From assembly GCA_003576945.1 (NCBI GenBank), contig QEVC01000002.1, positions 5,792 to 69,791 on the forward strand: a DNA stretch of 64,000 nt. The letters run 5' to 3'. Made by a program: the position numbers and the translations under genes. Of this stretch, positions 1-64,000 are shown one piece after another (position 1 is the stretch's first letter; each line of letters opens with the position of its first letter). The stretch is from Candidatus Microgenomates bacterium (lineage in GTDB: Bacteria; Patescibacteriota; Microgenomatia; UBA1400; UBA12108). The notes under the pieces are model-generated. The model searched no databases and was not told where the DNA came from. It was given only the letters and a program-made list of their open reading frames with translations.

Positions 1-304
1 TCTCTCAGATCTAGAAACTGCCAAAAGACTTAGCCTAGATCTTGTAATTATCATATTGCATGATAATCGCTTTGGAATGATCGACTGGAAACAAGCCTCT
101 CACAACTATCCTAGCTTTGGTCTCGAATTTGGTAACCCAGATTTTGTACATCTTGCCCAAGCATACGGGCTAAAGGGATATCATCTCAACTCACCCTCAG
201 ATTTTAATCAAACTCTAGAGCTTAGTTTGTCAGAACCCGGCATTCACTTAATCGATTACCCTATCGACTACTCAGACAACCAATATCTAGGAAAAAAAGC
301 ATGA
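1..304 (+). CDS. TPP-dependent acetolactate synthase-like enzyme, C-terminal fragment (5' end outside window)
   Basis: Frame continues from position 2. C-terminal TPP-binding region resembles ALS/AlsS ('VIIILHDNRFGMIDWKQ', 'FGNPDFVHLAQAYGLKGY'). Ends 3 nt into the next gene. Confidence 0.55.
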   Translation, partial: LSDLETAKRLSLDLVIIILHDNRFGMIDWKQASHNYPSFGLEFGNPDFVHLAQAYGLKGYHLNSPSDFNQTLELSLSEPGIHLIDYPIDYSDNQYLGKKA

Positions 305-1665
305 ACTTTACCTCTATTAACCCCACAACAGGTAAAGTCATTAAGGAGTATGAATATCTCACTCCTGATCAGATACAAACTAAGCTAGAATTAGCCGAAA
401 CTGGCTACAAAACCTGGTCACAAACTCCTCTAAAATCACGAATTAAGCTCTTAAAAAAACTCGCCACTAACCTCCTTGCAAAAAAATCTGATTTTGCAAA
501 TCTCATGACCCTCGAAATGGGTAAAAGAACTGTAGATGGAATTGCCGAAATAGAAAAATGTGCTTGGGTATGCCAATATTACGCCGAAAACGCAGAGAAA
601 ATACTAAAGCCAAAAACAGTAAAAACTGATGCCGATGAGAGTTATGTTAGATATGACCCTCTAGGAGTTACTCTTGCTATCATGCCCTGGAACTTCCCCT
701 TTTGGCAAGTCTTTCGTGCCGCTGCCCCAGCACTAGTTGCTGGCAACTCTATGCTCCTCAAACATGCGAGCAGTGTTCCTGCCTGTGCACTCGCTATCGA
801 AGATCTATTTATCCAATCTGGCGCACCCCTTGGAACTTTTCAAACCTTACTAGTCGATAGCTCTAGCATAAAGCACGTCATTTCTCACCCCTCGATTCAC
901 AAGATTAGCCTGACCGGTAGCGAAAACGCCGGAATTAGTGTCGCAAGCCTCGCTGGCCAACATCTTAAACCCACAGTGCTCGAACTAGGTGGTAGCGACC
1001 CATTTATCATCCTCCCCGACTGTAATCTAGATCTTGCCCTTCAAGCCGCTAGTACCTCGAGATTGCTAGTCGCCGGACAATCCTGTATTGCAGCCAAAAG
1101 ATTTATTGTTCACAAGAATCTCTATGAAGCATTTATCGAAGGTTTTACCAAAATTCTCTCATCAAAAAAACTAGGTGACCCCTCTAATCCAGAAACCGAT
1201 ATCGGCCCCCTCATTAACAGGGAGGCTCTAGTAGCCCTAGATCGGCAAGTAAAACAAAGCCTTGATGCAGGAGCCAAGCTAATACTTGGCGGAAAACTCT
1301 TAGATTCAACTGGATACTTTTATCCTCCGACCATCCTCTCCGATGTTACACCTGAAATGCCAGTTTTTGCCGAAGAAACTTTTGGTCCAGTCGCGGCAAT
1401 TAGTATTTTTTCTGAATTAGATGAGGCACTCAAACTCGCAAACCATCCCCACTTTGGTCTCGGCGCCTCAGTCTGGACTAACAATAAAAATGTTATAAAC
1501 TTCTTTGCTCAAAAGCTAGAATCTGGCTCCGTCTTTGTTAACTCACTTGTAAAATCTGATCCTCGGCTTCCCTTTGGTGGCACAAAGTATAGCGGCTACG
1601 GACGCGAGCTAGCCTCCGAGGGATTATATGAATATACGAATATTAAAACTGTCTGGATAAACTAA
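301..1665 (+). CDS. NAD(P)-dependent aldehyde dehydrogenase (succinate-semialdehyde DH-like)
   Basis: 454 aa; ALDH hallmarks 'ELGGSDPFII' and catalytic Cys in 'GQSCIAAKRF'. Confidence 0.85.
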   Translation: MNFTSINPTTGKVIKEYEYLTPDQIQTKLELAETGYKTWSQTPLKSRIKLLKKLATNLLAKKSDFANLMTLEMGKRTVDGIAEIEKCAWVCQYYAENAEKILKPKTVKTDADESYVRYDPLGVTLAIMPWNFPFWQVFRAAAPALVAGNSMLLKHASSVPACALAIEDLFIQSGAPLGTFQTLLVDSSSIKHVISHPSIHKISLTGSENAGISVASLAGQHLKPTVLELGGSDPFIILPDCNLDLALQAASTSRLLVAGQSCIAAKRFIVHKNLYEAFIEGFTKILSSKKLGDPSNPETDIGPLINREALVALDRQVKQSLDAGAKLILGGKLLDSTGYFYPPTILSDVTPEMPVFAEETFGPVAAISIFSELDEALKLANHPHFGLGASVWTNNKNVINFFAQKLESGSVFVNSLVKSDPRLPFGGTKYSGYGRELASEGLYEYTNIKTVWIN

Positions 1666-2669
1666 AGACTCTCAAACCACCCCAAGTCCCTCGAAACTAC
1701 CATATTCCACTGTGGCCTCATATTATGGTCCGCCCCTGGGTATTCATAATAAGTATAACTTTTATCTTGCTCCTTTAATCTCTCTCCTAGCTCTCGATTC
1801 CACGTAACTGGCACCGCGTCATCCACTGTTCCCTGATGAATTACGAGCGGCATCTCGATCCAATCAAGATATTTATCGATCGAGTATTTAAAAACATCAT
1901 ACTCAGCTTCAAATTTTGCAATCTCGCTCCGTAGCCACTTGCCCTGATCTTCTGCCTCATCTGTATAAAACAGGATGTTATAAGGAAACGGTTTGGACAC
2001 CGGCGCCCAGAGAGTGGCACCTAATACGGATTCACGGCTATACGGATTCACGGATTTACGTTTACCTAGCACCTCTGCCACCGAGAGCATGATCTGTCCC
2101 CCGTTGCTATGTCCCCAGAGATAGACTTTGTTTAAATCTACTTGCGACAAACTCGACAAACTCGCGATTAAGTCCAGGATTTCTACCGGCTTAACCAGTC
2201 TCGCCCCGAGCGCATTTTCATCCTCTTGATCGCTTTCCCCATAACCCGAAAAATCCGGAGCAATAGTAATGTAACCATTCTTAGCATATATAGCCGCGGC
2301 GTTACGGGTCCCTGTGCCAGTCGTATAGCCATCTTTCTCGACATACCCCCTCGCCATCACTATAACCCCTACAGGGTGTAACCCCGTAGGCAGATTTAGC
2401 TGTCCACTAATCCGTCTCCTTTCGCTCTGGTAGTAAAAAACATAGCTACTATACTCGTCTGTCTTTGTAATTTCTCTACCTATCTCAATCTGACTAGCTT
2501 TATCCTCCCGCGCAACTAGTCGCTCAAAACTATACTTCTCGTAAGGTTTCTCCGCCACGGTAGCCTCACCCTGTGGCGAAACCACTCGCTCATTTTGGTT
2601 ACCTAAATAAAACCACGTTCCCACCCCAATCAGAGCTAGCAGGAGGATTAGTCTCACTCCACGTTTCAT
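1662..2669 (-). CDS. secreted alpha/beta-hydrolase (S9/dienelactone-hydrolase-like)
   Basis: N-terminal hydrophobic segment; nucleophile elbow 'GHSNGG'. Contains an ACGGATTC tandem repeat in frame (2024-2066). Confidence 0.55.
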   Translation of the reverse strand: MKRGVRLILLLALIGVGTWFYLGNQNERVVSPQGEATVAEKPYEKYSFERLVAREDKASQIEIGREITKTDEYSSYVFYYQSERRRISGQLNLPTGLHPVGVIVMARGYVEKDGYTTGTGTRNAAAIYAKNGYITIAPDFSGYGESDQEDENALGARLVKPVEILDLIASLSSLSQVDLNKVYLWGHSNGGQIMLSVAEVLGKRKSVNPYSRESVLGATLWAPVSKPFPYNILFYTDEAEDQGKWLRSEIAKFEAEYDVFKYSIDKYLDWIEMPLVIHQGTVDDAVPVTWNRELGERLKEQDKSYTYYEYPGADHNMRPQWNMVVSRDLGWFESL

Positions 2670-3922
2670 TTATCCACCCCCAACCCGAGTACTCGATCCC
2701 ACTCTAGGAGCAGTTCGACTTTGTCGAAGTTTGGGATATTCGACTTTACCATCCCCCAAACAGTCGCGAGCGCTTTTGGCATCGCTAGGTCATTCTCGAT
2801 CGCTGCCCTAAACTCGGCTTGGTATTTTTCTATTTGCTCCATTTTCTCGCTGGACAACGTGGTGCGCTCAGTCTGGTCGCTCTTTAGGTTTTGGTAAGTT
2901 TTGCGGAGTTTGGCAAGCGCTGTGGCCGCTGCGCCGAGGGCCTCCCAGGTAAAGTTAAGCTGCTTGCGGTAGTGGCCAGTTAAGTAAAAGTAGCGCAAAG
3001 CCAAAGGCTCATACCCTCGACTCTCAATCTCGTTCACGGTATATGCGTTCCCGAGTGATTTGCCCATCCTCCCCCCATCAACCAGTAAAAATGCGCCATG
3101 GACCCAGGTCTTAACAAATGGGTGTACCCCCGTTGCCCCCTCAGCTTGCGCGATCTCGTTGGGGTGGTGGGTACTACGGAGGTCCTCCCCTCCCACGTGG
3201 ATATCAAACTGATCCCCTAGGTATTTTGTACTCATGGCCGAACACTCGATATGCCAGCCAGGGAATCCCACTCCCCAGGGTGATCCCCACTCCATATCCC
3301 GCTTCGCTCCACTCTTAGGACTAAATTTCCACAGAGCAAAGTCGCGCGGATCCTTCTTCTCGGGGTTAGGCTCTAGCCGTGCCCCAAACTTGATCTGGTC
3401 GAGCGTCGAGAGCTCACCATACTTTTTCCCCGTTTTTTCGTAGGCTAATACATCAAAATATATCCCATCCCCTATTTTGTATGTCAAATCATTCTTTTCA
3501 AGATCAGAAACCATCGCGATCTGTTCAGGGATATGATCTGTTGCTTTGCATACCACCTCGGGACGCATAATTCCAAGTTTGGTCATATGTACAAAAAATT
3601 CTTGGGCGTACCCCTCACTCACGTCCCACGCACTGCGGCCTTCCTTTTTAGCTGCTTTCTCCAGCCTATCCTCTCCCTGACTACTGTCTCCTTCGTTGTC
3701 GCCCGTCAAATGTCCAACATCAGTCAGATTCATCACGTGAGTCACGTCATATCCGAGATATCGCAAACTCCGGCTCAAAATATCTGATAGTGTGTAAGTC
3801 CGAAAGTTGCCAATGGTAGCTGTCGAGTAGACCGTGGGTCCACAGGTGTACATCCCAACCTTGCCCTGCTCTCTTGGGACTACTTCTTCAACAGTCCTAG
3901 TTAGTGAATTAAATAATTTCAT
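2666..3922 (-). CDS. cysS: cysteinyl-tRNA synthetase
   Basis: 'WHIECSAM' and KMSKS variant 'RMGKSLGN'. The HIGH position reads 'TIGN' (see findings). Confidence 0.9.
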   Translation of the reverse strand: MKLFNSLTRTVEEVVPREQGKVGMYTCGPTVYSTATIGNFRTYTLSDILSRSLRYLGYDVTHVMNLTDVGHLTGDNEGDSSQGEDRLEKAAKKEGRSAWDVSEGYAQEFFVHMTKLGIMRPEVVCKATDHIPEQIAMVSDLEKNDLTYKIGDGIYFDVLAYEKTGKKYGELSTLDQIKFGARLEPNPEKKDPRDFALWKFSPKSGAKRDMEWGSPWGVGFPGWHIECSAMSTKYLGDQFDIHVGGEDLRSTHHPNEIAQAEGATGVHPFVKTWVHGAFLLVDGGRMGKSLGNAYTVNEIESRGYEPLALRYFYLTGHYRKQLNFTWEALGAAATALAKLRKTYQNLKSDQTERTTLSSEKMEQIEKYQAEFRAAIENDLAMPKALATVWGMVKSNIPNFDKVELLLEWDRVLGLGVDK

Positions 3923-3972
3923 AAATTCTCCTCGTTAATTTTACCATCGAATTTATAGGCAAAGTTCACACA

Positions 3973-4470
3973 CTATCCCGCCCCCCAGGCTTTATTTTCC
4001 GCACTCGAACTCTGAGTCGCCGCCTTAAGTCCGATGTCTTCTTGTTGTTTTTTCTGAAACTCAAACTCCTTCTTTTGTTCTTCCTTCTTCTCTTCTATTT
4101 GCTTACGTTGTTCCTCTTTTTGTTCATACTCCATTCTGGCTTTTTGCATCCCACTCTCTATGTTTGTGTCCAAGCCCCACTCGCGCACGAGCTGCTTCCT
4201 GAGCATCTCAATCTCCATTAGATCTTTTTGACCCGACAGGCCCGCATACTTGGCGTAGTCATCTTGGGTTTTAAACCCTGCCTTGGCAAGATCGGTCATC
4301 TGTTGGTTTGCCGGATCATCTCCGGGTGAGTTCGGCTGGGAGGTTTGGCCTTTTTCGTTCTGTACCCCCACCATATCCTTAACCACCTCTACCGGCTCGC
4401 TCGCCACACTCTTCACCACATGCTTAGCGAGTCCCGCCAGATTTTGTCCGACCTGTTTCCACACACTCAT
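3973..4470 (-). CDS. hypothetical coiled-coil protein (KEEQ-rich)
   Basis: 165 aa; low-complexity 'EQKEEQRKQIEEKKEEQKKEFEFQKKQQ'. No recognisable domain. Confidence 0.4.
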   Translation of the reverse strand: MSVWKQVGQNLAGLAKHVVKSVASEPVEVVKDMVGVQNEKGQTSQPNSPGDDPANQQMTDLAKAGFKTQDDYAKYAGLSGQKDLMEIEMLRKQLVREWGLDTNIESGMQKARMEYEQKEEQRKQIEEKKEEQKKEFEFQKKQQEDIGLKAATQSSSAENKAWGAG

Positions 4471-4505
4471 AGATCAACTATAAACTACACGCGAGTCAAA
4501 TTCAC

Positions 4506-4718
4506 TTATCCTAGGTACTGCCGCGCTACCATCAACAACACCAAAATAACCAAAGAATATAGGAGTGTCTTAGTCAAATCCTTCACCACATAGTGACTAG
4601 ATAAGTATCCAAACTCATTCCTGTCTTTTTCTACCTGTTTTTCTGCCACTTTCAAACTAAAATTTTGCAACCTGTATGCTGTCTTAATCTTTTCCTCACG
4701 TGTCTTGGTTCTACTCAT
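4506..4718 (-). CDS. small hypothetical membrane protein
   Basis: 70 aa; C-terminal hydrophobic helix. Overlaps the upstream gene by 8 nt, suggesting an operon. Confidence 0.3.
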   Translation of the reverse strand: MSRTKTREEKIKTAYRLQNFSLKVAEKQVEKDRNEFGYLSSHYVVKDLTKTLLYSLVILVLLMVARQYLG

Positions 4719-5292
4719 CAGTGCCTTCGTTATACTCTTTGTTACTTCTCATATCTTCTTCTATTAGGCGACGCAGGTATACCGCACGCGGCACTCTTTT
4801 ATTCTTTGATATCCAATCTAAATACCTACCTATCCGTGGTGATATAAAAAAGTTAAATCTTACGTCCTGAGCAGTTGAGATGTACTCTAGAGCACTTTTA
4901 ACAACACTCTGAATATCATTTTCATGATATTCGAGTAGAACAAGCTTATCATCTACTCTTCCTCTCAAAAAGAATGGCTCCCGCCCCACTTTATAAAGAG
5001 CCACCACTGGTTTACCAGAATCTAGAGCTTCAGTTAAAATATGACCAACATTTACAGTTGATGGGTACGACAACTCCACAAAAACTGCGTCTGCATTTCT
5101 AACCTTCAACGTAATTTCTTTGTACCATGACTCTATTTGTTGGTTTTCTACAAGATCACTATCCTTCACTCCCGAAAAGAGATGACCAGTAAAAACATCA
5201 ATCTTCTGTGACTTCAACTCATTAACAATCTGCTCGTAATAGGTACCTAACTCATCCTTCTGTGCTGCTGATGCTATAAATACTATTTTCAT
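4711..5292 (-). CDS. nucleoside 2-deoxyribosyltransferase-like (SLOG/DRTase-fold) domain fused to a C-terminal ribbon-helix-helix-like tail
   Basis: N-terminus 'MKIVFIASAA...AVFVELSYPSTVNVGHILTEALDSGKPVVALY' matches the Rossmann-like DRTase pattern. C-terminus 'VPRAVYLRRLIEEDM' resembles an RHH DNA-binding motif. Confidence 0.45.
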   Translation of the reverse strand: MKIVFIASAAQKDELGTYYEQIVNELKSQKIDVFTGHLFSGVKDSDLVENQQIESWYKEITLKVRNADAVFVELSYPSTVNVGHILTEALDSGKPVVALYKVGREPFFLRGRVDDKLVLLEYHENDIQSVVKSALEYISTAQDVRFNFFISPRIGRYLDWISKNKRVPRAVYLRRLIEEDMRSNKEYNEGTDE

Positions 5293-5307
5293 ATATGTCG
5301 TAGTATA

Positions 5308-6339
5308 TCATTTTTTTGTAAAGTCAAAGTAATTTGGATATACCTCGATCTTATCAAATCCTCTTAAGGGCATAAAATCCAAATCAATTACACTATGTGG
5401 AGTCATTTGAGCTAGATCATATTGCGAAGGAGATAGTATCCTAGTATGAAACCCATTATCACCTTTGCGCTCTAATACTCCAACACCCACCCAATGTTTA
5501 GCAACCGAAGTATAAGTACTCCCAATACCGATTGAGTCTTCTTTTGGTAAAGTTGAAAGTATTACCCCGCGACCAAACTTGTCGTTAACAAGTATGTCCT
5601 GAGTAACAGCATACTCATAAAGAACTGCTCTTTTAACTAACCTAATTTTTTGATCATCGGTCGTTTCATGCCAAGGCTCAACTCCATTCCATTTAATATT
5701 TAACCAAGCTCTTCTAATATAGTCTGTTTGCTTTGCTTGATTCCACGAATAAAACCTCTCCTCAGCGTAGGTCATAGCTTTTTGTATCTCTTCTTCATAT
5801 TTAGATCTAGTTCTACCGTCTAGTTCAGTCAGTATATTGATTTTAAAATTATCTGGTAAGTAACGACTAAAGATACTTAGAATTTCCGAAAATCCTACTC
5901 TGTAGGTATCTACTTCTTCTTGCGATAAGTTATTGTGAAGTTGTGGGAGTATAGTTAAAAAATAGTAAGACAAATCAACACCTTGTTTGTATGTAGCGAC
6001 AATCGGTGATAAATACGCAGCTAGATAGACTATATTAAAAAATTCTGCCCAGTTTGGCATAGGTGAAGACTCAACGCGCCATAACTTATAGCATCCTTGA
6101 GCAAAAAATACTCTAATCGGTCGGCACTCCTTGATCGCGTTCGATACCTCTTTATCTACCAATGCCCTACACTCTTCCTCTATACGCCACTTACGATATT
6201 TTTTTGAAAATAATTTTGATTTAATATACTCTTCTAGTCCTACTTTTTTTAGTAAATTTATATCATCCTTACTAGGAATGTAGTTACCACTCTTATGCAA
6301 GAGATCTCTTAGGTAATTATTAGTCAATCCATCTCTCAT
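5308..6339 (-). CDS. hypothetical protein, no recognisable domain
   Basis: 343 aa. Co-directional and tightly spaced with 4711-5292. Immediately 3' of a tRNA-like gene. Confidence 0.4.
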   Translation of the reverse strand: MRDGLTNNYLRDLLHKSGNYIPSKDDINLLKKVGLEEYIKSKLFSKKYRKWRIEEECRALVDKEVSNAIKECRPIRVFFAQGCYKLWRVESSPMPNWAEFFNIVYLAAYLSPIVATYKQGVDLSYYFLTILPQLHNNLSQEEVDTYRVGFSEILSIFSRYLPDNFKINILTELDGRTRSKYEEEIQKAMTYAEERFYSWNQAKQTDYIRRAWLNIKWNGVEPWHETTDDQKIRLVKRAVLYEYAVTQDILVNDKFGRGVILSTLPKEDSIGIGSTYTSVAKHWVGVGVLERKGDNGFHTRILSPSQYDLAQMTPHSVIDLDFMPLRGFDKIEVYPNYFDFTKK

Positions 6340-6344
6340 ATTTG

Positions 6345-6418
6345 AGATGCGAGAAGGATTCGAACCTCCGTCTTTTCGTTTTACAACGAAATGCCTGAAC
6401 CAACTCGGCTATCGCATC
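6345..6418 (-). tRNA. atypical tRNA-like gene (GUA anticodon = Tyr-like, short variable arm, 8-nt anticodon loop or 6-bp stem)
   Basis: Reverse complement gives a perfect 7-bp acceptor stem (GATGCGA/TCGCATC) and T-arm GGAGG-TTCGAAT-CCTTC. The anticodon arm is an 18-nt perfect hairpin TTTCGTTGTAAAACGAAA, one nt longer than canonical. No encoded CCA. Confidence 0.6.
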
Positions 6419-6451
6419 GATTTACACATATTATACTCATTAAAGTGAAAA

Positions 6452-7051
6452 TTATGACACTGCCCTTCTAGTAAGCAGCGCCTGGTGTAATGTAACTTCG
6501 TCGGCATATTCTATCTCAACTCCTGTTGGGAGTCCACGCCCAATCCGTGTAATTATCACATCACATCCATCCAATGCTTGTTTTATGTATAGCGCAGTCG
6601 CCTCCCCCTCCAAGCTCGTATTAGTCGAAAGTATTACCTCTTTTACCCCTCCGCTCTTCACCCGTTTAATTAAGGTGTCAATAAAGAGTTCCTCTGGTCC
6701 CACGTTATTTAGCGGGGAGATTGAGCCATGGAGTACATGATATAGCCCTTTGTAACTCCCTGATTTCTCGAGTGCAATCACATCCTGAAAAGACTCAACC
6801 ACACAAACCAGTGAATTATCTCTAGACTGATCGCTACAAACAGTACACTGATCACTATCAGTTAAGTTGTGGCATATCGTACATAACTTTGTTTGCTTTT
6901 TGAGATTAGTGAGACTCATCCCAAACATCTCGAGGTCTCTCTGAGGCATCCGCAGTAGATAAAAAGCGAGCCGTAGCGCACTGCGCCTACCGATCCCAGG
7001 CAGTTTCTCAAAACTGGATGCTACATCCTCTACAATCTTCGGTAATTTCAT
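6452..7051 (-). CDS. recR: recombination protein RecR
   Basis: HhH 'LPGIGRRSALRLAFYLL', C4 zinc finger 'CTICHNLTDSDQCTVCSD', Toprim region. Start trimmed to an internal Met. Confidence 0.9.
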   Translation of the reverse strand: MKLPKIVEDVASSFEKLPGIGRRSALRLAFYLLRMPQRDLEMFGMSLTNLKKQTKLCTICHNLTDSDQCTVCSDQSRDNSLVCVVESFQDVIALEKSGSYKGLYHVLHGSISPLNNVGPEELFIDTLIKRVKSGGVKEVILSTNTSLEGEATALYIKQALDGCDVIITRIGRGLPTGVEIEYADEVTLHQALLTRRAVS

Positions 7052-7061
7052 CGCAAAAGCT

Positions 7062-7373
7062 CTACTGAGGTTGTCCCCCACCCATTCCACCAAGTAGACC
7101 CTTGAGGCCACCACTCATTTCCTGCAGTTTTTTGGCCGCAATCTGCTGAGATTTCTTGATGGCATCGTTTAGGACTTTAACTAGTCTCTCTTCATATTTA
7201 CCATCGATTGTCACAGTCTGGACTTTTTGATCTGCTGTCATGACTACTCTTATCCCATCTTCCTCAACCTCAATCACTTCTGCTTGCAACTGCTTCTGCA
7301 TCTGTACTGCTTGGTCTCTAATTTGTTTCAATTGTGAAACTTGGCTACCCATCTGTTTAAACTTATCAAACAT
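7062..7373 (-). CDS. ybaB: nucleoid-associated protein YbaB/EbfC
   Basis: 103 aa with a Gly-rich tail; conserved dnaX-ybaB-recR order. Confidence 0.9.
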   Translation of the reverse strand: MFDKFKQMGSQVSQLKQIRDQAVQMQKQLQAEVIEVEEDGIRVVMTADQKVQTVTIDGKYEERLVKVLNDAIKKSQQIAAKKLQEMSGGLKGLLGGMGGGQPQ

Positions 7374-7382
7374 AATTTCCTC

Positions 7383-8618
7383 CTAACTAAATATTGCTAT
7401 TGCTTCATCTATTGTATCATCCGCGTCACTTTTCTTATCCACAACTATCTTCTTTCCCTCCAAAAACTGTGCTTTCATCTGCATCCAGGGTGATTTTAAT
7501 TCTTCTGTGCCCTGCATTTTGACACTGCCACTTTCCATCTTAATATCTACATCTTTAATCGTCTGTTTAGTTGACTTACTCCCATTTTGATTACCAGACC
7601 TGCCGAATTGCTGATTATCACTTATCTGTCCCCAATCAATAATCACCATCTCAAGCAGTAATTCTGGCACTGGACTAATTGCCACCTTTCTCGCAACATC
7701 ATCTAGATTAAACACCAGTTTAATTAACTCTTTACTCTCACCCGCTAGAACGTGGTTTCTCAGTTCCTTCATCAAGGTCACAATTAAATAAACTAGGTCC
7801 ACCCCACGTGAACTAGCAAGATGCAGTTCGTCTAAGGCCACTTGACTATTTCGCTCAATTAACGCTTTTGTAAGAGCAGCAACGCTGTATCCCGAAACCC
7901 CCATTATTGCTTCTTCCATCTGAGCAAGCTCCACCTGATCTGTCTGCGACAACACTTTGTCCAAAATCTTCACTCCATCTCTAAACGAACCATCGACACT
8001 CCGTGCCAGGTAATCTAGTGCCTCCTCACTTACCCTCTTTCCTTCCCCACTTATAACTCTGGCAAAACTGCGCTTCATCTCATCTGGGGTTGCCTTCATA
8101 AATCCAACACTCACGCATCGACTCTGGATTGTCTCTGGCACCTTGTGGGCCTCTGTCGTACATAGGATAAAGATCGCGTGAGCTGGTGGCTCCTCCAAGG
8201 TCTTAAGAAGCGCATTAAATGCCTCAGTCGTCAGCATGTGCACTTCGTCAATGATATAGACCTTATATTTAAGCTCAGCTGGTGCCAATCTTATTTTCTC
8301 TTTTAGTTCTCGGATATCATCAATTCCGCGGTTACTGGCCGCATCAATCTCAATAAAATCTAAGCTCCCACCCGAGAGTATAGATTTACACGCTGAGCAT
8401 TCGTTGCACGGTTCCCCCAACTTTGTCTCGTTCTTCTCACAATTTACGATTCTCGACAATATTCTGGCCGAACTGGTCTTGCCTGCACCTCGTGGACCCG
8501 TAAATAAATATGCATGAGCCACTTCATTCGATTTAATTAGTTTGTAAAATGCCTCACGCACGCTGGTTAGATCAAGTTCTTCAACTTTCTTGGGACGATA
8601 TTTAAGATACAAACTCAT
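7383..8618 (-). CDS. dnaX: DNA polymerase III subunit gamma/tau (short form)
   Basis: Walker A 'GPRGAGKTSSARIL' and zinc module 'CNECSACKSI'. Confidence 0.9.
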   Translation of the reverse strand: MSLYLKYRPKKVEELDLTSVREAFYKLIKSNEVAHAYLFTGPRGAGKTSSARILSRIVNCEKNETKLGEPCNECSACKSILSGGSLDFIEIDAASNRGIDDIRELKEKIRLAPAELKYKVYIIDEVHMLTTEAFNALLKTLEEPPAHAIFILCTTEAHKVPETIQSRCVSVGFMKATPDEMKRSFARVISGEGKRVSEEALDYLARSVDGSFRDGVKILDKVLSQTDQVELAQMEEAIMGVSGYSVAALTKALIERNSQVALDELHLASSRGVDLVYLIVTLMKELRNHVLAGESKELIKLVFNLDDVARKVAISPVPELLLEMVIIDWGQISDNQQFGRSGNQNGSKSTKQTIKDVDIKMESGSVKMQGTEELKSPWMQMKAQFLEGKKIVVDKKSDADDTIDEAIAIFS

Positions 8619-8779
8619 GTAACTACTTTACCACGTCGCGAACTTAACTTGCAGTCGTATCTCACAACAAAAAAATATTCGCAGAGCGGGTAGCTCGAGA
8701 CATAGATCAAAATTTCAGCAGAAATTTATGATCGGTTTTTTGTGTGATGGTACGACGAAAAGTTAAGAGTGAGCGACTC

Positions 8780-9172
8780 TTACTCGTGATGAAAACCTAA
8801 TAAATGCATGAGTCCATGCTCTGCCAAAAACTGGATCTGTGAATCTACTTTGATCTGTTTTTCGAGTGCCTCTTCTACCGCGACCGGATAGCAAATCACA
8901 ATATCTCCAAGTCTGAGCATCCCATCAGGCGATGCCACAAATGGCCTATCATCTGCTTGATCATTTAAAGGAAACGATAAAACGTCAGTCGGGCCCGGTA
9001 GCTGCATAAAGTCTAGGTGGAGCTGGGTCATTTTGCGTGACCCCACTACCTGCACCTCCACCACCACGTTATCCGTGAGTCTGTGACGCGCCAAAACTTT
9101 TGTTAAATGCGCACGTAGCGTTGCTCGATCAAAAGGGAACTTAGCATCTGCAATAATATCGATTGTAATCAT
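8780..9172 (-). CDS. ybeY: rRNA maturation endoribonuclease YbeY
   Basis: Metal-binding motif 'EHGLMHLLGFHHE'. Confidence 0.85.
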   Translation of the reverse strand: MITIDIIADAKFPFDRATLRAHLTKVLARHRLTDNVVVEVQVVGSRKMTQLHLDFMQLPGPTDVLSFPLNDQADDRPFVASPDGMLRLGDIVICYPVAVEEALEKQIKVDSQIQFLAEHGLMHLLGFHHE

Positions 9173-9603
9173 TTTGACAATAACTCTTTTACCACCTTTG
9201 CGACAACTGCCGAATCTGCCTGGCCCTTAAGCTCCGCAAGCGCCATCTTCATTACCTCACCCATATTCTTCCCTGCCCACTGTCCACTAACAGCTGACAG
9301 CTTACCTTTTACCTCCTCCTCACTCATCATCTTGGGGAGATACTGTTCGATGACGGATAGCTCAAATTCTTCGGTTTTAGCTAGCTCTTCTCGACCCCCA
9401 CTCCTGTATGCGAGCACGCTCTCCCGCCTCTTCTTCGCTTCTTTGGTCAGGATCGCCACTTCGTCTGCTTCGGTCATCTCTGGTTTATCTACCAGCGCAT
9501 ACTTCAAAGACGAGATTAACATCCGCACAGCCGACAGCCGCGCCGAATCTCGGGCCTTCATCGCCGTCTTCATCTCTTCTGTCAGCTTAGCTAGTATCGA
9601 CAT
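9169..9603 (-). CDS. GatB/YqeY domain protein
   Basis: 144 aa YqeY-like. Sits between rpsU and ybeY, as in many bacteria. Confidence 0.75.
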   Translation of the reverse strand: MSILAKLTEEMKTAMKARDSARLSAVRMLISSLKYALVDKPEMTEADEVAILTKEAKKRRESVLAYRSGGREELAKTEEFELSVIEQYLPKMMSEEEVKGKLSAVSGQWAGKNMGEVMKMALAELKGQADSAVVAKVVKELLSK

Positions 9604-9815
9604 TATTTTTTCTTGGCCGCTGCACGTTGCATACGATCCACATACTTTTTACGTCGAATTTCGTTATTACGTTCTTTACGTTTCATCGCATCAGTCTTGT
9701 GAAACTCACGGTCTCTCACTTCGTCAATGATATTTTCGTTCAGAACTTTTTTCTTAAATCGTTTGATCAAAGAATCTGCTGACTCATCTTTTTTTGCTTT
9801 GACTATGATTGGCAT
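9603..9815 (-). CDS. rpsU: 30S ribosomal protein S21
   Basis: 'MPIIVKAKKDESADSLIKRFKKKV...EFHKTDAMKRKERNNEIRRKK'. Confidence 0.9.
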   Translation of the reverse strand: MPIIVKAKKDESADSLIKRFKKKVLNENIIDEVRDREFHKTDAMKRKERNNEIRRKKYVDRMQRAAAKKK

Positions 9816-9820
9816 AAAAA

Positions 9821-10666
9821 TTAAAACACCTCCTTAACCAGCTCCACTACCTCATCTATTCCAAGGTGAGTAGGCTCTTTGGGACTCGATTTGTCCGACC
9901 CATTAAGTAGCATCTGACAAGATGGATGCAAAAACCATTGGTCAGGTCTATCGTGCTCTAGTATTTTATCATAAAGTACTGTTAGATCGATATTTTTCTC
10001 TGGCACCGCTTTAATCCGCATGTGGCCATAATCCGGATGTTTCAGTATAACAAGCGAATATCCTTGCTTCTGCGCGATCTTAATCGCCTCACTATTAGCC
10101 GACAACATCGCGATTCCTCGCCCCTTCTCCCAACTAAACTCAACACCCATTTTTATCTCTTCCTCTGCTTTTACTACCTGTTTAAGCCTCTGATAGACCC
10201 CATCTAAGTAAATAAAAACGTAGCGAGCCACCGCCTCATTATCCATAACTTGTAGGGTATGTAAGGATGGAATTACCTCGTGGAGTGTATAAGAGTAGCG
10301 GGTAGCCATGGGTTCATCCCAACCAGAATCCTCAAATCGATCAATCGCAAGCGAAAATTCTACCATCTGGCGAATCGCGGTATCACTTGGTGCTACTAAT
10401 CCTTGTGCTACTAAATGTTCATACACGAGCTTGGCCGCACACGTCTCATAGCCACCAGGTAGGTGGTGGTCAAATCGCCCATATCCCACATCCACATGTA
10501 TTACGTCAGGGTCAGTGTCTACCGGGAGGTTTTTATAAGTTGTGCTAGCAGGGACAAACTCTAGGTGAGCATCGCCATAGTGAGACTGATCAAACCTAAC
10601 TAAGAGCCAGAGTGAGGTAATAGCATCTAGATCTGGGTTTTTGTGGGTGACTAGTGTCTTGGCCAT
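9821..10666 (-). CDS. DHH-family phosphoesterase (nanoRNase-like, short)
   Basis: 'HKNPDLDAITS' and 'FDHH' motifs; 281 aa, apparently lacking a full DHHA1 domain. Confidence 0.55.
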   Translation of the reverse strand: MAKTLVTHKNPDLDAITSLWLLVRFDQSHYGDAHLEFVPASTTYKNLPVDTDPDVIHVDVGYGRFDHHLPGGYETCAAKLVYEHLVAQGLVAPSDTAIRQMVEFSLAIDRFEDSGWDEPMATRYSYTLHEVIPSLHTLQVMDNEAVARYVFIYLDGVYQRLKQVVKAEEEIKMGVEFSWEKGRGIAMLSANSEAIKIAQKQGYSLVILKHPDYGHMRIKAVPEKNIDLTVLYDKILEHDRPDQWFLHPSCQMLLNGSDKSSPKEPTHLGIDEVVELVKEVF

Positions 10667-10694
10667 ACACTCATTCTACAACTCAGCACGTGTC

Positions 10695-10723
10695 TTGACT
10701 ACCGCCAAGCAATGTCCTATAAT
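10695..10723 (+). promoter_or_regulatory. consensus sigma70-type promoter (TTGACT-N17-TATAAT)
   Basis: TTGACT at 10695-10700, 17-nt spacer, TATAAT at 10718-10723. A leader of about 160 nt precedes the ATG at 10886. Confidence 0.45.
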
Positions 10724-10885
10724 ACTATGAATGTTCACGCCTAGTGAGGTATCTGCCAATTATCATGTTCAAGGATATAACGACTTTGAACGTGCTCCAG
10801 ATAAAAAACAATTCTCTGGGGAGGATGTCAGGCATCTGTTCTACTCTTTTTAATAAGATCATTTACTAATAATACAAACCTATCC

Positions 10886-11556
10886 ATGTTAGATATTGCT
10901 AATATGGCTGAAAAAAGTGGTGTAGGATTTTTTGACTTAGAGTATGCAACCAAAATCTCTTATGCAGCTATATACACAATAGCCAACCTCGCACTACCCA
11001 ACCATAGAGTTGACTTTTATCATACTGCAGCCTACGAAGAAATAAGGGCCCAAAAACCCACAAACTACTTTGGGATAGAGGCGAGGAAAGTGTACTTAGA
11101 TATGAACGGAAAACAGACGACCCACTACGGAGCTAATGAATATTCTCAAGCTGCCTCAATATCAAAAACTCTTAGAAATGGAGGAGCCGCCATCCCACTG
11201 CTAGATGCTAATACTTTATATGGCAATAAAAAAAGAAAGGAATATTAAAATTAGCTGATAAAAATTCTAGTCACAAAGGAAAAGCTTCTCCACTTCATGT
11301 AGTAGCACTCACAGGATTAACCGAATCAGGAGATATATCTGTAGTTGATCCTGAGCCAGGATACTCAAATACACCAATACTTGCGTTGCTGGATTCATTA
11401 AATATGCTCCGTATCAAATCTGGTAAATTAACTTATGATCAAGCTCAAGAGTACGCCAAAAAATATCACCCATATCATTCAGTTTACTATAGCCTTCCTA
11501 CTACAACAATAATCGATGCACTTCGCTGGTGCACGATCACAATCAATCCGAGATAG
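10886..11556 (+). pseudogene. papain/C39-like peptidase-like gene interrupted by a -1 frameshift in an A7 run
   Basis: Frame 2 ORF ends at 11248. Frame 1 continues from about 11230 to the TAG at 11554-11556, encoding 'HVVALTGLTESGDISVVDPEPG' (C39_2-like His/Asp region). The break maps to aaaaaaa at 11230-11236. Confidence 0.4.
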
Positions 11557-11559
11557 TAC

Positions 11560-12558
11560 TCATGACATAACTCTAACCATCACCTTCGCGAGCTTGTCTG
11601 AGTCATGACGTACCATACTCCTGACAAGATTGTCCCCTTTTTCTTTTTTCACCTTCCCCTTTGCCAGTAGTTTTTCTCTAATTACTTGATACTTAGCACT
11701 CGGTACTTTCGTCTCGTCTAGATCATCCTCCACCCACTCTGCCCCCTCTTTTTTATACGCTTTTTCGACCGCCGGCTCAGTTGTCCTGTCTATGTTAACG
11801 ATGACATGAGTGAGGCGCGATAGTGGCAGATACCTACCTAAATCATTCAAATAATCGCTCGCCTTATAACCGTAGCTCTCTCCCCTCTTGGTCATCACAT
11901 TCATCACAAAGACGAGCTTGGCATAGCTCTTATTTATGGCCTCAGTTACTCCCCTAATCACCAAGTTGGCGACCGTATTGGTATAGAGATCACCTGGGCC
12001 GAGCACGATCAGATCGGCTTCTCTAATCGCCCGCTCAGCCTCAGGATCAATCTTAACCTGTGGAATGGTACGAAAACTCACGATCCGCTCTCGCCCTGTG
12101 GTCCCCTTCCCTGTATCTATCCCGTGCTCACCCAACACTTCTGTCCCGTCGGCATAGGTAGCAAGCAAGGACACCGTCTCATACGAAACTGGCAAAATCT
12201 TGCCGCGCACATCTAAGAGCTGTGCCGTCTGCTTTATCGCCTCACGCTGTGACCCTGTAATGTCTGAGACCGCCGCCATAAAGAGATTGCCAAACGTCAT
12301 TCCCGAGATCCCAACTCCTTGGTAGTAGCGGTAAGAAAATAGCTTGCGCAGTAGTCCTTCATTCTCCGATAATGCCACCATGCACTGCCTCACCCCAGAT
12401 GTTGGGAGTAGCCCAAACTCATCTCGCAGTACCTTATTGCTCCCCCCATCATCCGACATAGTAACAACAGCTGATATGTCGATGTCGTGGTATTTCTTTA
12501 ACCCACGCAAAACTGTGTAAGTCCCCGTCCCGCCGCCGATTACTACGATCCGCTTCAT
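11560..12558 (-). CDS. YvcK/CofD-like gluconeogenesis-factor family protein (UPF0052)
   Basis: 'RIVVIGGGTGTYTVLRGLK' N-terminus typical of the YvcK family. Confidence 0.75.
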   Translation of the reverse strand: MKRIVVIGGGTGTYTVLRGLKKYHDIDISAVVTMSDDGGSNKVLRDEFGLLPTSGVRQCMVALSENEGLLRKLFSYRYYQGVGISGMTFGNLFMAAVSDITGSQREAIKQTAQLLDVRGKILPVSYETVSLLATYADGTEVLGEHGIDTGKGTTGRERIVSFRTIPQVKIDPEAERAIREADLIVLGPGDLYTNTVANLVIRGVTEAINKSYAKLVFVMNVMTKRGESYGYKASDYLNDLGRYLPLSRLTHVIVNIDRTTEPAVEKAYKKEGAEWVEDDLDETKVPSAKYQVIREKLLAKGKVKKEKGDNLVRSMVRHDSDKLAKVMVRVMS

Positions 12559-12564
12559 ATGTTT

Positions 12565-12584
12565 CAGACAATCAGAAAACTCAG
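12565..12584. repeat. left arm of a perfect 20-bp inverted repeat (cagacaatcagaaaactcag) bracketing the four-helix-bundle gene; TCAGA-periodic flank
   Basis: Exact reverse complement of 13024-13043. TCAGA recurs every 8-16 nt through 12572-12628. Confidence 0.8.
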
Positions 12585-12604
12585 AACATCGGATTATCAG
12601 ATAT

Positions 12605-13000
12605 TCAGAATTTATCAGATCTCCAGATAGAATGTAATTTGTTGATCCTTTTTGAGAGTGTTTTATACTTAATAGCGAGATTCTCGATATCTTTTTGTAG
12701 TCTAGGTACTGCGTGATATATCGTTCTAAAGTGAGTTACCACTTCATCACTTGATCCAATGGAAATTTTCAAAAATCGCTTAAACTCTTTTTCGGATGAT
12801 CTTTTTGCAAACCCTTCAGAAATATTGGCAGAAATAGACTTAGCAGCACGTTTTAATTGGTTAATTGAGTCAGTCTCAGATTTAGGTAATTTTCGCAACA
12901 GGTCATATAAATGCTTAATTAAATCTAATGACTCTGTATACACACTAAGATCAGTGACGTCTCTTATCATTAACTTATAATACCAAATATTCTGGTTCAC
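12605..13000 (-). CDS. four-helix-bundle protein (23S rRNA intervening-sequence protein / Avd-like family)
   Basis: 'QLKRAAKSISANISEGFAKRSSEKEFKRFLKISIGSSDEVVTHF' is typical of TIGR02436. The track start is GTG; an ATG at 12968-12970 would give 121 aa. Confidence 0.8.
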   Translation of the reverse strand: MNQNIWYYKLMIRDVTDLSVYTESLDLIKHLYDLLRKLPKSETDSINQLKRAAKSISANISEGFAKRSSEKEFKRFLKISIGSSDEVVTHFRTIYHAVPRLQKDIENLAIKYKTLSKRINKLHSIWRSDKF

Positions 13001-13023
13001 CGACTCTCAGGCTCACTGATTCT

Positions 13024-13043
13024 CTGAGTTTTCTGATTGTCTG
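13024..13043. repeat. right arm of the 20-bp inverted repeat (ctgagttttctgattgtctg)
   Basis: Reverse complement of 12565-12584. The flank 13000-13043 is TCTG-periodic. Confidence 0.8.
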
Positions 13044-13048
13044 GAATG

Positions 13049-14125
13049 CTAGCTAAAAAAGATATCCTTAATCGTGATCACAATCAATAAGAGAATTAAT
13101 AGTCCCATTCCGACCGCGTTAACATACTGTTCCGCTTTGGCCACTCTCTTACGCCCGATCACCTTCTCTAGCCCCACCATGAGCAGCCTCCCACCATCTA
13201 GCGCTGGGATCGGTAGCAAATTGAAGATCGCCAGGTTTAGTGAGATTATCCCAACAAAACGGAGGGTTACATCCCAACCCATCGAGACAGCCTGCTGCCC
13301 CACCTTCACAACTTGTACTGGTCCACCTACATTCTTAATCAGCTCGGTCGGCTGCATAAAGGTTCGCAAAAATTCTCGACTCCAACCCATCGCTTCTTTA
13401 AATCCCTCTACAGTCCCAACAATTGGTGCTTGATACCACGGCAGTTTTTCATATTTAAAAATCGGTACAGTAGAAACCGCCACCCCCAGCGCTCCCTCAC
13501 CTACGGGTGGGTTTTCTCTTGGCACGACCGTAACCACTCGACTCTCGCCACTTCTCTCGCCATTAGCATCAACACTAGTTACCCAAAGTGTTACACTCAT
13601 CCCTTTGCGTTCTTTGATTAGGTCTACAAATTCACTCGAGTTCTTAATCTCAGTTTCGTCAATTTTATATACCACTTCCCCCGTCACAAGGTCAGCGATC
13701 GCAGCCGGCGAGTTGGGCAATACCTCCGAGATCATTACTTGCTCACCCACCTCTTTTGGCACTCCTTTTATTGAATAGATTGTTGAAAAAGCTAAGATGC
13801 CCACCACAAAATTAACAAACACGCCTGCCAGGATTACGAGTGCTCGCTGCCACGCAGGTTTTGCAAAGAACATTTTTTTACGCAAAAATGGGTTAACTTT
13901 TTCCCAGAGTGATGGGTCGTGATCCTCACCAGCTAGCCGCACAAATCCTCCAAGCGGAAGCCAGTTGAGGGTAAATTCAGTTTCTCGCCAGGTAAACAGT
14001 TTAAGCGCTTTTGGAGGTATCCCAATCCCAAATTCCTCAACCTTTACCCCAAAAATCTTAGCCACAATATAGTGCCCAAACTCATGAAGTAAAATGAGTA
14101 GCGACAAAAGTATAATTGTAGTCAT
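13049..14125 (-). CDS. rseP: site-2 protease RseP (M50 zinc metalloprotease with PDZ)
   Basis: 'HEFGHYIVAK' HExxH motif in a TM helix, PDZ region, LDGG motif. Confidence 0.9.
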   Translation of the reverse strand: MTTIILLSLLILLHEFGHYIVAKIFGVKVEEFGIGIPPKALKLFTWRETEFTLNWLPLGGFVRLAGEDHDPSLWEKVNPFLRKKMFFAKPAWQRALVILAGVFVNFVVGILAFSTIYSIKGVPKEVGEQVMISEVLPNSPAAIADLVTGEVVYKIDETEIKNSSEFVDLIKERKGMSVTLWVTSVDANGERSGESRVVTVVPRENPPVGEGALGVAVSTVPIFKYEKLPWYQAPIVGTVEGFKEAMGWSREFLRTFMQPTELIKNVGGPVQVVKVGQQAVSMGWDVTLRFVGIISLNLAIFNLLPIPALDGGRLLMVGLEKVIGRKRVAKAEQYVNAVGMGLLILLLIVITIKDIFFS

Positions 14126-14158
14126 CCTGCCATGATACCATGGCGGGCGCCCTAGAGC

Positions 14159-14608
14159 CTAGAGGACTGCAATCGAGAGAACACGAATGTTTTCGCCAGT
14201 TTTACCTGAAACAGATTTAATCAATTTTTCAATTGTCGAACTACTGTCTCTAAGATAATCTTGGGCCAAAAGCTCCTCTACATTTTCAGGTTTCATCGAA
14301 GCACATTGCATCGCGATCTCACGTCCGAGATGTTGAAAGTCTTCGGTCTTTGCGACAAAGTCTGTTTCGCAGGCAAGCTTAACCAGCGCCCCAACTTTAC
14401 CGTTAAAGTGAACATAGGAAAAGACATATCCCGCTTCAGTTGTTCGATCAGCTTTTTCTGCTGCTCGTGTTAGGCCTTTTTCCGTGATCCAGGCTTTAGC
14501 CTTTTTCATGTCGCCATCAGATGCAGTTAGTGCCTTGCGTACGTCCATAATCCCAGCCCCTGTTTCTTCGCGAAGCTGTTTAATCTGGTCCATTGTTATA
14601 TTTGTCAT
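14159..14608 (-). CDS. tsf: elongation factor Ts (short form)
   Basis: 'MTNITMDQIKQLREETGAGIMDVRKAL'. Start trimmed from 14665. Confidence 0.85.
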   Translation of the reverse strand: MTNITMDQIKQLREETGAGIMDVRKALTASDGDMKKAKAWITEKGLTRAAEKADRTTEAGYVFSYVHFNGKVGALVKLACETDFVAKTEDFQHLGREIAMQCASMKPENVEELLAQDYLRDSSSTIEKLIKSVSGKTGENIRVLSIAVL

Positions 14609-14636
14609 ATTATTTCCCCATACTAAATACAAAATT

Positions 14637-15407
14637 CTAAATATTAGACACTGCTCTCTTAGCAAGCGCTAACCCCTCCTCGATCGCGTGGGTTACTGCT
14701 GTAACTAGCATCACAACACTCTTTAGAGCGTCGTCATTCGCAGGAATTACCTTGGTAATTCCGTCTGGATTACAGTTACTATCACAGATCGCAACCACTG
14801 GGACCTCACGGAGTAAACTCTCACGTAATGCGGTAGTTTCACGCGTTGGATCAACTATAAAGATCGCTTTGGGAAGTTCTTTAAGTGTCACCACCCCACC
14901 GTACATGCGCGTGAGACGATCCATTTCTTTCTTGAGTACTACCTGTTCTTTTTTGGTATATTTAGCGTATGCTCCAGTCTCAAATGCCTTACGCATTTCA
15001 ACTAGTTTGTTAATACGACCCTTAAGCATTTCCCAGTTGGTAAATAGTCCGCCCACCCAGCGAGTTGCGATATAAGGCACCCCGATTCGTTCTGCTTCGG
15101 CTTTGATTGTTGGTGCAGCCTGTCCCTTAGTTCCAACCAAGAGTACCTGGCCACCTTTAGCAACTATTTCTTTGAGATATTCGCAAGCATCTTTTAGCTG
15201 TTCATGGGTCTTAATCAGGTCAAAGATCTGAACGCCATTCTTAACCGCATAAACATACTCATCCATTCTGGGGTTACGTCGCTTTACTGAATGTCCAAAA
15301 TGGACCCCAGCTTCGAGCATTTCTTTAAGTTCGGGAAAATGATATGCAGTATTTTCTACTGTCTTCTCTACTACTTCTTTTTTAGCTATTTTTGGCACTT
15401 TAGCCAT
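14637..15407 (-). CDS. rpsB: 30S ribosomal protein S2
   Basis: 'MLEAGVHFGHSVKRRNPRM'; rpsB-tsf operon. Confidence 0.9.
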   Translation of the reverse strand: MAKVPKIAKKEVVEKTVENTAYHFPELKEMLEAGVHFGHSVKRRNPRMDEYVYAVKNGVQIFDLIKTHEQLKDACEYLKEIVAKGGQVLLVGTKGQAAPTIKAEAERIGVPYIATRWVGGLFTNWEMLKGRINKLVEMRKAFETGAYAKYTKKEQVVLKKEMDRLTRMYGGVVTLKELPKAIFIVDPTRETTALRESLLREVPVVAICDSNCNPDGITKVIPANDDALKSVVMLVTAVTHAIEEGLALAKRAVSNI

Positions 15408-15505
15408 AGTTGCCTCCTTATACTTCTCTAGAGGCCTGATAATCAGGAGGTCGTCTCTAGATGTAGATTTTTATAACTTGAGGAATTATATCACAACACT
15501 CACCA

Positions 15506-15688
15506 CTACTCTATCAAATCTTTAAAACTATCTAACCACCTCTCAAAACTCATATTCTCTCTTAGATTTTCAGGTATCAGAACATACTCTAGCCAAATTC
15601 GTAAGTACTGCCAGCTAAGCGGGTGTAGCTCTGTGTCCGGAGCTACATCAGGGTCAACACGAACTATCTCATGCGCATTACTGTTCAT
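15506..15688 (-). CDS. small hypothetical protein
   Basis: 60-aa ORF between folD and rpsB; no homology recognised. Confidence 0.2.
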   Translation of the reverse strand: MNSNAHEIVRVDPDVAPDTELHPLSWQYLRIWLEYVLIPENLRENMSFERWLDSFKDLIE

Positions 15689-16448
15689 GTTTGCACCCCT
15701 TCTCCATCAGGCAGGCGATAGTCACTGGCCCTACTCCCCCAGGCACTTCCACCGACACTGATGCTTTTTGATATACTTCTTTTGCCATATCCCCACGCGG
15801 TGCGCCCACATCTATCACTACTGCCCCATCCTTTATCATCTCAGGTATAATTATCCCCTCCTCACCCACAGCGCTAATCACCACATCGCCGCTCAGGGTC
15901 ACTCCCATATCGTCCCCTCGCTCTACTCCTATCACCTGAGTCCCTCTTTTACCTAGCTCTGCTACGACTCCACTCCCCACAAATCCTTTTGCTCCCACTA
16001 CAACAATTTTTGAATCTTTAATTTTTAATTTTGAATTTACAGCAATTTCGTCAAGTATTATTAAAACTGCTGTTACTACTGGTGGTACCACCCCACTCTC
16101 CGGATATCGTAGTCCGTCCACATCTTTCTCACTCGGTATCGAAGACAGTACCTCCTTCAGGGTGTAACCCCGTAGGTCAGGGACTGGGAGCTGGAGCATC
16201 AAGCCAGTCACCTCATCTCGACTCGCGATCTCAGCTACTATATCTTTGCTTACTCTATCTAATCTCTCCACCTCAAAATCTATCCCTACCCGTATAGCCG
16301 CTTCCTGTTTGAGACGAGTATATAACACACTAGCTGGATCATTCCCTACTAAGATACTGACAATTTTTGGCTTCTGTTTTAACTGGGCGACTCTCGCCTT
16401 AACCTCATTTTCAATTTTATTTGCATAACCCTTGCCATCAAATTTCAT
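15678..16448 (-). CDS. folD: bifunctional methylene-THF dehydrogenase/methenyl-THF cyclohydrolase
   Basis: 'MKFDGKGYANKI...ILVGNDPASVLY...EKDVDGL...VPGGVGPVTIACLM'. Start trimmed to an internal Met. Confidence 0.85.
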   Translation of the reverse strand: MKFDGKGYANKIENEVKARVAQLKQKPKIVSILVGNDPASVLYTRLKQEAAIRVGIDFEVERLDRVSKDIVAEIASRDEVTGLMLQLPVPDLRGYTLKEVLSSIPSEKDVDGLRYPESGVVPPVVTAVLIILDEIAVNSKLKIKDSKIVVVGAKGFVGSGVVAELGKRGTQVIGVERGDDMGVTLSGDVVISAVGEEGIIIPEMIKDGAVVIDVGAPRGDMAKEVYQKASVSVEVPGGVGPVTIACLMEKGCKHEQ

Positions 16449-16455
16449 GTGGTTA

Positions 16456-16950
16456 TTATACCCGCTCGAGAATGAGATATCGGAATTTGATACCATTTTC
16501 TTCTTTAGACTCCTCCGAGAGGACTTTAGAAAAATCGCTATATTTTGGGAAAAATGCATCTCCCTCAACTTCTAGCTCGACTTTTGTCATATAAATTCGA
16601 GATACAAATGGCAAGGCTTGAGCAAAAATTGCAGCTCCACCAGCAACAAATACTTCATCACTTTCTATTTCTTTTGCTTTTACTAGTGCCTCTTCGAGGC
16701 TGTGACATACATAACACTTCGGCAAGCCTACTTGATATTCAGTATTTTTTGTCAAAATAATCTGCTTACGATCAGGTAATGGTTTACCTCTAGATTCATA
16801 GGCATTTTTCAGTTGCTCAAAGGTCAATCTTCCGACTATGATCGTTTTACCCTCTGTCATCATCCTAAAACGACGCAGGTCGTCACGTATATGCCAAGCC
16901 AACTCGTTACCGCTCCCGATTACTAAATTGTTAGCAACAGCTACTATCAT
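16456..16950 (-). CDS. folA: dihydrofolate reductase
   Basis: 'MIVAVANNLVIGSGNELAWHIRDDLRRF'. Confidence 0.85.
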   Translation of the reverse strand: MIVAVANNLVIGSGNELAWHIRDDLRRFRMMTEGKTIIVGRLTFEQLKNAYESRGKPLPDRKQIILTKNTEYQVGLPKCYVCHSLEEALVKAKEIESDEVFVAGGAAIFAQALPFVSRIYMTKVELEVEGDAFFPKYSDFSKVLSEESKEENGIKFRYLILERV

Positions 16951-16971
16951 CGATATACGTGGTTGCATGAT

Positions 16972-17943
16972 TTAGAACCCACCCACAACAGTAATATCAC
17001 CTTTGATCGGCGGGTGTGGGTCATACCCCTCTAGTTTGATATCCTCAAACTTAAACTCATCAATATTTTTAATCTCTGGGTTAATCCAGACTTTGGGAAA
17101 AGTTCTAGGCTCTCGCTTTAGTTGCTCTTTGCACTGCTCTAGGTGGTTCTCGTAGATATGTACGTCACCAAACACGTGCACAAACTCCCCTGGTTCATAC
17201 CCGGTCACCTGTGCAATCAGCATGGTAAGCAGTGCATATGAGGCTATGTTAAAGGGCACACCGAGGAACAGGTCCGCACTGCGTTGGTAGAGTAGGAGCG
17301 AGAGCTTTTTGCCAGTGATATTGATATGAAACATCGTGTGACATGGGGCAATCACCATTGAGGCACTATGTGACCCTGACATCTCATAAATACAACCCGC
17401 ATTCCAGGCAGATACTATGTAATGCTTCTTTTGTGGATACTTTTTTATCTTCTCTATCGCCCACCCAAGCTGATCCACCTCTGTAACCTTCCCTGTCATC
17501 TCATCGTGAGCCGGCCACTTGCGCCACTGTACTCCGTAGACAGGCCCGAGCTCCCCCCATTTTTCAAGGAATTTGGGGTCACTCTTGGCCCGTGCCATAA
17601 ACTGATCAAAAGTAAGCGGCTCTTTCGCGCTTCCAGCTTTAATTGCCCATTCATATTTTTTGTAGGCCCATTCGTCCCAGATGTGAACGTCATTATCTAC
17701 CAAGTATTTGATATTAGAAGAGCCAGATAAAAACCAGATCAGTTCGTGGATAATCCCGCGGGTAAATACTTTTTTGGTGGTTAAGACTGGTAATCCCTGA
17801 GAGAGATCATAGCGAGCGATCCGGCCAAATACGCTTTTTAGCTTGACACCTGTCGAGTGCGATACCTTCCACGCCCCATTATCCATAATGTCCTGCATCA
17901 GGTCGAGATATTGATACTCCGGGTGACGTACATTTTTTGTCAT
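16972..17943 (-). CDS. thyA: thymidylate synthase
   Basis: 'YLDLMQDIMDNG...HELIWFLSGSSN'; thyA-folA-folD operon. Confidence 0.9.
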   Translation of the reverse strand: MTKNVRHPEYQYLDLMQDIMDNGAWKVSHSTGVKLKSVFGRIARYDLSQGLPVLTTKKVFTRGIIHELIWFLSGSSNIKYLVDNDVHIWDEWAYKKYEWAIKAGSAKEPLTFDQFMARAKSDPKFLEKWGELGPVYGVQWRKWPAHDEMTGKVTEVDQLGWAIEKIKKYPQKKHYIVSAWNAGCIYEMSGSHSASMVIAPCHTMFHINITGKKLSLLLYQRSADLFLGVPFNIASYALLTMLIAQVTGYEPGEFVHVFGDVHIYENHLEQCKEQLKREPRTFPKVWINPEIKNIDEFKFEDIKLEGYDPHPPIKGDITVVGGF

Positions 17944-18233
17944 ACTATGAGACCTCCTGATCACCTAATTATGCAATTATTGGCGGTTTCTATGCATTAA
18001 TAAAAATAATGTCTATAATGAGTTTACCATGATCTAAAACAGCTCCAACAACTAAAGATGTCTTTGTAAAATATTTTTCGTACTTTATGCTTTGCGCAAT
18101 AAAGTAATTTAACAAATTAAGTAAAGTTGGCTCAAATGATTTTCAGCCCGGAGCGTCTCCTCTGATACGTCAGATAGCTGTGAGGACTGCAAAATCGTTG
18201 AGACAACTTTCATCCAACTATTTAGGAGAACCC

Positions 18234-19559
18234 ATGACACTAAAAAATCAAGATAAAACAATATTCAACGCAATCGAAAAAGAAAAAAAGCGCCAGTTCG
18301 AAGGACTAGAACTGATCCCCAGTGAAAACTATGTTAGTGAGGCAGTACTCGAAGCCATGGGGAGTATCTTAACCAACAAATACTCCGAAGGGTTTGTAGC
18401 TCATCGCTACTACGGCGGCAACATTCATATCGACGAAATCGAGAATGAGGCCGTCCAGCGCGCCAAGGCTCTCTTTGGCGTCGCGCACGTCAATGTCCAA
18501 CCCTATTCTGGCAGTCCCGCCAACTTTGCAGTCTATCACGCTCTCCTAAACCCTGGCGACGCAGTGTCGGGGATGAACCTCTTCGACGGCGGCCACCTCA
18601 CCCATGGCTGGAAAGTCTCGGCTACTGCCAGGTATTTTGAGTCTCACCCCTACCACGTCCTCCCCGAGGGGATCGTCGACTATGATGAGCTAGAGCAGAT
18701 TGCTAAAGAGCACAAACCCAAACTTATCTGGTGTGGCGCCACCGCCTACCCAAGAGTTATCGAATGGGCCAAGTTTGCGAAAATTGCAGATTCTATCGGT
18801 GCCTACCTCGTGGCCGATATCTCCCATATCTCAGGTCTTGTGGCAGCCGGAGTGCACGAGAGTCCGGTCCCCTACGTCCACGTCATAACCACCACTACTC
18901 ACAAAACCCTGCGTGGTCCCCGCGGAGCGATGATCATGGTCACCAAAAAAGGACTAGAAAAAGATCCGGAGATTAGTAGCAAGATCGACAAAGCAATCTT
19001 CCCTGGCTTGCAGGGTGGCCCCCACAATCACACGACCGCCGCCATCGCCGTGGCGCTCCAAGAAGCCTCAACCCCAGAGTTTAAGGAGTACGCCAAACAG
19101 ATCGTCAAAAACACCAAAACACTAGAAGCAGAGTTTAAAAAATCTGGGATCAACATGGTCTCAGCTGGGAGCGATAACCACCTTTTACTACTAGACTTAA
19201 GCAGCAATGGCAGCCTCGGCTCCCAGCTCGAATATGCTATGGATGTCGCTCACATGACCGCTAACAAAAATACTATTCCTGGTGAGCCCAGTTCCCCCTA
19301 CTACCCCTCCGGTCTACGCCTCGGTACCCCAGCCCTTACTACCCGTGGTTTTCAAGAAAAAGACATGGTCAAAGTCGCAGACTGGATCACCCGCGTTATC
19401 AGACATATCGAAAAAGATGTACTACCCAAAGAACAGTCGGAACGCGCAGCCTTTATCAAAGCCTTCAAAGCCAAAGCCGCTCAGGACCCATTCTTAAAAG
19501 CTATTGGTCAGGAGATCAAAGCTTACACCAAGGATTTTCCCATTCCAGGAACAAAATAG
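18234..19559 (+). CDS. glyA: serine hydroxymethyltransferase
   Basis: 'LELIPSENYVSEAVLEAMGSILTNKYSEG'. Divergent from the thyA operon. Confidence 0.9.
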   Translation: MTLKNQDKTIFNAIEKEKKRQFEGLELIPSENYVSEAVLEAMGSILTNKYSEGFVAHRYYGGNIHIDEIENEAVQRAKALFGVAHVNVQPYSGSPANFAVYHALLNPGDAVSGMNLFDGGHLTHGWKVSATARYFESHPYHVLPEGIVDYDELEQIAKEHKPKLIWCGATAYPRVIEWAKFAKIADSIGAYLVADISHISGLVAAGVHESPVPYVHVITTTTHKTLRGPRGAMIMVTKKGLEKDPEISSKIDKAIFPGLQGGPHNHTTAAIAVALQEASTPEFKEYAKQIVKNTKTLEAEFKKSGINMVSAGSDNHLLLLDLSSNGSLGSQLEYAMDVAHMTANKNTIPGEPSSPYYPSGLRLGTPALTTRGFQEKDMVKVADWITRVIRHIEKDVLPKEQSERAAFIKAFKAKAAQDPFLKAIGQEIKAYTKDFPIPGTK

Positions 19560-19572
19560 GATTTCCTTACAT

Positions 19573-19611
19573 TTGACATATGCCTTACGTTTTGATAATG
19601 TAAGGCATATG
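19573..19611 (+). promoter_or_regulatory. promoter (TTGACA...GATAAT) overlapped by a perfect 12-bp inverted repeat operator (catatgccttac / gtaaggcatatg)
   Basis: TTGACA 19573-19578, GATAAT 19594-19599. IR arms at 19577-19588 and 19600-19611. The ATG at 19609 lies in the right arm, so the mRNA is probably leaderless. Confidence 0.55.
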
Positions 19612-19896
19612 CAGACATCTTACACAGCTACGGTTACCAGCAAAGGTCAACTTACAATACCTAGCGCCTTTAGACGTGCCTCAAAAATCAAGGCTGGACA
19701 TAAAGTTACGATCTCAGTCCACCCAACCAAAAAACATCACTACACCCTCGCCATTTCTGACAAAGTACCCAGGATTTCTCTTGATCAGGCTTTTGGGGCA
19801 CTACATAAACTAGGGATAAAATATGTACCCATAGAAATAGTTCGTGAGATCGCAGGCAAAAAACTAGGCAAAAAGTATGCTCCTATTAGACGCTAA
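19609..19896 (+). CDS. AbrB/MazE/SpoVT-family antitoxin (VapB-like)
   Basis: 'TVTSKGQLTIPSAFRRASKIKAGHKVTI' swapped-hairpin motif. Overlaps the PIN gene by 20 nt. Confidence 0.7.
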   Translation: MQTSYTATVTSKGQLTIPSAFRRASKIKAGHKVTISVHPTKKHHYTLAISDKVPRISLDQAFGALHKLGIKYVPIEIVREIAGKKLGKKYAPIRR

Positions 19897-20239
19897 CATT
19901 TACCTCCGCTATATCCTCAACGACAACACGTCTCAAGCCAAAAAGTCTCAGGATTTTATCAAAAATAATGAGTTTTACACCGACCCTACTATCATCGCCG
20001 AGGTGATATGGGTATTTACCTCGTATTACAGAGCAAAAAAGGAGTCATTTGTCCCTGCACTCCTCGCGATAGTTGAACAAAAAAACAACAAGTCATCTTC
20101 AAAAAAAATAATTATTCAAGCGCTCGAATACTACTATACTCACGACTTTTCATATATCGACAGTTACTTGTACTGTTTGGCAAATACAAAAAATTTATCT
20201 CGCGCCACTTTTGACAAAAAACTCTCAAAAACAATTTAG
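19877..20239 (+). CDS. PIN-domain toxin (VapC-like)
   Basis: 'LLDANIYLRYIL' with the N-terminal acidic residue. 120 aa, directly downstream of the antitoxin. Confidence 0.65.
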   Translation: MLLLDANIYLRYILNDNTSQAKKSQDFIKNNEFYTDPTIIAEVIWVFTSYYRAKKESFVPALLAIVEQKNNKSSSKKIIIQALEYYYTHDFSYIDSYLYCLANTKNLSRATFDKKLSKTI

Positions 20240-20250
20240 CACAGCTTCTT

Positions 20251-21351
20251 TTACCTCACCACCTCGCAAACCAGCATCTCCCCCGGCGCCACCTGTCCCG
20301 GTATTCGCTTAGCATCAGACAAAAATACCTGGAAACGATTGATATAAGGATAAAGTAAAAAGATACTCATCGCCGCCATTCTAATTCTCGCTTCGTATAA
20401 CTCCAAAAACATCTCCGTAAAAATCTCTCGGTAAGACTGTCCTGCGATATATTTCGCATGAAATGCCTTTGGTACCCATATCCTACCATTCCCTTTGGTA
20501 AAACTCGCAAACTTGTCTTGCAATTGCTCAATCTCAAAATCTAGGTGCCAGACGTAAGAGTTAGCTGCCATCACCCAGGCACTCCTTACAATCAGGGCGT
20601 TTAAGAGAATGTGCACGTCTTCCTCTAGGGCGTTATTCGCAATTCCCGATTCATAAGAGCGATCTCCAATCCGATCTCTCCCCACGTGCATCTTATCTGC
20701 CGCAACCAGTGCCCACTGTAAGGGTATTCCAGAACTCAGGTTGACTGAGAGATCAACGAGCATTGGCTCCTCATGAAAGAGTATTGTATAAAGCACACTC
20801 CGCCACTCCTTTTGGTGTATCTCTGTATTGCCAAAGAGACGGGATAGTAGCCACGCCGAATACATCGAGTGACTCTTACGGTCTACCAAGTTGCCAAGGT
20901 CATGCGTCATCCCAACTAGGGTTAGCAGGACTTCGCTCTGACTATCATATAAATCTTCGCCGTTTTTATAGCTCCTCCCTGCGCGCGATAGCAGCTCGAC
21001 CGCCGTTTGGGTCACCCAGAGAGTATGTCGATCCGTATGATCATTAAATCCATGTGGCAGTTCGCGGTCCAGTACTGGCCCTACATAATTCCAAACTTTC
21101 CCCAATCCAGAATATAAATAAGATAAAGCTTCGCCCTTCCCCGATAAATGTAAAAACTCGCCAAAATCAAATAATCGCTTTACCCTCGGCACTTTATGGT
21201 TAGTTAAAAAGGGAAAGTCTTCTTTTTTATAATCAATCCCTGCCGAGTTAAAGTACTCCCATAGTCCCTGCCCGTCCGCCCGACGCATTTCATCACTCCC
21301 CAAGAATGGCGAGTTAATGTCTATTGACCATTTTGGAGTTGCCTGCATCAT
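20251..21351 (-). CDS. HD-domain phosphohydrolase-like protein
   Basis: 'HTDRHTLWV...LVGMTHDLGN' H...HD pattern. Last gene of a four-gene minus-strand cluster. Confidence 0.5.
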   Translation of the reverse strand: MMQATPKWSIDINSPFLGSDEMRRADGQGLWEYFNSAGIDYKKEDFPFLTNHKVPRVKRLFDFGEFLHLSGKGEALSYLYSGLGKVWNYVGPVLDRELPHGFNDHTDRHTLWVTQTAVELLSRAGRSYKNGEDLYDSQSEVLLTLVGMTHDLGNLVDRKSHSMYSAWLLSRLFGNTEIHQKEWRSVLYTILFHEEPMLVDLSVNLSSGIPLQWALVAADKMHVGRDRIGDRSYESGIANNALEEDVHILLNALIVRSAWVMAANSYVWHLDFEIEQLQDKFASFTKGNGRIWVPKAFHAKYIAGQSYREIFTEMFLELYEARIRMAAMSIFLLYPYINRFQVFLSDAKRIPGQVAPGEMLVCEVVR

Positions 21352-21401
21352 ACCCTATACATTTTACACATTAGTCCTATACACATTAACTATCCCCAAG
21401 C

Positions 21402-22439
21402 TTAGATTTGTAACATGGTGGCATTTTTTGGCTGCCGTGTAATATCAAAACCATTTGTCGTCCCAGGAGATGGATGTGTATTAGCAAAAAGCAGTAGAGC
21501 TCCAAAAAGCTTATAACTCCCACCTTCTGCTATCAATTTTATTGCCTTTAACTCATCTACTTCTCCGACTTCTGGTAGCTGTAACGAGATATCTATATTG
21601 TGATGTCGACAGAAAAATACAAGGTCTTCCATCCTACCTAGACCAGCTCTGCCATCGAAGACTTCGTAAGCTTCTTTCTCACTCATTCCAATCTCTTTAC
21701 TCCTTGCAACATGTTCGTCAAAAAACATTTTTCGCAGAACTTTGTCACTAAGCGGGTGAACATCCATAGTTAAACCCGCTGTCTCTCGGCCTGTAAATAC
21801 TTTGATAGTTGGTGGAACATATAAATCATTTTGTTTATGTACTGATGTTCGAACCGAAAAACGAGCACGAGTCAAACCGATTGTTGCGTCGACTGCTCTC
21901 GTAGCCTTTCTTCCCGCTGATCCATATTCCTTATCGCAATACGAATCTATTTCGTTTCTCATCTCGCTTGCAGTCATTTCTTTTGTTGGTTTTGAAAAAT
22001 GAAAATTGAGCACTCTTCTCCAGCTACCAACGCTCTCACCTATTTCATTCAGCCATATTTCTCTTGCCGCAACGTCTGTTGCTATAGTCCCAAATTCACC
22101 GCCATTTTCAACAATACTCAAAAACAGATCAGGAACTATACTATGTCTCTCTTCATCTATAGCCATCTCCCACATTTTCATAACTTGGTCGGAAGCCTTT
22201 TTTGTAATCAAGTCTGGAGTGCCGATCATCGCATCTTCTTCGACTACACTGATCGGTAAGTGTAGAACTCTATCCATGTATCCACCACTAAACGCAATTG
22301 TAAAATCAGCAAAATGTTTATTAATCAGAATAGACAAGTTATTAAGAAGAACTTCAAACTTCCATCTCGTACTCGTAATAATACAAGGATTCTTAAAAAA
22401 CACTTCGGTGGCTGTCAGTCCTGATTCAGCTAGAGTCAT
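21402..22439 (-). CDS. hypothetical protein
   Basis: Start trimmed to 'MTLAESG'; the longer track ORF would run through a hairpin/U-tract. No domain recognised. Confidence 0.4.
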   Translation of the reverse strand: MTLAESGLTATEVFFKNPCIITSTRWKFEVLLNNLSILINKHFADFTIAFSGGYMDRVLHLPISVVEEDAMIGTPDLITKKASDQVMKMWEMAIDEERHSIVPDLFLSIVENGGEFGTIATDVAAREIWLNEIGESVGSWRRVLNFHFSKPTKEMTASEMRNEIDSYCDKEYGSAGRKATRAVDATIGLTRARFSVRTSVHKQNDLYVPPTIKVFTGRETAGLTMDVHPLSDKVLRKMFFDEHVARSKEIGMSEKEAYEVFDGRAGLGRMEDLVFFCRHHNIDISLQLPEVGEVDELKAIKLIAEGGSYKLFGALLLFANTHPSPGTTNGFDITRQPKNATMLQI

Positions 22440-22448
22440 AGACAAAAA

Positions 22449-22466
22449 ATCCCGCTTACGCGGGAT
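22449..22466 (-). terminator. GNRA-loop hairpin (AUCCCGC-GUAA-GCGGGAU) + U6, ending 9 nt before the start codon of 21402-22439
   Basis: Read on the minus strand. Paralogous to the hairpin at 23471-23486. Confidence 0.5.
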
Positions 22467-22668
22467 AACCTCTCCATTGTGTAATGGCAAGAATACTACA
22501 AAGATAGTATTGACTAGGCTTTAATACCAAAAAAGCCCCCTTCTGATGTTTGGTTTCCATCCCATCCTATCGGGATTGCTGTTACTTGAATCAAAAGCGA
22601 GACTTGTCTCACTTCGAATTTAATCTAATTTACACAACTGTTACGCACGATCAATATATCAAAATATA

Positions 22669-23463
22669 TCATTTAACAAGTTCTCGATGTTTCTTAACCA
22701 CCCCTATTGCTCCAGCTACTAATCCAGGTGCAACTCCTCTTAGATAAGGATAGGCCATGATACTCGCTTCCCTCCCACTCTCTCTATCATCTACTTTTAT
22801 GGTTCTTCTTCCGTCACTCACTATCAACTCTTCTCTTCTTGTCCCACTAATTTCCTTACCTATTTCTCCCCAGATTCTAAACAATTGATCAAATCTCAAT
22901 CCTAAGTTTGAATCTGGAATCACGAGGCCAGTTTCAATCCACCCCTTATCTTGAGCCGCAGTTATTGCATCACCACTAGAAAGCCAACGAACAAAACTAT
23001 GAGGGACATTAATCGATAGGTTACGCCATCCGACCCATGTTGGATAGTCATATTCAATTAGTTCTGTAGTCAGTATATTGCTTACTACCAGGTCAAGTGC
23101 TCCTCCAACATTTTGAAAAAAAGACGTTAAATGGTTCCATGGATCACCCTTTGGCTTATTAAGCTGAACGCCTAAGGCCCTTATAGTTACGTCGAGACTC
23201 GTCCATGCCCAGGTATGAGTATCTGCCAATTTATCAAACGCTCCTGATTCGAGCAAGGGTATTTTCTGTGCTTCCTTTTTCCCTAGTCCCAATGATCTAT
23301 TATCTGTTCCAATCGGCTCAACTACATCAGGAACTTTGAGCCAGCCCCGTTTATGTTCAAAGAGCTCAGGTGCTTGAAAATATTTTGCTGCCTTATGCGC
23401 CATCTTTGTAGCTAGGGCTATCGCGAGAGGACGCTTTGACGATAATATTTGCTCTTTACCCAT
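22669..23463 (-). CDS. hypothetical protein
   Basis: Start taken at 'MGKEQILSS', immediately after the hairpin/U7. No domain recognised. Confidence 0.4.
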   Translation of the reverse strand: MGKEQILSSKRPLAIALATKMAHKAAKYFQAPELFEHKRGWLKVPDVVEPIGTDNRSLGLGKKEAQKIPLLESGAFDKLADTHTWAWTSLDVTIRALGVQLNKPKGDPWNHLTSFFQNVGGALDLVVSNILTTELIEYDYPTWVGWRNLSINVPHSFVRWLSSGDAITAAQDKGWIETGLVIPDSNLGLRFDQLFRIWGEIGKEISGTRREELIVSDGRRTIKVDDRESGREASIMAYPYLRGVAPGLVAGAIGVVKKHRELVK

Positions 23464-23470
23464 AAAAAAA

Positions 23471-23486
23471 TCCCGCTCTCGCGGGA
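23471..23486 (-). terminator. GNRA-loop hairpin (UCCCGC-GAGA-GCGGGA) + U7 directly abutting the AUG of 22669-23463
   Basis: Minus-strand read GGGUCCCGCGAGAGCGGGAUUUUUUUAUG. Intrinsic-terminator architecture with no leader. Confidence 0.5.
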
Positions 23487-23595
23487 CCCTCAATAATAAA
23501 GGAATACCTCATTTTAAGAGGATTTTGTACAAAAAAACCGATGTGCTCCTTTTTGCTCATCGGGAGTTAAGTATACACAATTGGTACACACTAAG

Positions 23596-24357
23596 TCAAC
23601 GGGGATAAGCATAATATTGCGATGCTTCCCTGGCATAAACCACCACATCTCTATATCTCTTCTGGGCTCCGCATTGTGCTTCAGGAACTTTTGGCATCTT
23701 ACTCTCGGCCTTTTGGATAGACTCATAAATCGGTGGTGTTATTTTTCTATCATTTAGTTTGCCACGCAAAGATTTTAATTTCATTTTGCGCTCTTTTTCA
23801 AAAACCCGTGCCATAACATCAATACTTGTATTTGGTGCAGCTCTCAATACTCTGTCTGGCCAATTCAAAACATTCTTATCTTTCACAGCCGATGCATTAG
23901 CTTTGGGATCAAATTCAGGATAAATTTTGGCTATACCATCAATAATACCCATAAAGCCAGAAATTAAGTTGCCCTCAGAAACGCCCAACTTATTACTCTT
24001 ATCTAAGTACCCAAGACCAACCCTCATCCCCAAAAACCATATCACATCACCACCTTCGCTTGAAGCACTAATAGGATTTAACTTAAGCACTTCACCATTT
24101 AAGATCGGAACCTCTTCACTCAACTCTTGCATTTCATCAATTGCGGAGTTAATTAGTGTAGCCGAGTTTCCTGCAAAATCACGCGCAAACATAACGTCGC
24201 GAGTTTTGAGCATTTCGATCTGGATACCCAGATAATGTGTCAAAATAGGATGTTCACCAAGCATTCCAGGCCTATCTTCAACTATTCTCTTAAGACTTTC
24301 ATACTTTCGTTTTAATTTTGGATGAATAGCGTCAAATGGCAACATACATCTATCCAC
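23596..24357 (-). CDS. hypothetical protein
   Basis: 253 aa; first gene of the cluster. No domain recognised. Confidence 0.4.
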   Translation of the reverse strand: MDRCMLPFDAIHPKLKRKYESLKRIVEDRPGMLGEHPILTHYLGIQIEMLKTRDVMFARDFAGNSATLINSAIDEMQELSEEVPILNGEVLKLNPISASSEGGDVIWFLGMRVGLGYLDKSNKLGVSEGNLISGFMGIIDGIAKIYPEFDPKANASAVKDKNVLNWPDRVLRAAPNTSIDVMARVFEKERKMKLKSLRGKLNDRKITPPIYESIQKAESKMPKVPEAQCGAQKRYRDVVVYAREASQYYAYPR

Positions 24358-24465
24358 TATATATAGGGTGAGGCATTATGGACAACCACTAAAAATACAT
24401 CACACTAGAACAATTATTATTTCAATGGGTTTCCAATAACGTTGGATAACAGTAAAAAGTGATTA

Positions 24466-27400
24466 TCAATCTCTCTTCATCATTGCTAATACTAGCGTGG
24501 TTCCAAGCAAAACAAAACCTAAATACTGCAATAATTGCGGCCAGTAAAAAATAATCACAATTCCGTTCCCCTCATTATTCATAATTCCTGATTCATTATT
24601 CACAACAAACCCATTTGCCCACCCATCCACTTTCAGATGTCTTAAACTTGCTACATGATACTTGATACTTGATACATTCAACCCCACCCATCCTTCATCA
24701 TACCCTTGACTCAGCCTGATAAGCCCATCACCTCGCACTCCCAACCCATACAACCAAGTCCCCGTCTTTTTTACATGTGTGATCCTAAGGTCTGATCTTG
24801 TAGGTTGCAAATCATTATCATAACCTACGAGGTCAGACCTTATAGGTACCAGCTTTGCCCTCACGATCTTCTCAATGGGTGCGTATCTAACCTCTACTTT
24901 ATCTACCCTATTCTCCGCATACTGCCCAAAACTGCGCGTCTCGATATTGAGGCTGTAGTGTCCATCCCAATCCCAAGGTAGTAGCGAGAATGTCTGATCA
25001 AACTTGCCCCTGTCCATCAGATATTCGATATCATTCCGTTCACTACCTGTATTGTAAAGAAAGAATTTGAGACTCCTACCAGCTTTATTTTCTCCCATTA
25101 CTCTCATTAGATGTGGTACACGGGTAAACGGCCCGCCCATGACTACGTAGTCACATACTGCACCTCTCCCGTCTGCCATATAGGTCGATCTTTCTTTCTC
25201 AGCGCTACCCCGCTTCAATACGTCACAATTTCCGATACTCCCCTGCCCTTGCCGGCCAAAGTCATAGATAAAGGCTTCTCCCATTATTTCTATACTTAAT
25301 TCATCATTCAAAATACTAAATACCTGTTCTCTCCTATATTCCTCCCATTCCTCTCCCTCACTCACTCTAGCGTAGAAATAGCTCTCCCCCTCTTTAGGCT
25401 TTTCCTCTCCCAAAAATCTCGGACCCTTTTCTCCGTTTATATAATATGCTGGCAACGCTTCATTATTAACAAAATCTACTCGAACGATCTCTCCCACCCC
25501 CCACCCCGGTATCACCAGCTCCCGTGATCCAAGGTCTGATCTTGTAGCGTTTACTCCTACGAGGTCAGACCTTAAAGTTATTCCTTTGTCTCCATACTCT
25601 ATATTTTTTATTTCCTCCCGCATCAGCTGCGCAAACGGATAAACTACTGTCCCCTGCGATTCAAGATCTGATCTTGTAGGTTGCAAGTCTTTCTCAAAAC
25701 CTACGAGGTCAGACCTTCCAGGTTGTTCCACATATGTTCCCATCTCCGCATAAATCACATCCTTTCTCGTTTTCAAAGTATCTCCCTCCACCCACATATA
25801 GCTCTCCGGCACCGTGATCCCAAGGTCTGATCTTGTAGGGTTTACTCCTACGAGGTCAGACCTTACAGGAATTTTCCAAACACTCAAAAAGTTCTCATTA
25901 AACACTCTCTCCCACCCTAGCTCTTGTGCCAGCTCTTTTGTCTCCTCTATTCGCAAAATATCTTTGTCCTGCCCCGGCGCAATCACGCTCTCATCTAGTA
26001 GCACATATCGCACGTCATACTTCTGCAAAACTTTTTGTACTTGCCCACTGCACCCTGCACCCTGCGCTCCAAGGTCTGATCTTGTAGGGTTTACTCCTAC
26101 GAGGTCAGGCCTTACAGGACAAGCATAAATTGCAGTCGCAAACTCGTTATAAAACCCCTCGTTATACGGACTCCACGCATAAAATGCCTTGTCTAGAATT
26201 GGCATATTTATCCCTTGCCATACAAACCCACTCCCCCTGTATCCCCACTCATTCAGCTCCCATCCCCAAAAATCCTGTTGCGGTAGTTGTAGCACTCTCC
26301 CCGATTCCACACTATCCATAAATCGAAACAACTCTTGATATTCACTCGGTAACTCTACCCGCAATTTATCGTAAAGCAACTCGCCACGAAAAACTGGAAA
26401 GCTCCACATAATCACCACTCCCACCAATCCAGCAGTGATTCCAAATCTAACCACCCCCCACTTCATCCATCCTAAAACCATCGTCAGTCCATATCCCATC
26501 ATCACAGCGAGACTCATCGCATAAACTAGTGAAAATTTCGTAAAAGCAAATCGGAATATCGCGTCATAATACGGCACATACTCCCTTAGTGTCCACCCCA
26601 CACTCGATACTATGGGGATTCTCAGTCCCAGGTTACACAAAGCGAACAACCACACTACTCCTATCGCCGCCACCCTCCACTCTCTCTTCCACATCGCCAT
26701 GACCCATCCCAACAAACCAGTTCCCACCACTCCCCATCCTATATAAAAAATCCACGCCTGCCCCCACCACTCTATCCACTGTGGCATCTGCAACCCAAAC
26801 TTTCCATCTCCTACATAATCTTCAAACGCTAGTGAGAATCCCTCCATCGCCACCACACTCCGAATGTCACCATATTCGGCGTTGCGCAGCACCACCTCAC
26901 TATTAGATAGTTGGCTCGATTTCGAGGCATTTATCCCTGCCGCACTCGTCATCGCCGAATAAATGTATGGCAGTCCCCAAAAAGCATTCACGGCAAATAG
27001 CACTACTACCACATTTCGCACTCGCTTCCACCCCACCCTCCAGTGTTTCATCCAATAGCTAACAATCAAAGTAAAAATGGTGAGACCGTACACAATAAAA
27101 ATGGTGGGCACGTGTGCTTGTGGGATCGCCAAAAAGTTAATGATCAGGAGTCGCCACAACTTCTTTCGCTCTGGTGCGTCAAAATAAGTCAGTAGTGCCC
27201 ATACTCCCCACGGCAGTGCCGCAAAGTGCATGACAAATAGCTCTAGCGGCTGATAAAACATCTGCACTGTATAGGGGTTCAGCATATAAAACAGTGCCGT
27301 AACTATTGCCACTCCCTGCCTCACTCTCTCCTGCTTACGCAGGATATACATGCTGAGAACATACATCCCCACGCCACCCATTAGGTGCATGAGTAGCACA

Positions 27401-27678
27401 TAAGCGTAACGAACATAGTTAGTAGGTAGTACGAGCGACAACAGCCACGCATACCCCACATGCACCAGGTTCGCCGCGTGCGCCATGGCATCCGTCATCC
27501 CTAGCCCCCGGTATTCTTGCCACACCGATGATAAATCACGCCACAAATGTGTCGAAAATGCCAGTTCTGGCTGTGTACTATCCCAGCCGATTAGCCACGT
27601 CCCAGTGCGGACATTCGCCCACACTATTCCCACTTCAACGAGAACTAATAAAAATACTCCCCACCACCGCTTGAGCAT
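24466..27678 (-). CDS. large polytopic membrane glycosyltransferase-like protein (GT-C/YfhO/ArnT-like N-terminus, soluble C-terminus) carrying five in-frame palindromic repeat units
   Basis: 1070 aa. About 14 predicted TM helices in the N-terminal ~430 aa. C-terminal part contains five copies of 'RSDLVG(xx)..PTRSDL'. Adjacent GT2 gene. Confidence 0.6.
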   Translation of the reverse strand: MLKRWWGVFLLVLVEVGIVWANVRTGTWLIGWDSTQPELAFSTHLWRDLSSVWQEYRGLGMTDAMAHAANLVHVGYAWLLSLVLPTNYVRYAYVLLMHLMGGVGMYVLSMYILRKQERVRQGVAIVTALFYMLNPYTVQMFYQPLELFVMHFAALPWGVWALLTYFDAPERKKLWRLLIINFLAIPQAHVPTIFIVYGLTIFTLIVSYWMKHWRVGWKRVRNVVVVLFAVNAFWGLPYIYSAMTSAAGINASKSSQLSNSEVVLRNAEYGDIRSVVAMEGFSLAFEDYVGDGKFGLQMPQWIEWWGQAWIFYIGWGVVGTGLLGWVMAMWKREWRVAAIGVVWLFALCNLGLRIPIVSSVGWTLREYVPYYDAIFRFAFTKFSLVYAMSLAVMMGYGLTMVLGWMKWGVVRFGITAGLVGVVIMWSFPVFRGELLYDKLRVELPSEYQELFRFMDSVESGRVLQLPQQDFWGWELNEWGYRGSGFVWQGINMPILDKAFYAWSPYNEGFYNEFATAIYACPVRPDLVGVNPTRSDLGAQGAGCSGQVQKVLQKYDVRYVLLDESVIAPGQDKDILRIEETKELAQELGWERVFNENFLSVWKIPVRSDLVGVNPTRSDLGITVPESYMWVEGDTLKTRKDVIYAEMGTYVEQPGRSDLVGFEKDLQPTRSDLESQGTVVYPFAQLMREEIKNIEYGDKGITLRSDLVGVNATRSDLGSRELVIPGWGVGEIVRVDFVNNEALPAYYINGEKGPRFLGEEKPKEGESYFYARVSEGEEWEEYRREQVFSILNDELSIEIMGEAFIYDFGRQGQGSIGNCDVLKRGSAEKERSTYMADGRGAVCDYVVMGGPFTRVPHLMRVMGENKAGRSLKFFLYNTGSERNDIEYLMDRGKFDQTFSLLPWDWDGHYSLNIETRSFGQYAENRVDKVEVRYAPIEKIVRAKLVPIRSDLVGYDNDLQPTRSDLRITHVKKTGTWLYGLGVRGDGLIRLSQGYDEGWVGLNVSSIKYHVASLRHLKVDGWANGFVVNNESGIMNNEGNGIVIIFYWPQLLQYLGFVLLGTTLVLAMMKRD
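24787..26113. repeat. five palindromic hairpin units (arms aggtctgatcttgtagg / cctacgaggtcagacct; spacers 7 or 19 nt) inside the 24466-27678 ORF
   Basis: Units at 24787-24842, 25531-25573, 25653-25708, 25822-25865, 26071-26113. Arms form a 17-bp stem with G-U pairs as RNA. All unit lengths keep the frame. Confidence 0.85.
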
Positions 27679-28570
27679 ATGCTTTCATTCTAGCAAGCTC
27701 TAAGCTCTCTGGATACAGCGCGTAGTCCTGCCAGCGCTTGATCCCCCGCACAAGGTAATACAGCTCTACCGTCAATCTCTCCGGCAGGAGCATTACTAGC
27801 ATTGCCTGCACCATCAGCTTGAGTATCGAGATCACACTCGGTCGATAACCCATATCTTTTATCGCCTTCATTCTGATTTTGAGCAAGTTGATAAAGTTGC
27901 GCCGCACATGAGCTAGTGAGTCATTGTGACCATGGATACGGTAAAAAAGTAACGGGGTGGCAATATTGGCAAAAACCTTCCCGCTTGTCAGGTAGGTAAA
28001 AAAGGTCAAATAGTCGTTGTTGGCTAGATACTCTATCCGGTAAAAAGATTTCGGGTTTACAGAACTGGCTCGTACCATCACGCTCGGGTGGATCATAGGG
28101 TGAAAAGTAAAAAACTCTCGCTCGATCTCACTATGTTTGATCGGTACTCGCTTTTGCCCTACTTCGCGCCCCTCTCTATCAATTACGATTGCGTTTGATC
28201 CTACGATATCAACTCGTTTATTTTTCTCCAAAAAAGCTACCTGTGTAGCTAATCGAGTCGGTAGTGCAACATCATCTCCGTCCATCCGGGCAATATAAGC
28301 TCCTCGGGCTTTAGCGAACCCGATATTCCCTGCTATATCACCTCCCGCATTACGGTTATTCCGCAATCGGTAAGCTCTAATTTTCTTGGTGTATTTTTTG
28401 GCAAAATTACTCACTATCTTCCAGGTATTATCCGTCGACGCATCGTCAATAATAATTAGTTCCCAGTTGGTATATGTTTGGTTAATGATCGACTCTATTG
28501 CTTGCCCGACAAACTCCCCCGCGTTATACACAGGCATCACCACACTAACTAATGGTTCTTTTCGTTTCAT
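27635..28570 (-). CDS. family 2 glycosyltransferase (polyprenyl-phosphate sugar synthase-like)
   Basis: 'VSVVMPVYNAGEFVGQAIESIINQTYTNWELIIIDDASTDNT' with the GT2 DxD motif. Confidence 0.85.
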   Translation of the reverse strand: MKRKEPLVSVVMPVYNAGEFVGQAIESIINQTYTNWELIIIDDASTDNTWKIVSNFAKKYTKKIRAYRLRNNRNAGGDIAGNIGFAKARGAYIARMDGDDVALPTRLATQVAFLEKNKRVDIVGSNAIVIDREGREVGQKRVPIKHSEIEREFFTFHPMIHPSVMVRASSVNPKSFYRIEYLANNDYLTFFTYLTSGKVFANIATPLLFYRIHGHNDSLAHVRRNFINLLKIRMKAIKDMGYRPSVISILKLMVQAMLVMLLPERLTVELYYLVRGIKRWQDYALYPESLELARMKAYAQAVVGSIFISSR

Positions 28571-28684
28571 AAGTTTTTGGACACAAAAATTTTATGTGCA
28601 AAAACTTACACGGCACAGAGAATTGATCCAAAGGGGACCAACCTCTGTGCCGGTAAGGCAATACGGGTGCAGGACTCAAACCTG

Positions 28685-29296
28685 CTAAGGCGCCACGCGG
28701 CGATCAAAGCGGACACGGAGCAAACCGTTGGCGATGAGATCGTCAACAGAAACAAAGCTGAAATAGCTTGTGTCTTGCATCCGTTGAGACATATGTGCCT
28801 GCATTTGTCGCTGAACTTCAGCAAACAAACACGAAGACTCATAGTCCCATCCGCGCCCTGCGCCGTTGACCACGTCGACCGAAAGTCCAGTCGGGATGAA
28901 GGTAGTAATCTCCTTCTTTCCCCAACCAGAAACCTTCTGGCCTCCGATGGTAACAGTTTCAGGCACGCCGCCAGGAAACCAGACATCGAGAACGATGCCA
29001 GCAGAGTCATTCGAAGCCGTGACTTCGTATGTCTCGCCAGCGCCATTGCTCGGTGCCCAAGGACCGAGGTCCCGGGCTTGACCGCAATAAGCGGAGTTGG
29101 CGGGCTGGGCGGGATTGTCATTCGCGACTGGGGCCTCTGCGGTGGCCTCGGGAGCGGGTACAGTCGCGGGCGTGTCGGACGTATCCAGGCTAACCCCATT
29201 GGGGCCAGCCGAAAACGTGCACGCCAGGGTTGCGGTTGCGAGGACCAGAACGGTCAACGCAATGAACAGGGGGGGTTTGGAGGTGTAGGGGGACAT
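28685..29296 (-). CDS. GC-rich lipoprotein (signal peptide + lipobox LAC), probably horizontally acquired
   Basis: 'MSPYTSKPPLFIALTVLVLATATLACTFS'. Local GC is about 60% against ~42% elsewhere. Overlapping plus-strand ORFs judged spurious. Confidence 0.55.
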   Translation of the reverse strand: MSPYTSKPPLFIALTVLVLATATLACTFSAGPNGVSLDTSDTPATVPAPEATAEAPVANDNPAQPANSAYCGQARDLGPWAPSNGAGETYEVTASNDSAGIVLDVWFPGGVPETVTIGGQKVSGWGKKEITTFIPTGLSVDVVNGAGRGWDYESSCLFAEVQRQMQAHMSQRMQDTSYFSFVSVDDLIANGLLRVRFDRRVAP

Positions 29297-29576
29297 TTTT
29301 TAGGCTTCCTTTCAAGAGCCTAACCTGCATAGAAATTTTCTACACAAATAAGGCTCCTGAGGTGTAACCTACCCTCTACTCGAATCCATCTTTACCCTTC
29401 CGTTGCCCATCCCATCCTTGCAGATGGTTGCGGCGCCGGAGTTTTTTGTTCTCCCGATTTTCATCGGGGAACCCGTATGCCTTGTTAAAGAACTAGCCCG
29501 CCACATTTTGCCGTGAGGCAATATGGGCTGGGCTGCTCTCATCCCAAACTATTACTCGCAACGAGTAGGTTTGAGT

Positions 29577-29677
29577 CTCGAGCTCCTGCCTCTATTTCTA
29601 GTAGCAGGTAGCTGCCTACTGTTACCAATAGACAAATACCTAATACTTATCTCTTATTCACTATAGGATATCACACT
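29577..29677 (+). repeat. copy A of a ~100-bp direct-repeat module (tcgagctcctgcc...ctagtagcaggtagctgcctactgttaccaatagacaaatacctaatac..cactataggatatcacact)
   Basis: About 95% identical to 30407-30506. Ends at the ATG of the MNT gene and is promoter-like. Confidence 0.8.
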
Positions 29678-30022
29678 ATGTCAAATTATTTATGTTATAC
29701 TTGGGGCATGAAGACCAATCCCTTGAGTAAATACCAAGACAAGATCAGCGAGCTGGCACAAAAGCACCACATCTCTTATCTTGCCCTCTTTGGCTCTCAC
29801 GCCAGAGGCGAAGCTAAGCAAGATAGTGACATAGATCTTCTAGTCGATTTTAAGCGCACTCCCGATCTAATCGAACTTTATGATGCCGAACAAGATTATG
29901 CCCGATTACTCAAAAAAGACCTTGATTTTGTAACAGTCGGCGGGCTTAATAAATATATTAAACCTTATATCCTACCAGACTTAATTACACTCTATGGCAC
30001 AAGACCCACAAGTATTTCTTAA
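29678..30022 (+). CDS. nucleotidyltransferase (MNT/MntA-like antitoxin)
   Basis: 'LALFGSHARGEAKQDSDIDLLVDF' GSx10DxD NTase motif. Confidence 0.8.
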   Translation: MSNYLCYTWGMKTNPLSKYQDKISELAQKHHISYLALFGSHARGEAKQDSDIDLLVDFKRTPDLIELYDAEQDYARLLKKDLDFVTVGGLNKYIKPYILPDLITLYGTRPTSIS

Positions 30023-30332
30023 ACAAATTCGTGATTACTGTGACAAAGTAATTGCTCACACAAAAGACATGTCGCTTGCCGATTTCAAGAGAAAAGAAAT
30101 TGTACAACTTGGTGTCATCAAACTCCTCGAAATGATCGGCGAAGCATGTAACAAACTAGAAAATAATTTTCGTGCCACTCATCCAGAAATCCCTTGGCGA
30201 CCCATTATTGGGATGCGCAATCGTACCGTCCACGAATATTGGGACATCAATCTCCCCATCGTGTGGAAAACTGCCATCATCAGAGTGCCAGAGCTACGAG
30301 ATTTGATTGCGCAACTCATTGACCCAGAGTGA
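29994..30332 (+). CDS. HEPN-domain toxin (HepT/DUF86)
   Basis: 'GMRNRTVHEY' Rx4-6H HEPN motif. Overlaps the MNT gene by 29 nt. Confidence 0.8.
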   Translation: MAQDPQVFLKQIRDYCDKVIAHTKDMSLADFKRKEIVQLGVIKLLEMIGEACNKLENNFRATHPEIPWRPIIGMRNRTVHEYWDINLPIVWKTAIIRVPELRDLIAQLIDPE

Positions 30333-30406
30333 TATCCTACATTTATTTATTTGTTAAAGAACTGCTCAATTTTTCGGGTTTTACACGCAGTGTGCATACC
30401 CAAAAT

Positions 30407-30506
30407 CTCGAGCTCCTGCTTCTACCTCTAGTAGCAGGTAGCTGCCTACTGTTACCAATAGACAAATACCTAATACCCATCTCTTATTCACTATAGGATA
30501 TCACAC
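30407..30506 (+). repeat. copy B of the ~100-bp module
   Basis: Followed by a short terminator-bounded transcript unit (30507-30636) instead of the MNT-HEPN pair. Confidence 0.8.
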
Positions 30507-30597
30507 TGTGTCAAGCCGTAGGTCCTGAGCGGAGTCGAAGGGATTATAGAGTTATCTGACTCTCCCCTCTTTTGTATTAAACCAACCTCACTAAAGC

Positions 30598-30636
30598 CCC
30601 CTGCAACAATCGAAAGATTCTTTGCAGGGTTTTTTA
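30598..30636 (+). terminator. intrinsic terminator (ccctgcaa...ttgcaggg + T6)
   Basis: 8-bp inverted repeat with a 13-nt loop followed by tttttt. Would end a ~125-nt transcript starting at the copy B promoter. Confidence 0.5.
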
Positions 30637-30955
30637 AGCTATGCTCGATTTATGAGCAAATCATTGCATACGACTATCTTGATAGACGACAGCAACTTCT
30701 TTTTCAAGCTCAAGGGTCTCAAAATCAAAAATCTCCTCAACTTCGACTTTGGCAAATTTCCCGAGTTTCTCGCAGGTGACAAACCAGTCTTCCAAGTTAT
30801 GCTTTAACCCAAAACACCCAGCACTCCACTCTCTTAACCAAAAGTGACATCCTACAATTTATTTAGTTTTTAAAGAACACCTGCTAGTAGCAGGTACACG
30901 TCTTCAAGGTCGGACCTTGAAGGCACATATCCACCACTGTGATATACTCAAATTT

Positions 30956-31207
30956 ATGAAAACTAAACCTAGCGCAACCACCAGCGGATTTCACGCTTTA
31001 GTCTGGCAAGAGGACGATCTTTTTGTTGCCAAAACTATTGAAATCGAGCTAGCTAGCCAAGGAAAAACCAAGAAAGAAGCTCTCAAAAACCTCGAAGAGG
31101 CCATCGAGCTCTACTTCCAGGACGAACCCAAGACAATCTTCAACTCAACCGCTCTACATAACCTCACATTCGAACAGATTAATCCTCGCTATCCCAACTA
31201 TGCCTAA
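30956..31207 (+). CDS. hicB: HicB-family antitoxin
   Basis: 'FHALVWQEDDLFVAKTIEIELASQGKTKKEALKNLEEAIELYFQD' UPF0150/HicB fold. Start trimmed from 30917. Confidence 0.7.
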   Translation: MKTKPSATTSGFHALVWQEDDLFVAKTIEIELASQGKTKKEALKNLEEAIELYFQDEPKTIFNSTALHNLTFEQINPRYPNYA

Positions 31208-31421
31208 GCGCTATACGGCCAAACAAGTTCTCAAAGCATTGCATCGACTCGGATTTTCAGAAGTTACCAAGAAAGGTAGTCATCTTAAAGTCAGGGGTAT
31301 TCGCGACGGCAAGCTGCAAACAGCCATCATCCCCATGCACCGGGAGGTCGCTATTGGCACGCTTTCCTCGATTCTTCGCCAAGCCAATGTGACCAAGCAA
31401 GAACTAGAAGACAATATTTAG
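31200..31421 (+). CDS. hicA: HicA-family mRNA interferase toxin
   Basis: 'KQVLKALHRLGFSEVTKKGSHLKV...IPMHREVAIGTLSSILRQANV'. Overlaps hicB by 8 nt. Confidence 0.75.
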   Translation: MPKRYTAKQVLKALHRLGFSEVTKKGSHLKVRGIRDGKLQTAIIPMHREVAIGTLSSILRQANVTKQELEDNI

Positions 31422-31618
31422 TTTTCATTTTTTAATGTGCCCCTAAGGTTAACCCTAGGAATCTGGACTACGAACCTGCCCCGGTCGTAATTCAGATTTC
31501 CAAGGTCAAAAAGACCTATAGCTATTTTGTTTTAAGGTACGACCCACTTCTTAGTGGTTTTGCCCTAAGTCGAATGTGTGGGTGGCTCAGGGCAAAGCCA
31601 AAAAGGTAATGGGAAAGT

Positions 31619-31885
31619 TTATCCTAGAATGTAGGATTTGTAGGTGAGCTTATATAGCCCAGTCGCAACGACAGCGGCTAGAGCAAAGCTACCTAAGAGC
31701 TTGTAAAGGTCGTTACTAGCGCCAGTCTCCACCACTTCGTGAGTAACAGTAGTGGTAGTAGTCGTGGTCTCACCACAAACTTCGCCACCACCATAAACAG
31801 ACGAACAGGTTCGTACTGTCTCAGCCGAGACAGATGTTGCGGTAAGAGCGAGTAATGTGGTTGCGAGCACGATTGCTTTTTTCAT
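31619..31885 (-). CDS. small secreted Thr-rich protein with C-terminal membrane anchor (possible sortase substrate)
   Basis: Signal peptide, T7 run, 'VVETGAS' then a hydrophobic tail. The sortase gene is 1.2 kb away. Confidence 0.35.
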   Translation of the reverse strand: MKKAIVLATTLLALTATSVSAETVRTCSSVYGGGEVCGETTTTTTTVTHEVVETGASNDLYKLLGSFALAAVVATGLYKLTYKSYILG

Positions 31886-31911
31886 ATGGGGCGGATCTTA
31901 CCACCCTATAA

Positions 31912-33066
31912 TCATTTTGTCAACCCTATAAGCCTATCTAGATAATTATTTTCATTAATCACCATACCAGTATTTTTCAATGGGAAGATGTCATTTATTT
32001 CCCCAGAATTTACTTTAATTTCTACTGTCGTATAATTTTTCTTATAATCCTCAATCACTAGATCAATTTCTCGGCCACCGTACTCCCGATAAAAATAGTA
32101 ATTAAGATTTAACCCATACAGCCTTCTCAATTTCTCAAGCTCTACCAAGATAAAGTTTTCAAATACACCTCCCCTATCTGGTCTAAGCTCTAGATCACGA
32201 AAATCCTTAACGAGCATATTACGAACTCCCAGGTCATAAAAATAGAGTTTTCGATTTTCTGAAACTGCGCGCCTAGCATTTGTTTTGAAAGATGGTAGTG
32301 GTATCAAAATATAGTTCTTAATAAAAATTTCAATATAATTAGCGACAGTCGTGTGATAGGCACCTAGCGAATTGGCTATTTCACGCACCGACACCTCACT
32401 CCCGATCTGAAGCGCTATTTTGGTTAAAATATCTTTAGCAAGTTTTTGATTCTTCAATTCATATATGTCAATTACATCCTTTAACACATAAGCATCGAGT
32501 ATTCGCTGCAATTTTTCGGTTCTTTCATTCTCTGACTTTCCTCGACTGGTATAAATCTCAGGATAATTGCCCCATATCTGCGCAAACTTGCTCAACTTCA
32601 AGTCAAAAGTACTTCTTTCAGATTGTTTTGGTTTCTCATTATCCAAAATCTCGACTACCGACAGCGGTAAACAATATATTTCACGGTATCTCCCTGCCAA
32701 AGAATCAAACTCTCTGCCGCTTTTTTGCCTTAGCTCAGAGCTCCCCGTCGCAATAACCTTAACCTTATATTCATCATGGAGTATTTTTAACATTACCGTT
32801 GCTTCTGGATAATTTTGAATTTCATCGATCAATACTACTTTATTATCTGCAACTATTCTCTCTAAAACCTCAGCTCTTGGTGCAAATTTGTCTCTATCAG
32901 ACACCAAATCAAAGTTGTATTTTGTGACACGTAACTTCTTTGCCAAATTTTCAATTAAAGTCGTTTTACCCGAACGTCTTGGACCCCAGATAAACAAAAT
33001 AGAGTCGTCGTCGCTCTTCAAGTACGCTTCTATATCATTCTCAATCACTCTCTTAATTAGCTTCAT
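31912..33066 (-). CDS. AAA-family ATPase with DUF4143-like C-terminal domain
   Basis: Walker A 'GPRRSGKTTLI', Walker B 'VVLIDEIQ'. Confidence 0.7.
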   Translation of the reverse strand: MKLIKRVIENDIEAYLKSDDDSILFIWGPRRSGKTTLIENLAKKLRVTKYNFDLVSDRDKFAPRAEVLERIVADNKVVLIDEIQNYPEATVMLKILHDEYKVKVIATGSSELRQKSGREFDSLAGRYREIYCLPLSVVEILDNEKPKQSERSTFDLKLSKFAQIWGNYPEIYTSRGKSENERTEKLQRILDAYVLKDVIDIYELKNQKLAKDILTKIALQIGSEVSVREIANSLGAYHTTVANYIEIFIKNYILIPLPSFKTNARRAVSENRKLYFYDLGVRNMLVKDFRDLELRPDRGGVFENFILVELEKLRRLYGLNLNYYFYREYGGREIDLVIEDYKKNYTTVEIKVNSGEINDIFPLKNTGMVINENNYLDRLIGLTK

Positions 33067-33126
33067 ATCTATATATTACTACCATTTTGGAGTTTGTCAA
33101 ACTCCAAATTAATATCATTTTGGAGT

Positions 33127-33840
33127 TTAAGAAATTAACTCTGCATACACAATAATCCTGATCGGCGACACTAAAAATTTACAGGTATACAATATCAAAT
33201 CACTCGAGTAATCACTGATCTCTGTCCCCTCCTCCACCTTTGTCACTTTGTAGGTATAGCGGTGTTGATTCCAGGTCAAAACCACACTCTCTCCCACTTT
33301 CACATCTGGCAAGTTGTAAAAAGAATGTTTTTCCCGATAATCCTGAGTCCAGGCGGTATAGCCAAACCGGTGCGCCGCCAAAATTATGGGTCGTCCTCCA
33401 CTAGACTCGGGAGTCGCAAACTCAGGCACCCGCCAAACCCCTTTGCGTAATGCTTCTTCATACGCTGAGCTAGATGCCTCCCACACTGTGGTATCTATAC
33501 CGAGAGTCGGTACAGCCAAGTATTGACCCTCAGGCAGGCTAGGATCTCGGGCAATGCTCGGCTTAGGTTCATCTGGTACCGCAACAGGCTCTTGCCTGAT
33601 AAACGCTGCCTCACTCTCATCACCAGTCTTGACTAGCGCTGTCGAAAGTAGCTTGGTCGTACTCGGCACGACTGTGTAATAAAGATAAAGAAAAACTGGG
33701 TATGAGGAAAGTAATGCAAAAATCCCCCAGAGTCCAATCGCCATCCCAGCAAAAACTAACGCGAGGGTCGACGGTCCACGTTTGTAAATAATCTGATATT
33801 TTCTCTCTCTGCGCCTCTTCCACAATGTCCAGTAGTCCAT
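33127..33840 (-). CDS. sortase (transpeptidase)
   Basis: N-terminal TM, catalytic His 'ILAAHRFGY', catalytic Cys 'LILYTCK'. Confidence 0.75.
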   Translation of the reverse strand: MDYWTLWKRRRERKYQIIYKRGPSTLALVFAGMAIGLWGIFALLSSYPVFLYLYYTVVPSTTKLLSTALVKTGDESEAAFIRQEPVAVPDEPKPSIARDPSLPEGQYLAVPTLGIDTTVWEASSSAYEEALRKGVWRVPEFATPESSGGRPIILAAHRFGYTAWTQDYREKHSFYNLPDVKVGESVVLTWNQHRYTYKVTKVEEGTEISDYSSDLILYTCKFLVSPIRIIVYAELIS

Positions 33841-33845
33841 GAGTA

Positions 33846-34484
33846 CTATTGTAGCTCAAATCGCTCTGCAACTACTCTCCATATCTCCTCCGAAACCTTT
33901 TCGATACTTTGGTTCGCATCTATTACTACAAAACGCTTCGGCTCACTTTCTGCTAGACTAAGATAAGCCTCGCGCACTTTTGTATGAAAGTCTTTACTTT
34001 TCAAATCTAGCCGGTCATTTTTATCGCTTGCCGCCCTCCTAGCTAGCCCTACTTCGACCGACACATCAAGCAAAAAAGTAATATCCGGATAAGTATCTTT
34101 GGTTGATAGTCCATTCAATTCCTTAATTATTTCGACTCCAAAATCACGCACAATTCCCTGATACACAATTGACGAGTCACTAGTCCGATCCGCGAGCACC
34201 CACTTACCAGTTTCAAGAGATGGTAATATCAACTCTCGATATACCTGAGCTCTTGCTGCCTGAAATAAAAGTACTTCAGTGGTATATGCCATGCCCATGT
34301 TTTTGATTGATAGCACTACCTCACGGATTTGTTCCGAAATCGCTGTTCCCCCTGGTTCACGAATTAGAACAATCTTTTTCCCCAGCTCTTCGAGCTTTTC
34401 GCGCAAACGGACTATTTGGACACTCTTACCAGCTCCTTCTCCACCCTCAAAACTAATAAAAACACCAGGCGAATTGTTTATCAT
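33846..34484 (-). CDS. tmk: thymidylate kinase
   Basis: 'ISFEGGEGAGKS' P-loop and 'REPGGT'. Start trimmed from 34520. Confidence 0.85.
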   Translation of the reverse strand: MINNSPGVFISFEGGEGAGKSVQIVRLREKLEELGKKIVLIREPGGTAISEQIREVVLSIKNMGMAYTTEVLLFQAARAQVYRELILPSLETGKWVLADRTSDSSIVYQGIVRDFGVEIIKELNGLSTKDTYPDITFLLDVSVEVGLARRAASDKNDRLDLKSKDFHTKVREAYLSLAESEPKRFVVIDANQSIEKVSEEIWRVVAERFELQ

Positions 34485-34545
34485 CACAACATCGTACCTT
34501 AAACTTATGTCACGAGGCAAGATTATCAGAATAGCTTAAACTGCC

Positions 34546-36759
34546 TCAACCGCACACCGCAAAGCCGCACCCATAGCATTTGCGACACCCCTCCTCTATC
34601 GCCAGCTTGCCTCCACAATTGGGGCACTCCGACCCGATCTGGCTGTCTGATTTCTCTGATTTCCTGGTAATCTGAGTTTTCTGGTTGTCTGAATTCTCTG
34701 ACTTTCCCACATTTAGGACTTGCCCCTCTCTACTCCCATCTCGGTATACCGTTATTCCTTTACAGTGTAGTTCAGAGGCTTGATAGAAAACCTTAATCAC
34801 ATCATCCACCGTTGCGGTACTAGGTAAGTTAATGGTTTTTGACACCGCATTATCCGTGTATTTCTGAAAAGCTGCGAGCATGGCCACATGGTCCTCAGCA
34901 CTTAAATCCATCGCAGTGACAAAAACATCTCTAATCTCTTTGGGAATACTACTTATATGTTTAATACTGCCGTGTCGCGCGATCTCATCCATGAGTTCAG
35001 TCGAATATAGACCATTTACATGTTTGATCGCTTTAACCAGATCAGTGTTTACTTCGGGTAGGGTGTATTGACCCATGCTTTTTCTAAAGTAAGCGAGCGC
35101 AAAATGTGGCTCTATTCCCCCACTCGCATTCGTCATCATGCTAATAGTCCCAGTCGGTGCGATCGTCGTCACTGTCGCATTGCGAAAATGTTTATAGCCT
35201 CGCTTCTGCCAAAGAGAACCTTTGAAATTGGGGAAACTCCCCTTTTCCTTACCCAAGGCCGAAGATGTTTCCCAGCCAATTTTTTGCACAAATTTCATGA
35301 GTTTCTCAGCTAAGCTTAGTGCTTCTTTTGAGTTGTATGGAATATGCAATTTAACCAACATGTCAGCCCAGCCCATGACCCCTAAGCCTATCTTTCTATT
35401 TCCCCGTACAACTTCTGCCACTTTTTTAAGCGGGTACTCACAGACAGAGACCACATCATCTAACATTCGAACTGCAACGCGCACCGTCTCCTCTAACTTA
35501 CCCCAATCAATTCCCATTCCGGATTCACTGCTATACGGATTCACGGATTTACTATCATCTTTTACATGCACCGCCAAATTAATGCTTCCCAAATTACACG
35601 CTTCGTAAGACAAAAGTGGTTGCTCTCCACATAGGTTAACCGTCTCTAGTATTCCCACGTGTGGTGTGGGGTTATATTTATTAATCTCATCAACAAAAAT
35701 CAAACCTGGATCTCCATTTTTCCAAGCCATTCTGGCTGCTTCTTCCAGTATTCCTCGAGCCGAAACTCGTGCCGTTATCGCCCCATTACGTGGATTAATC
35801 AACTCCCACTCCTCATTATTTTTTGCTGCCTCCATAAATTTGTGGGTCACCGCGAGCGAGTAGTTAATATGGGGCAAGTTTGAGCCCGACTCTTTACAGT
35901 GAATAAAATCAATCACATCGGGGTGTGACACCGGCAGCGTTACCATATTTCCACTTCGTCTCTTGCCTGCCTGCAAATAGATATCTGAGGCATCGTTCAC
36001 GAGCTGCATGAGAGCTACTGGCCCACAAGCCGCACCCGAGGTCGTACTCACCCGATCATCCTTAGGTCGAATATGTCCAAAGGTAAACCCAACTCCTCCT
36101 CCATATTTTTTGAGTATCGAAGATTCTTTGAGAGATTCAAAGATCCCCTCGATATCGTCTGGCATCGGCATCACAAAACAGTTAGCCAGCTGATTATTGG
36201 GAGTCCCCGAGTTCGCGAGCGTCCTCCCACCAGGCATAAACCTCAGTTCTCGCATAATATGTTCAAACTTTTCTTGCCAAAGCTTTTTATCCTTCTTTTC
36301 GGCACTCGCCAAAAACTTGGCAGTTCGAGCAAACATTTCACCTACCGACTCCACTACTTCCCCGCTCTCATCTTTCCTAATATATTTTTCTCTAGCGACC
36401 GTTAATGCGTTTAGCGATAGTCCAACCTCATCATGAACTCCGAGTGCATGTTTTGCTGCTTCAACCTGTCTCTTCTTCTCTCTGTTTAAGATGTAGGCTT
36501 TCGCTGTTTTGTAATGCGATTTCTCAAGGAGTACTCGCTCCACCATATCCCCAATCTCCGCGCTCGTTACCCGCCTGATCCTCCCATACTGTTTTTTTAG
36601 CCGCTCCACCGCCTCATGCGCTAGTTCAACTGCTAGCTTATGATCTGTCCCACCAACATCTTGTGCCGCGAGGAAGATCGAGTCTGCTATCTTACCCACA
36701 TCTAATATTTGCTCACTCTCGTTCCGCTTTAAAACCGTAACCTTATTTGTTTTTTGCAT
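34546..36759 (-). CDS. nrdJ: adenosylcobalamin-dependent (class II) ribonucleotide reductase with ATP-cone and C-terminal zinc ribbon
   Basis: ATP-cone N-terminus, 'ANCFVM', 'NLCGEQPL', C-terminal 'CPNCGG..CRKCYGCG'. The linker 'SENSDNQKTQITRKSEKSDSQ' is encoded by a TCAGA-periodic repeat (34637-34706). An ACGGATTC repeat lies at 35521-35556. Confidence 0.85.
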   Translation of the reverse strand: MQKTNKVTVLKRNESEQILDVGKIADSIFLAAQDVGGTDHKLAVELAHEAVERLKKQYGRIRRVTSAEIGDMVERVLLEKSHYKTAKAYILNREKKRQVEAAKHALGVHDEVGLSLNALTVAREKYIRKDESGEVVESVGEMFARTAKFLASAEKKDKKLWQEKFEHIMRELRFMPGGRTLANSGTPNNQLANCFVMPMPDDIEGIFESLKESSILKKYGGGVGFTFGHIRPKDDRVSTTSGAACGPVALMQLVNDASDIYLQAGKRRSGNMVTLPVSHPDVIDFIHCKESGSNLPHINYSLAVTHKFMEAAKNNEEWELINPRNGAITARVSARGILEEAARMAWKNGDPGLIFVDEINKYNPTPHVGILETVNLCGEQPLLSYEACNLGSINLAVHVKDDSKSVNPYSSESGMGIDWGKLEETVRVAVRMLDDVVSVCEYPLKKVAEVVRGNRKIGLGVMGWADMLVKLHIPYNSKEALSLAEKLMKFVQKIGWETSSALGKEKGSFPNFKGSLWQKRGYKHFRNATVTTIAPTGTISMMTNASGGIEPHFALAYFRKSMGQYTLPEVNTDLVKAIKHVNGLYSTELMDEIARHGSIKHISSIPKEIRDVFVTAMDLSAEDHVAMLAAFQKYTDNAVSKTINLPSTATVDDVIKVFYQASELHCKGITVYRDGSREGQVLNVGKSENSDNQKTQITRKSEKSDSQIGSECPNCGGKLAIEEGCRKCYGCGFAVCG
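34637..34706. repeat. TCAGA/TCTGA-periodic element half-copy inside nrdJ
   Basis: Contains ctgagttttctggttgtctg (34672-34691), a 19/20 match to the four-helix-bundle flanking IR. Confidence 0.7.
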
Positions 36760-36857
36760 AATTCAAAATACTCGATACTAAATACTGTGACTCAGTCTAT
36801 CCATCCTACCGGACAAAACCCAACTCCTGCAATATTACAAAGTGGTACAGTAGAAGC

Positions 36858-36985
36858 TTTCAGACAACCGGAATACTCGGAAAGTCAGAAATCCAGATAT
36901 TCGGAGATCCAGATTTTCCGCTTATCTGATTATCCGACACTCTGGTTCACTGAGTTTTCTGATTGTCTATTACTCTCTGATTTTT
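36858..36985. repeat. TCAGA/TCTGA-periodic imperfect hairpin element (ORF-less copy) at the topA 3' end / nrdJ upstream region
   Basis: Left half is CAGA-periodic, right half TCTG-periodic. ctgagttttctgattgtct at 36951-36969 is identical to 13024-13042. The topA stop codon (36930) lies inside it. Confidence 0.7.
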
Positions 36986-38897
36986 CAAGTCGCCACGCTG
37001 CCCACTTACACTCAGGATATTTCTCGCATCCGTAAAACTTCCCCTTCCGACTCTTTTTTATCACCACTCTCCCCCCACAGGTCGGACATAGATGGGTTCC
37101 TGCATACTCTACATACTGCGCTTTATAATCACACTCTGGGTAGCGATCACATGAGAGGAATTTCCCAAACTTCCCTGTCCTAATTATCACTTCACCTTGG
37201 CTGCATTTAGGACATTTCTCGCCTGTTGTCTCAACCGCCACTTTAACTCTAGATCCTGTCTCTTCCACTTTTTTAACAGTCTCGTTCATCGGAGTCCAAA
37301 AAGAGCTCACTACCTCGACCCATTTCTTTTTTCCATCCGCCACTGCGTCTAGATCCGATTCCATCCGGGCCGTAAATTCATACGCCATCACATTATCAAA
37401 GTTGGTGGTAAGAAACTCAACGACTGCTATGCCCACTGCCGTGGGGTGAAATCTCTTTTCTTCTTTGGTTACATAACCTCTGTCTTGAATCGTGCTAATA
37501 ATCGCCGCATAAGTGCTCGGCCGCCCTATCCCTCGCTTCTCAAGTTCCTTAATTAAGCCTGCTTCGCTATACCGCGCGGGCGGTTGGGTGAATTTTTGGA
37601 TGGGTTCTACCTTAATTAAAGACAAGACTTCACCACTTGTCACTTGCGGCAAAAATACATCATCCGTGCTCTTCCCCAGTCTCATATACCCATCAAAGAT
37701 CATTCGCTTGCCGTCGGCTTTAAGCTCGTAGTTACCAGCCCCAACCAAGATAGTTGTCTTATCATATCGGGCGTCCTGCATTTGACACTGCAAAAAACGA
37801 TTTCGGATTAACTCGTAGAGCTTTTTATCTCTTCCCTCTAGCTCGGGTGATGCTTTGAGGTTAGTCGGACGGATCGCCTCGTGGGCTTCCTGTGCACTCG
37901 CGGCTTTGGTTTTATAGACTCTAGGTGCTGCAGGTAAATACTCAGCACCATAATTCTTTTCGATATAGCTTCTCGCTGCCACGACCGCTTCGGTTGCGAG
38001 ATTATAAGAATCAGTACGATGGTAGGTTATTAGACCGCGCTCATACAAGGATTGGGCTATTTGCATGGTCTGCTTAGCTGAATACCCAAACATGTTAGAG
38101 CCCGCGCGCTGCAAAAGTGATGTTGTAAATGGGGGTTGTGGTGAGCTCTTTTGCTCTTCGTTACTTACATTTAACACCTTATAAGTTGCACCCTCGAGAT
38201 CTGCAACTACTTTCCCCGCCATCTCCCCGTTCTTAATATTTGCAGTCTTACCGTCAATTTTTACGAGCTCTACCTTCAGTTCACCTTTCGCCGTAACTTT
38301 AAGATTCGCAAATATTTCCCAATATTCTTCAGGTTTAAATGAGGTAATCTCTTTTTCCTTTTCTACAATTAATCGCACCGCCACCGATTGCACTCTTCCC
38401 GCCGAGAGACCTCTCCTTACCTTCTTCCACAAAACAGGAGACAAAGTATAGCCCACCAGACGGTCTAGCACCCGCCTTGCCTGCTGCGCATTCACCAGGT
38501 CCATGTTGACGACCCCAGGATGAGACAATGCCTCAAGAATTGCAGTTTTCGTAATTTCATGGAAAGTTACGCGCTTAAATTCCTTCTTTGCTCCGCGCTC
38601 AGAAAGCAAGTGTTGCACATGATAAGAAATCGCTTCACCCTCACGGTCCGGATCGGTTGCAAGGTAGATTACTTTTGCATTTTTAGCTAAAGCCTTAAGT
38701 TCTGCAACTCGCTTTTTCTTAGAGGATAGTACTTGGTAGTTCGGTTCAAAGCCATGCTCTACATCAATTGCGAGCCCGCCGCCCTTTTCCGGCAGATCCC
38801 GCACATGCCCCATCGATGCTTCAATTTTATAGTCATTGCCAAGAAACCGTGTTAGTGTCTTGGCTTTGGTAGGTGACTCAACAATAACTAAATCCAT
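36930..38897 (-). CDS. topA: DNA topoisomerase I
   Basis: Toprim 'MDLVIVESPTKAKT', catalytic region, C-terminal C4 zinc ribbons. The last ~18 aa 'KSESNRQSENSVNQSVG' are encoded by the repeat element. Confidence 0.9.
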   Translation of the reverse strand: MDLVIVESPTKAKTLTRFLGNDYKIEASMGHVRDLPEKGGGLAIDVEHGFEPNYQVLSSKKKRVAELKALAKNAKVIYLATDPDREGEAISYHVQHLLSERGAKKEFKRVTFHEITKTAILEALSHPGVVNMDLVNAQQARRVLDRLVGYTLSPVLWKKVRRGLSAGRVQSVAVRLIVEKEKEITSFKPEEYWEIFANLKVTAKGELKVELVKIDGKTANIKNGEMAGKVVADLEGATYKVLNVSNEEQKSSPQPPFTTSLLQRAGSNMFGYSAKQTMQIAQSLYERGLITYHRTDSYNLATEAVVAARSYIEKNYGAEYLPAAPRVYKTKAASAQEAHEAIRPTNLKASPELEGRDKKLYELIRNRFLQCQMQDARYDKTTILVGAGNYELKADGKRMIFDGYMRLGKSTDDVFLPQVTSGEVLSLIKVEPIQKFTQPPARYSEAGLIKELEKRGIGRPSTYAAIISTIQDRGYVTKEEKRFHPTAVGIAVVEFLTTNFDNVMAYEFTARMESDLDAVADGKKKWVEVVSSFWTPMNETVKKVEETGSRVKVAVETTGEKCPKCSQGEVIIRTGKFGKFLSCDRYPECDYKAQYVEYAGTHLCPTCGGRVVIKKSRKGKFYGCEKYPECKWAAWRLEKSESNRQSENSVNQSVG

Positions 38898-38931
38898 ATG
38901 TGATTAAAATACGCGCTTACTGCACCTGGTG

Positions 38932-39462
38932 TCAACCAATGATCCTCACAAGCTCAGTCACAACACTATCTATGACACTCTCCATAATCTGTCTCTCTTC
39001 TTGAGTAAAATCCTGCAAGCTGTAGACCATTCCGGGTACTCCCTTGTTACCCTTAACCTGTCTATTCTCGACCCCTACTCTCACGTTCCAATACTTATTC
39101 GTCCCCAGCGACTGCTCCACGGACAACAGTCCATTATGTACTTTTGGCGCTTTACCATGCTGAATTTTGTAACTGCCTAGTGGGATATCGAGATCATCGT
39201 GAATAATATATATATCTTCACTCTTTATCTTGTAAAAGCGCGATATCGCTAACACTGCCTTACCACTTTCGTTCATGAAAGTAGTAGGTTTTATTAAAAT
39301 AGACTTATCACTCTCACCCACTTCGCCAAAGAATTTTTTATTTACACTCCATCCGTCGATTTTCAATCGCTCACCGATCCTCTCAGCCACCACAAAACCT
39401 ATGTTATGTCGATTATTCTTATATTTATCACCTGGGTTACCAAGTCCAACTATGAGTTTCAT
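38932..39462 (-). CDS. pth: peptidyl-tRNA hydrolase
   Basis: 'MKLIVGLGNPGDKYKNNRHNIGF'. Confidence 0.9.
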   Translation of the reverse strand: MKLIVGLGNPGDKYKNNRHNIGFVVAERIGERLKIDGWSVNKKFFGEVGESDKSILIKPTTFMNESGKAVLAISRFYKIKSEDIYIIHDDLDIPLGSYKIQHGKAPKVHNGLLSVEQSLGTNKYWNVRVGVENRQVKGNKGVPGMVYSLQDFTQEERQIMESVIDSVVTELVRIIG

Positions 39463-40094
39463 AGGCTATCAGTATATCGTAACTGTTCGATTAAATCCTG
39501 CGGATTATACACGGGTATCCCGCCATTGCGGATAATTTCGACTGATCCATGGTAGCTTGCTTGAGTGATTGGACCAGGCACAACATACACATTTTTACCC
39601 TCTTCAGCCGCTGCACTCACGGTGATCTTGACACCACTTTTTCTAGGGCACTCTATCACGAGTACTGCGTGTGACAGTCTGACCATCAGCTGGTCTCGCT
39701 GTCGAAAGTGCTCAGGTTGTGGCCTTATCCCCGCACCATACTGAGCTACAAGCAGGCCGCCATGATCAACGATGTGCCGCTTAAGCGATGCATGTTCTTT
39801 TGGGTAGCACTGATCAAGTCCGTGTCCCAGTACGGCGATGGTTTTGCCACCACGCGCAAGAGTTGTCTCGTGCGCCACGCGATCAATCCCACGAGCCATG
39901 CCTGACACAATACACCATTCCTGCTCGACCAAATTCTTAACAAATACTCGACACATTATCTCTCCGTACGCAGACATCATCCGAGTACCAACTACTGCAA
40001 TGCGCTTCATTTTGAGACAATCTTGATTACCTAGTAGGTACAAATCCGAGTCCATAGCACTATAATACACACAAATACCCTCCTCTATGCTCAA
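39459..40094 (-). CDS. dprA: DNA-processing protein DprA (Rossmann-fold core only)
   Basis: 'VVGTRMMSAYGEIMCRVFVKNL...VSGMARGIDRVAHETTLARGGKTIAVLGHGLDQCYP'. Confidence 0.75.
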   Translation of the reverse strand: MSIEEGICVYYSAMDSDLYLLGNQDCLKMKRIAVVGTRMMSAYGEIMCRVFVKNLVEQEWCIVSGMARGIDRVAHETTLARGGKTIAVLGHGLDQCYPKEHASLKRHIVDHGGLLVAQYGAGIRPQPEHFRQRDQLMVRLSHAVLVIECPRKSGVKITVSAAAEEGKNVYVVPGPITQASYHGSVEIIRNGGIPVYNPQDLIEQLRYTDSL

Positions 40095-40313
40095 CGCTAT
40101 ACAGAGGAGGGTATTGTTTTAACTCCAGAGTATCCTGCTCGATGGAGATGTAAACTAATCCCATTCGTCACCAGGTTCACTGGAGGGTTTTGGTGGTTCT
40201 GGATTAGGTGCTGGACAGCCTCCTGGACCACCATCAGGTGGTGACCAATTTATAAACTGCTCCATGTTAGCAACTACTTCTCCTGCCATATTTACTCACC
40301 TCCTTTCACCTTA

Positions 40314-40345
40314 AAAAACCCGCCTCTCGGTGCGGGTTTGTGTAT
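40314..40345 (-). terminator. intrinsic terminator (hairpin acccgc..gcgggt flanked by A/T runs, possibly bidirectional)
   Basis: Lies downstream of the 40496-41383 gene on the minus strand. Confidence 0.5.
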
Positions 40346-40495
40346 TTTTGCTTTTTATTAGCTATTACTTACACACAACCCGCAACACCCCAGACGAGGA
40401 GGTGTTTAAAGTTAATGGTATAAATACGTGTCATGTTGTTCATAACTTTTTTCATTCTACAACTCTGATCTATTAGGTCAATATATCAAAATAGA

Positions 40496-41383
40496 TCAAT
40501 TATCTCGATTCGCTACCCACTCTACTATCTCATGTAATACTGACTCATCAACTACTGCTTTAGCTTGTGTTGAATATCTCTCTATCTCAGATAGTAGTTT
40601 CTCCCTACCATACATTAGCGCAAAACTATGTTTGTCTTCCCGTCGATCATTCCCCACAGGCTTACCAGTCTTAGCGCTCTCACCCCACTCAGCCAAATAA
40701 TCATCGCGGAGCTGAAAGACCCACCCTAGCTCCATCCCATATTTATATAGCTTATCCATGATTGCTTGGTTACCACCCGCTAGGGCTGCACCCAGTTGTA
40801 GCGGCAACACGCAGCTATACTCACCAGATTTTAGCGCTAAGATGCTTAGAAGACTTTTCTCATCCGCAGTCTTCAGAACATCTAGCGTCTGTCCATATCC
40901 CACTCTCGTAAAATATTTTCCCCATACCTGCATTGCCTTAAGCACGCTATCTTTTGGTAGATTGAGAGATGACAATATCTCTACCCCCCAGCCAAAGGTA
41001 TAGTCACCCGCGAGCACTGCCACACTCTCGCCAATATGTTGATCAGTATATCTGCTATGAATCGTCGCTACCCCTCGGCGTAGATCATCTTGGTCCATAA
41101 AATCATCGTGAATCAGTAGTCCTAGGTGAAATAACTCCATCACAACCGCTGCTTTTATTACTTCCTCCTCACCTTCTTTACTACCTTCTGCCAGTTGGTA
41201 TCCCAGTACCGTCAGTAGCCCCCTCATCCGCTTACCACCAACTGATAACTCTCGCATCATCTCCAATATCTTGACTAGTTCAGGTGAAATCTGCCCTACC
41301 TCGGCTGCCCGCCGCGCTACCTCTGTCGCAACCGCTGCATCTACTGGCGATTTATACCTCCCAACCAAATCCTGCAAATTCAT
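40496..41383 (-). CDS. polyprenyl diphosphate synthase (IspA/GGPPS family)
   Basis: First DDxxD 'LIHDDFMDQDD', second 'FQLRDDYLAEWG'. Confidence 0.85.
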   Translation of the reverse strand: MNLQDLVGRYKSPVDAAVATEVARRAAEVGQISPELVKILEMMRELSVGGKRMRGLLTVLGYQLAEGSKEGEEEVIKAAVVMELFHLGLLIHDDFMDQDDLRRGVATIHSRYTDQHIGESVAVLAGDYTFGWGVEILSSLNLPKDSVLKAMQVWGKYFTRVGYGQTLDVLKTADEKSLLSILALKSGEYSCVLPLQLGAALAGGNQAIMDKLYKYGMELGWVFQLRDDYLAEWGESAKTGKPVGNDRREDKHSFALMYGREKLLSEIERYSTQAKAVVDESVLHEIVEWVANRDN

Positions 41384-41392
41384 TATTCAATT

Positions 41393-42475
41393 CTACACCA
41401 GCAGCTTACCCTCTTTTAGCACCTCTTTCCCATCAATTGTCAAAACACTTCCCGATGTTCTCATATCCTTCACAATATCCCAGTGGATCGCGCTTTCGTT
41501 CTCTCCCCCACCTCGTTTCTCTTTGTAGGCTCGTCCTAGTGCCATGTGGATGGTCCCGCCAATTTTTTCGTCAAACAGCGTATTTAGCATCCCTCGAGTT
41601 ATCTTAAAGTTAGCGCCAATCGCAAACTCACCCAAGGTTCGTGCCCCAGGATCAGTCTCGAGCATCTTAAGCAGTGCTTCTTCCCCTTTTTCGGCTTTCG
41701 CATTAATCACTCGACCATCTTTAAACTCCAAATGAATTCCTGAGACTTCGTGTCCATAAGCGAGCGTTGGTAGCTCAAAATAAACCTCACCATTAACGCC
41801 GTCCGTAACTGGTGCGAGGAAACACTCGCCATCAGGAATGTTTCGCTCCCCAAAACAGGCCTGGGCGAGCCGGCCCTTTATGTTTACGCGTAGATCAGTC
41901 ATCCTCCCCACCACGTAAATCTCGCTGCCTTGATCCATGATTTTCTCCAGCGACTTAAGCTCACGCTCCATCTTTTTGTAATCAACAAGTACACTCTCAA
42001 AATAAAAATCTCTGAGAGATGATAGGCTCATCCCTGCTTCTTGCGCCATCGCGTCTGTTGGATAATATGTCAGGATCCAGCGATCCGAGTCGATCATGGG
42101 ATCCATTAGTGGTCTAATTAATTTAGATCTTTCGGTCATCCGAACAGGATCTATCTCAGAAAGAGATCTAAGGTTATCATCCGCTACTATTCGTACATAA
42201 GCGTCTGCCCAGGAGATCTTGGCTTTTACTACTTCCTCTGGGACATGTAGTAGTTGCCAATCATTAGCGAGCTTATAAAATTCAAAATCCATCCCGCTCG
42301 TTGCAACATCAAGCATGGGGTAGGCCCCACGCTTAAGCGTCTCGATATAAACCGCCTTGGCCAGTGGAATACCGAGATCACTTGTCGTGATTAAAACCTT
42401 TTCTTTCGCCTTAATAGAGACCGAGTGGTCTAGCATCACAGAGGCGAGTGCAAAGTCTTTATCTGTCGGAAACAT
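41393..42475 (-). CDS. aminopeptidase (M29/AmpS-like)
   Basis: N-terminal pattern similar to thermophilic aminopeptidase T/AmpS; 360 aa. Confidence 0.5.
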   Translation of the reverse strand: MFPTDKDFALASVMLDHSVSIKAKEKVLITTSDLGIPLAKAVYIETLKRGAYPMLDVATSGMDFEFYKLANDWQLLHVPEEVVKAKISWADAYVRIVADDNLRSLSEIDPVRMTERSKLIRPLMDPMIDSDRWILTYYPTDAMAQEAGMSLSSLRDFYFESVLVDYKKMERELKSLEKIMDQGSEIYVVGRMTDLRVNIKGRLAQACFGERNIPDGECFLAPVTDGVNGEVYFELPTLAYGHEVSGIHLEFKDGRVINAKAEKGEEALLKMLETDPGARTLGEFAIGANFKITRGMLNTLFDEKIGGTIHMALGRAYKEKRGGGENESAIHWDIVKDMRTSGSVLTIDGKEVLKEGKLLV

Positions 42476-42490
42476 TTTGCCAGTATAACA

Positions 42491-43903
42491 TTACTTTCTA
42501 GTCATTGTTAAGAGCACGGCATCACTAGCATTTAGCGAAATATCACGTGTATATGTCCCACCTACCACCGTCACGCTTGTATTAACCACACGACCTGATA
42601 GATATGTCTCACTCACACTATATACTCCATCCAACATCCCAATCATTGTGTATGGGACTACTTCGTCATGCTTACCAGTTTCGTCATAATTAACTAAAAG
42701 TACCCTGATAGTCTCATTAGCATCTCGCGTCGCCACCCCTGTCACATAACTCCCCTCGCCAGATAAGACCAACCGGTCTCCACTAATTGGCGCGAGCATC
42801 TCCCAAGCTTTAAACCTCGGCTTCTTCGCAACCGCCCCATATTTAGGATTAGTAAGCATTCCCCAGCCACCATGAAACTGTCCTTTGTCAGCAGGTGCCC
42901 CATCCATAATTTCAAACGCAAAAGCTAGATCAATATTTGAGTCCATCAGTGCTCTGTTGACTGCCAGATAGTGTGCGGCAGCCCATCTCCCATCGTATGC
43001 CGCTCCGCGCTCAGGGTTAATTCCCCATTCTGTTATATACAAGTCCTGTGGCTTGTGGATCCGCGTCTGCATCATTTCGGTCGCAGTCCGTGCGTCACGT
43101 ACAAAGAAATCAACTTCAGATGAATAGCGATGCCAAGAGAAGAAATCGATTCTTACATTTTCATCTAGTTTATCGTAGAAACCGGTTACCCATGCAGGGT
43201 AGAATCCCGTCGTGGCAGGTCCACCAATCTTAAATGGTTTAGTTCCACGCACGCCATTCGCCGCATTCGCTGCTGTTGCATAGAGCGTCACATAATTTTT
43301 ACTACCCCCCATCTTCCAGCCACCAAATAAATCTGGTTCATTCCACACCTCATAGATTACTCCATCAATCCCCCCCTTATAATCACGGCTGTAACGCGAT
43401 ACTGTAGCTGCTACCACCTGTCCCCACTCACCCCAGTTTTTCGGAAAGTCGAGAATATCTCCCTTACTAATGGCTGTGGGCATATATGACAAAGCAATAA
43501 AGGGTTTTGCCCCCATTGCCGTAATGTCTCCAATTATGTTGTCGAGCTTAGTCCAGTTATACGCAAGTCTTCCGTCACTGCCTCTAGAGATAACATCAAA
43601 TCCATCAAAAACATGGTCTATCCGAACATATCTAACCCCAGTGGGCTTAACGATTGACGCAACCTGATTTAATCTAAAATCAGCATCGGGCAACTTCTCA
43701 AAACCCTGCGCTACCCCATCCCAAACCCGCTTCACGCGCCCATTAGTCTGGCTCACATCAACTGTAATATTAGCCGGCGCATAGCTCGCACCCGTTAGAT
43801 ACTTCCACGCTCGCTGAGCCAGCGGAATAGTAATCGGTAAGAGCACAAAAAGTCCTAAGACTAAAGCTAATGTCTTCCAGTTTTTGGTCAAATATTTGCG
43901 CAT
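42491..43903 (-). CDS. membrane-anchored clan GH-A glycoside hydrolase (GH39/GH5-like)
   Basis: 'YEVWNEPDL' acid/base motif and 'YITEWG' nucleophile motif. N-terminal TM. Start trimmed from 43999. Confidence 0.55.
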   Translation of the reverse strand: MRKYLTKNWKTLALVLGLFVLLPITIPLAQRAWKYLTGASYAPANITVDVSQTNGRVKRVWDGVAQGFEKLPDADFRLNQVASIVKPTGVRYVRIDHVFDGFDVISRGSDGRLAYNWTKLDNIIGDITAMGAKPFIALSYMPTAISKGDILDFPKNWGEWGQVVAATVSRYSRDYKGGIDGVIYEVWNEPDLFGGWKMGGSKNYVTLYATAANAANGVRGTKPFKIGGPATTGFYPAWVTGFYDKLDENVRIDFFSWHRYSSEVDFFVRDARTATEMMQTRIHKPQDLYITEWGINPERGAAYDGRWAAAHYLAVNRALMDSNIDLAFAFEIMDGAPADKGQFHGGWGMLTNPKYGAVAKKPRFKAWEMLAPISGDRLVLSGEGSYVTGVATRDANETIRVLLVNYDETGKHDEVVPYTMIGMLDGVYSVSETYLSGRVVNTSVTVVGGTYTRDISLNASDAVLLTMTRK

Positions 43904-43933
43904 TACCCTAACTATGACATATAATCTCTTGCT

Positions 43934-44497
43934 ATGTCCAGCATCAAAGCAAATCAACTCAAAGGTGGAATGTTTGTCCTCTTTAAGGGTGCTCCTCACG
44001 AAGTCGTCAAATGTGAATTTTATTTTCCCGGCAAAGGCAGCGCTTTCGCCCGCACTAGACTAAAGAATGTCAAAACCGGCAGCGTTCAAGACTTTACCTA
44101 CAAAAGTAGCGAGACCGTGGAAATCGTTGAGGTCGACACCTTAGAGCTTCAATATCTCTACGGCGATGGCGATACCTACTATTTCATGAATCCTCGCACC
44201 TTTGATCAATTTGAGGTTAAGAAATGGGTCTTTGATGGCAAAGAAAAATACCTGCTCGCCGAAGCCAAGATGTTCTTTAATCAATACGAAGGTGAAGTAA
44301 TTGGCGTCCGCTTCCCCCCCAAAGTAAATCTCAAAATTACCGAAGCTCAGGATGCTGTTGCCGGAAATACCGTAAATGCTGCCAAAAAACCCGCGATGAC
44401 CGAGAACGGTTTTGAAGTCATGGTACCTCTCTTTGTCAAAACTGGTGAAACAGTAATAGTCGATACCGAGACTGGTGAGTACGTTAGTCGTGCGTAA
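43934..44497 (+). CDS. efp: elongation factor P
   Basis: 'PGKGSAFARTRLKN', the loop whose Lys is the EpmA substrate. Confidence 0.9.
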   Translation: MSSIKANQLKGGMFVLFKGAPHEVVKCEFYFPGKGSAFARTRLKNVKTGSVQDFTYKSSETVEIVEVDTLELQYLYGDGDTYYFMNPRTFDQFEVKKWVFDGKEKYLLAEAKMFFNQYEGEVIGVRFPPKVNLKITEAQDAVAGNTVNAAKKPAMTENGFEVMVPLFVKTGETVIVDTETGEYVSRA

Positions 44498-44500
44498 ACT

Positions 44501-45076
44501 TTATCTCTCAGCTGTAAGTTTTAGCCAGTTATCATTGTTCCCAGCGCAACTCTTAGACTCGACTCTGACCTTCATATAATCAACGCCCGAGATAGTTTTG
44601 ATTGTGCCGCTTCTGCCACCATAGGTAGTATTAGCTAGTAGTTCGTTGCCATCCTTCTTCCAAATCGTAATTCCAAAGCTGGTATTATCAATTAGCTCAT
44701 AGCGAAGAGTTAGTGGACCAGTAATATCTTTAACCTCCGTCATATAGCTAATCGGACAAATACTGGTCTTAACCAAGGTAAGTGTTAAATGTGAAGTAGT
44801 CGTAACTGTTTTTTTGGTTACCACAGTACTCTCTCCCTTAACCATTCCACCCTTAGTCGTTGTAACTCCTTTTGGTGTAGCAGATGGGTTTGCACTAGGC
44901 TTAACTGTCGCACTAGGTGTTGGAGTTATGGTGGGTATTGGTGTTGCGCTAGCAACTGGACTAGCACTATGGGTTGGAAATAGTTTGCCAAAGAGTCCTG
45001 TCACCCCACGAAAAGCGAGAACTCCCGCAACAACTAATAAAAGTACTGTAACTAAACCGATCAAAAATTGTTTCAT
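44501..45076 (-). CDS. secreted/membrane Thr/Pro-rich hypothetical protein
   Basis: Start trimmed to 'MKQFLIGLVTVLLLVVAG' (TM/signal); the track start lies inside the 130-bp repeat. Confidence 0.4.
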   Translation of the reverse strand: MKQFLIGLVTVLLLVVAGVLAFRGVTGLFGKLFPTHSASPVASATPIPTITPTPSATVKPSANPSATPKGVTTTKGGMVKGESTVVTKKTVTTTSHLTLTLVKTSICPISYMTEVKDITGPLTLRYELIDNTSFGITIWKKDGNELLANTTYGGRSGTIKTISGVDYMKVRVESKSCAGNNDNWLKLTAER

Positions 45077-45140
45077 ATGTCCTATATTATACGCCATGCT
45101 GTCAAATTTACATATTAATCCACCTGTCCTTTCACTCACA

Positions 45141-45270
45141 ATAGAGCATGCAGACGTCAATTTTTTGTGCATTGTAAGTATGAGAATTCAAGAGAAATTA
45201 GATGAGCAAGCACCAGCGGTCGAATCTAATTTATCCTGAAACGAATTTCTCAAAAACAAAAAATTGTAAA
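45141..45270 (+). repeat. copy 1 of a ~130-bp direct repeat (agacgt..attgtaagtatgaga..tcaagagaaa..gagcaag..cggtcgaa..cctgaaacgaatttctcaaaa.caaaaaa.tgtaa.tcgaaa)
   Basis: About 85% identical to 47497-47626, same orientation. Intergenic between the 44501 gene and the epmA 3' end. Confidence 0.75.
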
Positions 45271-45283
45271 TCGAAATGCTATC

Positions 45284-46327
45284 TTAGTTCTCAAACATCT
45301 CTTCTACCGGGAAAAACAGTGTCTCTGCAATACTGGGTGTATCTGCAAACAAAGCAACTAACCGATCCACTCCCACTGCGATTCCACCAGCTTCTGGCAT
45401 CCCGAGCTTTAATGCCTCAATAAAATCATGATCCATCGGATACTCTGTCTTACCCAGCTTCTTCCTTTTCACTAGATCAGCCTTACACCTAGCCTCTTGC
45501 TCCTGCCAATCGGTAAGCTCCGAAAAACAATTACCTAACTCATATCCCGCTAGATAAACCTCCCACCGCTCCGCAAACCGGGGATCCTTGGCTTTCTTGG
45601 CTAGCGCAGCTTGAGAAACGGGAAAGTCATACATTATAGTCGGACCAGCCACTCCGAGTTTTGGTTCTATTTCGTTTGCGATAATCTGATTCCACATCTC
45701 CTCCCAGGTACTCTCATCATCTACCTGGTAACCCTTCTTTTTACTTGCTTCTTTTAACTTGTCCCGATCAAGCATCGTCTCAACATCTATCCCCGCATAC
45801 CTTTCAAATGCCTCGGCGACACTTATCCGCTCCCACGGCGCTTGCAGCGAATACTCTTTACCCTGGTATTCCAAAACGGATTCACAGCCAGAAGGCTTTA
45901 CGGCTTTACGAATATGTTCCATTAGTTCTTCAAAATCTTGCGCAACTGTCATATAGTCACCTGGAGTGTGATACCACTCGAGTATCGTAAACTCTGGGTT
46001 ATGTCGACTAGACCTCCCTTCCCCATTACGGAAGGATTTGGTAATGGTAAAAATAGATCCAGAACCTGCCGATAAGAGTTTTTTTAATGCGAATTCGGGT
46101 GAAGATGGCAAAAAACTAACCCATTTACGACCATGGTCATCGACTAACTGAGTTTTAAATACCTCTAGAAATGGCTCGGTCGAGGGTGTGGGTAGTAAGA
46201 GTGGCACCTCCGCCTCATGAAATCCACGACCCTTAAAAAAGGCTCGGATGGCATCAATCACCCGCTCTCGCACCCAGTACTGCTGCCACAAATCTGGGTG
46301 CTGTTTCAGTTTTTGAAATGTTTTCAT
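45284..46327 (-). CDS. epmA: EF-P--(R)-beta-lysine ligase (LysRS class II paralogue, GenX/PoxA)
   Basis: Class II core 'FHEAEVPLL...FRNGEGRSSRHNPEFTILEWY...GGIAVGVDRLV', no anticodon-binding domain, 347 aa. efp is nearby. Confidence 0.8.
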   Translation of the reverse strand: MKTFQKLKQHPDLWQQYWVRERVIDAIRAFFKGRGFHEAEVPLLLPTPSTEPFLEVFKTQLVDDHGRKWVSFLPSSPEFALKKLLSAGSGSIFTITKSFRNGEGRSSRHNPEFTILEWYHTPGDYMTVAQDFEELMEHIRKAVKPSGCESVLEYQGKEYSLQAPWERISVAEAFERYAGIDVETMLDRDKLKEASKKKGYQVDDESTWEEMWNQIIANEIEPKLGVAGPTIMYDFPVSQAALAKKAKDPRFAERWEVYLAGYELGNCFSELTDWQEQEARCKADLVKRKKLGKTEYPMDHDFIEALKLGMPEAGGIAVGVDRLVALFADTPSIAETLFFPVEEMFEN

Positions 46328-46329
46328 AA

Positions 46330-47355
46330 TTAGTATCTCAACCTCGCTCCAACTTTAACTTTCTTTAATAGTCGCTCATCCGTTAGTAGCTTGCCGCACC
46401 CCCGAACAACCGCCGCCATCGGCTCCTCACACACATAGACTGGCATACTCGTTGCCTCAGATATCATTTTGTCTATTCCTTTAATTAAGGATCCTCCCCC
46501 CGCCATTGTGATCCCATGCTGAATAATGTCAGAGATTAACTCTGGTGGTGTCTCCTCAAGCACGTCCATCACTCCACGAACTATTTGTTGTAAGGTTGGG
46601 GCCAAAGCTTCTCTCACTTCACTGCTATTAAACTTCATCGACTTTGGTAGTCCTGATCCTAGATCTCTTCCTCTAACCACCGCTTGTAGTCCATCTAATT
46701 TCGAATCAGAAGAGGCACTCCCCACATTTATCTTTACCTCCTCCGCACTCGCATCACCCAAGAGTAATCCATATTTAACTCGTGCAAAGTGGATGATCGA
46801 TTCTGTTAGTTCGTCCCCTGCCACTCTTAGCGATTTATTAAGCACAATACCCCCAAGCGAGAGTACCGCTATCTCAGTAGTGCCACCACCTATATCTATA
46901 ATCATTTGCCCTCGTGGCTCATCAATCGGGAGTCCTGCCCCGATAGCCGCCGCCATCGGCTCCTCTACCAAAAAAGCTTCGCGCGCACCGGCTGCAACCG
47001 CTGCCTCAGACACTGCGCGTCGCTCTACTTCCGTAACTCCTGACGGTATTCCAATAATCACTCTCGGTCTTGGTACTTTGGCAATCCAGGGTGAGTGTTC
47101 GTGAACTTTTTTGATATAAAAATCAAGCATGGCCAGCGCCCCATCATAATCCGCAATCACCCCATCCCGCAGTGGTCGCACTGCTTCGATTGCTTGCGGA
47201 GTTTTCCCTGCCATGAGCTTTGCTTCACTGCCAATCGCCAGGACCGCTCCCGTTTTTTTGTGCCTCGCAACATAAGAAGGCTCTCTAATTAATATCCCTT
47301 TATTTTTTACAAAAACTAGCGTGTTGGCCGTCCCGAGATCAATCCCCATATCCAT
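46330..47355 (-). CDS. mreB: rod-shape determining actin homologue MreB
   Basis: 'MGIDLGTANTLVFVKNKGILIREPS'. Start trimmed. Confidence 0.9.
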   Translation of the reverse strand: MDMGIDLGTANTLVFVKNKGILIREPSYVARHKKTGAVLAIGSEAKLMAGKTPQAIEAVRPLRDGVIADYDGALAMLDFYIKKVHEHSPWIAKVPRPRVIIGIPSGVTEVERRAVSEAAVAAGAREAFLVEEPMAAAIGAGLPIDEPRGQMIIDIGGGTTEIAVLSLGGIVLNKSLRVAGDELTESIIHFARVKYGLLLGDASAEEVKINVGSASSDSKLDGLQAVVRGRDLGSGLPKSMKFNSSEVREALAPTLQQIVRGVMDVLEETPPELISDIIQHGITMAGGGSLIKGIDKMISEATSMPVYVCEEPMAAVVRGCGKLLTDERLLKKVKVGARLRY

Positions 47356-47496
47356 CGAAAATAGTCCCAAAAGTGAGTTCAACATATGCGTCCTATATGA
47401 TAGCACAGATCTGGAATAGAGACATCATAGAGCGATCATAAGACATCAAACAACATCAGAATGGTTGGTTTACAAAATAATTTTGAAATTACGCTC

Positions 47497-47626
47497 AATC
47501 AGTGCAGACGTTATTTTTTTGCGCATTGTAAGTATGAGAAATCAAGAAAAATATGAGTGAGCAAGTGACAACGGTCGAACCATATTTTTCCTGAAACGAA
47601 TTTCTCAAAAGCAAAAAAATGTAAGT
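47497..47626 (+). repeat. copy 2 of the ~130-bp direct repeat
   Basis: In the divergent region between mreB and the 47662 gene. Confidence 0.75.
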
Positions 47627-47661
47627 CGAAACTGATAAACAAATCCTGTTATAATTTTATT

Positions 47662-49632
47662 ATGCAAATCCTCATCCAGACCATCCTCCACCTCTCTGTC
47701 ATCTTTATTCCCCTCACCTTTACCACCCTCAACTCCGAGCTCTTTGAGTTCCCCAAGTTCATCCTCCTCCTCTCTGCTACCCTCACCATCCTCACCGCCG
47801 CCATAGTAGATTACTTACATAATCGTCATTCTCAGAGATATACGGATTTACGGGTTAACGGATTTACGAGTCCCATTAGTCTCGCCGTACTTGCAATCCT
47901 CGCCACCCAGCTCTTATCCACTATCTTTAGCATCAGTCCCTATACCAGTTTTTGGGGTTACTATAGTCGCTTCCACCAAGGTCTCTTAACTACCATTTGT
48001 TACACCATTCTCTACTTTGCCGCTTGCCTCTACCTGGATAAAGAAAGTGTGCAAAAACTTATAAAAGTATCTGTAGGAACAGCTTTTTTTATTAGCCTAT
48101 ATGCCATCTTACAGCGCCTGGGAATCGACAAATCGCTCTGGATCCAGGACGTGGTCAACCGCCCTTTTAGCTCGCTCGGCCAACCCAACTGGCTCGCTGC
48201 CTACCTCCTCCCCAATCTATTTTTATCTCTCTATCTTATTAGAGATTTTCCAAAATCACTTACACTGCGTACCGCCTACTGCGTCATACTCATTGGCCTC
48301 CTCCTCACCAAATCTCGCTCCGGTTTTATTGCCCTCGCACTTAGCTATCCACTTTATTGGCTCCTCCTCGCTCGCCAGTTCTCCTTCACCAAAATAAAAC
48401 AACAACTATTTCTTTCTACTTTCTACTTTCTACTTGTCACTCTTTTTGTCGGCACTCCCTACACTCCCAAGTTAATAGATCTCCTAAAATCTCCTAAGCA
48501 AGAAATTACTAGCTCCCAATCAACCGGCACCCAACTCGAAAATGGAGGGACTGAAAGTGGGGATATTCGTCGCATAGTCTGGTCCGGCGCTCTCAAGTTA
48601 ATTCAAAAACACCCCATGATCGGGACAGGTCCCGAAACCTTTGCTTATACCTATTATTGGCAGAGACCAGTCGCTCACAACAATACTTCAGAGTGGGACT
48701 ATCTTTACAACAAAGCCCACAACGAATATCTAAACATTGCGGCAACCACTGGCGTGCTCGGTCTCCTTGCCTACCTCTACTTTCACTATGCTGTCTTTCT
48801 TAAAAGTACAGAATTAGTTGTTAAATCCAAAAAAATCAATCAAGAAGAAGATAATAATTTGCGCAGTCTCTACCCTGTCTTAGGTGCCACCATTATTGGT
48901 TTCACCATCACCAACTTTTTTGGCTTCTCCGTGATCCCAGTCTATCTCTTGACGACCCTTATTGCCGCGCTGCCCCTATCTGTAAATCAACAACTAGATA
49001 AAGGCAAAAACGACAAGAATCTAGTCCTCCTAATCTTTCTCCCTCTCATCTACCCCGCCCACCTATTCTTCACCGATATTAGCTTTGCTAAAGGGAAAGC
49101 CTATTTAGATGCCAATCAACCTGGGAATGCTCTCCCACTCCTCCAGAAGGCCGTAAATAGTAGGCCAGGATTAGACTTGTATCATAGTACCGTCGGCGAA
49201 GCCTACGCCCAACTAGGCCAAACAGAACTCGCTGTCAAAGAAGCCGAGCTAACCAAGAAGCTCAATCCCTACCATCTCAACTTCTACAAGAGCCGAGCAA
49301 AAATCTATCTCACCCTATCCACCAACGACTCCCAATATTACCAGCCTGCCGCGAGAGAACTCGAAGAGGCCCGCACCCTCGCCCCCACCGACCCCAAACT
49401 CTACTACAACCTAGGCCTAATCTATACTCGCCTCGGCAATAATGATCAAGCCATAACCCAGTTTAAGCAAGCCATCTCCCTCAAGCCCAACTACGAGAGT
49501 CCCTACTATGCCCTCACTCTCCTCTACGAGCAAACTGATCAAAAGAAACTTATACCTGATCTACTCTCAAGCGCCAAAGAAAACCTGGCTACATATAGTG
49601 GCGCTTTAAACGAAAAAATTTTACTCTACTAA
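47662..49632 (+). CDS. O-antigen ligase/polymerase-family membrane protein with C-terminal TPR repeats
   Basis: Polytopic; 'KSRSGFIALALSYPLYW' Wzy_C-like. C-terminal TPR-like 'YYNLGLIYTRLGNNDQAITQFKQAISLKPN'. ACGGATTT tandem repeat in frame at 47839-47870. Confidence 0.65.
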   Translation: MQILIQTILHLSVIFIPLTFTTLNSELFEFPKFILLLSATLTILTAAIVDYLHNRHSQRYTDLRVNGFTSPISLAVLAILATQLLSTIFSISPYTSFWGYYSRFHQGLLTTICYTILYFAACLYLDKESVQKLIKVSVGTAFFISLYAILQRLGIDKSLWIQDVVNRPFSSLGQPNWLAAYLLPNLFLSLYLIRDFPKSLTLRTAYCVILIGLLLTKSRSGFIALALSYPLYWLLLARQFSFTKIKQQLFLSTFYFLLVTLFVGTPYTPKLIDLLKSPKQEITSSQSTGTQLENGGTESGDIRRIVWSGALKLIQKHPMIGTGPETFAYTYYWQRPVAHNNTSEWDYLYNKAHNEYLNIAATTGVLGLLAYLYFHYAVFLKSTELVVKSKKINQEEDNNLRSLYPVLGATIIGFTITNFFGFSVIPVYLLTTLIAALPLSVNQQLDKGKNDKNLVLLIFLPLIYPAHLFFTDISFAKGKAYLDANQPGNALPLLQKAVNSRPGLDLYHSTVGEAYAQLGQTELAVKEAELTKKLNPYHLNFYKSRAKIYLTLSTNDSQYYQPAARELEEARTLAPTDPKLYYNLGLIYTRLGNNDQAITQFKQAISLKPNYESPYYALTLLYEQTDQKKLIPDLLSSAKENLATYSGALNEKILLY

Positions 49633-49685
49633 AAAAAGTAGCATTAGATAAATATATCATACCATATCATTTATTTCTTGATATA

Positions 49686-50243
49686 ATGATCTACATGTCA
49701 ACTATAATCTCAGTCCCTCACCCCACCCTTCGCACCAAGTGTGAGCCAATTCAAAGCATTACTCTCGAAGTTCAAGAAGAAATCCAAGATCTAATCGACG
49801 CTCTAAAGGGTGCCCATAACCCCGAGGGCGTCGGCCTCAGTTTCCCCCAGATCGGGATCTCAAGGCGCGGCTTTGCCACCTATCTAGAAAAAAAAATTCG
49901 TATTTATCTCAACCCCGAAATCATAGACCAGAGTGAAGAGACCACCCTCGGTGGCACTCCCGAGCGCCCCACTCTCGAAGGCTGTCTCTCCATCCCTCAC
50001 CTCTATGGACCTGTCCCAAGGGCCAAAAAAATTAAAATTAAAGCAATTGACGAGCACGGTGTCGAAGTCTACAAAACTCTTACTAGTTTTGCGGCCCGCG
50101 TCTTTATGCACGAACAAGACCATCTAGACGGTATCCTCTTTACCGACTACACGCTCAAACACAATCTCCCTCTCTATTTCCTCGACAACGAGCAAGATAA
50201 GTTTATCCAGGTCGAAGATCCCATTAAAATTATCAAGTGGTAA
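49686..50243 (+). CDS. def: peptide deformylase
   Basis: 'EGCLSIP' and 'HEQDHLDG' (HExxH) motifs. Motif 1 is a variant, 'GVGLSFPQIG'. Confidence 0.8.
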   Translation: MIYMSTIISVPHPTLRTKCEPIQSITLEVQEEIQDLIDALKGAHNPEGVGLSFPQIGISRRGFATYLEKKIRIYLNPEIIDQSEETTLGGTPERPTLEGCLSIPHLYGPVPRAKKIKIKAIDEHGVEVYKTLTSFAARVFMHEQDHLDGILFTDYTLKHNLPLYFLDNEQDKFIQVEDPIKIIKW

Positions 50244-50279
50244 TAACCCACAACCCAACATCTGACAAAATCATACTTC

Positions 50280-50765
50280 TTACTCATTCACGGGAACACA
50301 GATTGCCGTTCCATTGGCGAGATGTGCTAATTCAGGGCTATTCTCTGGCAGAACTTTTATTGATTTGCCTTGGACAACTACGACTTGCCCACCAACCCCA
50401 TATCCCGCGCGCCTCAACCTTCCAATCGCGGCATTGGCAGTTGGTACTTCAGGTTTAAGAGGATCATAGTGTTCTGGAAAGCCCCATTTATCCGTATTAA
50501 TTGCCACACACGCTACAGGTATATTAAAAATATTTCTACCGCTAATATCGCCTGAATGGGGAGCTGGTGTGCCCGTCACAGGCATTGCTTCTGGAGGCAA
50601 AGTTTGCGTAGCATAAGGTTCATTGCCATAATCTCCATTAGCAATGGCCTTAAACCAAGCAGTATCTCCATAATTGGCTTCCACCACCATATAAGAAACA
50701 AGTAAAAAACTCAAAAATGCAGGAAGCACAAACTTAAAAATAGTCTCACGTTTTTCCATACACAC
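50280..50765 (-). CDS. hypothetical secreted protein
   Basis: N-terminal hydrophobic segment; no homology recognised. Confidence 0.3.
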   Translation of the reverse strand: MCMEKRETIFKFVLPAFLSFLLVSYMVVEANYGDTAWFKAIANGDYGNEPYATQTLPPEAMPVTGTPAPHSGDISGRNIFNIPVACVAINTDKWGFPEHYDPLKPEVPTANAAIGRLRRAGYGVGGQVVVVQGKSIKVLPENSPELAHLANGTAICVPVNE

Positions 50766-50816
50766 CCATTATACCTCCCTTGTCCAGTCCTAGCCCTCCC
50801 GCTATACTAGCCACAT

Positions 50817-51788
50817 ATGTCGCCTCTTATCTTTTTTGGCTCCGATCGTTTTAGTGCCGTCGTACTAAGTGAGCTAATCAGTCAAAATCACGCTCCAACA
50901 CTAGTAGTCACCGACCAACCAAAACCTGCCCGCAATACTTCGCATAGCGATGCAGGCGGGCCCAAAGGAAAGCAAGGTATTCTTAGTCCCAACGAAGTCG
51001 AAACTCTCGCCAAAACGCAAGACATAAAAATATTATATTATCAAGACAACAACGAAGAATTGATCAAATATATACAACATTCAAAATACAACATACAAAA
51101 TACCAATCTAACTGGCCTCTCTGCCTCTTTCCCCCACCTCTTCCCCGCCGACTTTATCAGTTTGTTTAGCGGTCATCTCTATAATCTCCACCCCTCCCTC
51201 CTCCCACAGTACCGCAATGTTGCACCAGGTCCTTACGCCATCATCATGGGCGATAAAGAGACCGGGATCACCCTCCAGCATATCGACGAGCGTATCGATA
51301 CTGGCAGTATCATCGCCCAGCAGTCAGCTCCCATTCATCCCTCCGATACCTCTACCACCCTCCTCAACCGACTTTTTACCAAGGGTGCTGAAATCTTTAT
51401 TCAGCATTTATCGGACGGATTTACGGATTTACGGATTAACAGATTTACGAATCAACTAATCTTTACCCGCAAGCTCACCCGCCAGTCTGGCTACATCGAG
51501 TGGGACATCGTCCAAAAGCTACTTCAAGGTCGGACCTTGAAGGTGGGTGACACAGTCAACCCCCTAATCCATCTCCGTCTCACCCATCATCCAGAGAGAA
51601 CAGAGAACATCCTCCCCGACCTAATCCGTGGCCTCAACCCATATGAGCGAGTCTGGACAGTAGCAAAAACCAAAAAAGGAGAACTCCAGCTCACACTATC
51701 CCTCTCACCCAACGGCGAAATTATGGTCCTAATCCCTGGCAAGCCAAAACCAATTCTCTATACTGATTTTGTAAAGTATTATCTCTAA
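50817..51788 (+). CDS. fmt: methionyl-tRNA formyltransferase
   Basis: 'NLHPSLLPQYRNVAPGPYAIIMGDKETGITLQHIDERIDTGSII'. The inter-domain linker carries the ACGGATTT tandem repeat (51412-51452) and the 21-bp palindrome (51522-51542). Confidence 0.8.
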   Translation: MSPLIFFGSDRFSAVVLSELISQNHAPTLVVTDQPKPARNTSHSDAGGPKGKQGILSPNEVETLAKTQDIKILYYQDNNEELIKYIQHSKYNIQNTNLTGLSASFPHLFPADFISLFSGHLYNLHPSLLPQYRNVAPGPYAIIMGDKETGITLQHIDERIDTGSIIAQQSAPIHPSDTSTTLLNRLFTKGAEIFIQHLSDGFTDLRINRFTNQLIFTRKLTRQSGYIEWDIVQKLLQGRTLKVGDTVNPLIHLRLTHHPERTENILPDLIRGLNPYERVWTVAKTKKGELQLTLSLSPNGEIMVLIPGKPKPILYTDFVKYYL

Positions 51789-53977
51789 CTTCTCCCCCAC
51801 CGCTCCCGACTCACCCTAATCACCTTTTCCCTATTCTGGTTCCGACTAGAGGGTAGCGGCAAGGTGCGGGCTACAAATGCGCGTCCCGACATCGAGTCCA
51901 CCATGAGTCGCAGTGCTATCTGGAAATTCTCGAGATTTACTAGATCTTTATCTGTAAACACATCCCCAAACTCTTTCATAATAATCCGCGCATCATCCGC
52001 TCCCATGGTAAAAGCCGCGATCGAGCCGGCATTGCCCAATATCGCCTTTTGCACCTCGATCGGGATCTGGGCCATATACTGGTTCGCCATCATCAGGTTT
52101 AGTTTGTACTTACGCGCTTCCGATAAGATTTTGATAAATGAGGTGGTCGCAAAGTTTTGAAACTCATCAACATAAAGGTAAAAGTCCCGCCGCTCTGCCT
52201 CGACCTGATCTACTCGATTCATCGCCGCGAGCTGAAACTTGGTAATCAGCATTGCACCGATTAGGGCCGCGTTATCCTCTCCCAGTTTTCCTTGTGAGAG
52301 ATTAGCAATCAGGATCTTGCCGTCATTCATCACTTCTTCAATATCCACGGAGCTCTGGGGCCGCTCAATGATCGCACGAATCAGTGGTGAGCTAATAAAC
52401 TGTCCGACCTTATTTAGGATTGGCGAGATCGACTCTTGCATCATTTTTTCAGGCATCTTTTCAAATTCATTCTCAAAATACCGCTTAATTACTGGATCTT
52501 TTAATCCTGATACCACCTGGGCTCTATATCCTCGCTCCGTCAATATTCTAGGGATATCTACGAGCGTAGCTCCTGGTGTTTCTGAGAGTGCGAGCAAAGT
52601 ATTTCGTAAAATATACTCGAGCCTGGGTCCCCAGGAATGCCCGTAGAGCTTATTAAAAATTGCCACAATTCCAGAGACTATTAACTCTCGCTGTGCCTGA
52701 TCTTTAACTTCGAGAATATTAAGTCTTACCGGCCGATCTCGATCTATTGGATTAAAGTAAATCACGTCATTAATGCGCGAGGCTGGGATGTAATCGAGGA
52801 TCGTCTCCGACAGGTCACCGTGGGGGTCGATTATGGCTATTCCCCTCCCTTTTTTAATATCATCAATCGCCATATTGGCAATCAATGTACTTTTACCTGT
52901 TCCCGTTTTCCCTATACTCCAGATATGGCGCCTTCTATCTGCTTCTTTAATTCCAAAAATTAAATCACGATTCTTAAATACTGTTCGGGCAAAAAAGTTA
53001 ATTTTTGCTTTCACTTCTTCACTCGCTCCCTCCGCCACCGGCAAGTTCTCGGGTGGTTCCGAAAATACCCTCGCACCCCAGACAATCATCGGGATCTTTA
53101 CTTTTTCGCTCGGCAGATGCCATAGGGTCGCCATTTCTGGCACCGAGACTACCCGTTTGCCCACTGGCTTGCGCATAACCAGTGCCCGGCGCGCCCCCTC
53201 CATCCCAAATAATGGAGTCGAGAGTGACCAACTATTCCCATCAGGACGGGAAAATACCCCAAACACGCTTGCTAGCTCCTTTAGCCTCCCAGATCGGTTA
53301 GTCCCTACCCGAAAACTGACCCCAAAGCCCTCATTTCCTATCTTCTCCTCAATCCCGCGAGCATTGGGTAGTGTCCCCCGACGCTCGGAGTATCCCTGCG
53401 CATTCTGGGTCACCCCCATGCTCCTCCCTCGGTCTAGCGCACTCCTCCCTTCTCCCTGCCACGACTCAGGTGCAGAAGAAAGTACCCAGGATAGCCAAAT
53501 TACCTCACCTGGCTCTGCCTTAGATAGTACTGAGAGATAGGAGTTAATCGGATCTGTATCACGAAAATCACTCCACGTTTTTAGTGGGTAAAATGAGGCT
53601 AGAGAGAGCTTAAGTTCTCCGACATTAAGCCCACCCACGAGGTTGGGTAGTGGATCAGTCATGGGCGTAATGGTGGCGAGTGGATAGGTAGACTGAATCT
53701 GGGAGGTTACAAACTGAGAAAGATAGGAGGAACACGTCACCAAAAATCTTATTTTCTGCTCCCACACCCCGATCTCAAGCGCCACCACTGGCTTTGGCTC
53801 ACCCTTAATCCAGATATCAAAAAGGGATTTGTGCAGAATCCTGGGGAAAGTGGACAAAAACGTGGCCGCCGACTCAGGCGTAACCTCAGTCTCTCTCGGG
53901 ATCGTAACTAAGTGAGTTGTTAGGGCAGCCATACATAGTCTAGTATATAACAAAAATCCCTCTCTCGAGGGACTCAT
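51785..53977 (-). CDS. P-loop NTPase, VirD4/TraG/HerA-like type IV coupling-protein family
   Basis: 'HIWSIGKTGTGKSTLIANMAIDDIKKGRGIAIIDPHGDL'; 730 aa. Confidence 0.5.
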   Translation of the reverse strand: MSPSREGFLLYTRLCMAALTTHLVTIPRETEVTPESAATFLSTFPRILHKSLFDIWIKGEPKPVVALEIGVWEQKIRFLVTCSSYLSQFVTSQIQSTYPLATITPMTDPLPNLVGGLNVGELKLSLASFYPLKTWSDFRDTDPINSYLSVLSKAEPGEVIWLSWVLSSAPESWQGEGRSALDRGRSMGVTQNAQGYSERRGTLPNARGIEEKIGNEGFGVSFRVGTNRSGRLKELASVFGVFSRPDGNSWSLSTPLFGMEGARRALVMRKPVGKRVVSVPEMATLWHLPSEKVKIPMIVWGARVFSEPPENLPVAEGASEEVKAKINFFARTVFKNRDLIFGIKEADRRRHIWSIGKTGTGKSTLIANMAIDDIKKGRGIAIIDPHGDLSETILDYIPASRINDVIYFNPIDRDRPVRLNILEVKDQAQRELIVSGIVAIFNKLYGHSWGPRLEYILRNTLLALSETPGATLVDIPRILTERGYRAQVVSGLKDPVIKRYFENEFEKMPEKMMQESISPILNKVGQFISSPLIRAIIERPQSSVDIEEVMNDGKILIANLSQGKLGEDNAALIGAMLITKFQLAAMNRVDQVEAERRDFYLYVDEFQNFATTSFIKILSEARKYKLNLMMANQYMAQIPIEVQKAILGNAGSIAAFTMGADDARIIMKEFGDVFTDKDLVNLENFQIALRLMVDSMSGRAFVARTLPLPSSRNQNREKVIRVSRERWGRS

Positions 53978-54007
53978 ACATTATTCAAAATACTAAATAC
54001 AAAATAC

Positions 54008-54190
54008 TTACTTCCCCTTCACACTGCGCAGACACTTGGTACAGAGGCGTAGTCTAAGTCTGGCTTCGCCTAGCTGCATACGGTGGGTATGGAGGTTTGG
54101 TTTACGAACTCTTTGGGTGCGGTTTTTAGCATGGGAGACGTTGTGTCCTACATCACGCTTTTTACCACAAAAATCACACATGTTTGCCAT
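54008..54190 (-). CDS. rpmB: 50S ribosomal protein L28
   Basis: 'MANMCDFCGKKRDVGHNVSHAKNRTQRVRKPNLHTHR'. Confidence 0.85.
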   Translation of the reverse strand: MANMCDFCGKKRDVGHNVSHAKNRTQRVRKPNLHTHRMQLGEARLRLRLCTKCLRSVKGK

Positions 54191-54211
54191 AGATATGTAG
54201 TTTAGCACAAC

Positions 54212-54841
54212 TTAGTGACTTACACTACCCCTGTTTCTAAATATCAGTGATGCACCAATCGCTATACCCACGATCACGAGGATAATAACCAACAGTGATG
54301 TCAATATCCGTCCGATCACACTACCAGCCGTACTGGTAGCCGCAGTAACTTTTGAAGTTGTGTCTTGAACAGTCATCCCAGTGGGAGCAGTCGAAGCAGC
54401 AGGAGTCGTAGTAGTAGTCGTAGAGATAGTAACCTTAGATTTATCAAAATCAAAAACGGTCAATTTGCCAGAGACCACCACTTTATCACTAGGCTTACGC
54501 ACGAGGTTGTCTGTCTCAGCGGTTATTACCATGTCGCCAAATGGACTGGCAATGTTACCAGAGAAATATCCAGCCTCAACTGCCCCGATTCTAATCAGCT
54601 CTCCACGAGCAATCGTTTTGCCCCATAAGACGTATTTGTTATAGGTAGTCTCGTGTGGGTAAACCAAGCCATCGCAGCGGCCAAATATTCGGTAAGAACC
54701 ACTCTGAAATAGTGAAATGCCTTTACAAGATACGCTAGAGCTCGTTAGGTCAATCGATCCTTCCCTCGCCGAAGCTGGCGAAGCGATGGTGAATAAAAAG
54801 CTAAACACGATCAGTGCAATGAGTTTTTTCATATATCCCAT
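54212..54841 (-). CDS. surface protein: signal peptide, Thr-rich stretch, C-terminal TM + basic tail
   Basis: 'TTTTTPAASTAPTG', then 'ILTSLLVIILVIVGIAIGASLIFRNRG'. Confidence 0.4.
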   Translation of the reverse strand: MGYMKKLIALIVFSFLFTIASPASAREGSIDLTSSSVSCKGISLFQSGSYRIFGRCDGLVYPHETTYNKYVLWGKTIARGELIRIGAVEAGYFSGNIASPFGDMVITAETDNLVRKPSDKVVVSGKLTVFDFDKSKVTISTTTTTTPAASTAPTGMTVQDTTSKVTAATSTAGSVIGRILTSLLVIILVIVGIAIGASLIFRNRGSVSH

Positions 54842-54862
54842 AATATATCACAGATTGTCCAG

Positions 54863-55507
54863 ATGTCAAGGTTTGGTTATACTACCCTCATGTTATCCAC
54901 CCTCTTTACCAACCCTATCGTCTTCATTATCTGGGCGATCAGCTTGGTAGTTGCCTTAACCATCCACGAATACGCCCACGCCAAAACGGCCGACTACCTC
55001 GGCGACCCCACTCCTCGCGCCAATGGGCGCATCACTCTCGATCCCCGCGCCCACTTAGATCCACTCGGTACGATCCTAATCTTAATAGTCGGCTTTGGCT
55101 GGGGTCGACCAGTCGAATTTGATCCTTATAATTTAAGAAACCCAAAAAGAGACACCGCCCTAATCGCTCTCGCCGGACCGGCCAGCAATATCGTTCTAGC
55201 GATTATTCTCTCTATTCTATCTAGCTTTCTCGGAGCAGGTAGCTTAATTGCGAGCATTATCCCCCTCATGATCATGATGAACATTTCGCTCGCGATTTTT
55301 AACCTTGTCCCCGTTTTCCCCCTTGATGGCGAAAAAATCCTCAAAGGCTTCCTCCCCACCGAGCTTGCTGTCGAATACGACAACCTCATGCATCAATATG
55401 GAACTCTAATCCTAATCATGCTCCTCCTCCCCATCGCCAGTGGCAGTTCTCCTATTTCTGTCCTCATCTCCCCCGCTATCAGCTTTGTTAGCAACTTACT
55501 ACTCTAA
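54863..55507 (+). CDS. M50-family site-2 protease-like zinc metalloprotease
   Basis: 'HEYAHAKTADYLGDPT' HExxH in a TM helix, later 'PLDGEKIL'. Confidence 0.75.
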   Translation: MSRFGYTTLMLSTLFTNPIVFIIWAISLVVALTIHEYAHAKTADYLGDPTPRANGRITLDPRAHLDPLGTILILIVGFGWGRPVEFDPYNLRNPKRDTALIALAGPASNIVLAIILSILSSFLGAGSLIASIIPLMIMMNISLAIFNLVPVFPLDGEKILKGFLPTELAVEYDNLMHQYGTLILIMLLLPIASGSSPISVLISPAISFVSNLLL

Positions 55508-55741
55508 ATTTACTTTCTACTCATCCATTTAGCATTACTAACAATTGCAAAAAATAATCCTACCCCAACCGGGCCAACGCAAATCATGATAGAGCACATC
55601 AGCCGCCTAGTCTCTTCAGGTATCTGCATCCACCCCTCTCTCATCATGAGGACAGCTAATCCCACACCAAAGATTTCCACTCCCAAATTACGTTTCATCG
55701 GGACAGATTATACAAGATAGGTTAAAATAAGCCCACTACCT

Positions 55742-55812
55742 AGGGATGTCGTTCAGCGGTAGGACGGAGGTCTCCAAAACCTCTAACGAAGGTTCGATTC
55801 CTTCCATCCCTG
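55742..55812 (+). tRNA. tRNA-Trp (CCA)
   Basis: Acceptor AGGGATG/CATCCCT, anticodon arm GAGGT-CTCCAAA-ACCTC, T-arm GAAGG-TTCGATT-CCTTC. No encoded CCA. Confidence 0.75.
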
Positions 55813-55852
55813 CTTATTTACAAAACGTGACTCACGCAGTTAAAGTTAAACC

Positions 55853-57181
55853 ATGCCCACAATTACTCACTCCCCCATTCCCGAAGATCTAGAGTTTAAG
55901 CGCACCGCCCACGAAGAGCGACATCTCCTAGAGACTGTCGATATCCCCATTGTGACAGTGAGCGCTACTTTTAAAAATGAATTAAAGGAAAAATTTGGCG
56001 AAGATCCAGAGGAAAATACTCCCGATGTCACCTTTAGTCGTGCTCACTACAGTATGGCTAACGCTCTAGTTGTCGCCGCCACCAAATCCAGGCAAACTTT
56101 TTGGATGATCGACCCCACCAACTACGTCTCCGCCCGCGACTGGCCCAAGATCATGTTTACACAGAGGATGGGTCGCCTAATTGCGCGCTCTCCCCTCCTC
56201 AAAGAACTCAAAGATTTGATGGACACTAGACTCAGAAATCAACTCCCCTTAACCGCTGCGATTCGTGAGCCTCTCACCTATGTCACTGGACGCGTTGAAC
56301 GTCCCATCATTAGTCTGCACTACGAAGCCGGCAACATCCTCCTTGAAAATGGCAAAGCGGTCCTGCAGGTCATAACCGATCCTCATGTCAGACCACAATA
56401 TCTGACTCATGCGGATAATCCCAAACTCACCTGGGCTGTCTTTGACAAAGCCACCAAAGCCAGAGTGATCGAGCTCGGCTACATTCTCGGCCACAAAATC
56501 GACCATTCGCGCGTCCATGTTACTGGCTGTCCCGTCGATCCTCGCATCCCCATTAAAGACAAAAATACTGCCATTCGTGGCTACCGCTACCGTCCCCTAA
56601 GACTCGCCATCACCACTGGTGGACTCGGCACCAACAAAGATGAGATCCAAGATCTCCTAGTTCACTTAGCTCCCGCGATTAAAAAAGGCGAAGTTCACAT
56701 CGCCGCTTACGCTGGAGTCCACGAAGATTTTGAAACCATGTTTACCACTTTTGCCAAAACGCACAATATTAAAACTGGCGAATCAAATGATGATCAGTCA
56801 CCTTTTCGAATCTTTAGAGATAATGACATAATCGGCGCGAATGAACTCCTCCTTGACCATATCTTTCCTTGGGCTGACGGCTTTATTAGCAAGCCCAGTG
56901 GCGATATGGCGTATGAGGCTGTCGCCGCCGGCTGCTTCCTCCTAACTCTTCGCCCCTGGGGTGAGTGGGAAGAAAACATACGTGCCGTCACTGAAAACTG
57001 GGGAGTCTCCCTCCGTGCAGATATTGAAAACATTCTCCCTCAACTTAGAGCCATTACCACCATGCCAATCGAGGGTAAATTACCGTGGGTTGAATTAGCT
57101 CTCACCCGCGCCCACCGCCTCGCCCCAACCATCGCAAGGAGTGCCGATAATATCCTCAAACTCCACCGTAAAATCAAATAA
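55853..57181 (+). CDS. GT-B glycosyltransferase (MGDG-synthase/UgtP/MurG-like)
   Basis: 'ITTGGLGT' and the C-terminal 'SKPSGDMAYEAVAAGCFLL' resemble the GT28 C-terminal donor-binding region. Confidence 0.45.
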   Translation: MPTITHSPIPEDLEFKRTAHEERHLLETVDIPIVTVSATFKNELKEKFGEDPEENTPDVTFSRAHYSMANALVVAATKSRQTFWMIDPTNYVSARDWPKIMFTQRMGRLIARSPLLKELKDLMDTRLRNQLPLTAAIREPLTYVTGRVERPIISLHYEAGNILLENGKAVLQVITDPHVRPQYLTHADNPKLTWAVFDKATKARVIELGYILGHKIDHSRVHVTGCPVDPRIPIKDKNTAIRGYRYRPLRLAITTGGLGTNKDEIQDLLVHLAPAIKKGEVHIAAYAGVHEDFETMFTTFAKTHNIKTGESNDDQSPFRIFRDNDIIGANELLLDHIFPWADGFISKPSGDMAYEAVAAGCFLLTLRPWGEWEENIRAVTENWGVSLRADIENILPQLRAITTMPIEGKLPWVELALTRAHRLAPTIARSADNILKLHRKIK

Positions 57182-57182
57182 A

Positions 57183-57362
57183 CTACTTTAGCTTCTTCGC
57201 TTCTTTATGTGTGGTATGTTTGCGACAAGTCGAACAATACTTACTTGGAGTCAACTTCTCGGGCGTATTTAGTTTATTGCGAGTGGTTGTGTAATTAAAG
57301 TTATTACACACACTACATTTCAACCCAAACAATTGTCGTGGACCTTTTTTTGCTTTTGCCAT
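57183..57362 (-). CDS. rpmG: 50S ribosomal protein L33
   Basis: Minus-strand translation 'MAKAKKGPRQLFGLKCSVCNNFNYTTTRNKLNTPEKLTPSKYCSTCRKHTTHKEAKKLK'. Not in the ORF track (<60 aa). Confidence 0.85.
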   Translation of the reverse strand: MAKAKKGPRQLFGLKCSVCNNFNYTTTRNKLNTPEKLTPSKYCSTCRKHTTHKEAKKLK

Positions 57363-57422
57363 GTGGGTATTCTACCAATTACCCGCTTGACACACAATAG
57401 GTATAAAGTTAAAGTTAATGTA

Positions 57423-58055
57423 ATGCCCGATACAATTAATAAGCAAACACTTATCAACTTGTTGATAGACTCACCACTGCGCGAGCCGATCAAGATCAAT
57501 CTTATTGACATCGTCAACAACACGAGTGAGCCCGATCTCCCCAAAGTCTACCCCACCATCGTTAAAGAATTAGAGATTTTTCAAAAAGCCACTGAGCGTA
57601 GGATGAAGCTCGCCGAAGAAACTATCGCTAAGTTAAGTGGTAATTCGCAACCTGATACTTCACTACCACCCGCAGTGGACAGCGTTCCCCCAGTCTCATC
57701 ACAAACTGATAAACCAAACCCAATCCTTCCTCCCCTAGATTTACCCCCACTCCCCACACCTCAGCCTCCCTCACCCGCAGCTGCTACACCACTTAGCGTC
57801 CCCCCACTTGACCTTCCTCCCATGCCAGCAGTTCCAACTCCGGCCGAGCCACCCACGCCACCAACCACAGAACCTCCAGCGCCAGCTGTCCCCAGTAGCC
57901 TACCCTCACCCGAACCACTCGGTGGACCAGTTGCAACTCAAAGTAGTGACGAGGCCGCTCTCGCCGAGATTCAAAAAGAACTAGAATCTCTAAAAGCCGG
58001 TGTAACTGCGGATGCTACCCAAACCACCAATCCCGCTCCTGCTCCAACCGCTTAG
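57423..58055 (+). CDS. proline-rich hypothetical protein
   Basis: 'LPPLDLPPLPTPQPPSPAAATPLSVPPLDLPPMPAVPTPAEPPTPPTTEPPAPA'. Start trimmed to 'MPDTINKQ'. Confidence 0.4.
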   Translation: MPDTINKQTLINLLIDSPLREPIKINLIDIVNNTSEPDLPKVYPTIVKELEIFQKATERRMKLAEETIAKLSGNSQPDTSLPPAVDSVPPVSSQTDKPNPILPPLDLPPLPTPQPPSPAAATPLSVPPLDLPPMPAVPTPAEPPTPPTTEPPAPAVPSSLPSPEPLGGPVATQSSDEAALAEIQKELESLKAGVTADATQTTNPAPAPTA

Positions 58056-58092
58056 TCCTTCTTAAAATTTTTCTTTACTCTTTTATTTGTTG

Positions 58093-58166
58093 AGCCACCT
58101 CGGGGAATCGAACCCTGGACCTGCTGTTTACAAAACAGCCGCTCTAACCAACTGAGCTAAGGTGGC
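58093..58166 (-). tRNA. tRNA-Thr (TGT)
   Basis: Reverse complement GCCACCT..GCTGT-TTTGTAA-ACAGC..GGGTTCGATTCCC..AGGTGGC. Confidence 0.85.
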
Positions 58167-58192
58167 AGTAACTTTATTTTATCTTATCTTAG

Positions 58193-59899
58193 CTAATTAC
58201 CCAACCCCTTCCACTCTTCGAGAATCTGTTTAGCAATCGGCCCCGCTACTGCCGATCCTTCACCCCCTGATTCAACTAGTACTGTCAAAATCATTTCTGG
58301 GTTCTCGCCTGGATAAGCCACTGTAATCCAGGCATGTGGCAGATCATCTTCCTTTTTTTGTCCCGCGTGCTGAGCTGTCCCTGTTTTACACAAAACATAT
58401 GGTTCAAAATTGAAGAATGGGTAAGCCGTACCGCCCGAGGAACATGCGGCCTTCATTCCTTCTTTTATAACCTCAATATACTCCGTGGGTATCTCAAGAT
58501 CACTACACCGCGCCTCTGAGTCAAGCGTTATATGTGCCATACACTCTCTTCCTGTCACCGTCGCCACACTCATTCTCGCAACTTGGATTGGTGTAACAAG
58601 GAGATCACCTTGTCCAATTGATAAGTGATAAGTGTTACCAAGGAACCATGATTCCCCCGTCCGCCTCTCCTTCCACAATGGATCAGGTACCAGGCCCTCC
58701 GCCTCACTCCCAATCTCAATCCCCGTCGCTCTCCCTAAGCCAAATTTCTTCGCCATTTTAACGAGAGCTTCTACACCCGCCATTTCTCCAACCCGGTAAA
58801 AATAGATGTCATTACTGCGCGACAAGGCTTTGACCAAACTTAAATTACCTTCTTTTTTTCCTGCCTGATCAAAGTTCCAGGTACCATATCGGTACTCACC
58901 CACTTTTATCTCCCCCGTGTCTTCAATTTCTGTTTCTTTGGTAATTTTGCCACCAACAAGTCCAGCATAGGCCGTTACCATCTTAAACACACTCCCTGGT
59001 GGATATAACCCATTTGTCGCCCGATTTAAAAAATAATTCTCTGAGCTATCCCTCAAATAGTGGGTAATATCACTCGGATCGTAACTGGGATACGTTACCA
59101 AAGCCATTACCTCTCCCTGCATATTCATCGCCACCACCGCTCCCCTAACTTTCTGGTCCTTAACCCTGGCGCTATCCATAACACGATAGCTGATCTCCTG
59201 CAGTCTAGCGTCTATTGTTAATTTTACTGGCTTACCCTCCTCACTTTCATTTCTTCCTCGCTCCCTAACTACTTGACCTGTCGCATCCACTTCCTGGATG
59301 AGTCCACCATCATTGCCTCTCAAAAGCTGCTCATAGGCTGATTCCACCCCAGCTCGTCCGATTAACATCCCCTGGTTATAACATAACCCCTCTCGACAGC
59401 CGATCTCCTGTGGGTTAACCTCAGACAAATATCCAAGCACGCTCGCTCCCATGACCCCTAGTGGATACTTCCGCTTCCAAGCACTCGGACTCGCTTCTTT
59501 AACATTTTCAGAAAGCACACTCTCAGCGATGACTACTCCACGTCTATCTAAGATGCTACCCCGACGCGCAGTTATACGTACTTGTTCAATGTGATTTGTT
59601 TCCGATAAAAGTAGTTGCTGATTGGCTTCAAAAATATGTAGATATGTGACGCGTGCGAAAACAATCCCCAACATGAGTATCGCCATAACCCAAATCATTC
59701 TCACTCTCAAACGCGTAGACCACTGGGCTTGCTCCTCCGCTCTTGCTTTAAACCCAACTCTACCTTGTTGTGAGACTGTAACGAGCTCTTCTTGCCACCC
59801 CCCCAATGCCCCAGATTCTTTTCTCATACTTATGATTATAACCTCCAGACACTTTACTCCACTCGGACTTTGTACTACGATGAGCTTGCCCTGCGACAA
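58193..59899 (-). CDS. penicillin-binding protein 2 / FtsI-type transpeptidase
   Basis: 'SVFKMVT' SxxK, 'SRSND' SxN and 'KTGTA' motifs, with an N-terminal TM anchor. Confidence 0.85.
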   Translation of the reverse strand: MSQGKLIVVQSPSGVKCLEVIIISMRKESGALGGWQEELVTVSQQGRVGFKARAEEQAQWSTRLRVRMIWVMAILMLGIVFARVTYLHIFEANQQLLLSETNHIEQVRITARRGSILDRRGVVIAESVLSENVKEASPSAWKRKYPLGVMGASVLGYLSEVNPQEIGCREGLCYNQGMLIGRAGVESAYEQLLRGNDGGLIQEVDATGQVVRERGRNESEEGKPVKLTIDARLQEISYRVMDSARVKDQKVRGAVVAMNMQGEVMALVTYPSYDPSDITHYLRDSSENYFLNRATNGLYPPGSVFKMVTAYAGLVGGKITKETEIEDTGEIKVGEYRYGTWNFDQAGKKEGNLSLVKALSRSNDIYFYRVGEMAGVEALVKMAKKFGLGRATGIEIGSEAEGLVPDPLWKERRTGESWFLGNTYHLSIGQGDLLVTPIQVARMSVATVTGRECMAHITLDSEARCSDLEIPTEYIEVIKEGMKAACSSGGTAYPFFNFEPYVLCKTGTAQHAGQKKEDDLPHAWITVAYPGENPEMILTVLVESGGEGSAVAGPIAKQILEEWKGLGN

Positions 59900-60094
59900 T
59901 TGATAGGGACTGCGAGGAATTTTTTCCTCGACAAAATGTCGCTTTACGGGAGAGTGCGTATCTTTACTCCATTGGACTAAAGATCAACTCACCCACCTTG
60001 GATTCAACTCCGGGGAAAGCTTCATCGCAACCCCCTTAGTCGCGGGGCATTTTTATATCTAGACATTCGGTGTTTATTTGGTAATACTTAAATC

Positions 60095-60739
60095 ATGCCC
60101 TACCCTAAGTTCTGGACAGAGTCAGAACTCGAAAAACTAAAGTCTCTTTATAACTCTGGTCTTAGTATGCGAGAGGTAGGTGAATACTATGGTAAATCAG
60201 TACGAGCCATCGTTAGTGTGATGAAACGTCACCATATAATCAGAAGACCAGCCTCAATCACACGCACTTACCAGTTTTCAAAATCACCATTATCCTTTCA
60301 AGTTAAACAAAATCTAAATCATCACGAAGAACTACTCAAGATCGCGGGCCTAATGCTCTATTGGGGTGAAGGAGGCAAGAAAAATTCTAAAGGAGTAGAT
60401 TTTGTCAACTCTGATCCCGATATGATTATAGTTTTTTTACGGTTCCTCCGTATTGTCTATCAAATAGATGAGGCTAGACTCCGAGTCTACCTCTACACAT
60501 ACCAGTCACTCCCAACACCACGTCTGGTTGATTATTGGTCTAAGTTAACTAAGATCCCTAACACACAATTTACCAAGCCATATATCAGAGAGAAAAGCAG
60601 TCAAAAACATGATAAAATGTCACATGGCCTCATTCATATCAGATACTCTGACAAACGTTTGTTTGAATTAATAATGAGTGAGATCAGCTCTTTTATATCA
60701 AGCTGGGATGGTGGAGCGGTCAAACACACGACTCTGTAA
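60095..60739 (+). CDS. hypothetical HTH-containing protein with a degenerate LAGLIDADG-like segment; 3' end overlaps tRNA-Tyr
   Basis: N-terminal HTH 'LSMREVGEYYGKSVRAIVSVMKRH'; 'IAGLMLYWGEGGK'. The last ~12 codons are the tRNA-Tyr 5' half, so the true stop may be earlier. Confidence 0.3.
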   Translation: MPYPKFWTESELEKLKSLYNSGLSMREVGEYYGKSVRAIVSVMKRHHIIRRPASITRTYQFSKSPLSFQVKQNLNHHEELLKIAGLMLYWGEGGKKNSKGVDFVNSDPDMIIVFLRFLRIVYQIDEARLRVYLYTYQSLPTPRLVDYWSKLTKIPNTQFTKPYIREKSSQKHDKMSHGLIHIRYSDKRLFELIMSEISSFISSWDGGAVKHTTL

Positions 60740-60789
60740 AAGTCGCGCCTCACGGCTACGCAAGTTCGAATCTTGCTCCCAGCACCAAA
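60702..60789 (+). tRNA. tRNA-Tyr (GTA), class II with long variable arm, CCA encoded
   Basis: GCTGGGA..CGACT-CTGTAAA-AGTCG..long arm CGCCTCACGGCTACG..GCAAG-TTCGAAT-CTTGC-TCCCAGC-A-CCA. Confidence 0.85.
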
Positions 60790-60791
60790 AT

Positions 60792-60864
60792 GCCAAGATA
60801 GCTCAGTTGGTAGAGCATCCCCATGGTAAGGGGAAGGTCTCGGGTCCGATTCCCGATCTTGGCT
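60792..60864 (+). tRNA. tRNA-Thr (GGT)
   Basis: GCCAAGA..TAGCTCAGTTGGTAGAGC..TCCCC-ATGGTAA-GGGGA..TCGGG-TCCGATT-CCCGA-TCTTGGC. Confidence 0.85.
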
Positions 60865-60867
60865 CAG

Positions 60868-61569
60868 ATGAATCTAGCAGATAAAACTATTCTAATCACA
60901 GGCGCAACCGGCGGAATCGGCAGCGTCCTCTCTCAGAAACTGAAAGATCAAGGCAGTAACGTCATTACCATTGGGCGTGATCCTAATAAGCCAGCGACTT
61001 ATCACGCCGACCTAACCGACCCAATTTCGCGCCAAGAACTAGTTAACCGAATAATTCAGGATTATAAAAAAATCGACATCCTAATTCACAGCGCTGGTGT
61101 TGGTATCTACAAACCACTCTCAGAGATCACTCAATCGGACTGGAATCTTTCCTTCACTTTAAACGTCGAAGCACCATTTTTCCTCACCCAAGCACTATCT
61201 CCAATCTTAGAAAAATCAAGTGACTCCCTAGTCTTAACCATTGGCTCAGGCGCAGGCACAATCCCCATGCGAGGACGCAGCCTCTACTGTGCAACCAAAT
61301 TTGCTCTCCGTGGACTCATGCTCTCGCTCGCTGAAGAATCTCGAAACACCCATCCCTCCTACTGCCTTATAACCCTTGGCTCTACCCTGACGCCATTTGG
61401 TCCTCTCTCACTGGATAAAAAAGTTGAAGAAAGTTTAAATGGTAAGGCCTACTTCACCCCAGAATGGGTCGCCAATAAGCTGGTTGAGATCATGCAAAAT
61501 GACGACCGGGAAGATGAGATCACCCTTTTTCCTGGCGACTATGGCTTTGGTGAGTGGAAAAAGCCATAA
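60868..61569 (+). CDS. short-chain dehydrogenase/reductase (SDR)
   Basis: 'ILITGATGGIGSVLSQKL' and catalytic 'YCATKFALRGL'. Start trimmed so as not to overlap tRNA-Thr. Confidence 0.8.
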   Translation: MNLADKTILITGATGGIGSVLSQKLKDQGSNVITIGRDPNKPATYHADLTDPISRQELVNRIIQDYKKIDILIHSAGVGIYKPLSEITQSDWNLSFTLNVEAPFFLTQALSPILEKSSDSLVLTIGSGAGTIPMRGRSLYCATKFALRGLMLSLAEESRNTHPSYCLITLGSTLTPFGPLSLDKKVEESLNGKAYFTPEWVANKLVEIMQNDDREDEITLFPGDYGFGEWKKP

Positions 61570-61582
61570 TAAATCAGAATTA

Positions 61583-62725
61583 TCACGCTTCAACTGATTT
61601 TTTAACTGATTCTAGATGCTCCCTAGCCTCAACTACTCTATCAATGTCAAACACGCTTGGTATCAACGGAGTCGCAATAATTGCCAAAACTCCCGAAAGC
61701 ACTATAGCCTCAATCGGAGAACAGTCACCAAAACTTCCAGGTTCTGGGAACATGGGCATCCCACGCTTCAACCCTTCCAAAGCAGCAAACCCAAATAGTA
61801 GTGCCAATCCACCAAACCAAACACTAGCTCCTACCGGCACGACATATTCATGTCTAGCTTCTCTATATTTTCCTTCTGCCACCCTTAATTTATCAACATT
61901 TGTGCCGATGCCAAATTTTCTCAATTTTTGAGAGATAACAGCTGACAAAGCATTATTTTTAATTTTGCCCAATATATCTAATCCAACTCCAAATTCAGCT
62001 CTTCTGCTAGTAATTGCCTCAAACTTTTCCACCAGTCTCTTTTCATTAGGGCCCTTACTAGCAATTAAACTTCGAACATCATAGGTAATTACCTGCTCAT
62101 TATTCTTACCCAGAGCTTCACGTGTTCCTCCATCTTTATATAGCTGGTCATCAAATATTAACTGTGTACTTCCATGTCCCACTTTTCTCCAAAATTTGAT
62201 CGTATTTTCTGGTTCTCCGACTATGCAATCTTGATATTCTGTCTTAGACATTTGTAATCCCTTATCTATCGCTGCCGTGTACAACCAATAAAATGCATTC
62301 TCGCCCCCAACTATTTTACTAAAAGAATTAAAGATTAAGTCACCAGCCTCTGTATCACCCCTACTCGTTCCAAACCAAAAATCTGTTATTATGCCAGCTA
62401 TAGCGCGCTGCGCATCCTCTTCATATCTCAATAGTTCATTTTCCATTACCCCATCGCCAACCTCATGTGCATACTTCCCTGCCGCTAATACGCCTTTAAT
62501 TCTCAAGCCAATTTCATCTATGGAATCACGATATGGAGCGTTAAGTACACTTTCATCCACCAAGTCATGTGGCCTGAGATCAAGTTTGCCCCATCCCCCA
62601 TTATCATTAGATCTTTTCCATTTATCATTTATCCAATCTAATGCCTCGTAGGCTAGAAAGACAAATTTATGAACATCACCTATTCCTACTGGCTCGTAAC
62701 CACCAATTTTTTCTAAGGTATTCAT
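61583..62725 (-). CDS. hypothetical protein with C-terminal TM helices
   Basis: 380 aa; no recognised domain. Confidence 0.35.
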   Translation of the reverse strand: MNTLEKIGGYEPVGIGDVHKFVFLAYEALDWINDKWKRSNDNGGWGKLDLRPHDLVDESVLNAPYRDSIDEIGLRIKGVLAAGKYAHEVGDGVMENELLRYEEDAQRAIAGIITDFWFGTSRGDTEAGDLIFNSFSKIVGGENAFYWLYTAAIDKGLQMSKTEYQDCIVGEPENTIKFWRKVGHGSTQLIFDDQLYKDGGTREALGKNNEQVITYDVRSLIASKGPNEKRLVEKFEAITSRRAEFGVGLDILGKIKNNALSAVISQKLRKFGIGTNVDKLRVAEGKYREARHEYVVPVGASVWFGGLALLFGFAALEGLKRGMPMFPEPGSFGDCSPIEAIVLSGVLAIIATPLIPSVFDIDRVVEAREHLESVKKSVEA

Positions 62726-62797
62726 AAATATATTATAACCCTATAATAATAATTGTCAAGAACTACCAAATAATTAATTAAGCTGTTAGTTGGTCGG

Positions 62798-63694
62798 CTA
62801 AATCTGCAACCCCTTAATAAACTCCTTTAGGTCTCCACTCATCGATGGATCTTTTAGGGCAAACTCGATCTGGGTCTTCATGTACTCTAACTTGTTGCCA
62901 GTGTCATAGTACTTACCATTCTTAATCTCAGTCGCGAGTACATGCTTACCATCCTTGAGCATGAGTTTAAGCGCATCGTTGTAATAAAACTCGTCACCAT
63001 CTTGCAAATTAGCTAGTACCGCATCAAGGTATTCAAAAATATCAGGCGTAAATAGAAATCCTGAGACATTAGCTAGGTCGCTTGGCGCATTAGCCTTGCC
63101 TGGCTTTTCAATAATAGTTGTACAATCTATCACTCCAGGCTCTATCTCGTTTCCTGCCGCAAAACCATAGCGATCATAATCCGCGTCGCTCTTGGCGCGT
63201 ACACTAGCCATACAAGAATATCCGTATTTCTCATACGCTGCTAACAGTTGCTTAAATCGAGAGGGCTCAGCGGCAATAAAATCATCACTCCAGGTATAAA
63301 TAAATGGCTCATCCCCTATTAGGTGTCGTACATTCATGAGTGGCGTGCCATTCCCATAAGGTCCCTTTTGGCGTACATAGGCAAAGTTGGCCATAGATGA
63401 GATCTTCATCACCGAATCAAGGAGTGGCTTCTTCTTCTCCCCACCCATCTTGAGGTTTTCAATCAAATCCGTTGATGGATTATCAAAATGATCTTCAATC
63501 GTTCGCTTGTGATATCCCGTCACAATAATAATGTCTTCAATGCCAGCATCAACTAGTTCTTCAACAATATATTGAATAACAGGTTTATCAACAATCGGGA
63601 GCATCTCCTTTGGCATCGCCTTGGTCTGTGGCAGAAATCTGGTACCAAATCCTGCGGCTGGGATAACTGCCTTACGAACTTTTTGAAATGACAT
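62798..63694 (-). CDS. galU: UTP--glucose-1-phosphate uridylyltransferase
   Basis: 'KAVIPAAGFGTRFLPQTKAMPKEMLPIVDKPVIQYIVEE'. Confidence 0.85.
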   Translation of the reverse strand: MSFQKVRKAVIPAAGFGTRFLPQTKAMPKEMLPIVDKPVIQYIVEELVDAGIEDIIIVTGYHKRTIEDHFDNPSTDLIENLKMGGEKKKPLLDSVMKISSMANFAYVRQKGPYGNGTPLMNVRHLIGDEPFIYTWSDDFIAAEPSRFKQLLAAYEKYGYSCMASVRAKSDADYDRYGFAAGNEIEPGVIDCTTIIEKPGKANAPSDLANVSGFLFTPDIFEYLDAVLANLQDGDEFYYNDALKLMLKDGKHVLATEIKNGKYYDTGNKLEYMKTQIEFALKDPSMSGDLKEFIKGLQI

Positions 63695-63738
63695 ATTAAT
63701 CTCCTGTATTATAGTTTTATAAACTAGGTACTTTTAAC

Positions 63739-64000
63739 TTACAAAGTCATCAGTTCTTTTTCTTTATCTTTCCTCACCTCTTCCACTCTAACAATTGCCC
63801 CATCCACACTTTTCTGCATCGATTCTAGCCAGCCCTTAATACTATCTTCAGAGATCCCTGACTCCCCCTTTTGAGCTTCGATCTCTTCTTTGATCTCAGT
63901 TCGAATCTGTCTAATCATTACCTTGCCACTCTCAATCTTTTGGTGCACTAGTTTGACTAGTTCCTCTCTTCTCTCTTGGGTGAGTGGTGGAATTGCAATC
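63739..64000 (-). CDS. frr: ribosome recycling factor, C-terminal part (N-terminus beyond window)
   Basis: Minus-strand frame continues upstream of the track Met: '...IPPLTQERREELVKLVHQKIESGKVMIRQIRTEIKEE...'. Confidence 0.75.
   Translation of the reverse strand, partial: IAIPPLTQERREELVKLVHQKIESGKVMIRQIRTEIKEEIEAQKGESGISEDSIKGWLESMQKSVDGAIVRVEEVRKDKEKELMTL

Follow-up and report, generated by a model that had tools for sequence, protein, structure and literature searches.

A palindrome shared by an intergenic site and fmt in a Candidatus Microgenomates chromosome: a probable REP/REPIN-like hairpin repeat of Patescibacteria

A perfect 21-nt palindrome that is present twice in 64 kb of a Candidatus Microgenomates chromosome is probably the singlet form of a REP/REPIN-like family of hairpin repeats of the Patescibacteria. 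The family unit is a self-complementary segment of ~23 nt, CCTTCAAGGTC-N-GACCTTGAAGG, able to form a hairpin in single-stranded nucleic acid. The REP/REPIN-like reading is based on the occurrence of dispersed singlets, of inverted doublets and of a Y1/HUH transposase gene that is bracketed by the same repeats. It is not a new principle; what is unusual is the high intragenic fraction, the covarying hairpins in essential genes and the copy that lies within the transposase gene itself.

The stretch that was analysed (64,000 nt; the window) is an ordinary piece of chromosome of a member of the CPR/Patescibacteria, and the exact match to its fmt product bears the name 'DPW11_04135 ... Candidatus Microgenomates'. 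Its genes include cysS, topA, nrdA, tmk, mreB, def, fmt, one for a PBP2-type transpeptidase and five for tRNAs, the latter being the only Rfam families in the window. The tRNA at 6344-6418 (minus strand) is given a four-base anticodon, 'gtaa', and no amino-acid assignment by ARAGORN; its Rfam score (58 bits) is that of a normal tRNA. GC skew is strongly negative (-0.07 to -0.36) over positions 1-64000, also where genes are on the plus strand, suggesting a replication-strand bias and not a coding bias.

The palindrome, CTTCAAGGTCGGACCTTGAAG, is a perfect 10-1-10 palindrome at both of its sites, 30902-30922 (site A) and 51522-51542 (site B). The stretch common to the two copies is 22 nt, since a trailing G follows both; the flanks beyond it are unrelated:

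30902..30923, no strand assigned: singlet palindrome A (CTTCAAGGTC-G-GACCTTGAAG plus G), intergenic.
51522..51543, no strand assigned: singlet palindrome B, identical to A, within fmt and read LQGRTLK (amino acids 236-242).

Matches to the 21-mer at up to 3 mismatches averaged 0.01 in 100 dinucleotide shuffles of the window, and the 10-nt half-site is found nowhere in the 64 kb outside the two palindromes. As single-stranded DNA, A and B fold into hairpins of 9-11 bp with a 3-nt loop (-8.2 and -8.5 kcal/mol; z -4.3 and -4.9). An assembly artefact is excluded, because six independent public assemblies (all of their contigs representing one strain) show the same site A and the intragenic copy is in frame. 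Neither copy has the form of an intrinsic terminator, that is, of a G+C-rich hairpin with a T-run directly after it: the bases that follow are GCACATATCC at A and GTGGGTGACA at B. A terminator scan called no intrinsic terminator at site A, and a promoter scan found no promoter at its palindrome.

The public search used the 21-mer with any central base (CTTCAAGGTCNGACCTTGAAG) as its query. Exact matches were found at 8 loci in 185,579 species-representative genomes (two in Beckwithbacteria, others in Doudnabacteria and in low-G+C MAGs with doubtful labels) and at 58 loci in JGI metagenomes, with no match in viral contigs; by our own estimate, which counts the 20 specified bases, ~1 match would be expected by chance. 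Altogether, 70 exact instances in 66 public CPR-type contigs, which span 30-52% G+C and phylum-level groups, fall into 38 context clusters with unrelated flanks. The sequence-only reading had taken the identity of the two window copies to be no coincidence, and the 0.01 matches in shuffles together with the 70 public instances bear this out. It had also named what would have told against it, namely a motif at chance frequency with fmt orthologues holding the same residues without the palindrome; the motif is instead far above chance in public data, and the nearest fmt orthologues carry a similar hairpin.

Public copies are usually extended by C...G to 23 nt, often as 11-1-11 palindromes. Several contigs hold 3-5 copies (L029, L031, L065 and L057), perfect 21-mer doublets are present in L013 and L022, and certain extragenic copies lie 4-9 nt past the 3' ends of tRNAs (L014 and L023). 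At up to 5 mismatches to the 23-mer there are 117 copies in 504 kb, compared with 0 in shuffles. The variants are palindromic too, CCTGCAAGGACTGTCCTTGCAGG and CCATCAAGGTCGGACCTTGATGA being examples. Compensated Watson-Crick double changes number 45 against 6.3 expected (maximum of 16 in 1000 simulations) in a set of 119 distinct contexts at up to 6 mismatches, in which kin copies are counted separately, so that the number of independent events is overstated. Another palindrome, GCACCCCGGGGTGC, recurs ~40 nt or less from the 21-mer in three low-G+C metagenome contigs (L038, L054 and L057); these genomes appear to hold several hairpin-repeat families side by side.

Half of the context clusters (19 of 38) place the palindrome within open frames of at least 150 codons. 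These intragenic copies are read as LQGxTLK or as (T/P/S)SRSDLE(G/E); the remaining frame has a TGA, whichever strand is read, which leaves two of three frames free of stops on either strand. A conserved site of this kind is found at the C-terminus of dihydrofolate reductase (DHFR), beside thyA (...FTKVITSRSDLEGDYQLE), where the copies add no length relative to homologues.

The window tally is completed by 10 degenerate arms, which are confined to one gene. That gene adjoins one for a GT2 glycosyltransferase, and the arms are arranged in it as five inverted doublets:

24466..27678, minus strand: host gene of the five doublets, encoding a polytopic membrane protein of 1070 aa for which Pfam gives no match.
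26066..26118, minus strand: inverted doublet 1, read VRPDLVGVNPTRSDLG; an insertion relative to homologues.
25817..25869, minus strand: inverted doublet 2, read VRSDLVGVNPTRSDLG; an insertion relative to most homologues.
25658..25722, minus strand: inverted doublet 3, of the long-spacer type, read GRSDLVGFEKDLQPTRSDLES.
25526..25578, minus strand: inverted doublet 4, read LRSDLVGVNATRSDLG; one long hairpin in single-stranded DNA.
24782..24846, minus strand: inverted doublet 5, of the long-spacer type, read IRSDLVGYDNDLQPTRSDLR.

Each doublet consists of inverted arms AAGGTCTGACCTCGTAGG and CCTACAAGATCAGACCTT with a spacer of 7-21 nt. The arms, near-palindromes of 23 nt, have the AGGTCnGACCT core of the 21-mer, and the whole folds as one long hairpin. 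Two inverted units with a short spacer make a REPIN, and the five doublets are built in this way, whereas both window 21-mers are singlets. The suggestion that the 21-mer belongs to the same palindromic family as the repeats of the membrane-protein gene holds up: they have a common core, AAGGTCnGACCTT, and a common 23-nt layout, CCTnnnAGGTCnGACCTnnnAGG.

The doublets, whose five units read xRSDLVG...(N/Q)PTRSDLx, are compact (55-75 nt), hold no gene fragment and are discrete in-frame insertions, coinciding with gaps in most of nine aligned homologues. The closest homologue (P0122, from L076) has an element at the position of doublet 5, and P0128 (from L074) contains such a unit elsewhere in the alignment. 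Doublet 3 of the window, at amino acid 654, and the P0128 doublet at amino acid 737 are ~93% identical over ~75 nt, although they occupy non-homologous positions in host proteins of only 41% identity. Judged by sequence comparison, a near-identical doublet at non-homologous positions is a signature of a mobile element.

The membrane-protein family also offers a second orthologous palindrome site, 'LQGxxLKVEV', at which the hairpins covary and the copies again bring no gain of length relative to homologues:

L064: CCTTCAAGGTCCGACCTTGAAGG, perfect.
L074: CCTTCAAGGACAGTCCTTGAAGG, perfect, with GTC/GAC swapped to GAC/GTC.
L076: CCTTCAAGGAGACTCCTTGAAGG, perfect 10-3-10.
L075: TCTGCAAGGTGAAACCTTGAAGG, one mismatch.
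Window: codes ILNDELSIEI, decayed.

The link to a transposase comes from related loci. In L031, four palindrome copies surround and enter an ORF (10239-10946, minus strand) that contains the motifs YHLYNRG, MPNHFHLLV and YIHLNPV and matches Pfam Y1_Tnp (E 2e-10; 41.3 bits, cut-off 23). Its sole and best NCBIfam match is the 'REP-associated tyrosine transposase' NF047646, at 47.4 bits, under the equivalog cut-off of 80 bits for RAYTs. A perfect 21-mer lies 30 nt upstream of the transposase ATG and another copy 64 nt further out; an internal copy (10772-10794) is read LQRQGRTLKE, and a copy in the last codons is read TSRSNLEE. Palindromes upstream of the transposase gene (~30 nt), within it (amino acids ~51-58) and in its 3' part are seen in L031, L019, L035, L061 and L065. 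Fragments of transposase genes end at a palindrome in L065, L046, L022 and L028/L058, and in 7 of the 38 context clusters a transposase homologue lies within 300 nt.

The transposase family has at least 7,962 matches in Patescibacteria, named 'transposase' in Parcubacteria, Zambryskibacteria and Minisyncoccota. Nearly all Patescibacteria Y1_Tnp members (P0241-P0360) have the palindrome's translation, xQG(R/S)TLxE, at residues ~50-58, and in each of the five genes that were read as DNA this segment differs from the 23-nt palindrome at no more than 3 positions. A cognate hairpin of its own is thus part of the transposase gene. The window itself yielded no Y1 transposase homologue by tblastn, and a Pfam scan found no transposase or integrase among 30 of its larger ORFs.

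Site B lies in a housekeeping gene downstream of def (49686-50243):

50817..51788, plus strand: host gene fmt (methionyl-tRNA formyltransferase), with Formyl_trans_N at amino acids 60-197.

Palindrome B is read in frame as L236-Q-G-R-T-L-K242. The sequence-only reading had placed these residues in the inter-domain linker, which proves to be mistaken: in the AlphaFold model (mean pLDDT 87.5) the linker corresponds to residues ~201-220, and amino acids 236-242 run from the end of helix 229-236 into the next loop, in the C-terminal domain. A profile of 32 fmt orthologues aligns with solved Fmt structures through the linker, to the conserved 'IEWD'. Nor are the seven residues an insertion, as had been surmised: all 32 aligned orthologues have the same length there, with no gap at the palindrome. 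The nearest orthologues have LQGYTLKA, LQGQALKV or LRGYALKV at the site, and more distant ones have INNKPITK, of equal length. The DNA of the nearest orthologues forms a similar, covarying hairpin at the same codons:

L067: CCTACAAGGTTACACCTTGAAGG, near-palindrome.
L068: CCTACAGGGTTACACCCTGAAGG, CAA/TTG changed to CAG/CTG, a compensated pair.
L069: CCTTCAGGGCCAGGCCTTGAAGG, GGT/ACC changed to GGC/GCC, likewise compensated.
L072: CCTTCAGGGCCAGGCCCTGAAGG, a different palindrome, perfect 11-1-11.
L070: CCTACGGGGTTACGCCTTGAAGG, with G.U pairing on the sense strand.

The L070 hairpin folds only as sense RNA (-12.0 vs -6.6 kcal/mol), and no fmt hairpin is found in L071 and L073, which are of the INNKPITK/INGQSITM type. 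Synonymous (third-position) conservation at the hairpin codons is 0.62-0.68, compared with a gene mean of 0.51 (rank 19-56 of 237 windows), and since it is only modestly raised, the sequence would seem to be evolving while the pairing is kept. Site B is probably a long-resident intragenic copy, kept as a hairpin.

Other repeats also occur in fmt. Repeats with an octamer period (ACGGATTT-like) are present at 2020-2059, 35513-35552, 45870-45909, 47828-47875 and 51409-51456, inside five ORFs (for an alpha/beta hydrolase, the ribonucleotide reductase large subunit, a class II aminoacyl-tRNA synthetase, a Wzy_C/TPR protein and fmt). Those of fmt encode the variable, low-confidence inter-domain linker 66 nt upstream of palindrome B, and similar 7-8-nt repeats adjoin the palindrome in L039, L008 and L044. 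Near the start of fmt, a 36-nt hairpin-forming segment, CCTGCCCGC...GCAGGCGGG (50925-50963), encodes the insert ARNTSHSDAGGP (amino acids 37-49), which is disordered in the AlphaFold model, is present in orthologues P0002, P0003, P0005, P0006 and P0012 and is absent from others. It looks like a second, unrelated in-frame palindromic insert.

Site A is situated between two toxin-antitoxin pairs, an MNT/HepT pair (29678-30332) and a HicB-like/HicA pair, its last base lying 34 nt ahead of the hicB-like ATG:

30956..31421, plus strand: HicB-like protein (DUF7387, 83 aa) and HicA toxin pair, directly 3' of palindrome A.

Another perfect palindrome, ACCTGCTAGTAGCAGGT (30881-30897), ends 4 nt before palindrome A and includes one of three copies of a 13-mer, CTAGTAGCAGGTA (29598-29610, 30428-30440 and 30884-30896), of which none would be expected; two of the copies are 72-80 nt upstream of the start of a toxin-antitoxin cassette. 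Two copies of the 13-mer sit in a 109-nt repeat (29576-29684 and 30406-30514; 94% identical), within which public contigs frequently end, at 30447. No intact gene follows the second copy of the 109-nt repeat, and the apparently gene-less stretch from there to palindrome A holds a terminator-like hairpin, CCCTGCAA...TTGCAGGG, followed by TTTTTT (30597-30640, plus strand); a decayed cassette may account for 30508-30860. A further long palindrome without mismatches, the third of its kind in the window, is TTTGGAGTTTG-n-CAAACTCCAAA (33086-33108; 11-1-11); it lies between two minus-strand genes, for an AAA_14/DUF4143 ATPase and a sortase, where it shares sequence with an overlapping direct repeat of 21 nt.

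Much of this is familiar from REP/REPIN sequences and their RAYTs, of which the E. coli REP-TnpA(REP) system and the REPINs of Pseudomonas fluorescens are examples (PMC3116915, PMC3733652, PMC5581495); the properties of RAYTs are summarised in PMC5581495. Common to both are hairpin palindromes of 20-40 nt, here dispersed over many CPR genomes with unrelated flanks, inverted doublets that fold into a single long hairpin, and a Y1/HUH transposase gene bracketed by the same repeats. REP-flanked RAYT genes are termed 'REPtrons' (PMC3733652), and the corresponding arrangement is found here in related loci only. Intragenic in-frame copies are likewise known for some REP families, mostly as dimers that encode 20-30 amino acids (Di Nocera et al., PMC3733652). 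There are also differences. The classical REP stem has an unpaired GTAG (or CGTC) tetranucleotide at one end (PMC3733652), whereas the Patescibacteria 21-mer is a perfect palindrome without such a tag: GAAG/CTTC occupies the tag position and is paired. CTAC/GTAG does occur at that position in the doublet arms and in several fmt orthologues, as part of the stem. The proportion of intragenic contexts (about half), the copy inside the transposase gene and the score of the transposase under the NCBIfam cut-off are further points of departure. The family is accordingly a variant and not a plain member of the REP/RAYT class, because it lacks the unpaired tag, its transposase falls below the cut-off and some of its copies add no length. 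Patescibacteria are absent from the phyla listed for REPs (PMC3733652), and we found no description of REP/RAYT elements in CPR bacteria in the searchable literature, which is not proof of novelty.

The Rickettsia palindromic elements (RPEs) resemble the Patescibacteria repeats in being in-frame palindromic repeats in genes, housekeeping genes included, of bacteria with small genomes, translated as extra peptide segments. They differ in size (100-150 bp for the classical RPE-1), show no sequence similarity to the Patescibacteria palindrome and have no dedicated transposase, whereas a Y1 transposase gene is linked to the Patescibacteria palindrome in relatives. The short RPE-4 and RPE-6 are treated as CGTC REPs in PMC3733652.

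How such a family would work can be sketched by analogy with IS200/IS605 elements and E. coli TnpA(REP): the transposase would recognise the hairpin in single-stranded DNA, cut it and rejoin it. The doublets would be the mobile form and the singlets their stable remnants; the mobility of the repeats is itself suggested by comparison of sequences. Survival within genes would be owed to the two stop-free frames, giving LQGxTLK or SRSDLE, so that the palindrome is presumably tolerated even in essential genes such as fmt as harmless amino acids. The copy at site A would be a passenger in the hicBA upstream region and may affect transcription. Simple insertion is not a sufficient account, since the copies in fmt, in DHFR and at the LQGxxLKVEV site add no length. 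Those copies could be ancient insertions that have decayed elsewhere, the result of short-patch conversion, or the product of selection towards a hairpin. A stronger version, a Patescibacteria REP-like system in which the hairpins are actively maintained in essential genes and not merely tolerated, seems to us doubtful. If there is maintenance, the orthologous hairpins of fmt and the membrane proteins, kept across species by compensatory change, their unchanged length and the transposase gene's own copy would point to conversion ('hairpin repair') or to a cellular function.

The closest rival of the REP/REPIN-like reading is an element of the IS200 type: the palindromes would be the ends or footprints of ordinary IS200/IS605-type insertion sequences, in which the mobile unit would be the transposase gene together with a subterminal hairpin on each side, the isolated palindromes being solo ends that remain after deletion and not a REP population. 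In the IS200/IS605 family, imperfect palindromes beside the gene are recognised as single-stranded DNA hairpins. The fold family, Y1_Tnp, is the same (the IS608 LE and RE hairpins, for example, are bound by TnpA), the transposase gene in relatives is bracketed by hairpins as in IS200, the protein scores under the RAYT equivalog cut-off, and the truncated gene fragments already listed end at a palindrome. This origin is nonetheless improbable. There is no transposase remnant near the palindrome in 31 of the 38 contexts, and the hairpins far outnumber transposase genes and occur alone. The two transposase paralogues of L035 are not recent IS copies, because they are only 51% identical, and the Patescibacteria data give no sign of a multicopy transposase gene. 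The doublets are compact, at 55-75 nt without a gene fragment, and the left (upstream), internal and right (downstream) hairpins have the same sequence, whereas the two ends of IS200/IS605 elements are distinct. We also regard it as unlikely that selection acts chiefly on an RNA hairpin, one that protects transcript 3' ends or takes part in processing or attenuation, and that the transposase link is secondary. Such a role would suit the copies just past tRNA 3' ends, the L070 fmt hairpin, which folds only as sense RNA through G.U-type pairs, and the preservation of pairing by compensatory changes, and action at the RNA level has been proposed for REPs elsewhere (PMC3733652). It does not explain why one particular sequence is conserved across phylum-level groups at 30-52% G+C, or why a transposase gene is bracketed by it, and neither window copy has a T-run or was called as a terminator. 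An RNA role is, in any case, compatible with the REP reading and not exclusive of it.

The remaining alternatives fare worse. That site A serves as operator to some dimeric DNA-binding regulator, as in hicBA autoregulation, and that the fmt copy is an accident is very unlikely: a perfect 10-1-10 palindrome does lie 34-54 nt upstream of the hicB-like ATG and adjoins a TGnTATACT-like -10 element (read from the sequence), but the promoter scan had no match at site A, no DNA-binding domain was detected in the 83-aa HicB-like protein, which matches DUF7387 only, half of the contexts are intragenic and hicBA is in none of the others. CPR bacteria are thought to depend on DNA uptake, and Neisseria uptake sequences often occur in inverted pairs, which would favour an uptake-type signal or some other short genome-wide word in inverted pairs. 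We give this hardly any credence; the 10-nt half-site is never alone in the 64 kb, a count on which the uptake word was rejected, 8-nt sub-words are near shuffle expectation and the density is far under one per kb. Convergence can be argued from the codons, those for L-Q-G and T-L-K being mutual reverse complements, and from the near-palindromes already present in fmt orthologues: template switching, by which a change in one arm can be transferred to its partner with no need for selection, would have perfected each site independently. Such a coincidence is extremely improbable, for it accounts neither for an identical copy in non-coding DNA at site A nor for the 38 unrelated contexts, the second reading frame (SRSDLE) or the transposase link, although template switching may contribute to the complementarity of the arms.

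Most of what is known of REP/RAYT systems comes from Proteobacteria, with a few other phyla besides, and their very name calls them extragenic. The REP/REPIN-like reading would add a related hairpin family spread over the ultra-small, gene-dense genomes of Patescibacteria, with half of its copies within ORFs (including fmt, DHFR and the transposase) and some persisting at the same codons with compensatory changes. Certain puzzling short inserts in CPR proteins would thereby be accounted for in concrete terms, and annotators would gain a marker, which could also reveal contig breaks caused by repeats. The family would also make a tractable case for asking if hairpins of this kind are functional, are maintained by conversion or ride along as selfish passengers. 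If active maintenance were true, intragenic hairpins of DNA or RNA would either have a cellular role or be kept by a transposase-linked process of short-patch conversion ('hairpin repair'), in genomes that are otherwise strongly reduced.

What the first reader, a model, noticed from the sequence alone, without database searches (positions are those of the whole stretch)
34637..36985. TCAGA/TCTGA-periodic repeat family reused as coding sequence: the nrdJ linker and the topA C-terminal tail
ctgagttttctg(a/g)ttgtctg occurs three times, at 13024-13043, 34672-34691 and 36951-36969. All three sit in stretches where TCAGA or TCTGA recurs every 8-10 nt. The copy at 36858-36985 is an imperfect hairpin with no ORF, CAGA-rich on one side and TCTG-rich on the other. 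It supplies the last ~18 codons and the stop of topA ('KSESNRQSENSVNQSVG'). The half-copy at 34637-34706 encodes the Ser/Glu/Gln-rich linker 'SENSDNQKTQITRKSEKSDSQ' between the nrdJ catalytic body and its C-terminal zinc ribbon. The same element family flanks the four-helix-bundle gene. This looks like a miniature inverted-repeat element domesticated into ORFs and intergenic processing sites.
Basis: seen in the sequence. Interest (0 to 1): 0.7.

Follow-up and report, generated by a model that had tools for sequence, protein, structure and literature searches.

The report
rRNA-intervening-sequence-like element arms translated inside genes
The repeat is real: it is the periodic stem arm of a small selfish cassette of the kind known from 23S rRNA "intervening sequences", and in this tiny-genome (CPR) bacterium it sits between ordinary genes and has been read into the tail of topoisomerase I and a linker of ribonucleotide reductase.

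Summary
The 20-mer occurs five times, against none expected. CAGA/TCTG arrays with an 8-nt period occur only at three loci in the 64 kb.

The three loci are one family:
- A, 12559-13048: an intact cassette. A PF05635/TIGR02436 four-helix-bundle gene ("23S rRNA intervening-sequence protein", IVP) lies between inverted ~60-nt arms.
- B, 36858-36985: an ORF-less hairpin of two arms.
- C, 34628-34706: one complete arm, in register, read as the nrdJ linker.

Relatives have empty sites. Their rseP-cofD spacers are 2-19 nt, and their topA ends ...KLPxKPxVAEx*. An nrdJ 97% identical outside the linker carries an unrelated linker.

In 61 of 68 metagenome loci, relatives of this IVP have the same inverted periodic flanks. 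Some of these sit inside 16S/23S rRNA. An Azospirillum 23S IVS and cassettes in Nostoc, Picosynechococcus and Riemerella share the plan. The Coxiella IVS, which RNase III cuts, has GACAGAT heptamers.

So this is an IVS-type element outside rRNA, not a demonstrated MITE. The CAGA strand is richer in open reading frames than background; the TCTGA strand stops nearly all frames. That explains which copies survive in ORFs. RNase III processing and any domesticated role are inferred, not shown.

The parts
12559..13048 (-). Element A: intact IVS-type cassette (arm, IVP gene, arm). It fills the whole rseP(stop 13049-13051)/cofD(ATG 12556-12558) spacer.
   Evidence: (I4). Relatives have 2-nt (L110) and 19-nt (L109) spacers, or an unrelated 156-nt insert (L108), at this junction.
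12983..13046 (-). A, proximal (5') arm in IVP sense. It is a CAGA-strand array whose tip reads TTCCAGACAATCAGAAAACTCAGAG.
   Evidence: (D6, D7). The tips of the two A arms form a 22+3-bp duplex of -39.0 kcal/mol, against -12.9 +/- 3.5 for shuffles.
12605..12970 (-). IVP gene, 121 aa from the ATG at 12970 (ORF listing extends it to a GTG at 13000). [quoted passage not shown] Its last codons (SIWRSDKF*) and its TGA stop lie in the distal arm.
   Evidence: PF05635 E = 4e-21. TIGR02436 E = 6.7e-22. PDB 2GSC E = 1.4e-8. Metagenome relatives align over residues 1-121.
12562..12632 (-). A, distal (3') arm. It has 8 units of TCAGAnnn on the + strand, which is the TCTGA strand in IVP sense.
   Evidence: (D17, I2-I4).
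36858..36985 (-). Element B: ORF-less two-arm hairpin (arms 36858-36913 and 36917-36985). It lies at the 3' end of topA, upstream of the conserved nrdJ leader.
   Evidence: (D6 and D17, each 75% to the A arms). It is absent in L024, where the topA-nrdJ spacer is 57 nt. L025/L120 and L119 carry other inserts there.
36930..36985 (-). The last 18 codons and the TAA stop of topA, read from the CAGA strand of B's right arm. They replace the ancestral ~11-codon tail.
34628..34706 (-). Element C: one complete arm, tip to inner end and in register with the A and B arms. It is read in CAGA sense as nrdJ residues ~685-708 (linker before the zinc ribbon).
   Evidence: (I3, D7). AlphaFold2 gives pLDDT below 50 for residues 675-707.
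35513..35552 (-). Array of a second arm family, (ACGGATTY)n, read as nrdJ residues 403-416 (SKSVNPYSSESGMG). Most orthologues have G(T/S)NGDSK here.
   Evidence: (D1). The same units form the inverted arms of another IVP cassette in relative L024. pLDDT is below 50 for residues 403-413.
45870..45909 (-). Another copy of the (ACGGATTY)n family, inside the tRNA-synt_2-like ORF 45284-46327 (RKAVKPSGCESVLE). Further copies lie in ORFs at 2020-2059, 47828-47875 and 51409-51456.
   Evidence: (D1). The segment differs locally from the L022 orthologue (EISRVTGGDG--KILNY) in an otherwise near-identical protein.

Best explanation
The TCAGA/TCTGA-periodic repeat is the stem arm of an IVS-type selfish cassette. 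This is the same kind of element that interrupts 23S and 16S rRNA genes: a PF05635/TIGR02436 four-helix-bundle gene (IVP, also called S23p) between two inverted arrays of 7-9-nt units. In this Microgenomates (CPR) genome the family lives outside rRNA.

The three copies:
- Element A is an intact cassette wedged between the rseP stop and the cofD start.
- Element B is an ORF-less two-arm derivative, comparable to the short ORF-less IVSs of rRNA. It landed in the last codons of topA.
- Element C is a single full arm occupying the hypervariable nrdJ linker.

Why copies can sit in ORFs (shown from sequence). The CAGA strand is richer in open reading frames than background. It encodes Ser/Glu/Asp/Asn/Gln/Lys/Arg-rich peptides with an 8-residue period, because three 8-nt units make 24 nt. 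The TCTGA strand carries TGA in every unit. With an 8-nt period that TGA rotates through all three frames within 24 nt. So a gene that reads into a hairpin gains at most one arm's worth of hydrophilic tail and then stops. Only CAGA-sense solo arms survive inside genes, and only in disordered loops, linkers and tails.

RNA level (inferred by homology). The paired arms give a dsRNA stem of 20 bp or more. In rRNA IVSs RNase III cuts such a stem. Here it would cut the rseP-IVP-cofD and topA-nrdJ co-transcripts at the arms.

How the cassette and its arms move is not known.
For: Family identity:
- The five arms align in register, from the tip (Y)CAGACAAYCAGAAAACTCAG to the inner CCAGAT.
- The 20-mer has 0 expected by chance, and arrays occur only at A, B and C.

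Cassette nature:
- The gene between the arms is PF05635, TIGR02436 and matches 2GSC.
- In 61 of 68 metagenome loci encoding relatives of this protein (40-100% identity), the upstream flank is complementary to the downstream flank with z of at least 4. The arms are periodic arrays.
- The period is 8(-9) nt in the window's clade and 7 nt in more distant clades.

Link to rRNA IVS:
- Relatives L100 and L086 lie inside LSU and SSU rRNA. They are accompanied by ORF-less hairpins of the same units.
- Azospirillum L118 is a 23S IVS with GACAGAG/GACGGAG arms.
- The Coxiella IVS has a 28-bp terminal stem cut by RNase III, and GACAGAT heptamers of variable number upstream of S23p (PMC4990558).
- CPR rRNA insertions encode 23S_rRNA_IVP at scattered sites (PMC11270868).

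Presence or absence between relatives:
- rseP/cofD spacers are 2 or 19 nt in relatives.
- An IVP cassette in L024 lies between two convergent stop codons that are 3-4 nt apart in the window and in L022.
- The topA tail and spacer differ between relatives.
- The nrdJ linker and loop differ between proteins 97% identical elsewhere.

Frame logic: open frames per 60 nt are 1.74 of 3 on the CAGA strand, 0.46 on the TCTGA strand and 1.34 in background.

Tolerated sites: pLDDT is below 50 at nrdJ 403-413 and 675-707.

Stem: the A tips give -39.0 kcal/mol against -12.9 +/- 3.5 for shuffles. Sense-strand arm duplexes are slightly stronger than antisense in 33 of 49 cassettes (p = 0.019).
Against: - None of the window copies is in rRNA, so the defining location of an IVS is not met.
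- No RNase III gene or signature was seen in the 64 kb or in the fetched loci, and there are no transcript data. Processing is purely inferred.
- Hairpin B is weak (z = -2.55).
- Within the window's clade, a cassette's own two arms match no better than arms of different cassettes (self 32.6 against cross 30.9; own partner ranks best in 2 of 35). Complementarity is therefore generic to the unit motif. There is no covariation evidence for a specific RNA stem.
- No target-site duplication or clean junction was found for B or C.
- The CAGA-type nrdJ linker is shared, at the same length and position, with a relative whose nrdJ is 88% identical (L023). C may be an old allele shuffled by recombination rather than a recent insertion.
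- Four of eight plasmid-borne IVP genes lacked clearly inverted arms. One of them has direct heptamer arrays on both sides.
Confidence: 0.72

Rival explanations
1. This is a classical MITE: a non-autonomous deletion derivative of an insertion sequence. A transposase encoded elsewhere recognises the terminal inverted repeats and mobilises it.
For: The element has terminal inverted repeats, an ORF-less 128-nt copy and a solo arm. Presence and absence differ between close relatives. Copies sit in compact intergenic spacers.
Against: The full-length partner carries a four-helix-bundle gene, not a transposase. No target-site duplication is visible at A, B or the L024 cassette. The arms are degenerate periodic arrays without cassette-specific termini pairing. 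Homologous cassettes are rRNA intervening sequences, which are not known to transpose by a DDE or other transposase.
Confidence: 0.1
2. The periodic arms are binding arrays for the IVP protein itself. IVP is a pentameric four-helix-bundle relative of the DGR accessory protein Avd. The protein would recognise the 7-9-nt units on RNA or DNA for autoregulation, RNP formation or mobilisation. Solo arms and hairpins elsewhere, including those in topA and nrdJ mRNA, would then be trans targets. This can coexist with the best explanation.
For: Unit sequence and period change with the IVP clade. Examples are TCAGAAAA, TCGGTTT, GACAGAG, ACGGATTT, GGGAAAA, GGAGATAA and AAGGTTYA. The constraint acts on the unit motif rather than on specific base pairs. 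Each arm has 5-13 units. The tip CAGAAAACTCAGA is conserved across genomes. The X. campestris homologue is reported as a toroidal homopentamer (PMC4990558, citing Lin 2006).
Against: Co-inheritance of gene and arms as one unit gives the same co-variation without any binding. ORF-less copies persist without a nearby IVP. In Coxiella S23p appears not to be made and is decaying (PMC4990558). No binding data exist for any family member.
Confidence: 0.25
3. The coding copies arose in place. Low-complexity Ser/Glu/Gln linkers and tails expanded by replication slippage, and they resemble the intergenic repeats only by composition.
For: The nrdJ linker is hypervariable in every orthologue, and many linkers are low-complexity. 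Array copy number varies in known IVSs (PMC4990558).
Against: There is exact or near-exact 20-mer identity with 0 expected by chance. Unit order is the same along the whole ~60-nt arm in A, B and C. An 8-nt period is not what selection on a peptide repeat would produce. The topA tail continues straight into the complementary arm of a hairpin.
Confidence: 0.03

Closest known systems
IVP/S23p-bearing intervening sequences of 23S rRNA (Coxiella burnetii helix-45 IVS; Leptospira, Brucella and Azospirillum IVSs)
   Same: They share a small PF05635 four-helix-bundle ORF enclosed by terminal inverted repeats that form a long stem. Tandem CAGA-core units lie in the arm upstream of the ORF (GACAGAT x2-3 in Coxiella, with variable number). 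They are regarded as selfish. Homologues of the window's IVP sit in rRNA IVSs.
   Different: The window copies lie between and inside protein-coding genes, not in rRNA. The arms are longer arrays with an 8-nt period (7-8 units). Parts of the arms are translated. RNase III excision is shown for Coxiella and is not testable here.
Short ORF-less rRNA IVSs (about 100-nt stem-loops in helices 25 and 45 of Salmonella and Campylobacter 23S rRNA; own knowledge and PMC2801512)
   Same: Element B is a ~128-nt stem-loop without an internal ORF, made of the same arms as the ORF-bearing form. In the 23S rRNA locus L100 an IVP-bearing IVS and an ORF-less hairpin of the same units coexist.
   Different: B overlaps the end of a protein gene and supplies its last 18 codons and its stop.
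Rickettsia palindromic elements (RPEs; own knowledge, reviewed in PMC3184786)
   Same: Both are palindromic repeats that persist inside ORFs in frame and are translated as extra surface segments of essential proteins in a reduced genome.
   Different: There is no sequence relation. RPEs are not periodic arrays and have no associated gene. Here only one strand is translatable, and full hairpins terminate translation.
Hepta- and octanucleotide tandem repeat families: cyanobacterial STRRs, and GGGAATC (Xanthomonas) or GGGGAYT (Nostoc) repeats (PMC4692102)
   Same: These are arrays with a 7-8-nt period in intergenic spacers. In Xanthomonas they often occur as convergent inverted pairs (70-75 pairs). 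Plasmid-borne cyanobacterial IVP genes are flanked by such arrays: (GGGAAAA)n in Nostoc and (AAAAGCT)n in Pseudanabaena.
   Different: Those papers do not link the arrays to PF05635 genes. Whether those families are IVS-type arms was not tested here.
MITEs and REP/BIME elements
   Same: They are short inverted-repeat, non-coding derivatives scattered in intergenic spacers, with insertion polymorphism.
   Different: No transposase or RAYT partner, no target duplications and no GTAG/CGTC-type heads were seen. The autonomous-looking form encodes IVP.

Membership tests
IVS-type element (rRNA intervening sequence with IVP/S23p) | Encodes a PF05635/TIGR02436 four-helix-bundle protein | tested here: met
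   Element A scores PF05635 at 75.7 bits (cut-off 33.8), E = 4e-21. It scores TIGR02436 at 77.8 bits (cut-off 24). It matches 2GSC at 1.4e-8.
IVS-type element (rRNA intervening sequence with IVP/S23p) | Terminal inverted repeats that enclose the ORF and can form a stem of 20 bp or more | tested here: met
   Arms 12562-12590 and 13018-13046 are 29 nt long and 90% complementary. The tip duplex has 22+3 bp at -39.0 kcal/mol, against -12.9 for shuffles. The outer stem is present in the MFE fold of the whole cassette.
IVS-type element (rRNA intervening sequence with IVP/S23p) | Located inside a 23S (or 16S) rRNA gene | tested here: not met
   Rfam finds only tRNAs in the window. A lies between rseP and cofD, B between topA and nrdJ, and C inside nrdJ. 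Homologous cassettes L100, L086 and L118 are in rRNA.
IVS-type element (rRNA intervening sequence with IVP/S23p) | Excised from the transcript by RNase III at the stem | not testable with these tools
   There are no transcript data. No RNase III signature motif was found in the sequences held, but these cover only a small part of the genome.
IVS-type element (rRNA intervening sequence with IVP/S23p) | Tandem CAGA-core units in the arm upstream of the ORF (Coxiella GACAGAT) | tested here: met
   for the window; for Coxiella; for Azospirillum.
MITE | Terminal inverted repeats and small size without a coding gene | tested here: met
   Element B is 128 nt with two arms and no internal ORF.
MITE | Target-site duplication flanking the element | tested here: inconclusive
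   No direct repeat is evident at the junctions of A (TAG-CAT|...|AACAT-ATG) or of the L024 cassette. The empty sites available are 12-18% diverged, and B and C replaced sequence rather than simply inserting.
MITE | A related autonomous IS with the same termini that encodes a transposase | tested here: not met
   The only full-length form found, in the window and in 80 related loci, encodes IVP. The whole genome could not be searched.
Rickettsia palindromic element-like in-frame repeat | A repeat copy lies in frame inside an ORF and is absent from orthologues | tested here: met
   The topA tail, the nrdJ loop 403-416, the nrdJ linker allele and the tRNA-synt_2-like protein all show this. This is a resemblance in behaviour only. 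No homology to RPEs is claimed or tested.

The most novel reading that the evidence does not exclude
PF05635 'IVP' genes with their inverted 7-9-nt periodic arrays form one phylum-spanning class of mobile cassette, seen in CPR, Cyanobacteria, Bacteroidota and Proteobacteria. The classical rRNA intervening sequences would be only the best-known landing site. The protein would recognise its own repeat units. Shed arms and hairpins, possibly including orphan families such as cyanobacterial STRRs and the Xanthomonas GGGAATC pairs, would seed new peptide segments and RNA-processing or binding sites in essential genes of reduced genomes.
Probability: 0.3. Interest if true: 0.8.

Novelty: new variant of a known kind. 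Interest (0 to 1): 0.62.

Why it matters
IVSs have been treated as oddities of rRNA genes, and the PF05635 family has had no known function for thirty years. This window shows three things.

- The same gene-plus-periodic-arms unit colonises ordinary operons in a CPR bacterium.
- Its arms have a built-in frame logic: one strand is rich in open frames and the other closes nearly all frames.
- Arm pieces are being written into essential enzymes (topoisomerase I, class II ribonucleotide reductase, an aaRS-like protein) at disordered sites, and they differ between near-identical strains.

This gives a concrete source of rapid protein-segment turnover in very small genomes. It also gives a testable hypothesis for IVP function, namely recognition of its own repeat units. 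Finally it points to a possible origin for unexplained hepta- and octamer repeat families in other phyla.

Tried and rejected
- 19-mer scans. A scan of 185,579 species genomes gave 13 single hits in unrelated taxa, about the number expected by chance. The source genome is not in that collection. A scan of viral contigs gave 2 hits without arrays, which are chance matches.
- Rfam at gathering threshold found no known RNA family at the arms. PADLOC gave no defence-system hit for IVP.
- Covariation. Testing whether each cassette's own arms match best gave a negative result. I therefore do not claim a covarying RNA structure and did not build a covariance model.
- An RNase III signature search in all held sequence found nothing.
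- A neighbour-joining tree of nrdJ timed out. It was replaced by average-linkage clustering.
- Literature searches for a described link between IVP genes and periodic flanks, or for in-frame repeats in CPR, found none. One search was wasted on the ambiguous term 'Avd'.
- A CRISPR-like array and a DGR were considered and dropped. There are no spacers of constant length, and no reverse transcriptase or template/variable repeat pair nearby.
- Cassette orientation relative to neighbouring genes shows only a mild bias: the upstream neighbour is on the same strand in 14 of 21 cases.
Full report
SOURCE AND CONTEXT

The window comes from a CPR bacterium of the Microgenomates/Woesebacteria group. Its nrdJ protein is found unchanged on 22 contigs, including NCBI GCA_024434235.1 (QMIY01000004.1). 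The closest named homologues are Woesebacteria and Microgenomates proteins. G+C content is 44.7%. Genes are tightly packed, with spacers of a few nucleotides.

THE OBSERVATION

The 20-mer CTGAGTTTTCTGRTTGTCTG has five matches. Three are exact: 12565(-), 13024(+) and 34672(+). One has a single mismatch (36950+) and one has three mismatches (36861-). Shuffles give none.

Chains of CAGA-type motifs spaced 7-10 nt occur only at 12565-12627, 13015-13043, 34628-34700, 36861-36913 and 36917-36961. By chance 0-0.27 such chains are expected. Tandem Repeats Finder independently reports period 8 at these places.

The 36850-36995 RNA folds into an imperfect hairpin of -39.6 kcal/mol with z = -2.55, containing 42 pairs of which 6 are G-U.

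ANATOMY OF THE FAMILY

Five arms were written in CAGA sense and aligned, together with the nrdJ linker of a relative. They align in register over about 60 nt. Each runs from a conserved tip, (Y)CAGACAAYCAGAAAACTCAG, through four or five more units to an inner CCAGAT. The nrdJ copy (C) is therefore one complete arm and not an arbitrary fragment.

Element A (12559-13048) has two arms in inverted orientation around a 121-aa gene. That gene is a full-length PF05635 "23S rRNA intervening-sequence protein", TIGR02436 "four helix bundle protein". Its nearest solved structure is X. campestris XCC0516. The tips of A form a 22+3-bp duplex of -39.0 kcal/mol, against -12.9 +/- 3.5 for shuffled partners. 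This stem appears in the fold of the whole cassette. Element B is two arms without the gene.

A starts 3 nt after the rseP stop and ends 5 nt before the cofD ATG.

IS THIS ARCHITECTURE GENERAL?

A metagenome scan with the IVP protein returned 80 loci at 40-100% identity. In 61 of the 68 loci with enough flank, the upstream flank is significantly complementary to the downstream flank (z of at least 4), and the matching stretches are periodic arrays. The loci are not all independent, because some are duplicates.

- In the window's clade (57-100% identity) the units are TCAGAAAA or TCGGAAAA with a period of 8(-9) nt.
- In more distant clades they are TCGGTTT or TCAGTTT, GACAGAG or GACGGAT, and GGAGGAT, with a period of 7 nt.
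- A 40%-identical IVP gene in the syntenic relative L024 is flanked by inverted (ACGGATTT)n arrays. This is the second 8-nt repeat family of the window. All five of its window copies lie inside ORFs, one of them in nrdJ.

The pattern extends outside CPR. Four of eight plasmid-borne IVP genes have clear inverted periodic arms:
- Nostoc, (GGGAAAA)n.
- Picosynechococcus, (GGAGATAA)n, between cmr2 and cmr3.
- Riemerella, (AAGGTTYA)n.
- Azospirillum lipoferum.

Of the other four, Pseudanabaena has direct heptamer arrays on both sides, and three show periodic stretches that are not clearly inverted.

LINK TO rRNA INTERVENING SEQUENCES

Rfam places the Azospirillum locus inside 23S rRNA. It places metagenome locus L100 inside LSU rRNA and L086 inside SSU rRNA. 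In L100 and L086, ORF-less hairpins of the same units lie close to the IVP cassette, within or next to the rRNA gene.

The Coxiella burnetii IVS is described as a 428-nt selfish element with these features (PMC4990558):
- a 28-bp terminal stem;
- excision by RNase III;
- two to three tandem GACAGAT heptamers, variable between strains, upstream of the S23p ORF.

CPR rRNA insertions are reported to encode 23S_rRNA_IVP at scattered sites (PMC11270868). IVP genes have also been noted between cas genes (PMC3936711).

I found no paper that describes the periodic inverted flanks as a general property of the family. I also found none that reports their translation inside proteins. A paper on GGGAATC heptamer arrays in Xanthomonas reports 70-75 convergent inverted pairs and does not mention IVP genes.

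EVIDENCE FOR GAIN, LOSS AND REPLACEMENT

rseP/cofD junction. Relatives with 82-88% identical CofD have spacers of 19 nt (L109) and 2 nt (L110), or an unrelated 156-nt insert (L108). The window has the 490-nt cassette.

An independent filled and empty pair. The L024 cassette lies between the convergent stops of a 223-aa gene and efp. These stops are 3-4 nt apart in the window and in L022.

topA tail.
- The window and L022 end ...WAAWRLEKSESNRQSENSVNQSVG*.
- L024, L025 and L120 end ...WAAWKLP(T/V/A)K(P/S)(V/A)VAE(A/T)*.
- L119 ends ...KLPVLNKSE*.

topA-nrdJ spacer. It is 57 nt in L024. In L025/L120 and in L119 it carries two other unrelated inserts. This spacer is an insertion hot spot, and B replaced the ancestral tail codons rather than inserting cleanly.

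nrdJ. All orthologues have a linker of 0-40 residues before the zinc ribbon, and it is hypervariable. With the linker and loop masked, the window's protein is 97% identical to that of L022. Yet L022 has an unrelated linker (…NPSTSVQTPARRAQDELPNAV…) and the ancestral loop GNNGDSK where the window has SKSVNPYSSESGMG.

Three recurrent linker types are scattered polyphyletically over the nrdJ clusters:
- the CAGA type;
- the 'SRHKQD' type;
- the 'SVNQ' type.

The CAGA linker of L023 (88% identical nrdJ) has the same length and position as the window's. It contains GACAATCAGAAAACTCAGAGAGTCAG, which matches the window's A arm at 25 of 26 bases. C may therefore be an old allele that moves between lineages by homologous recombination. 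The window and L022 show mosaic 75-100% identity along this region.

WHY ARMS CAN BE TRANSLATED

Stop-free frames per 60 nt, out of 3:

| Sequence | Open frames |
|---|---|
| CAGA strand | 1.74 |
| TCTGA strand | 0.46 |
| Window background | 1.34 |

Every TCTGA unit contains TGA. A period of 8 nt (2 mod 3) moves that TGA through all three frames within 24 nt. This fits all four cases:
- nrdJ reads its arm in CAGA sense.
- topA reads its arm in CAGA sense.
- topA stops at a TAA in the loop of B.
- IVP itself stops at the first in-frame TGA of its distal arm.

The encoded peptides are hydrophilic and have an 8-residue period. An AlphaFold2 model of nrdJ (mean pLDDT 79.6) has confidence below 50 at residues 403-413 and 675-707, which are the two array-encoded segments.

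WHAT IS NOT SHOWN

Within the window's clade a cassette's two arms match each other no better than arms of other cassettes. The complementarity therefore comes from the shared unit motif, and there is no covariation support for a particular RNA stem.

Sense-strand RNA duplexes are only slightly stronger than antisense ones (33 of 49, p = 0.019).

No RNase III gene was seen in the sequence available, and no transcript data exist. No target-site duplications were seen. The mechanism of movement is unknown.

'Domestication' is not supported beyond tolerance.

VERDICT

The better name is an IVS-type (rRNA-intervening-sequence-like) cassette family living outside rRNA, with an intact copy, an ORF-less hairpin and a solo arm in this window.

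It is a new variant of a known kind. The element class and its protein are known. New, as far as I could find, are three things:
- its periodic-arm architecture as a general rule;
- its residence in operons of a CPR genome;
- the translation of its arms inside essential enzymes.

Noticed in passing
window 2020-2059, 35513-35552, 45870-45909, 47828-47875, 51409-51456: This is a second 8-nt periodic family, (ACGGATTY)n. All five copies lie inside ORFs and are translated in both orientations (…SVNPYS…ES… or …FTDLR(V/I)N(G/R)FT…). The same units form the inverted arms of an IVP cassette in relative L024 (1006-1047 and 1426-1462).
   Followed up: partly
window 8649-8761; L119 2811-2923; L108 7419-7532: A ~113-nt intergenic element is about 90% identical between the window and two relatives. 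In L119 it sits in the topA-nrdJ spacer instead. It contains a tRNA D-arm-like stretch (reverse complement TAGCTCAGGTAGAGCGAGAC), but no tRNA is called there. It may be a dispersed small element or a small RNA gene.
   Followed up: no
L108 3845-4000; L025 about 1090-1230: Another small inserted element is shared between different intergenic sites of relatives (AAAAAAGCGGTCTRTCTG, hairpin, CAGCGACCTCRATCTCG…CTGCGATA, then a T-run). Rfam at gathering threshold finds nothing there.
   Followed up: partly
nrdJ orthologues P0001-P0120, linker (window residues ~684-711) and loop (~399-418): Several other peptide families recur polyphyletically at the same two nrdJ sites. Examples are AVKALSRHKQDESANAV, VSKSVNQLVRKSVNP, NPKSEIRNPKQIRNSKFEYPNGTE, EPNTPGVKGSHTPGVS and KESQIKNSQILKLE. 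This suggests further repeat families being written into these segments across Microgenomates.
   Followed up: partly
window 25292-25323, 36754-36785, 51072-51103, 53976-54007: An A/T-rich motif, ATTCAAAATACTAAATAC (with 7-nt ATACAAA/ATACTAA units), occurs in these four stretches. At 36754-36785 it abuts the nrdJ start codon (36759, minus strand). It may be a shared 5' leader or promoter element.
   Followed up: no
window 36786-36850 and the homologous leaders in L024, L025, L119 and L120: Two blocks upstream of nrdJ, TTCTACTTTGTAATATTGC and TGTCCGGTAGGATGGA, are conserved in all relatives whatever is inserted upstream. They are candidate nrdJ regulatory sites (for example NrdR-box-like). This was not tested.
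   Followed up: no
window 6344-6418 (-): ARAGORN calls a tRNA with a four-base anticodon (gtaa) and an undetermined amino acid. Rfam scores it as a tRNA at 58 bits.
   Followed up: no
window 24787-26118, 30902-30923, 51522-51543: Palindromic AAGGTCTGATCTTGTAGG…CCTACGAGGTCAGACCTT units are repeated many times inside the 1070-aa ORF 24466-27678. A perfect 22-nt palindrome, CTTCAAGGTCGGACCTTGAAGG, occurs at two intergenic sites.
   Followed up: no
window 33800-39000 against L022 7760-12740: Nucleotide identity between the window and its closest relative is mosaic. It is 96-100% across the 3' half of topA, hairpin B and the 5' part of nrdJ, and 75-90% elsewhere. This suggests recent recombination between lineages.
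   Followed up: partly
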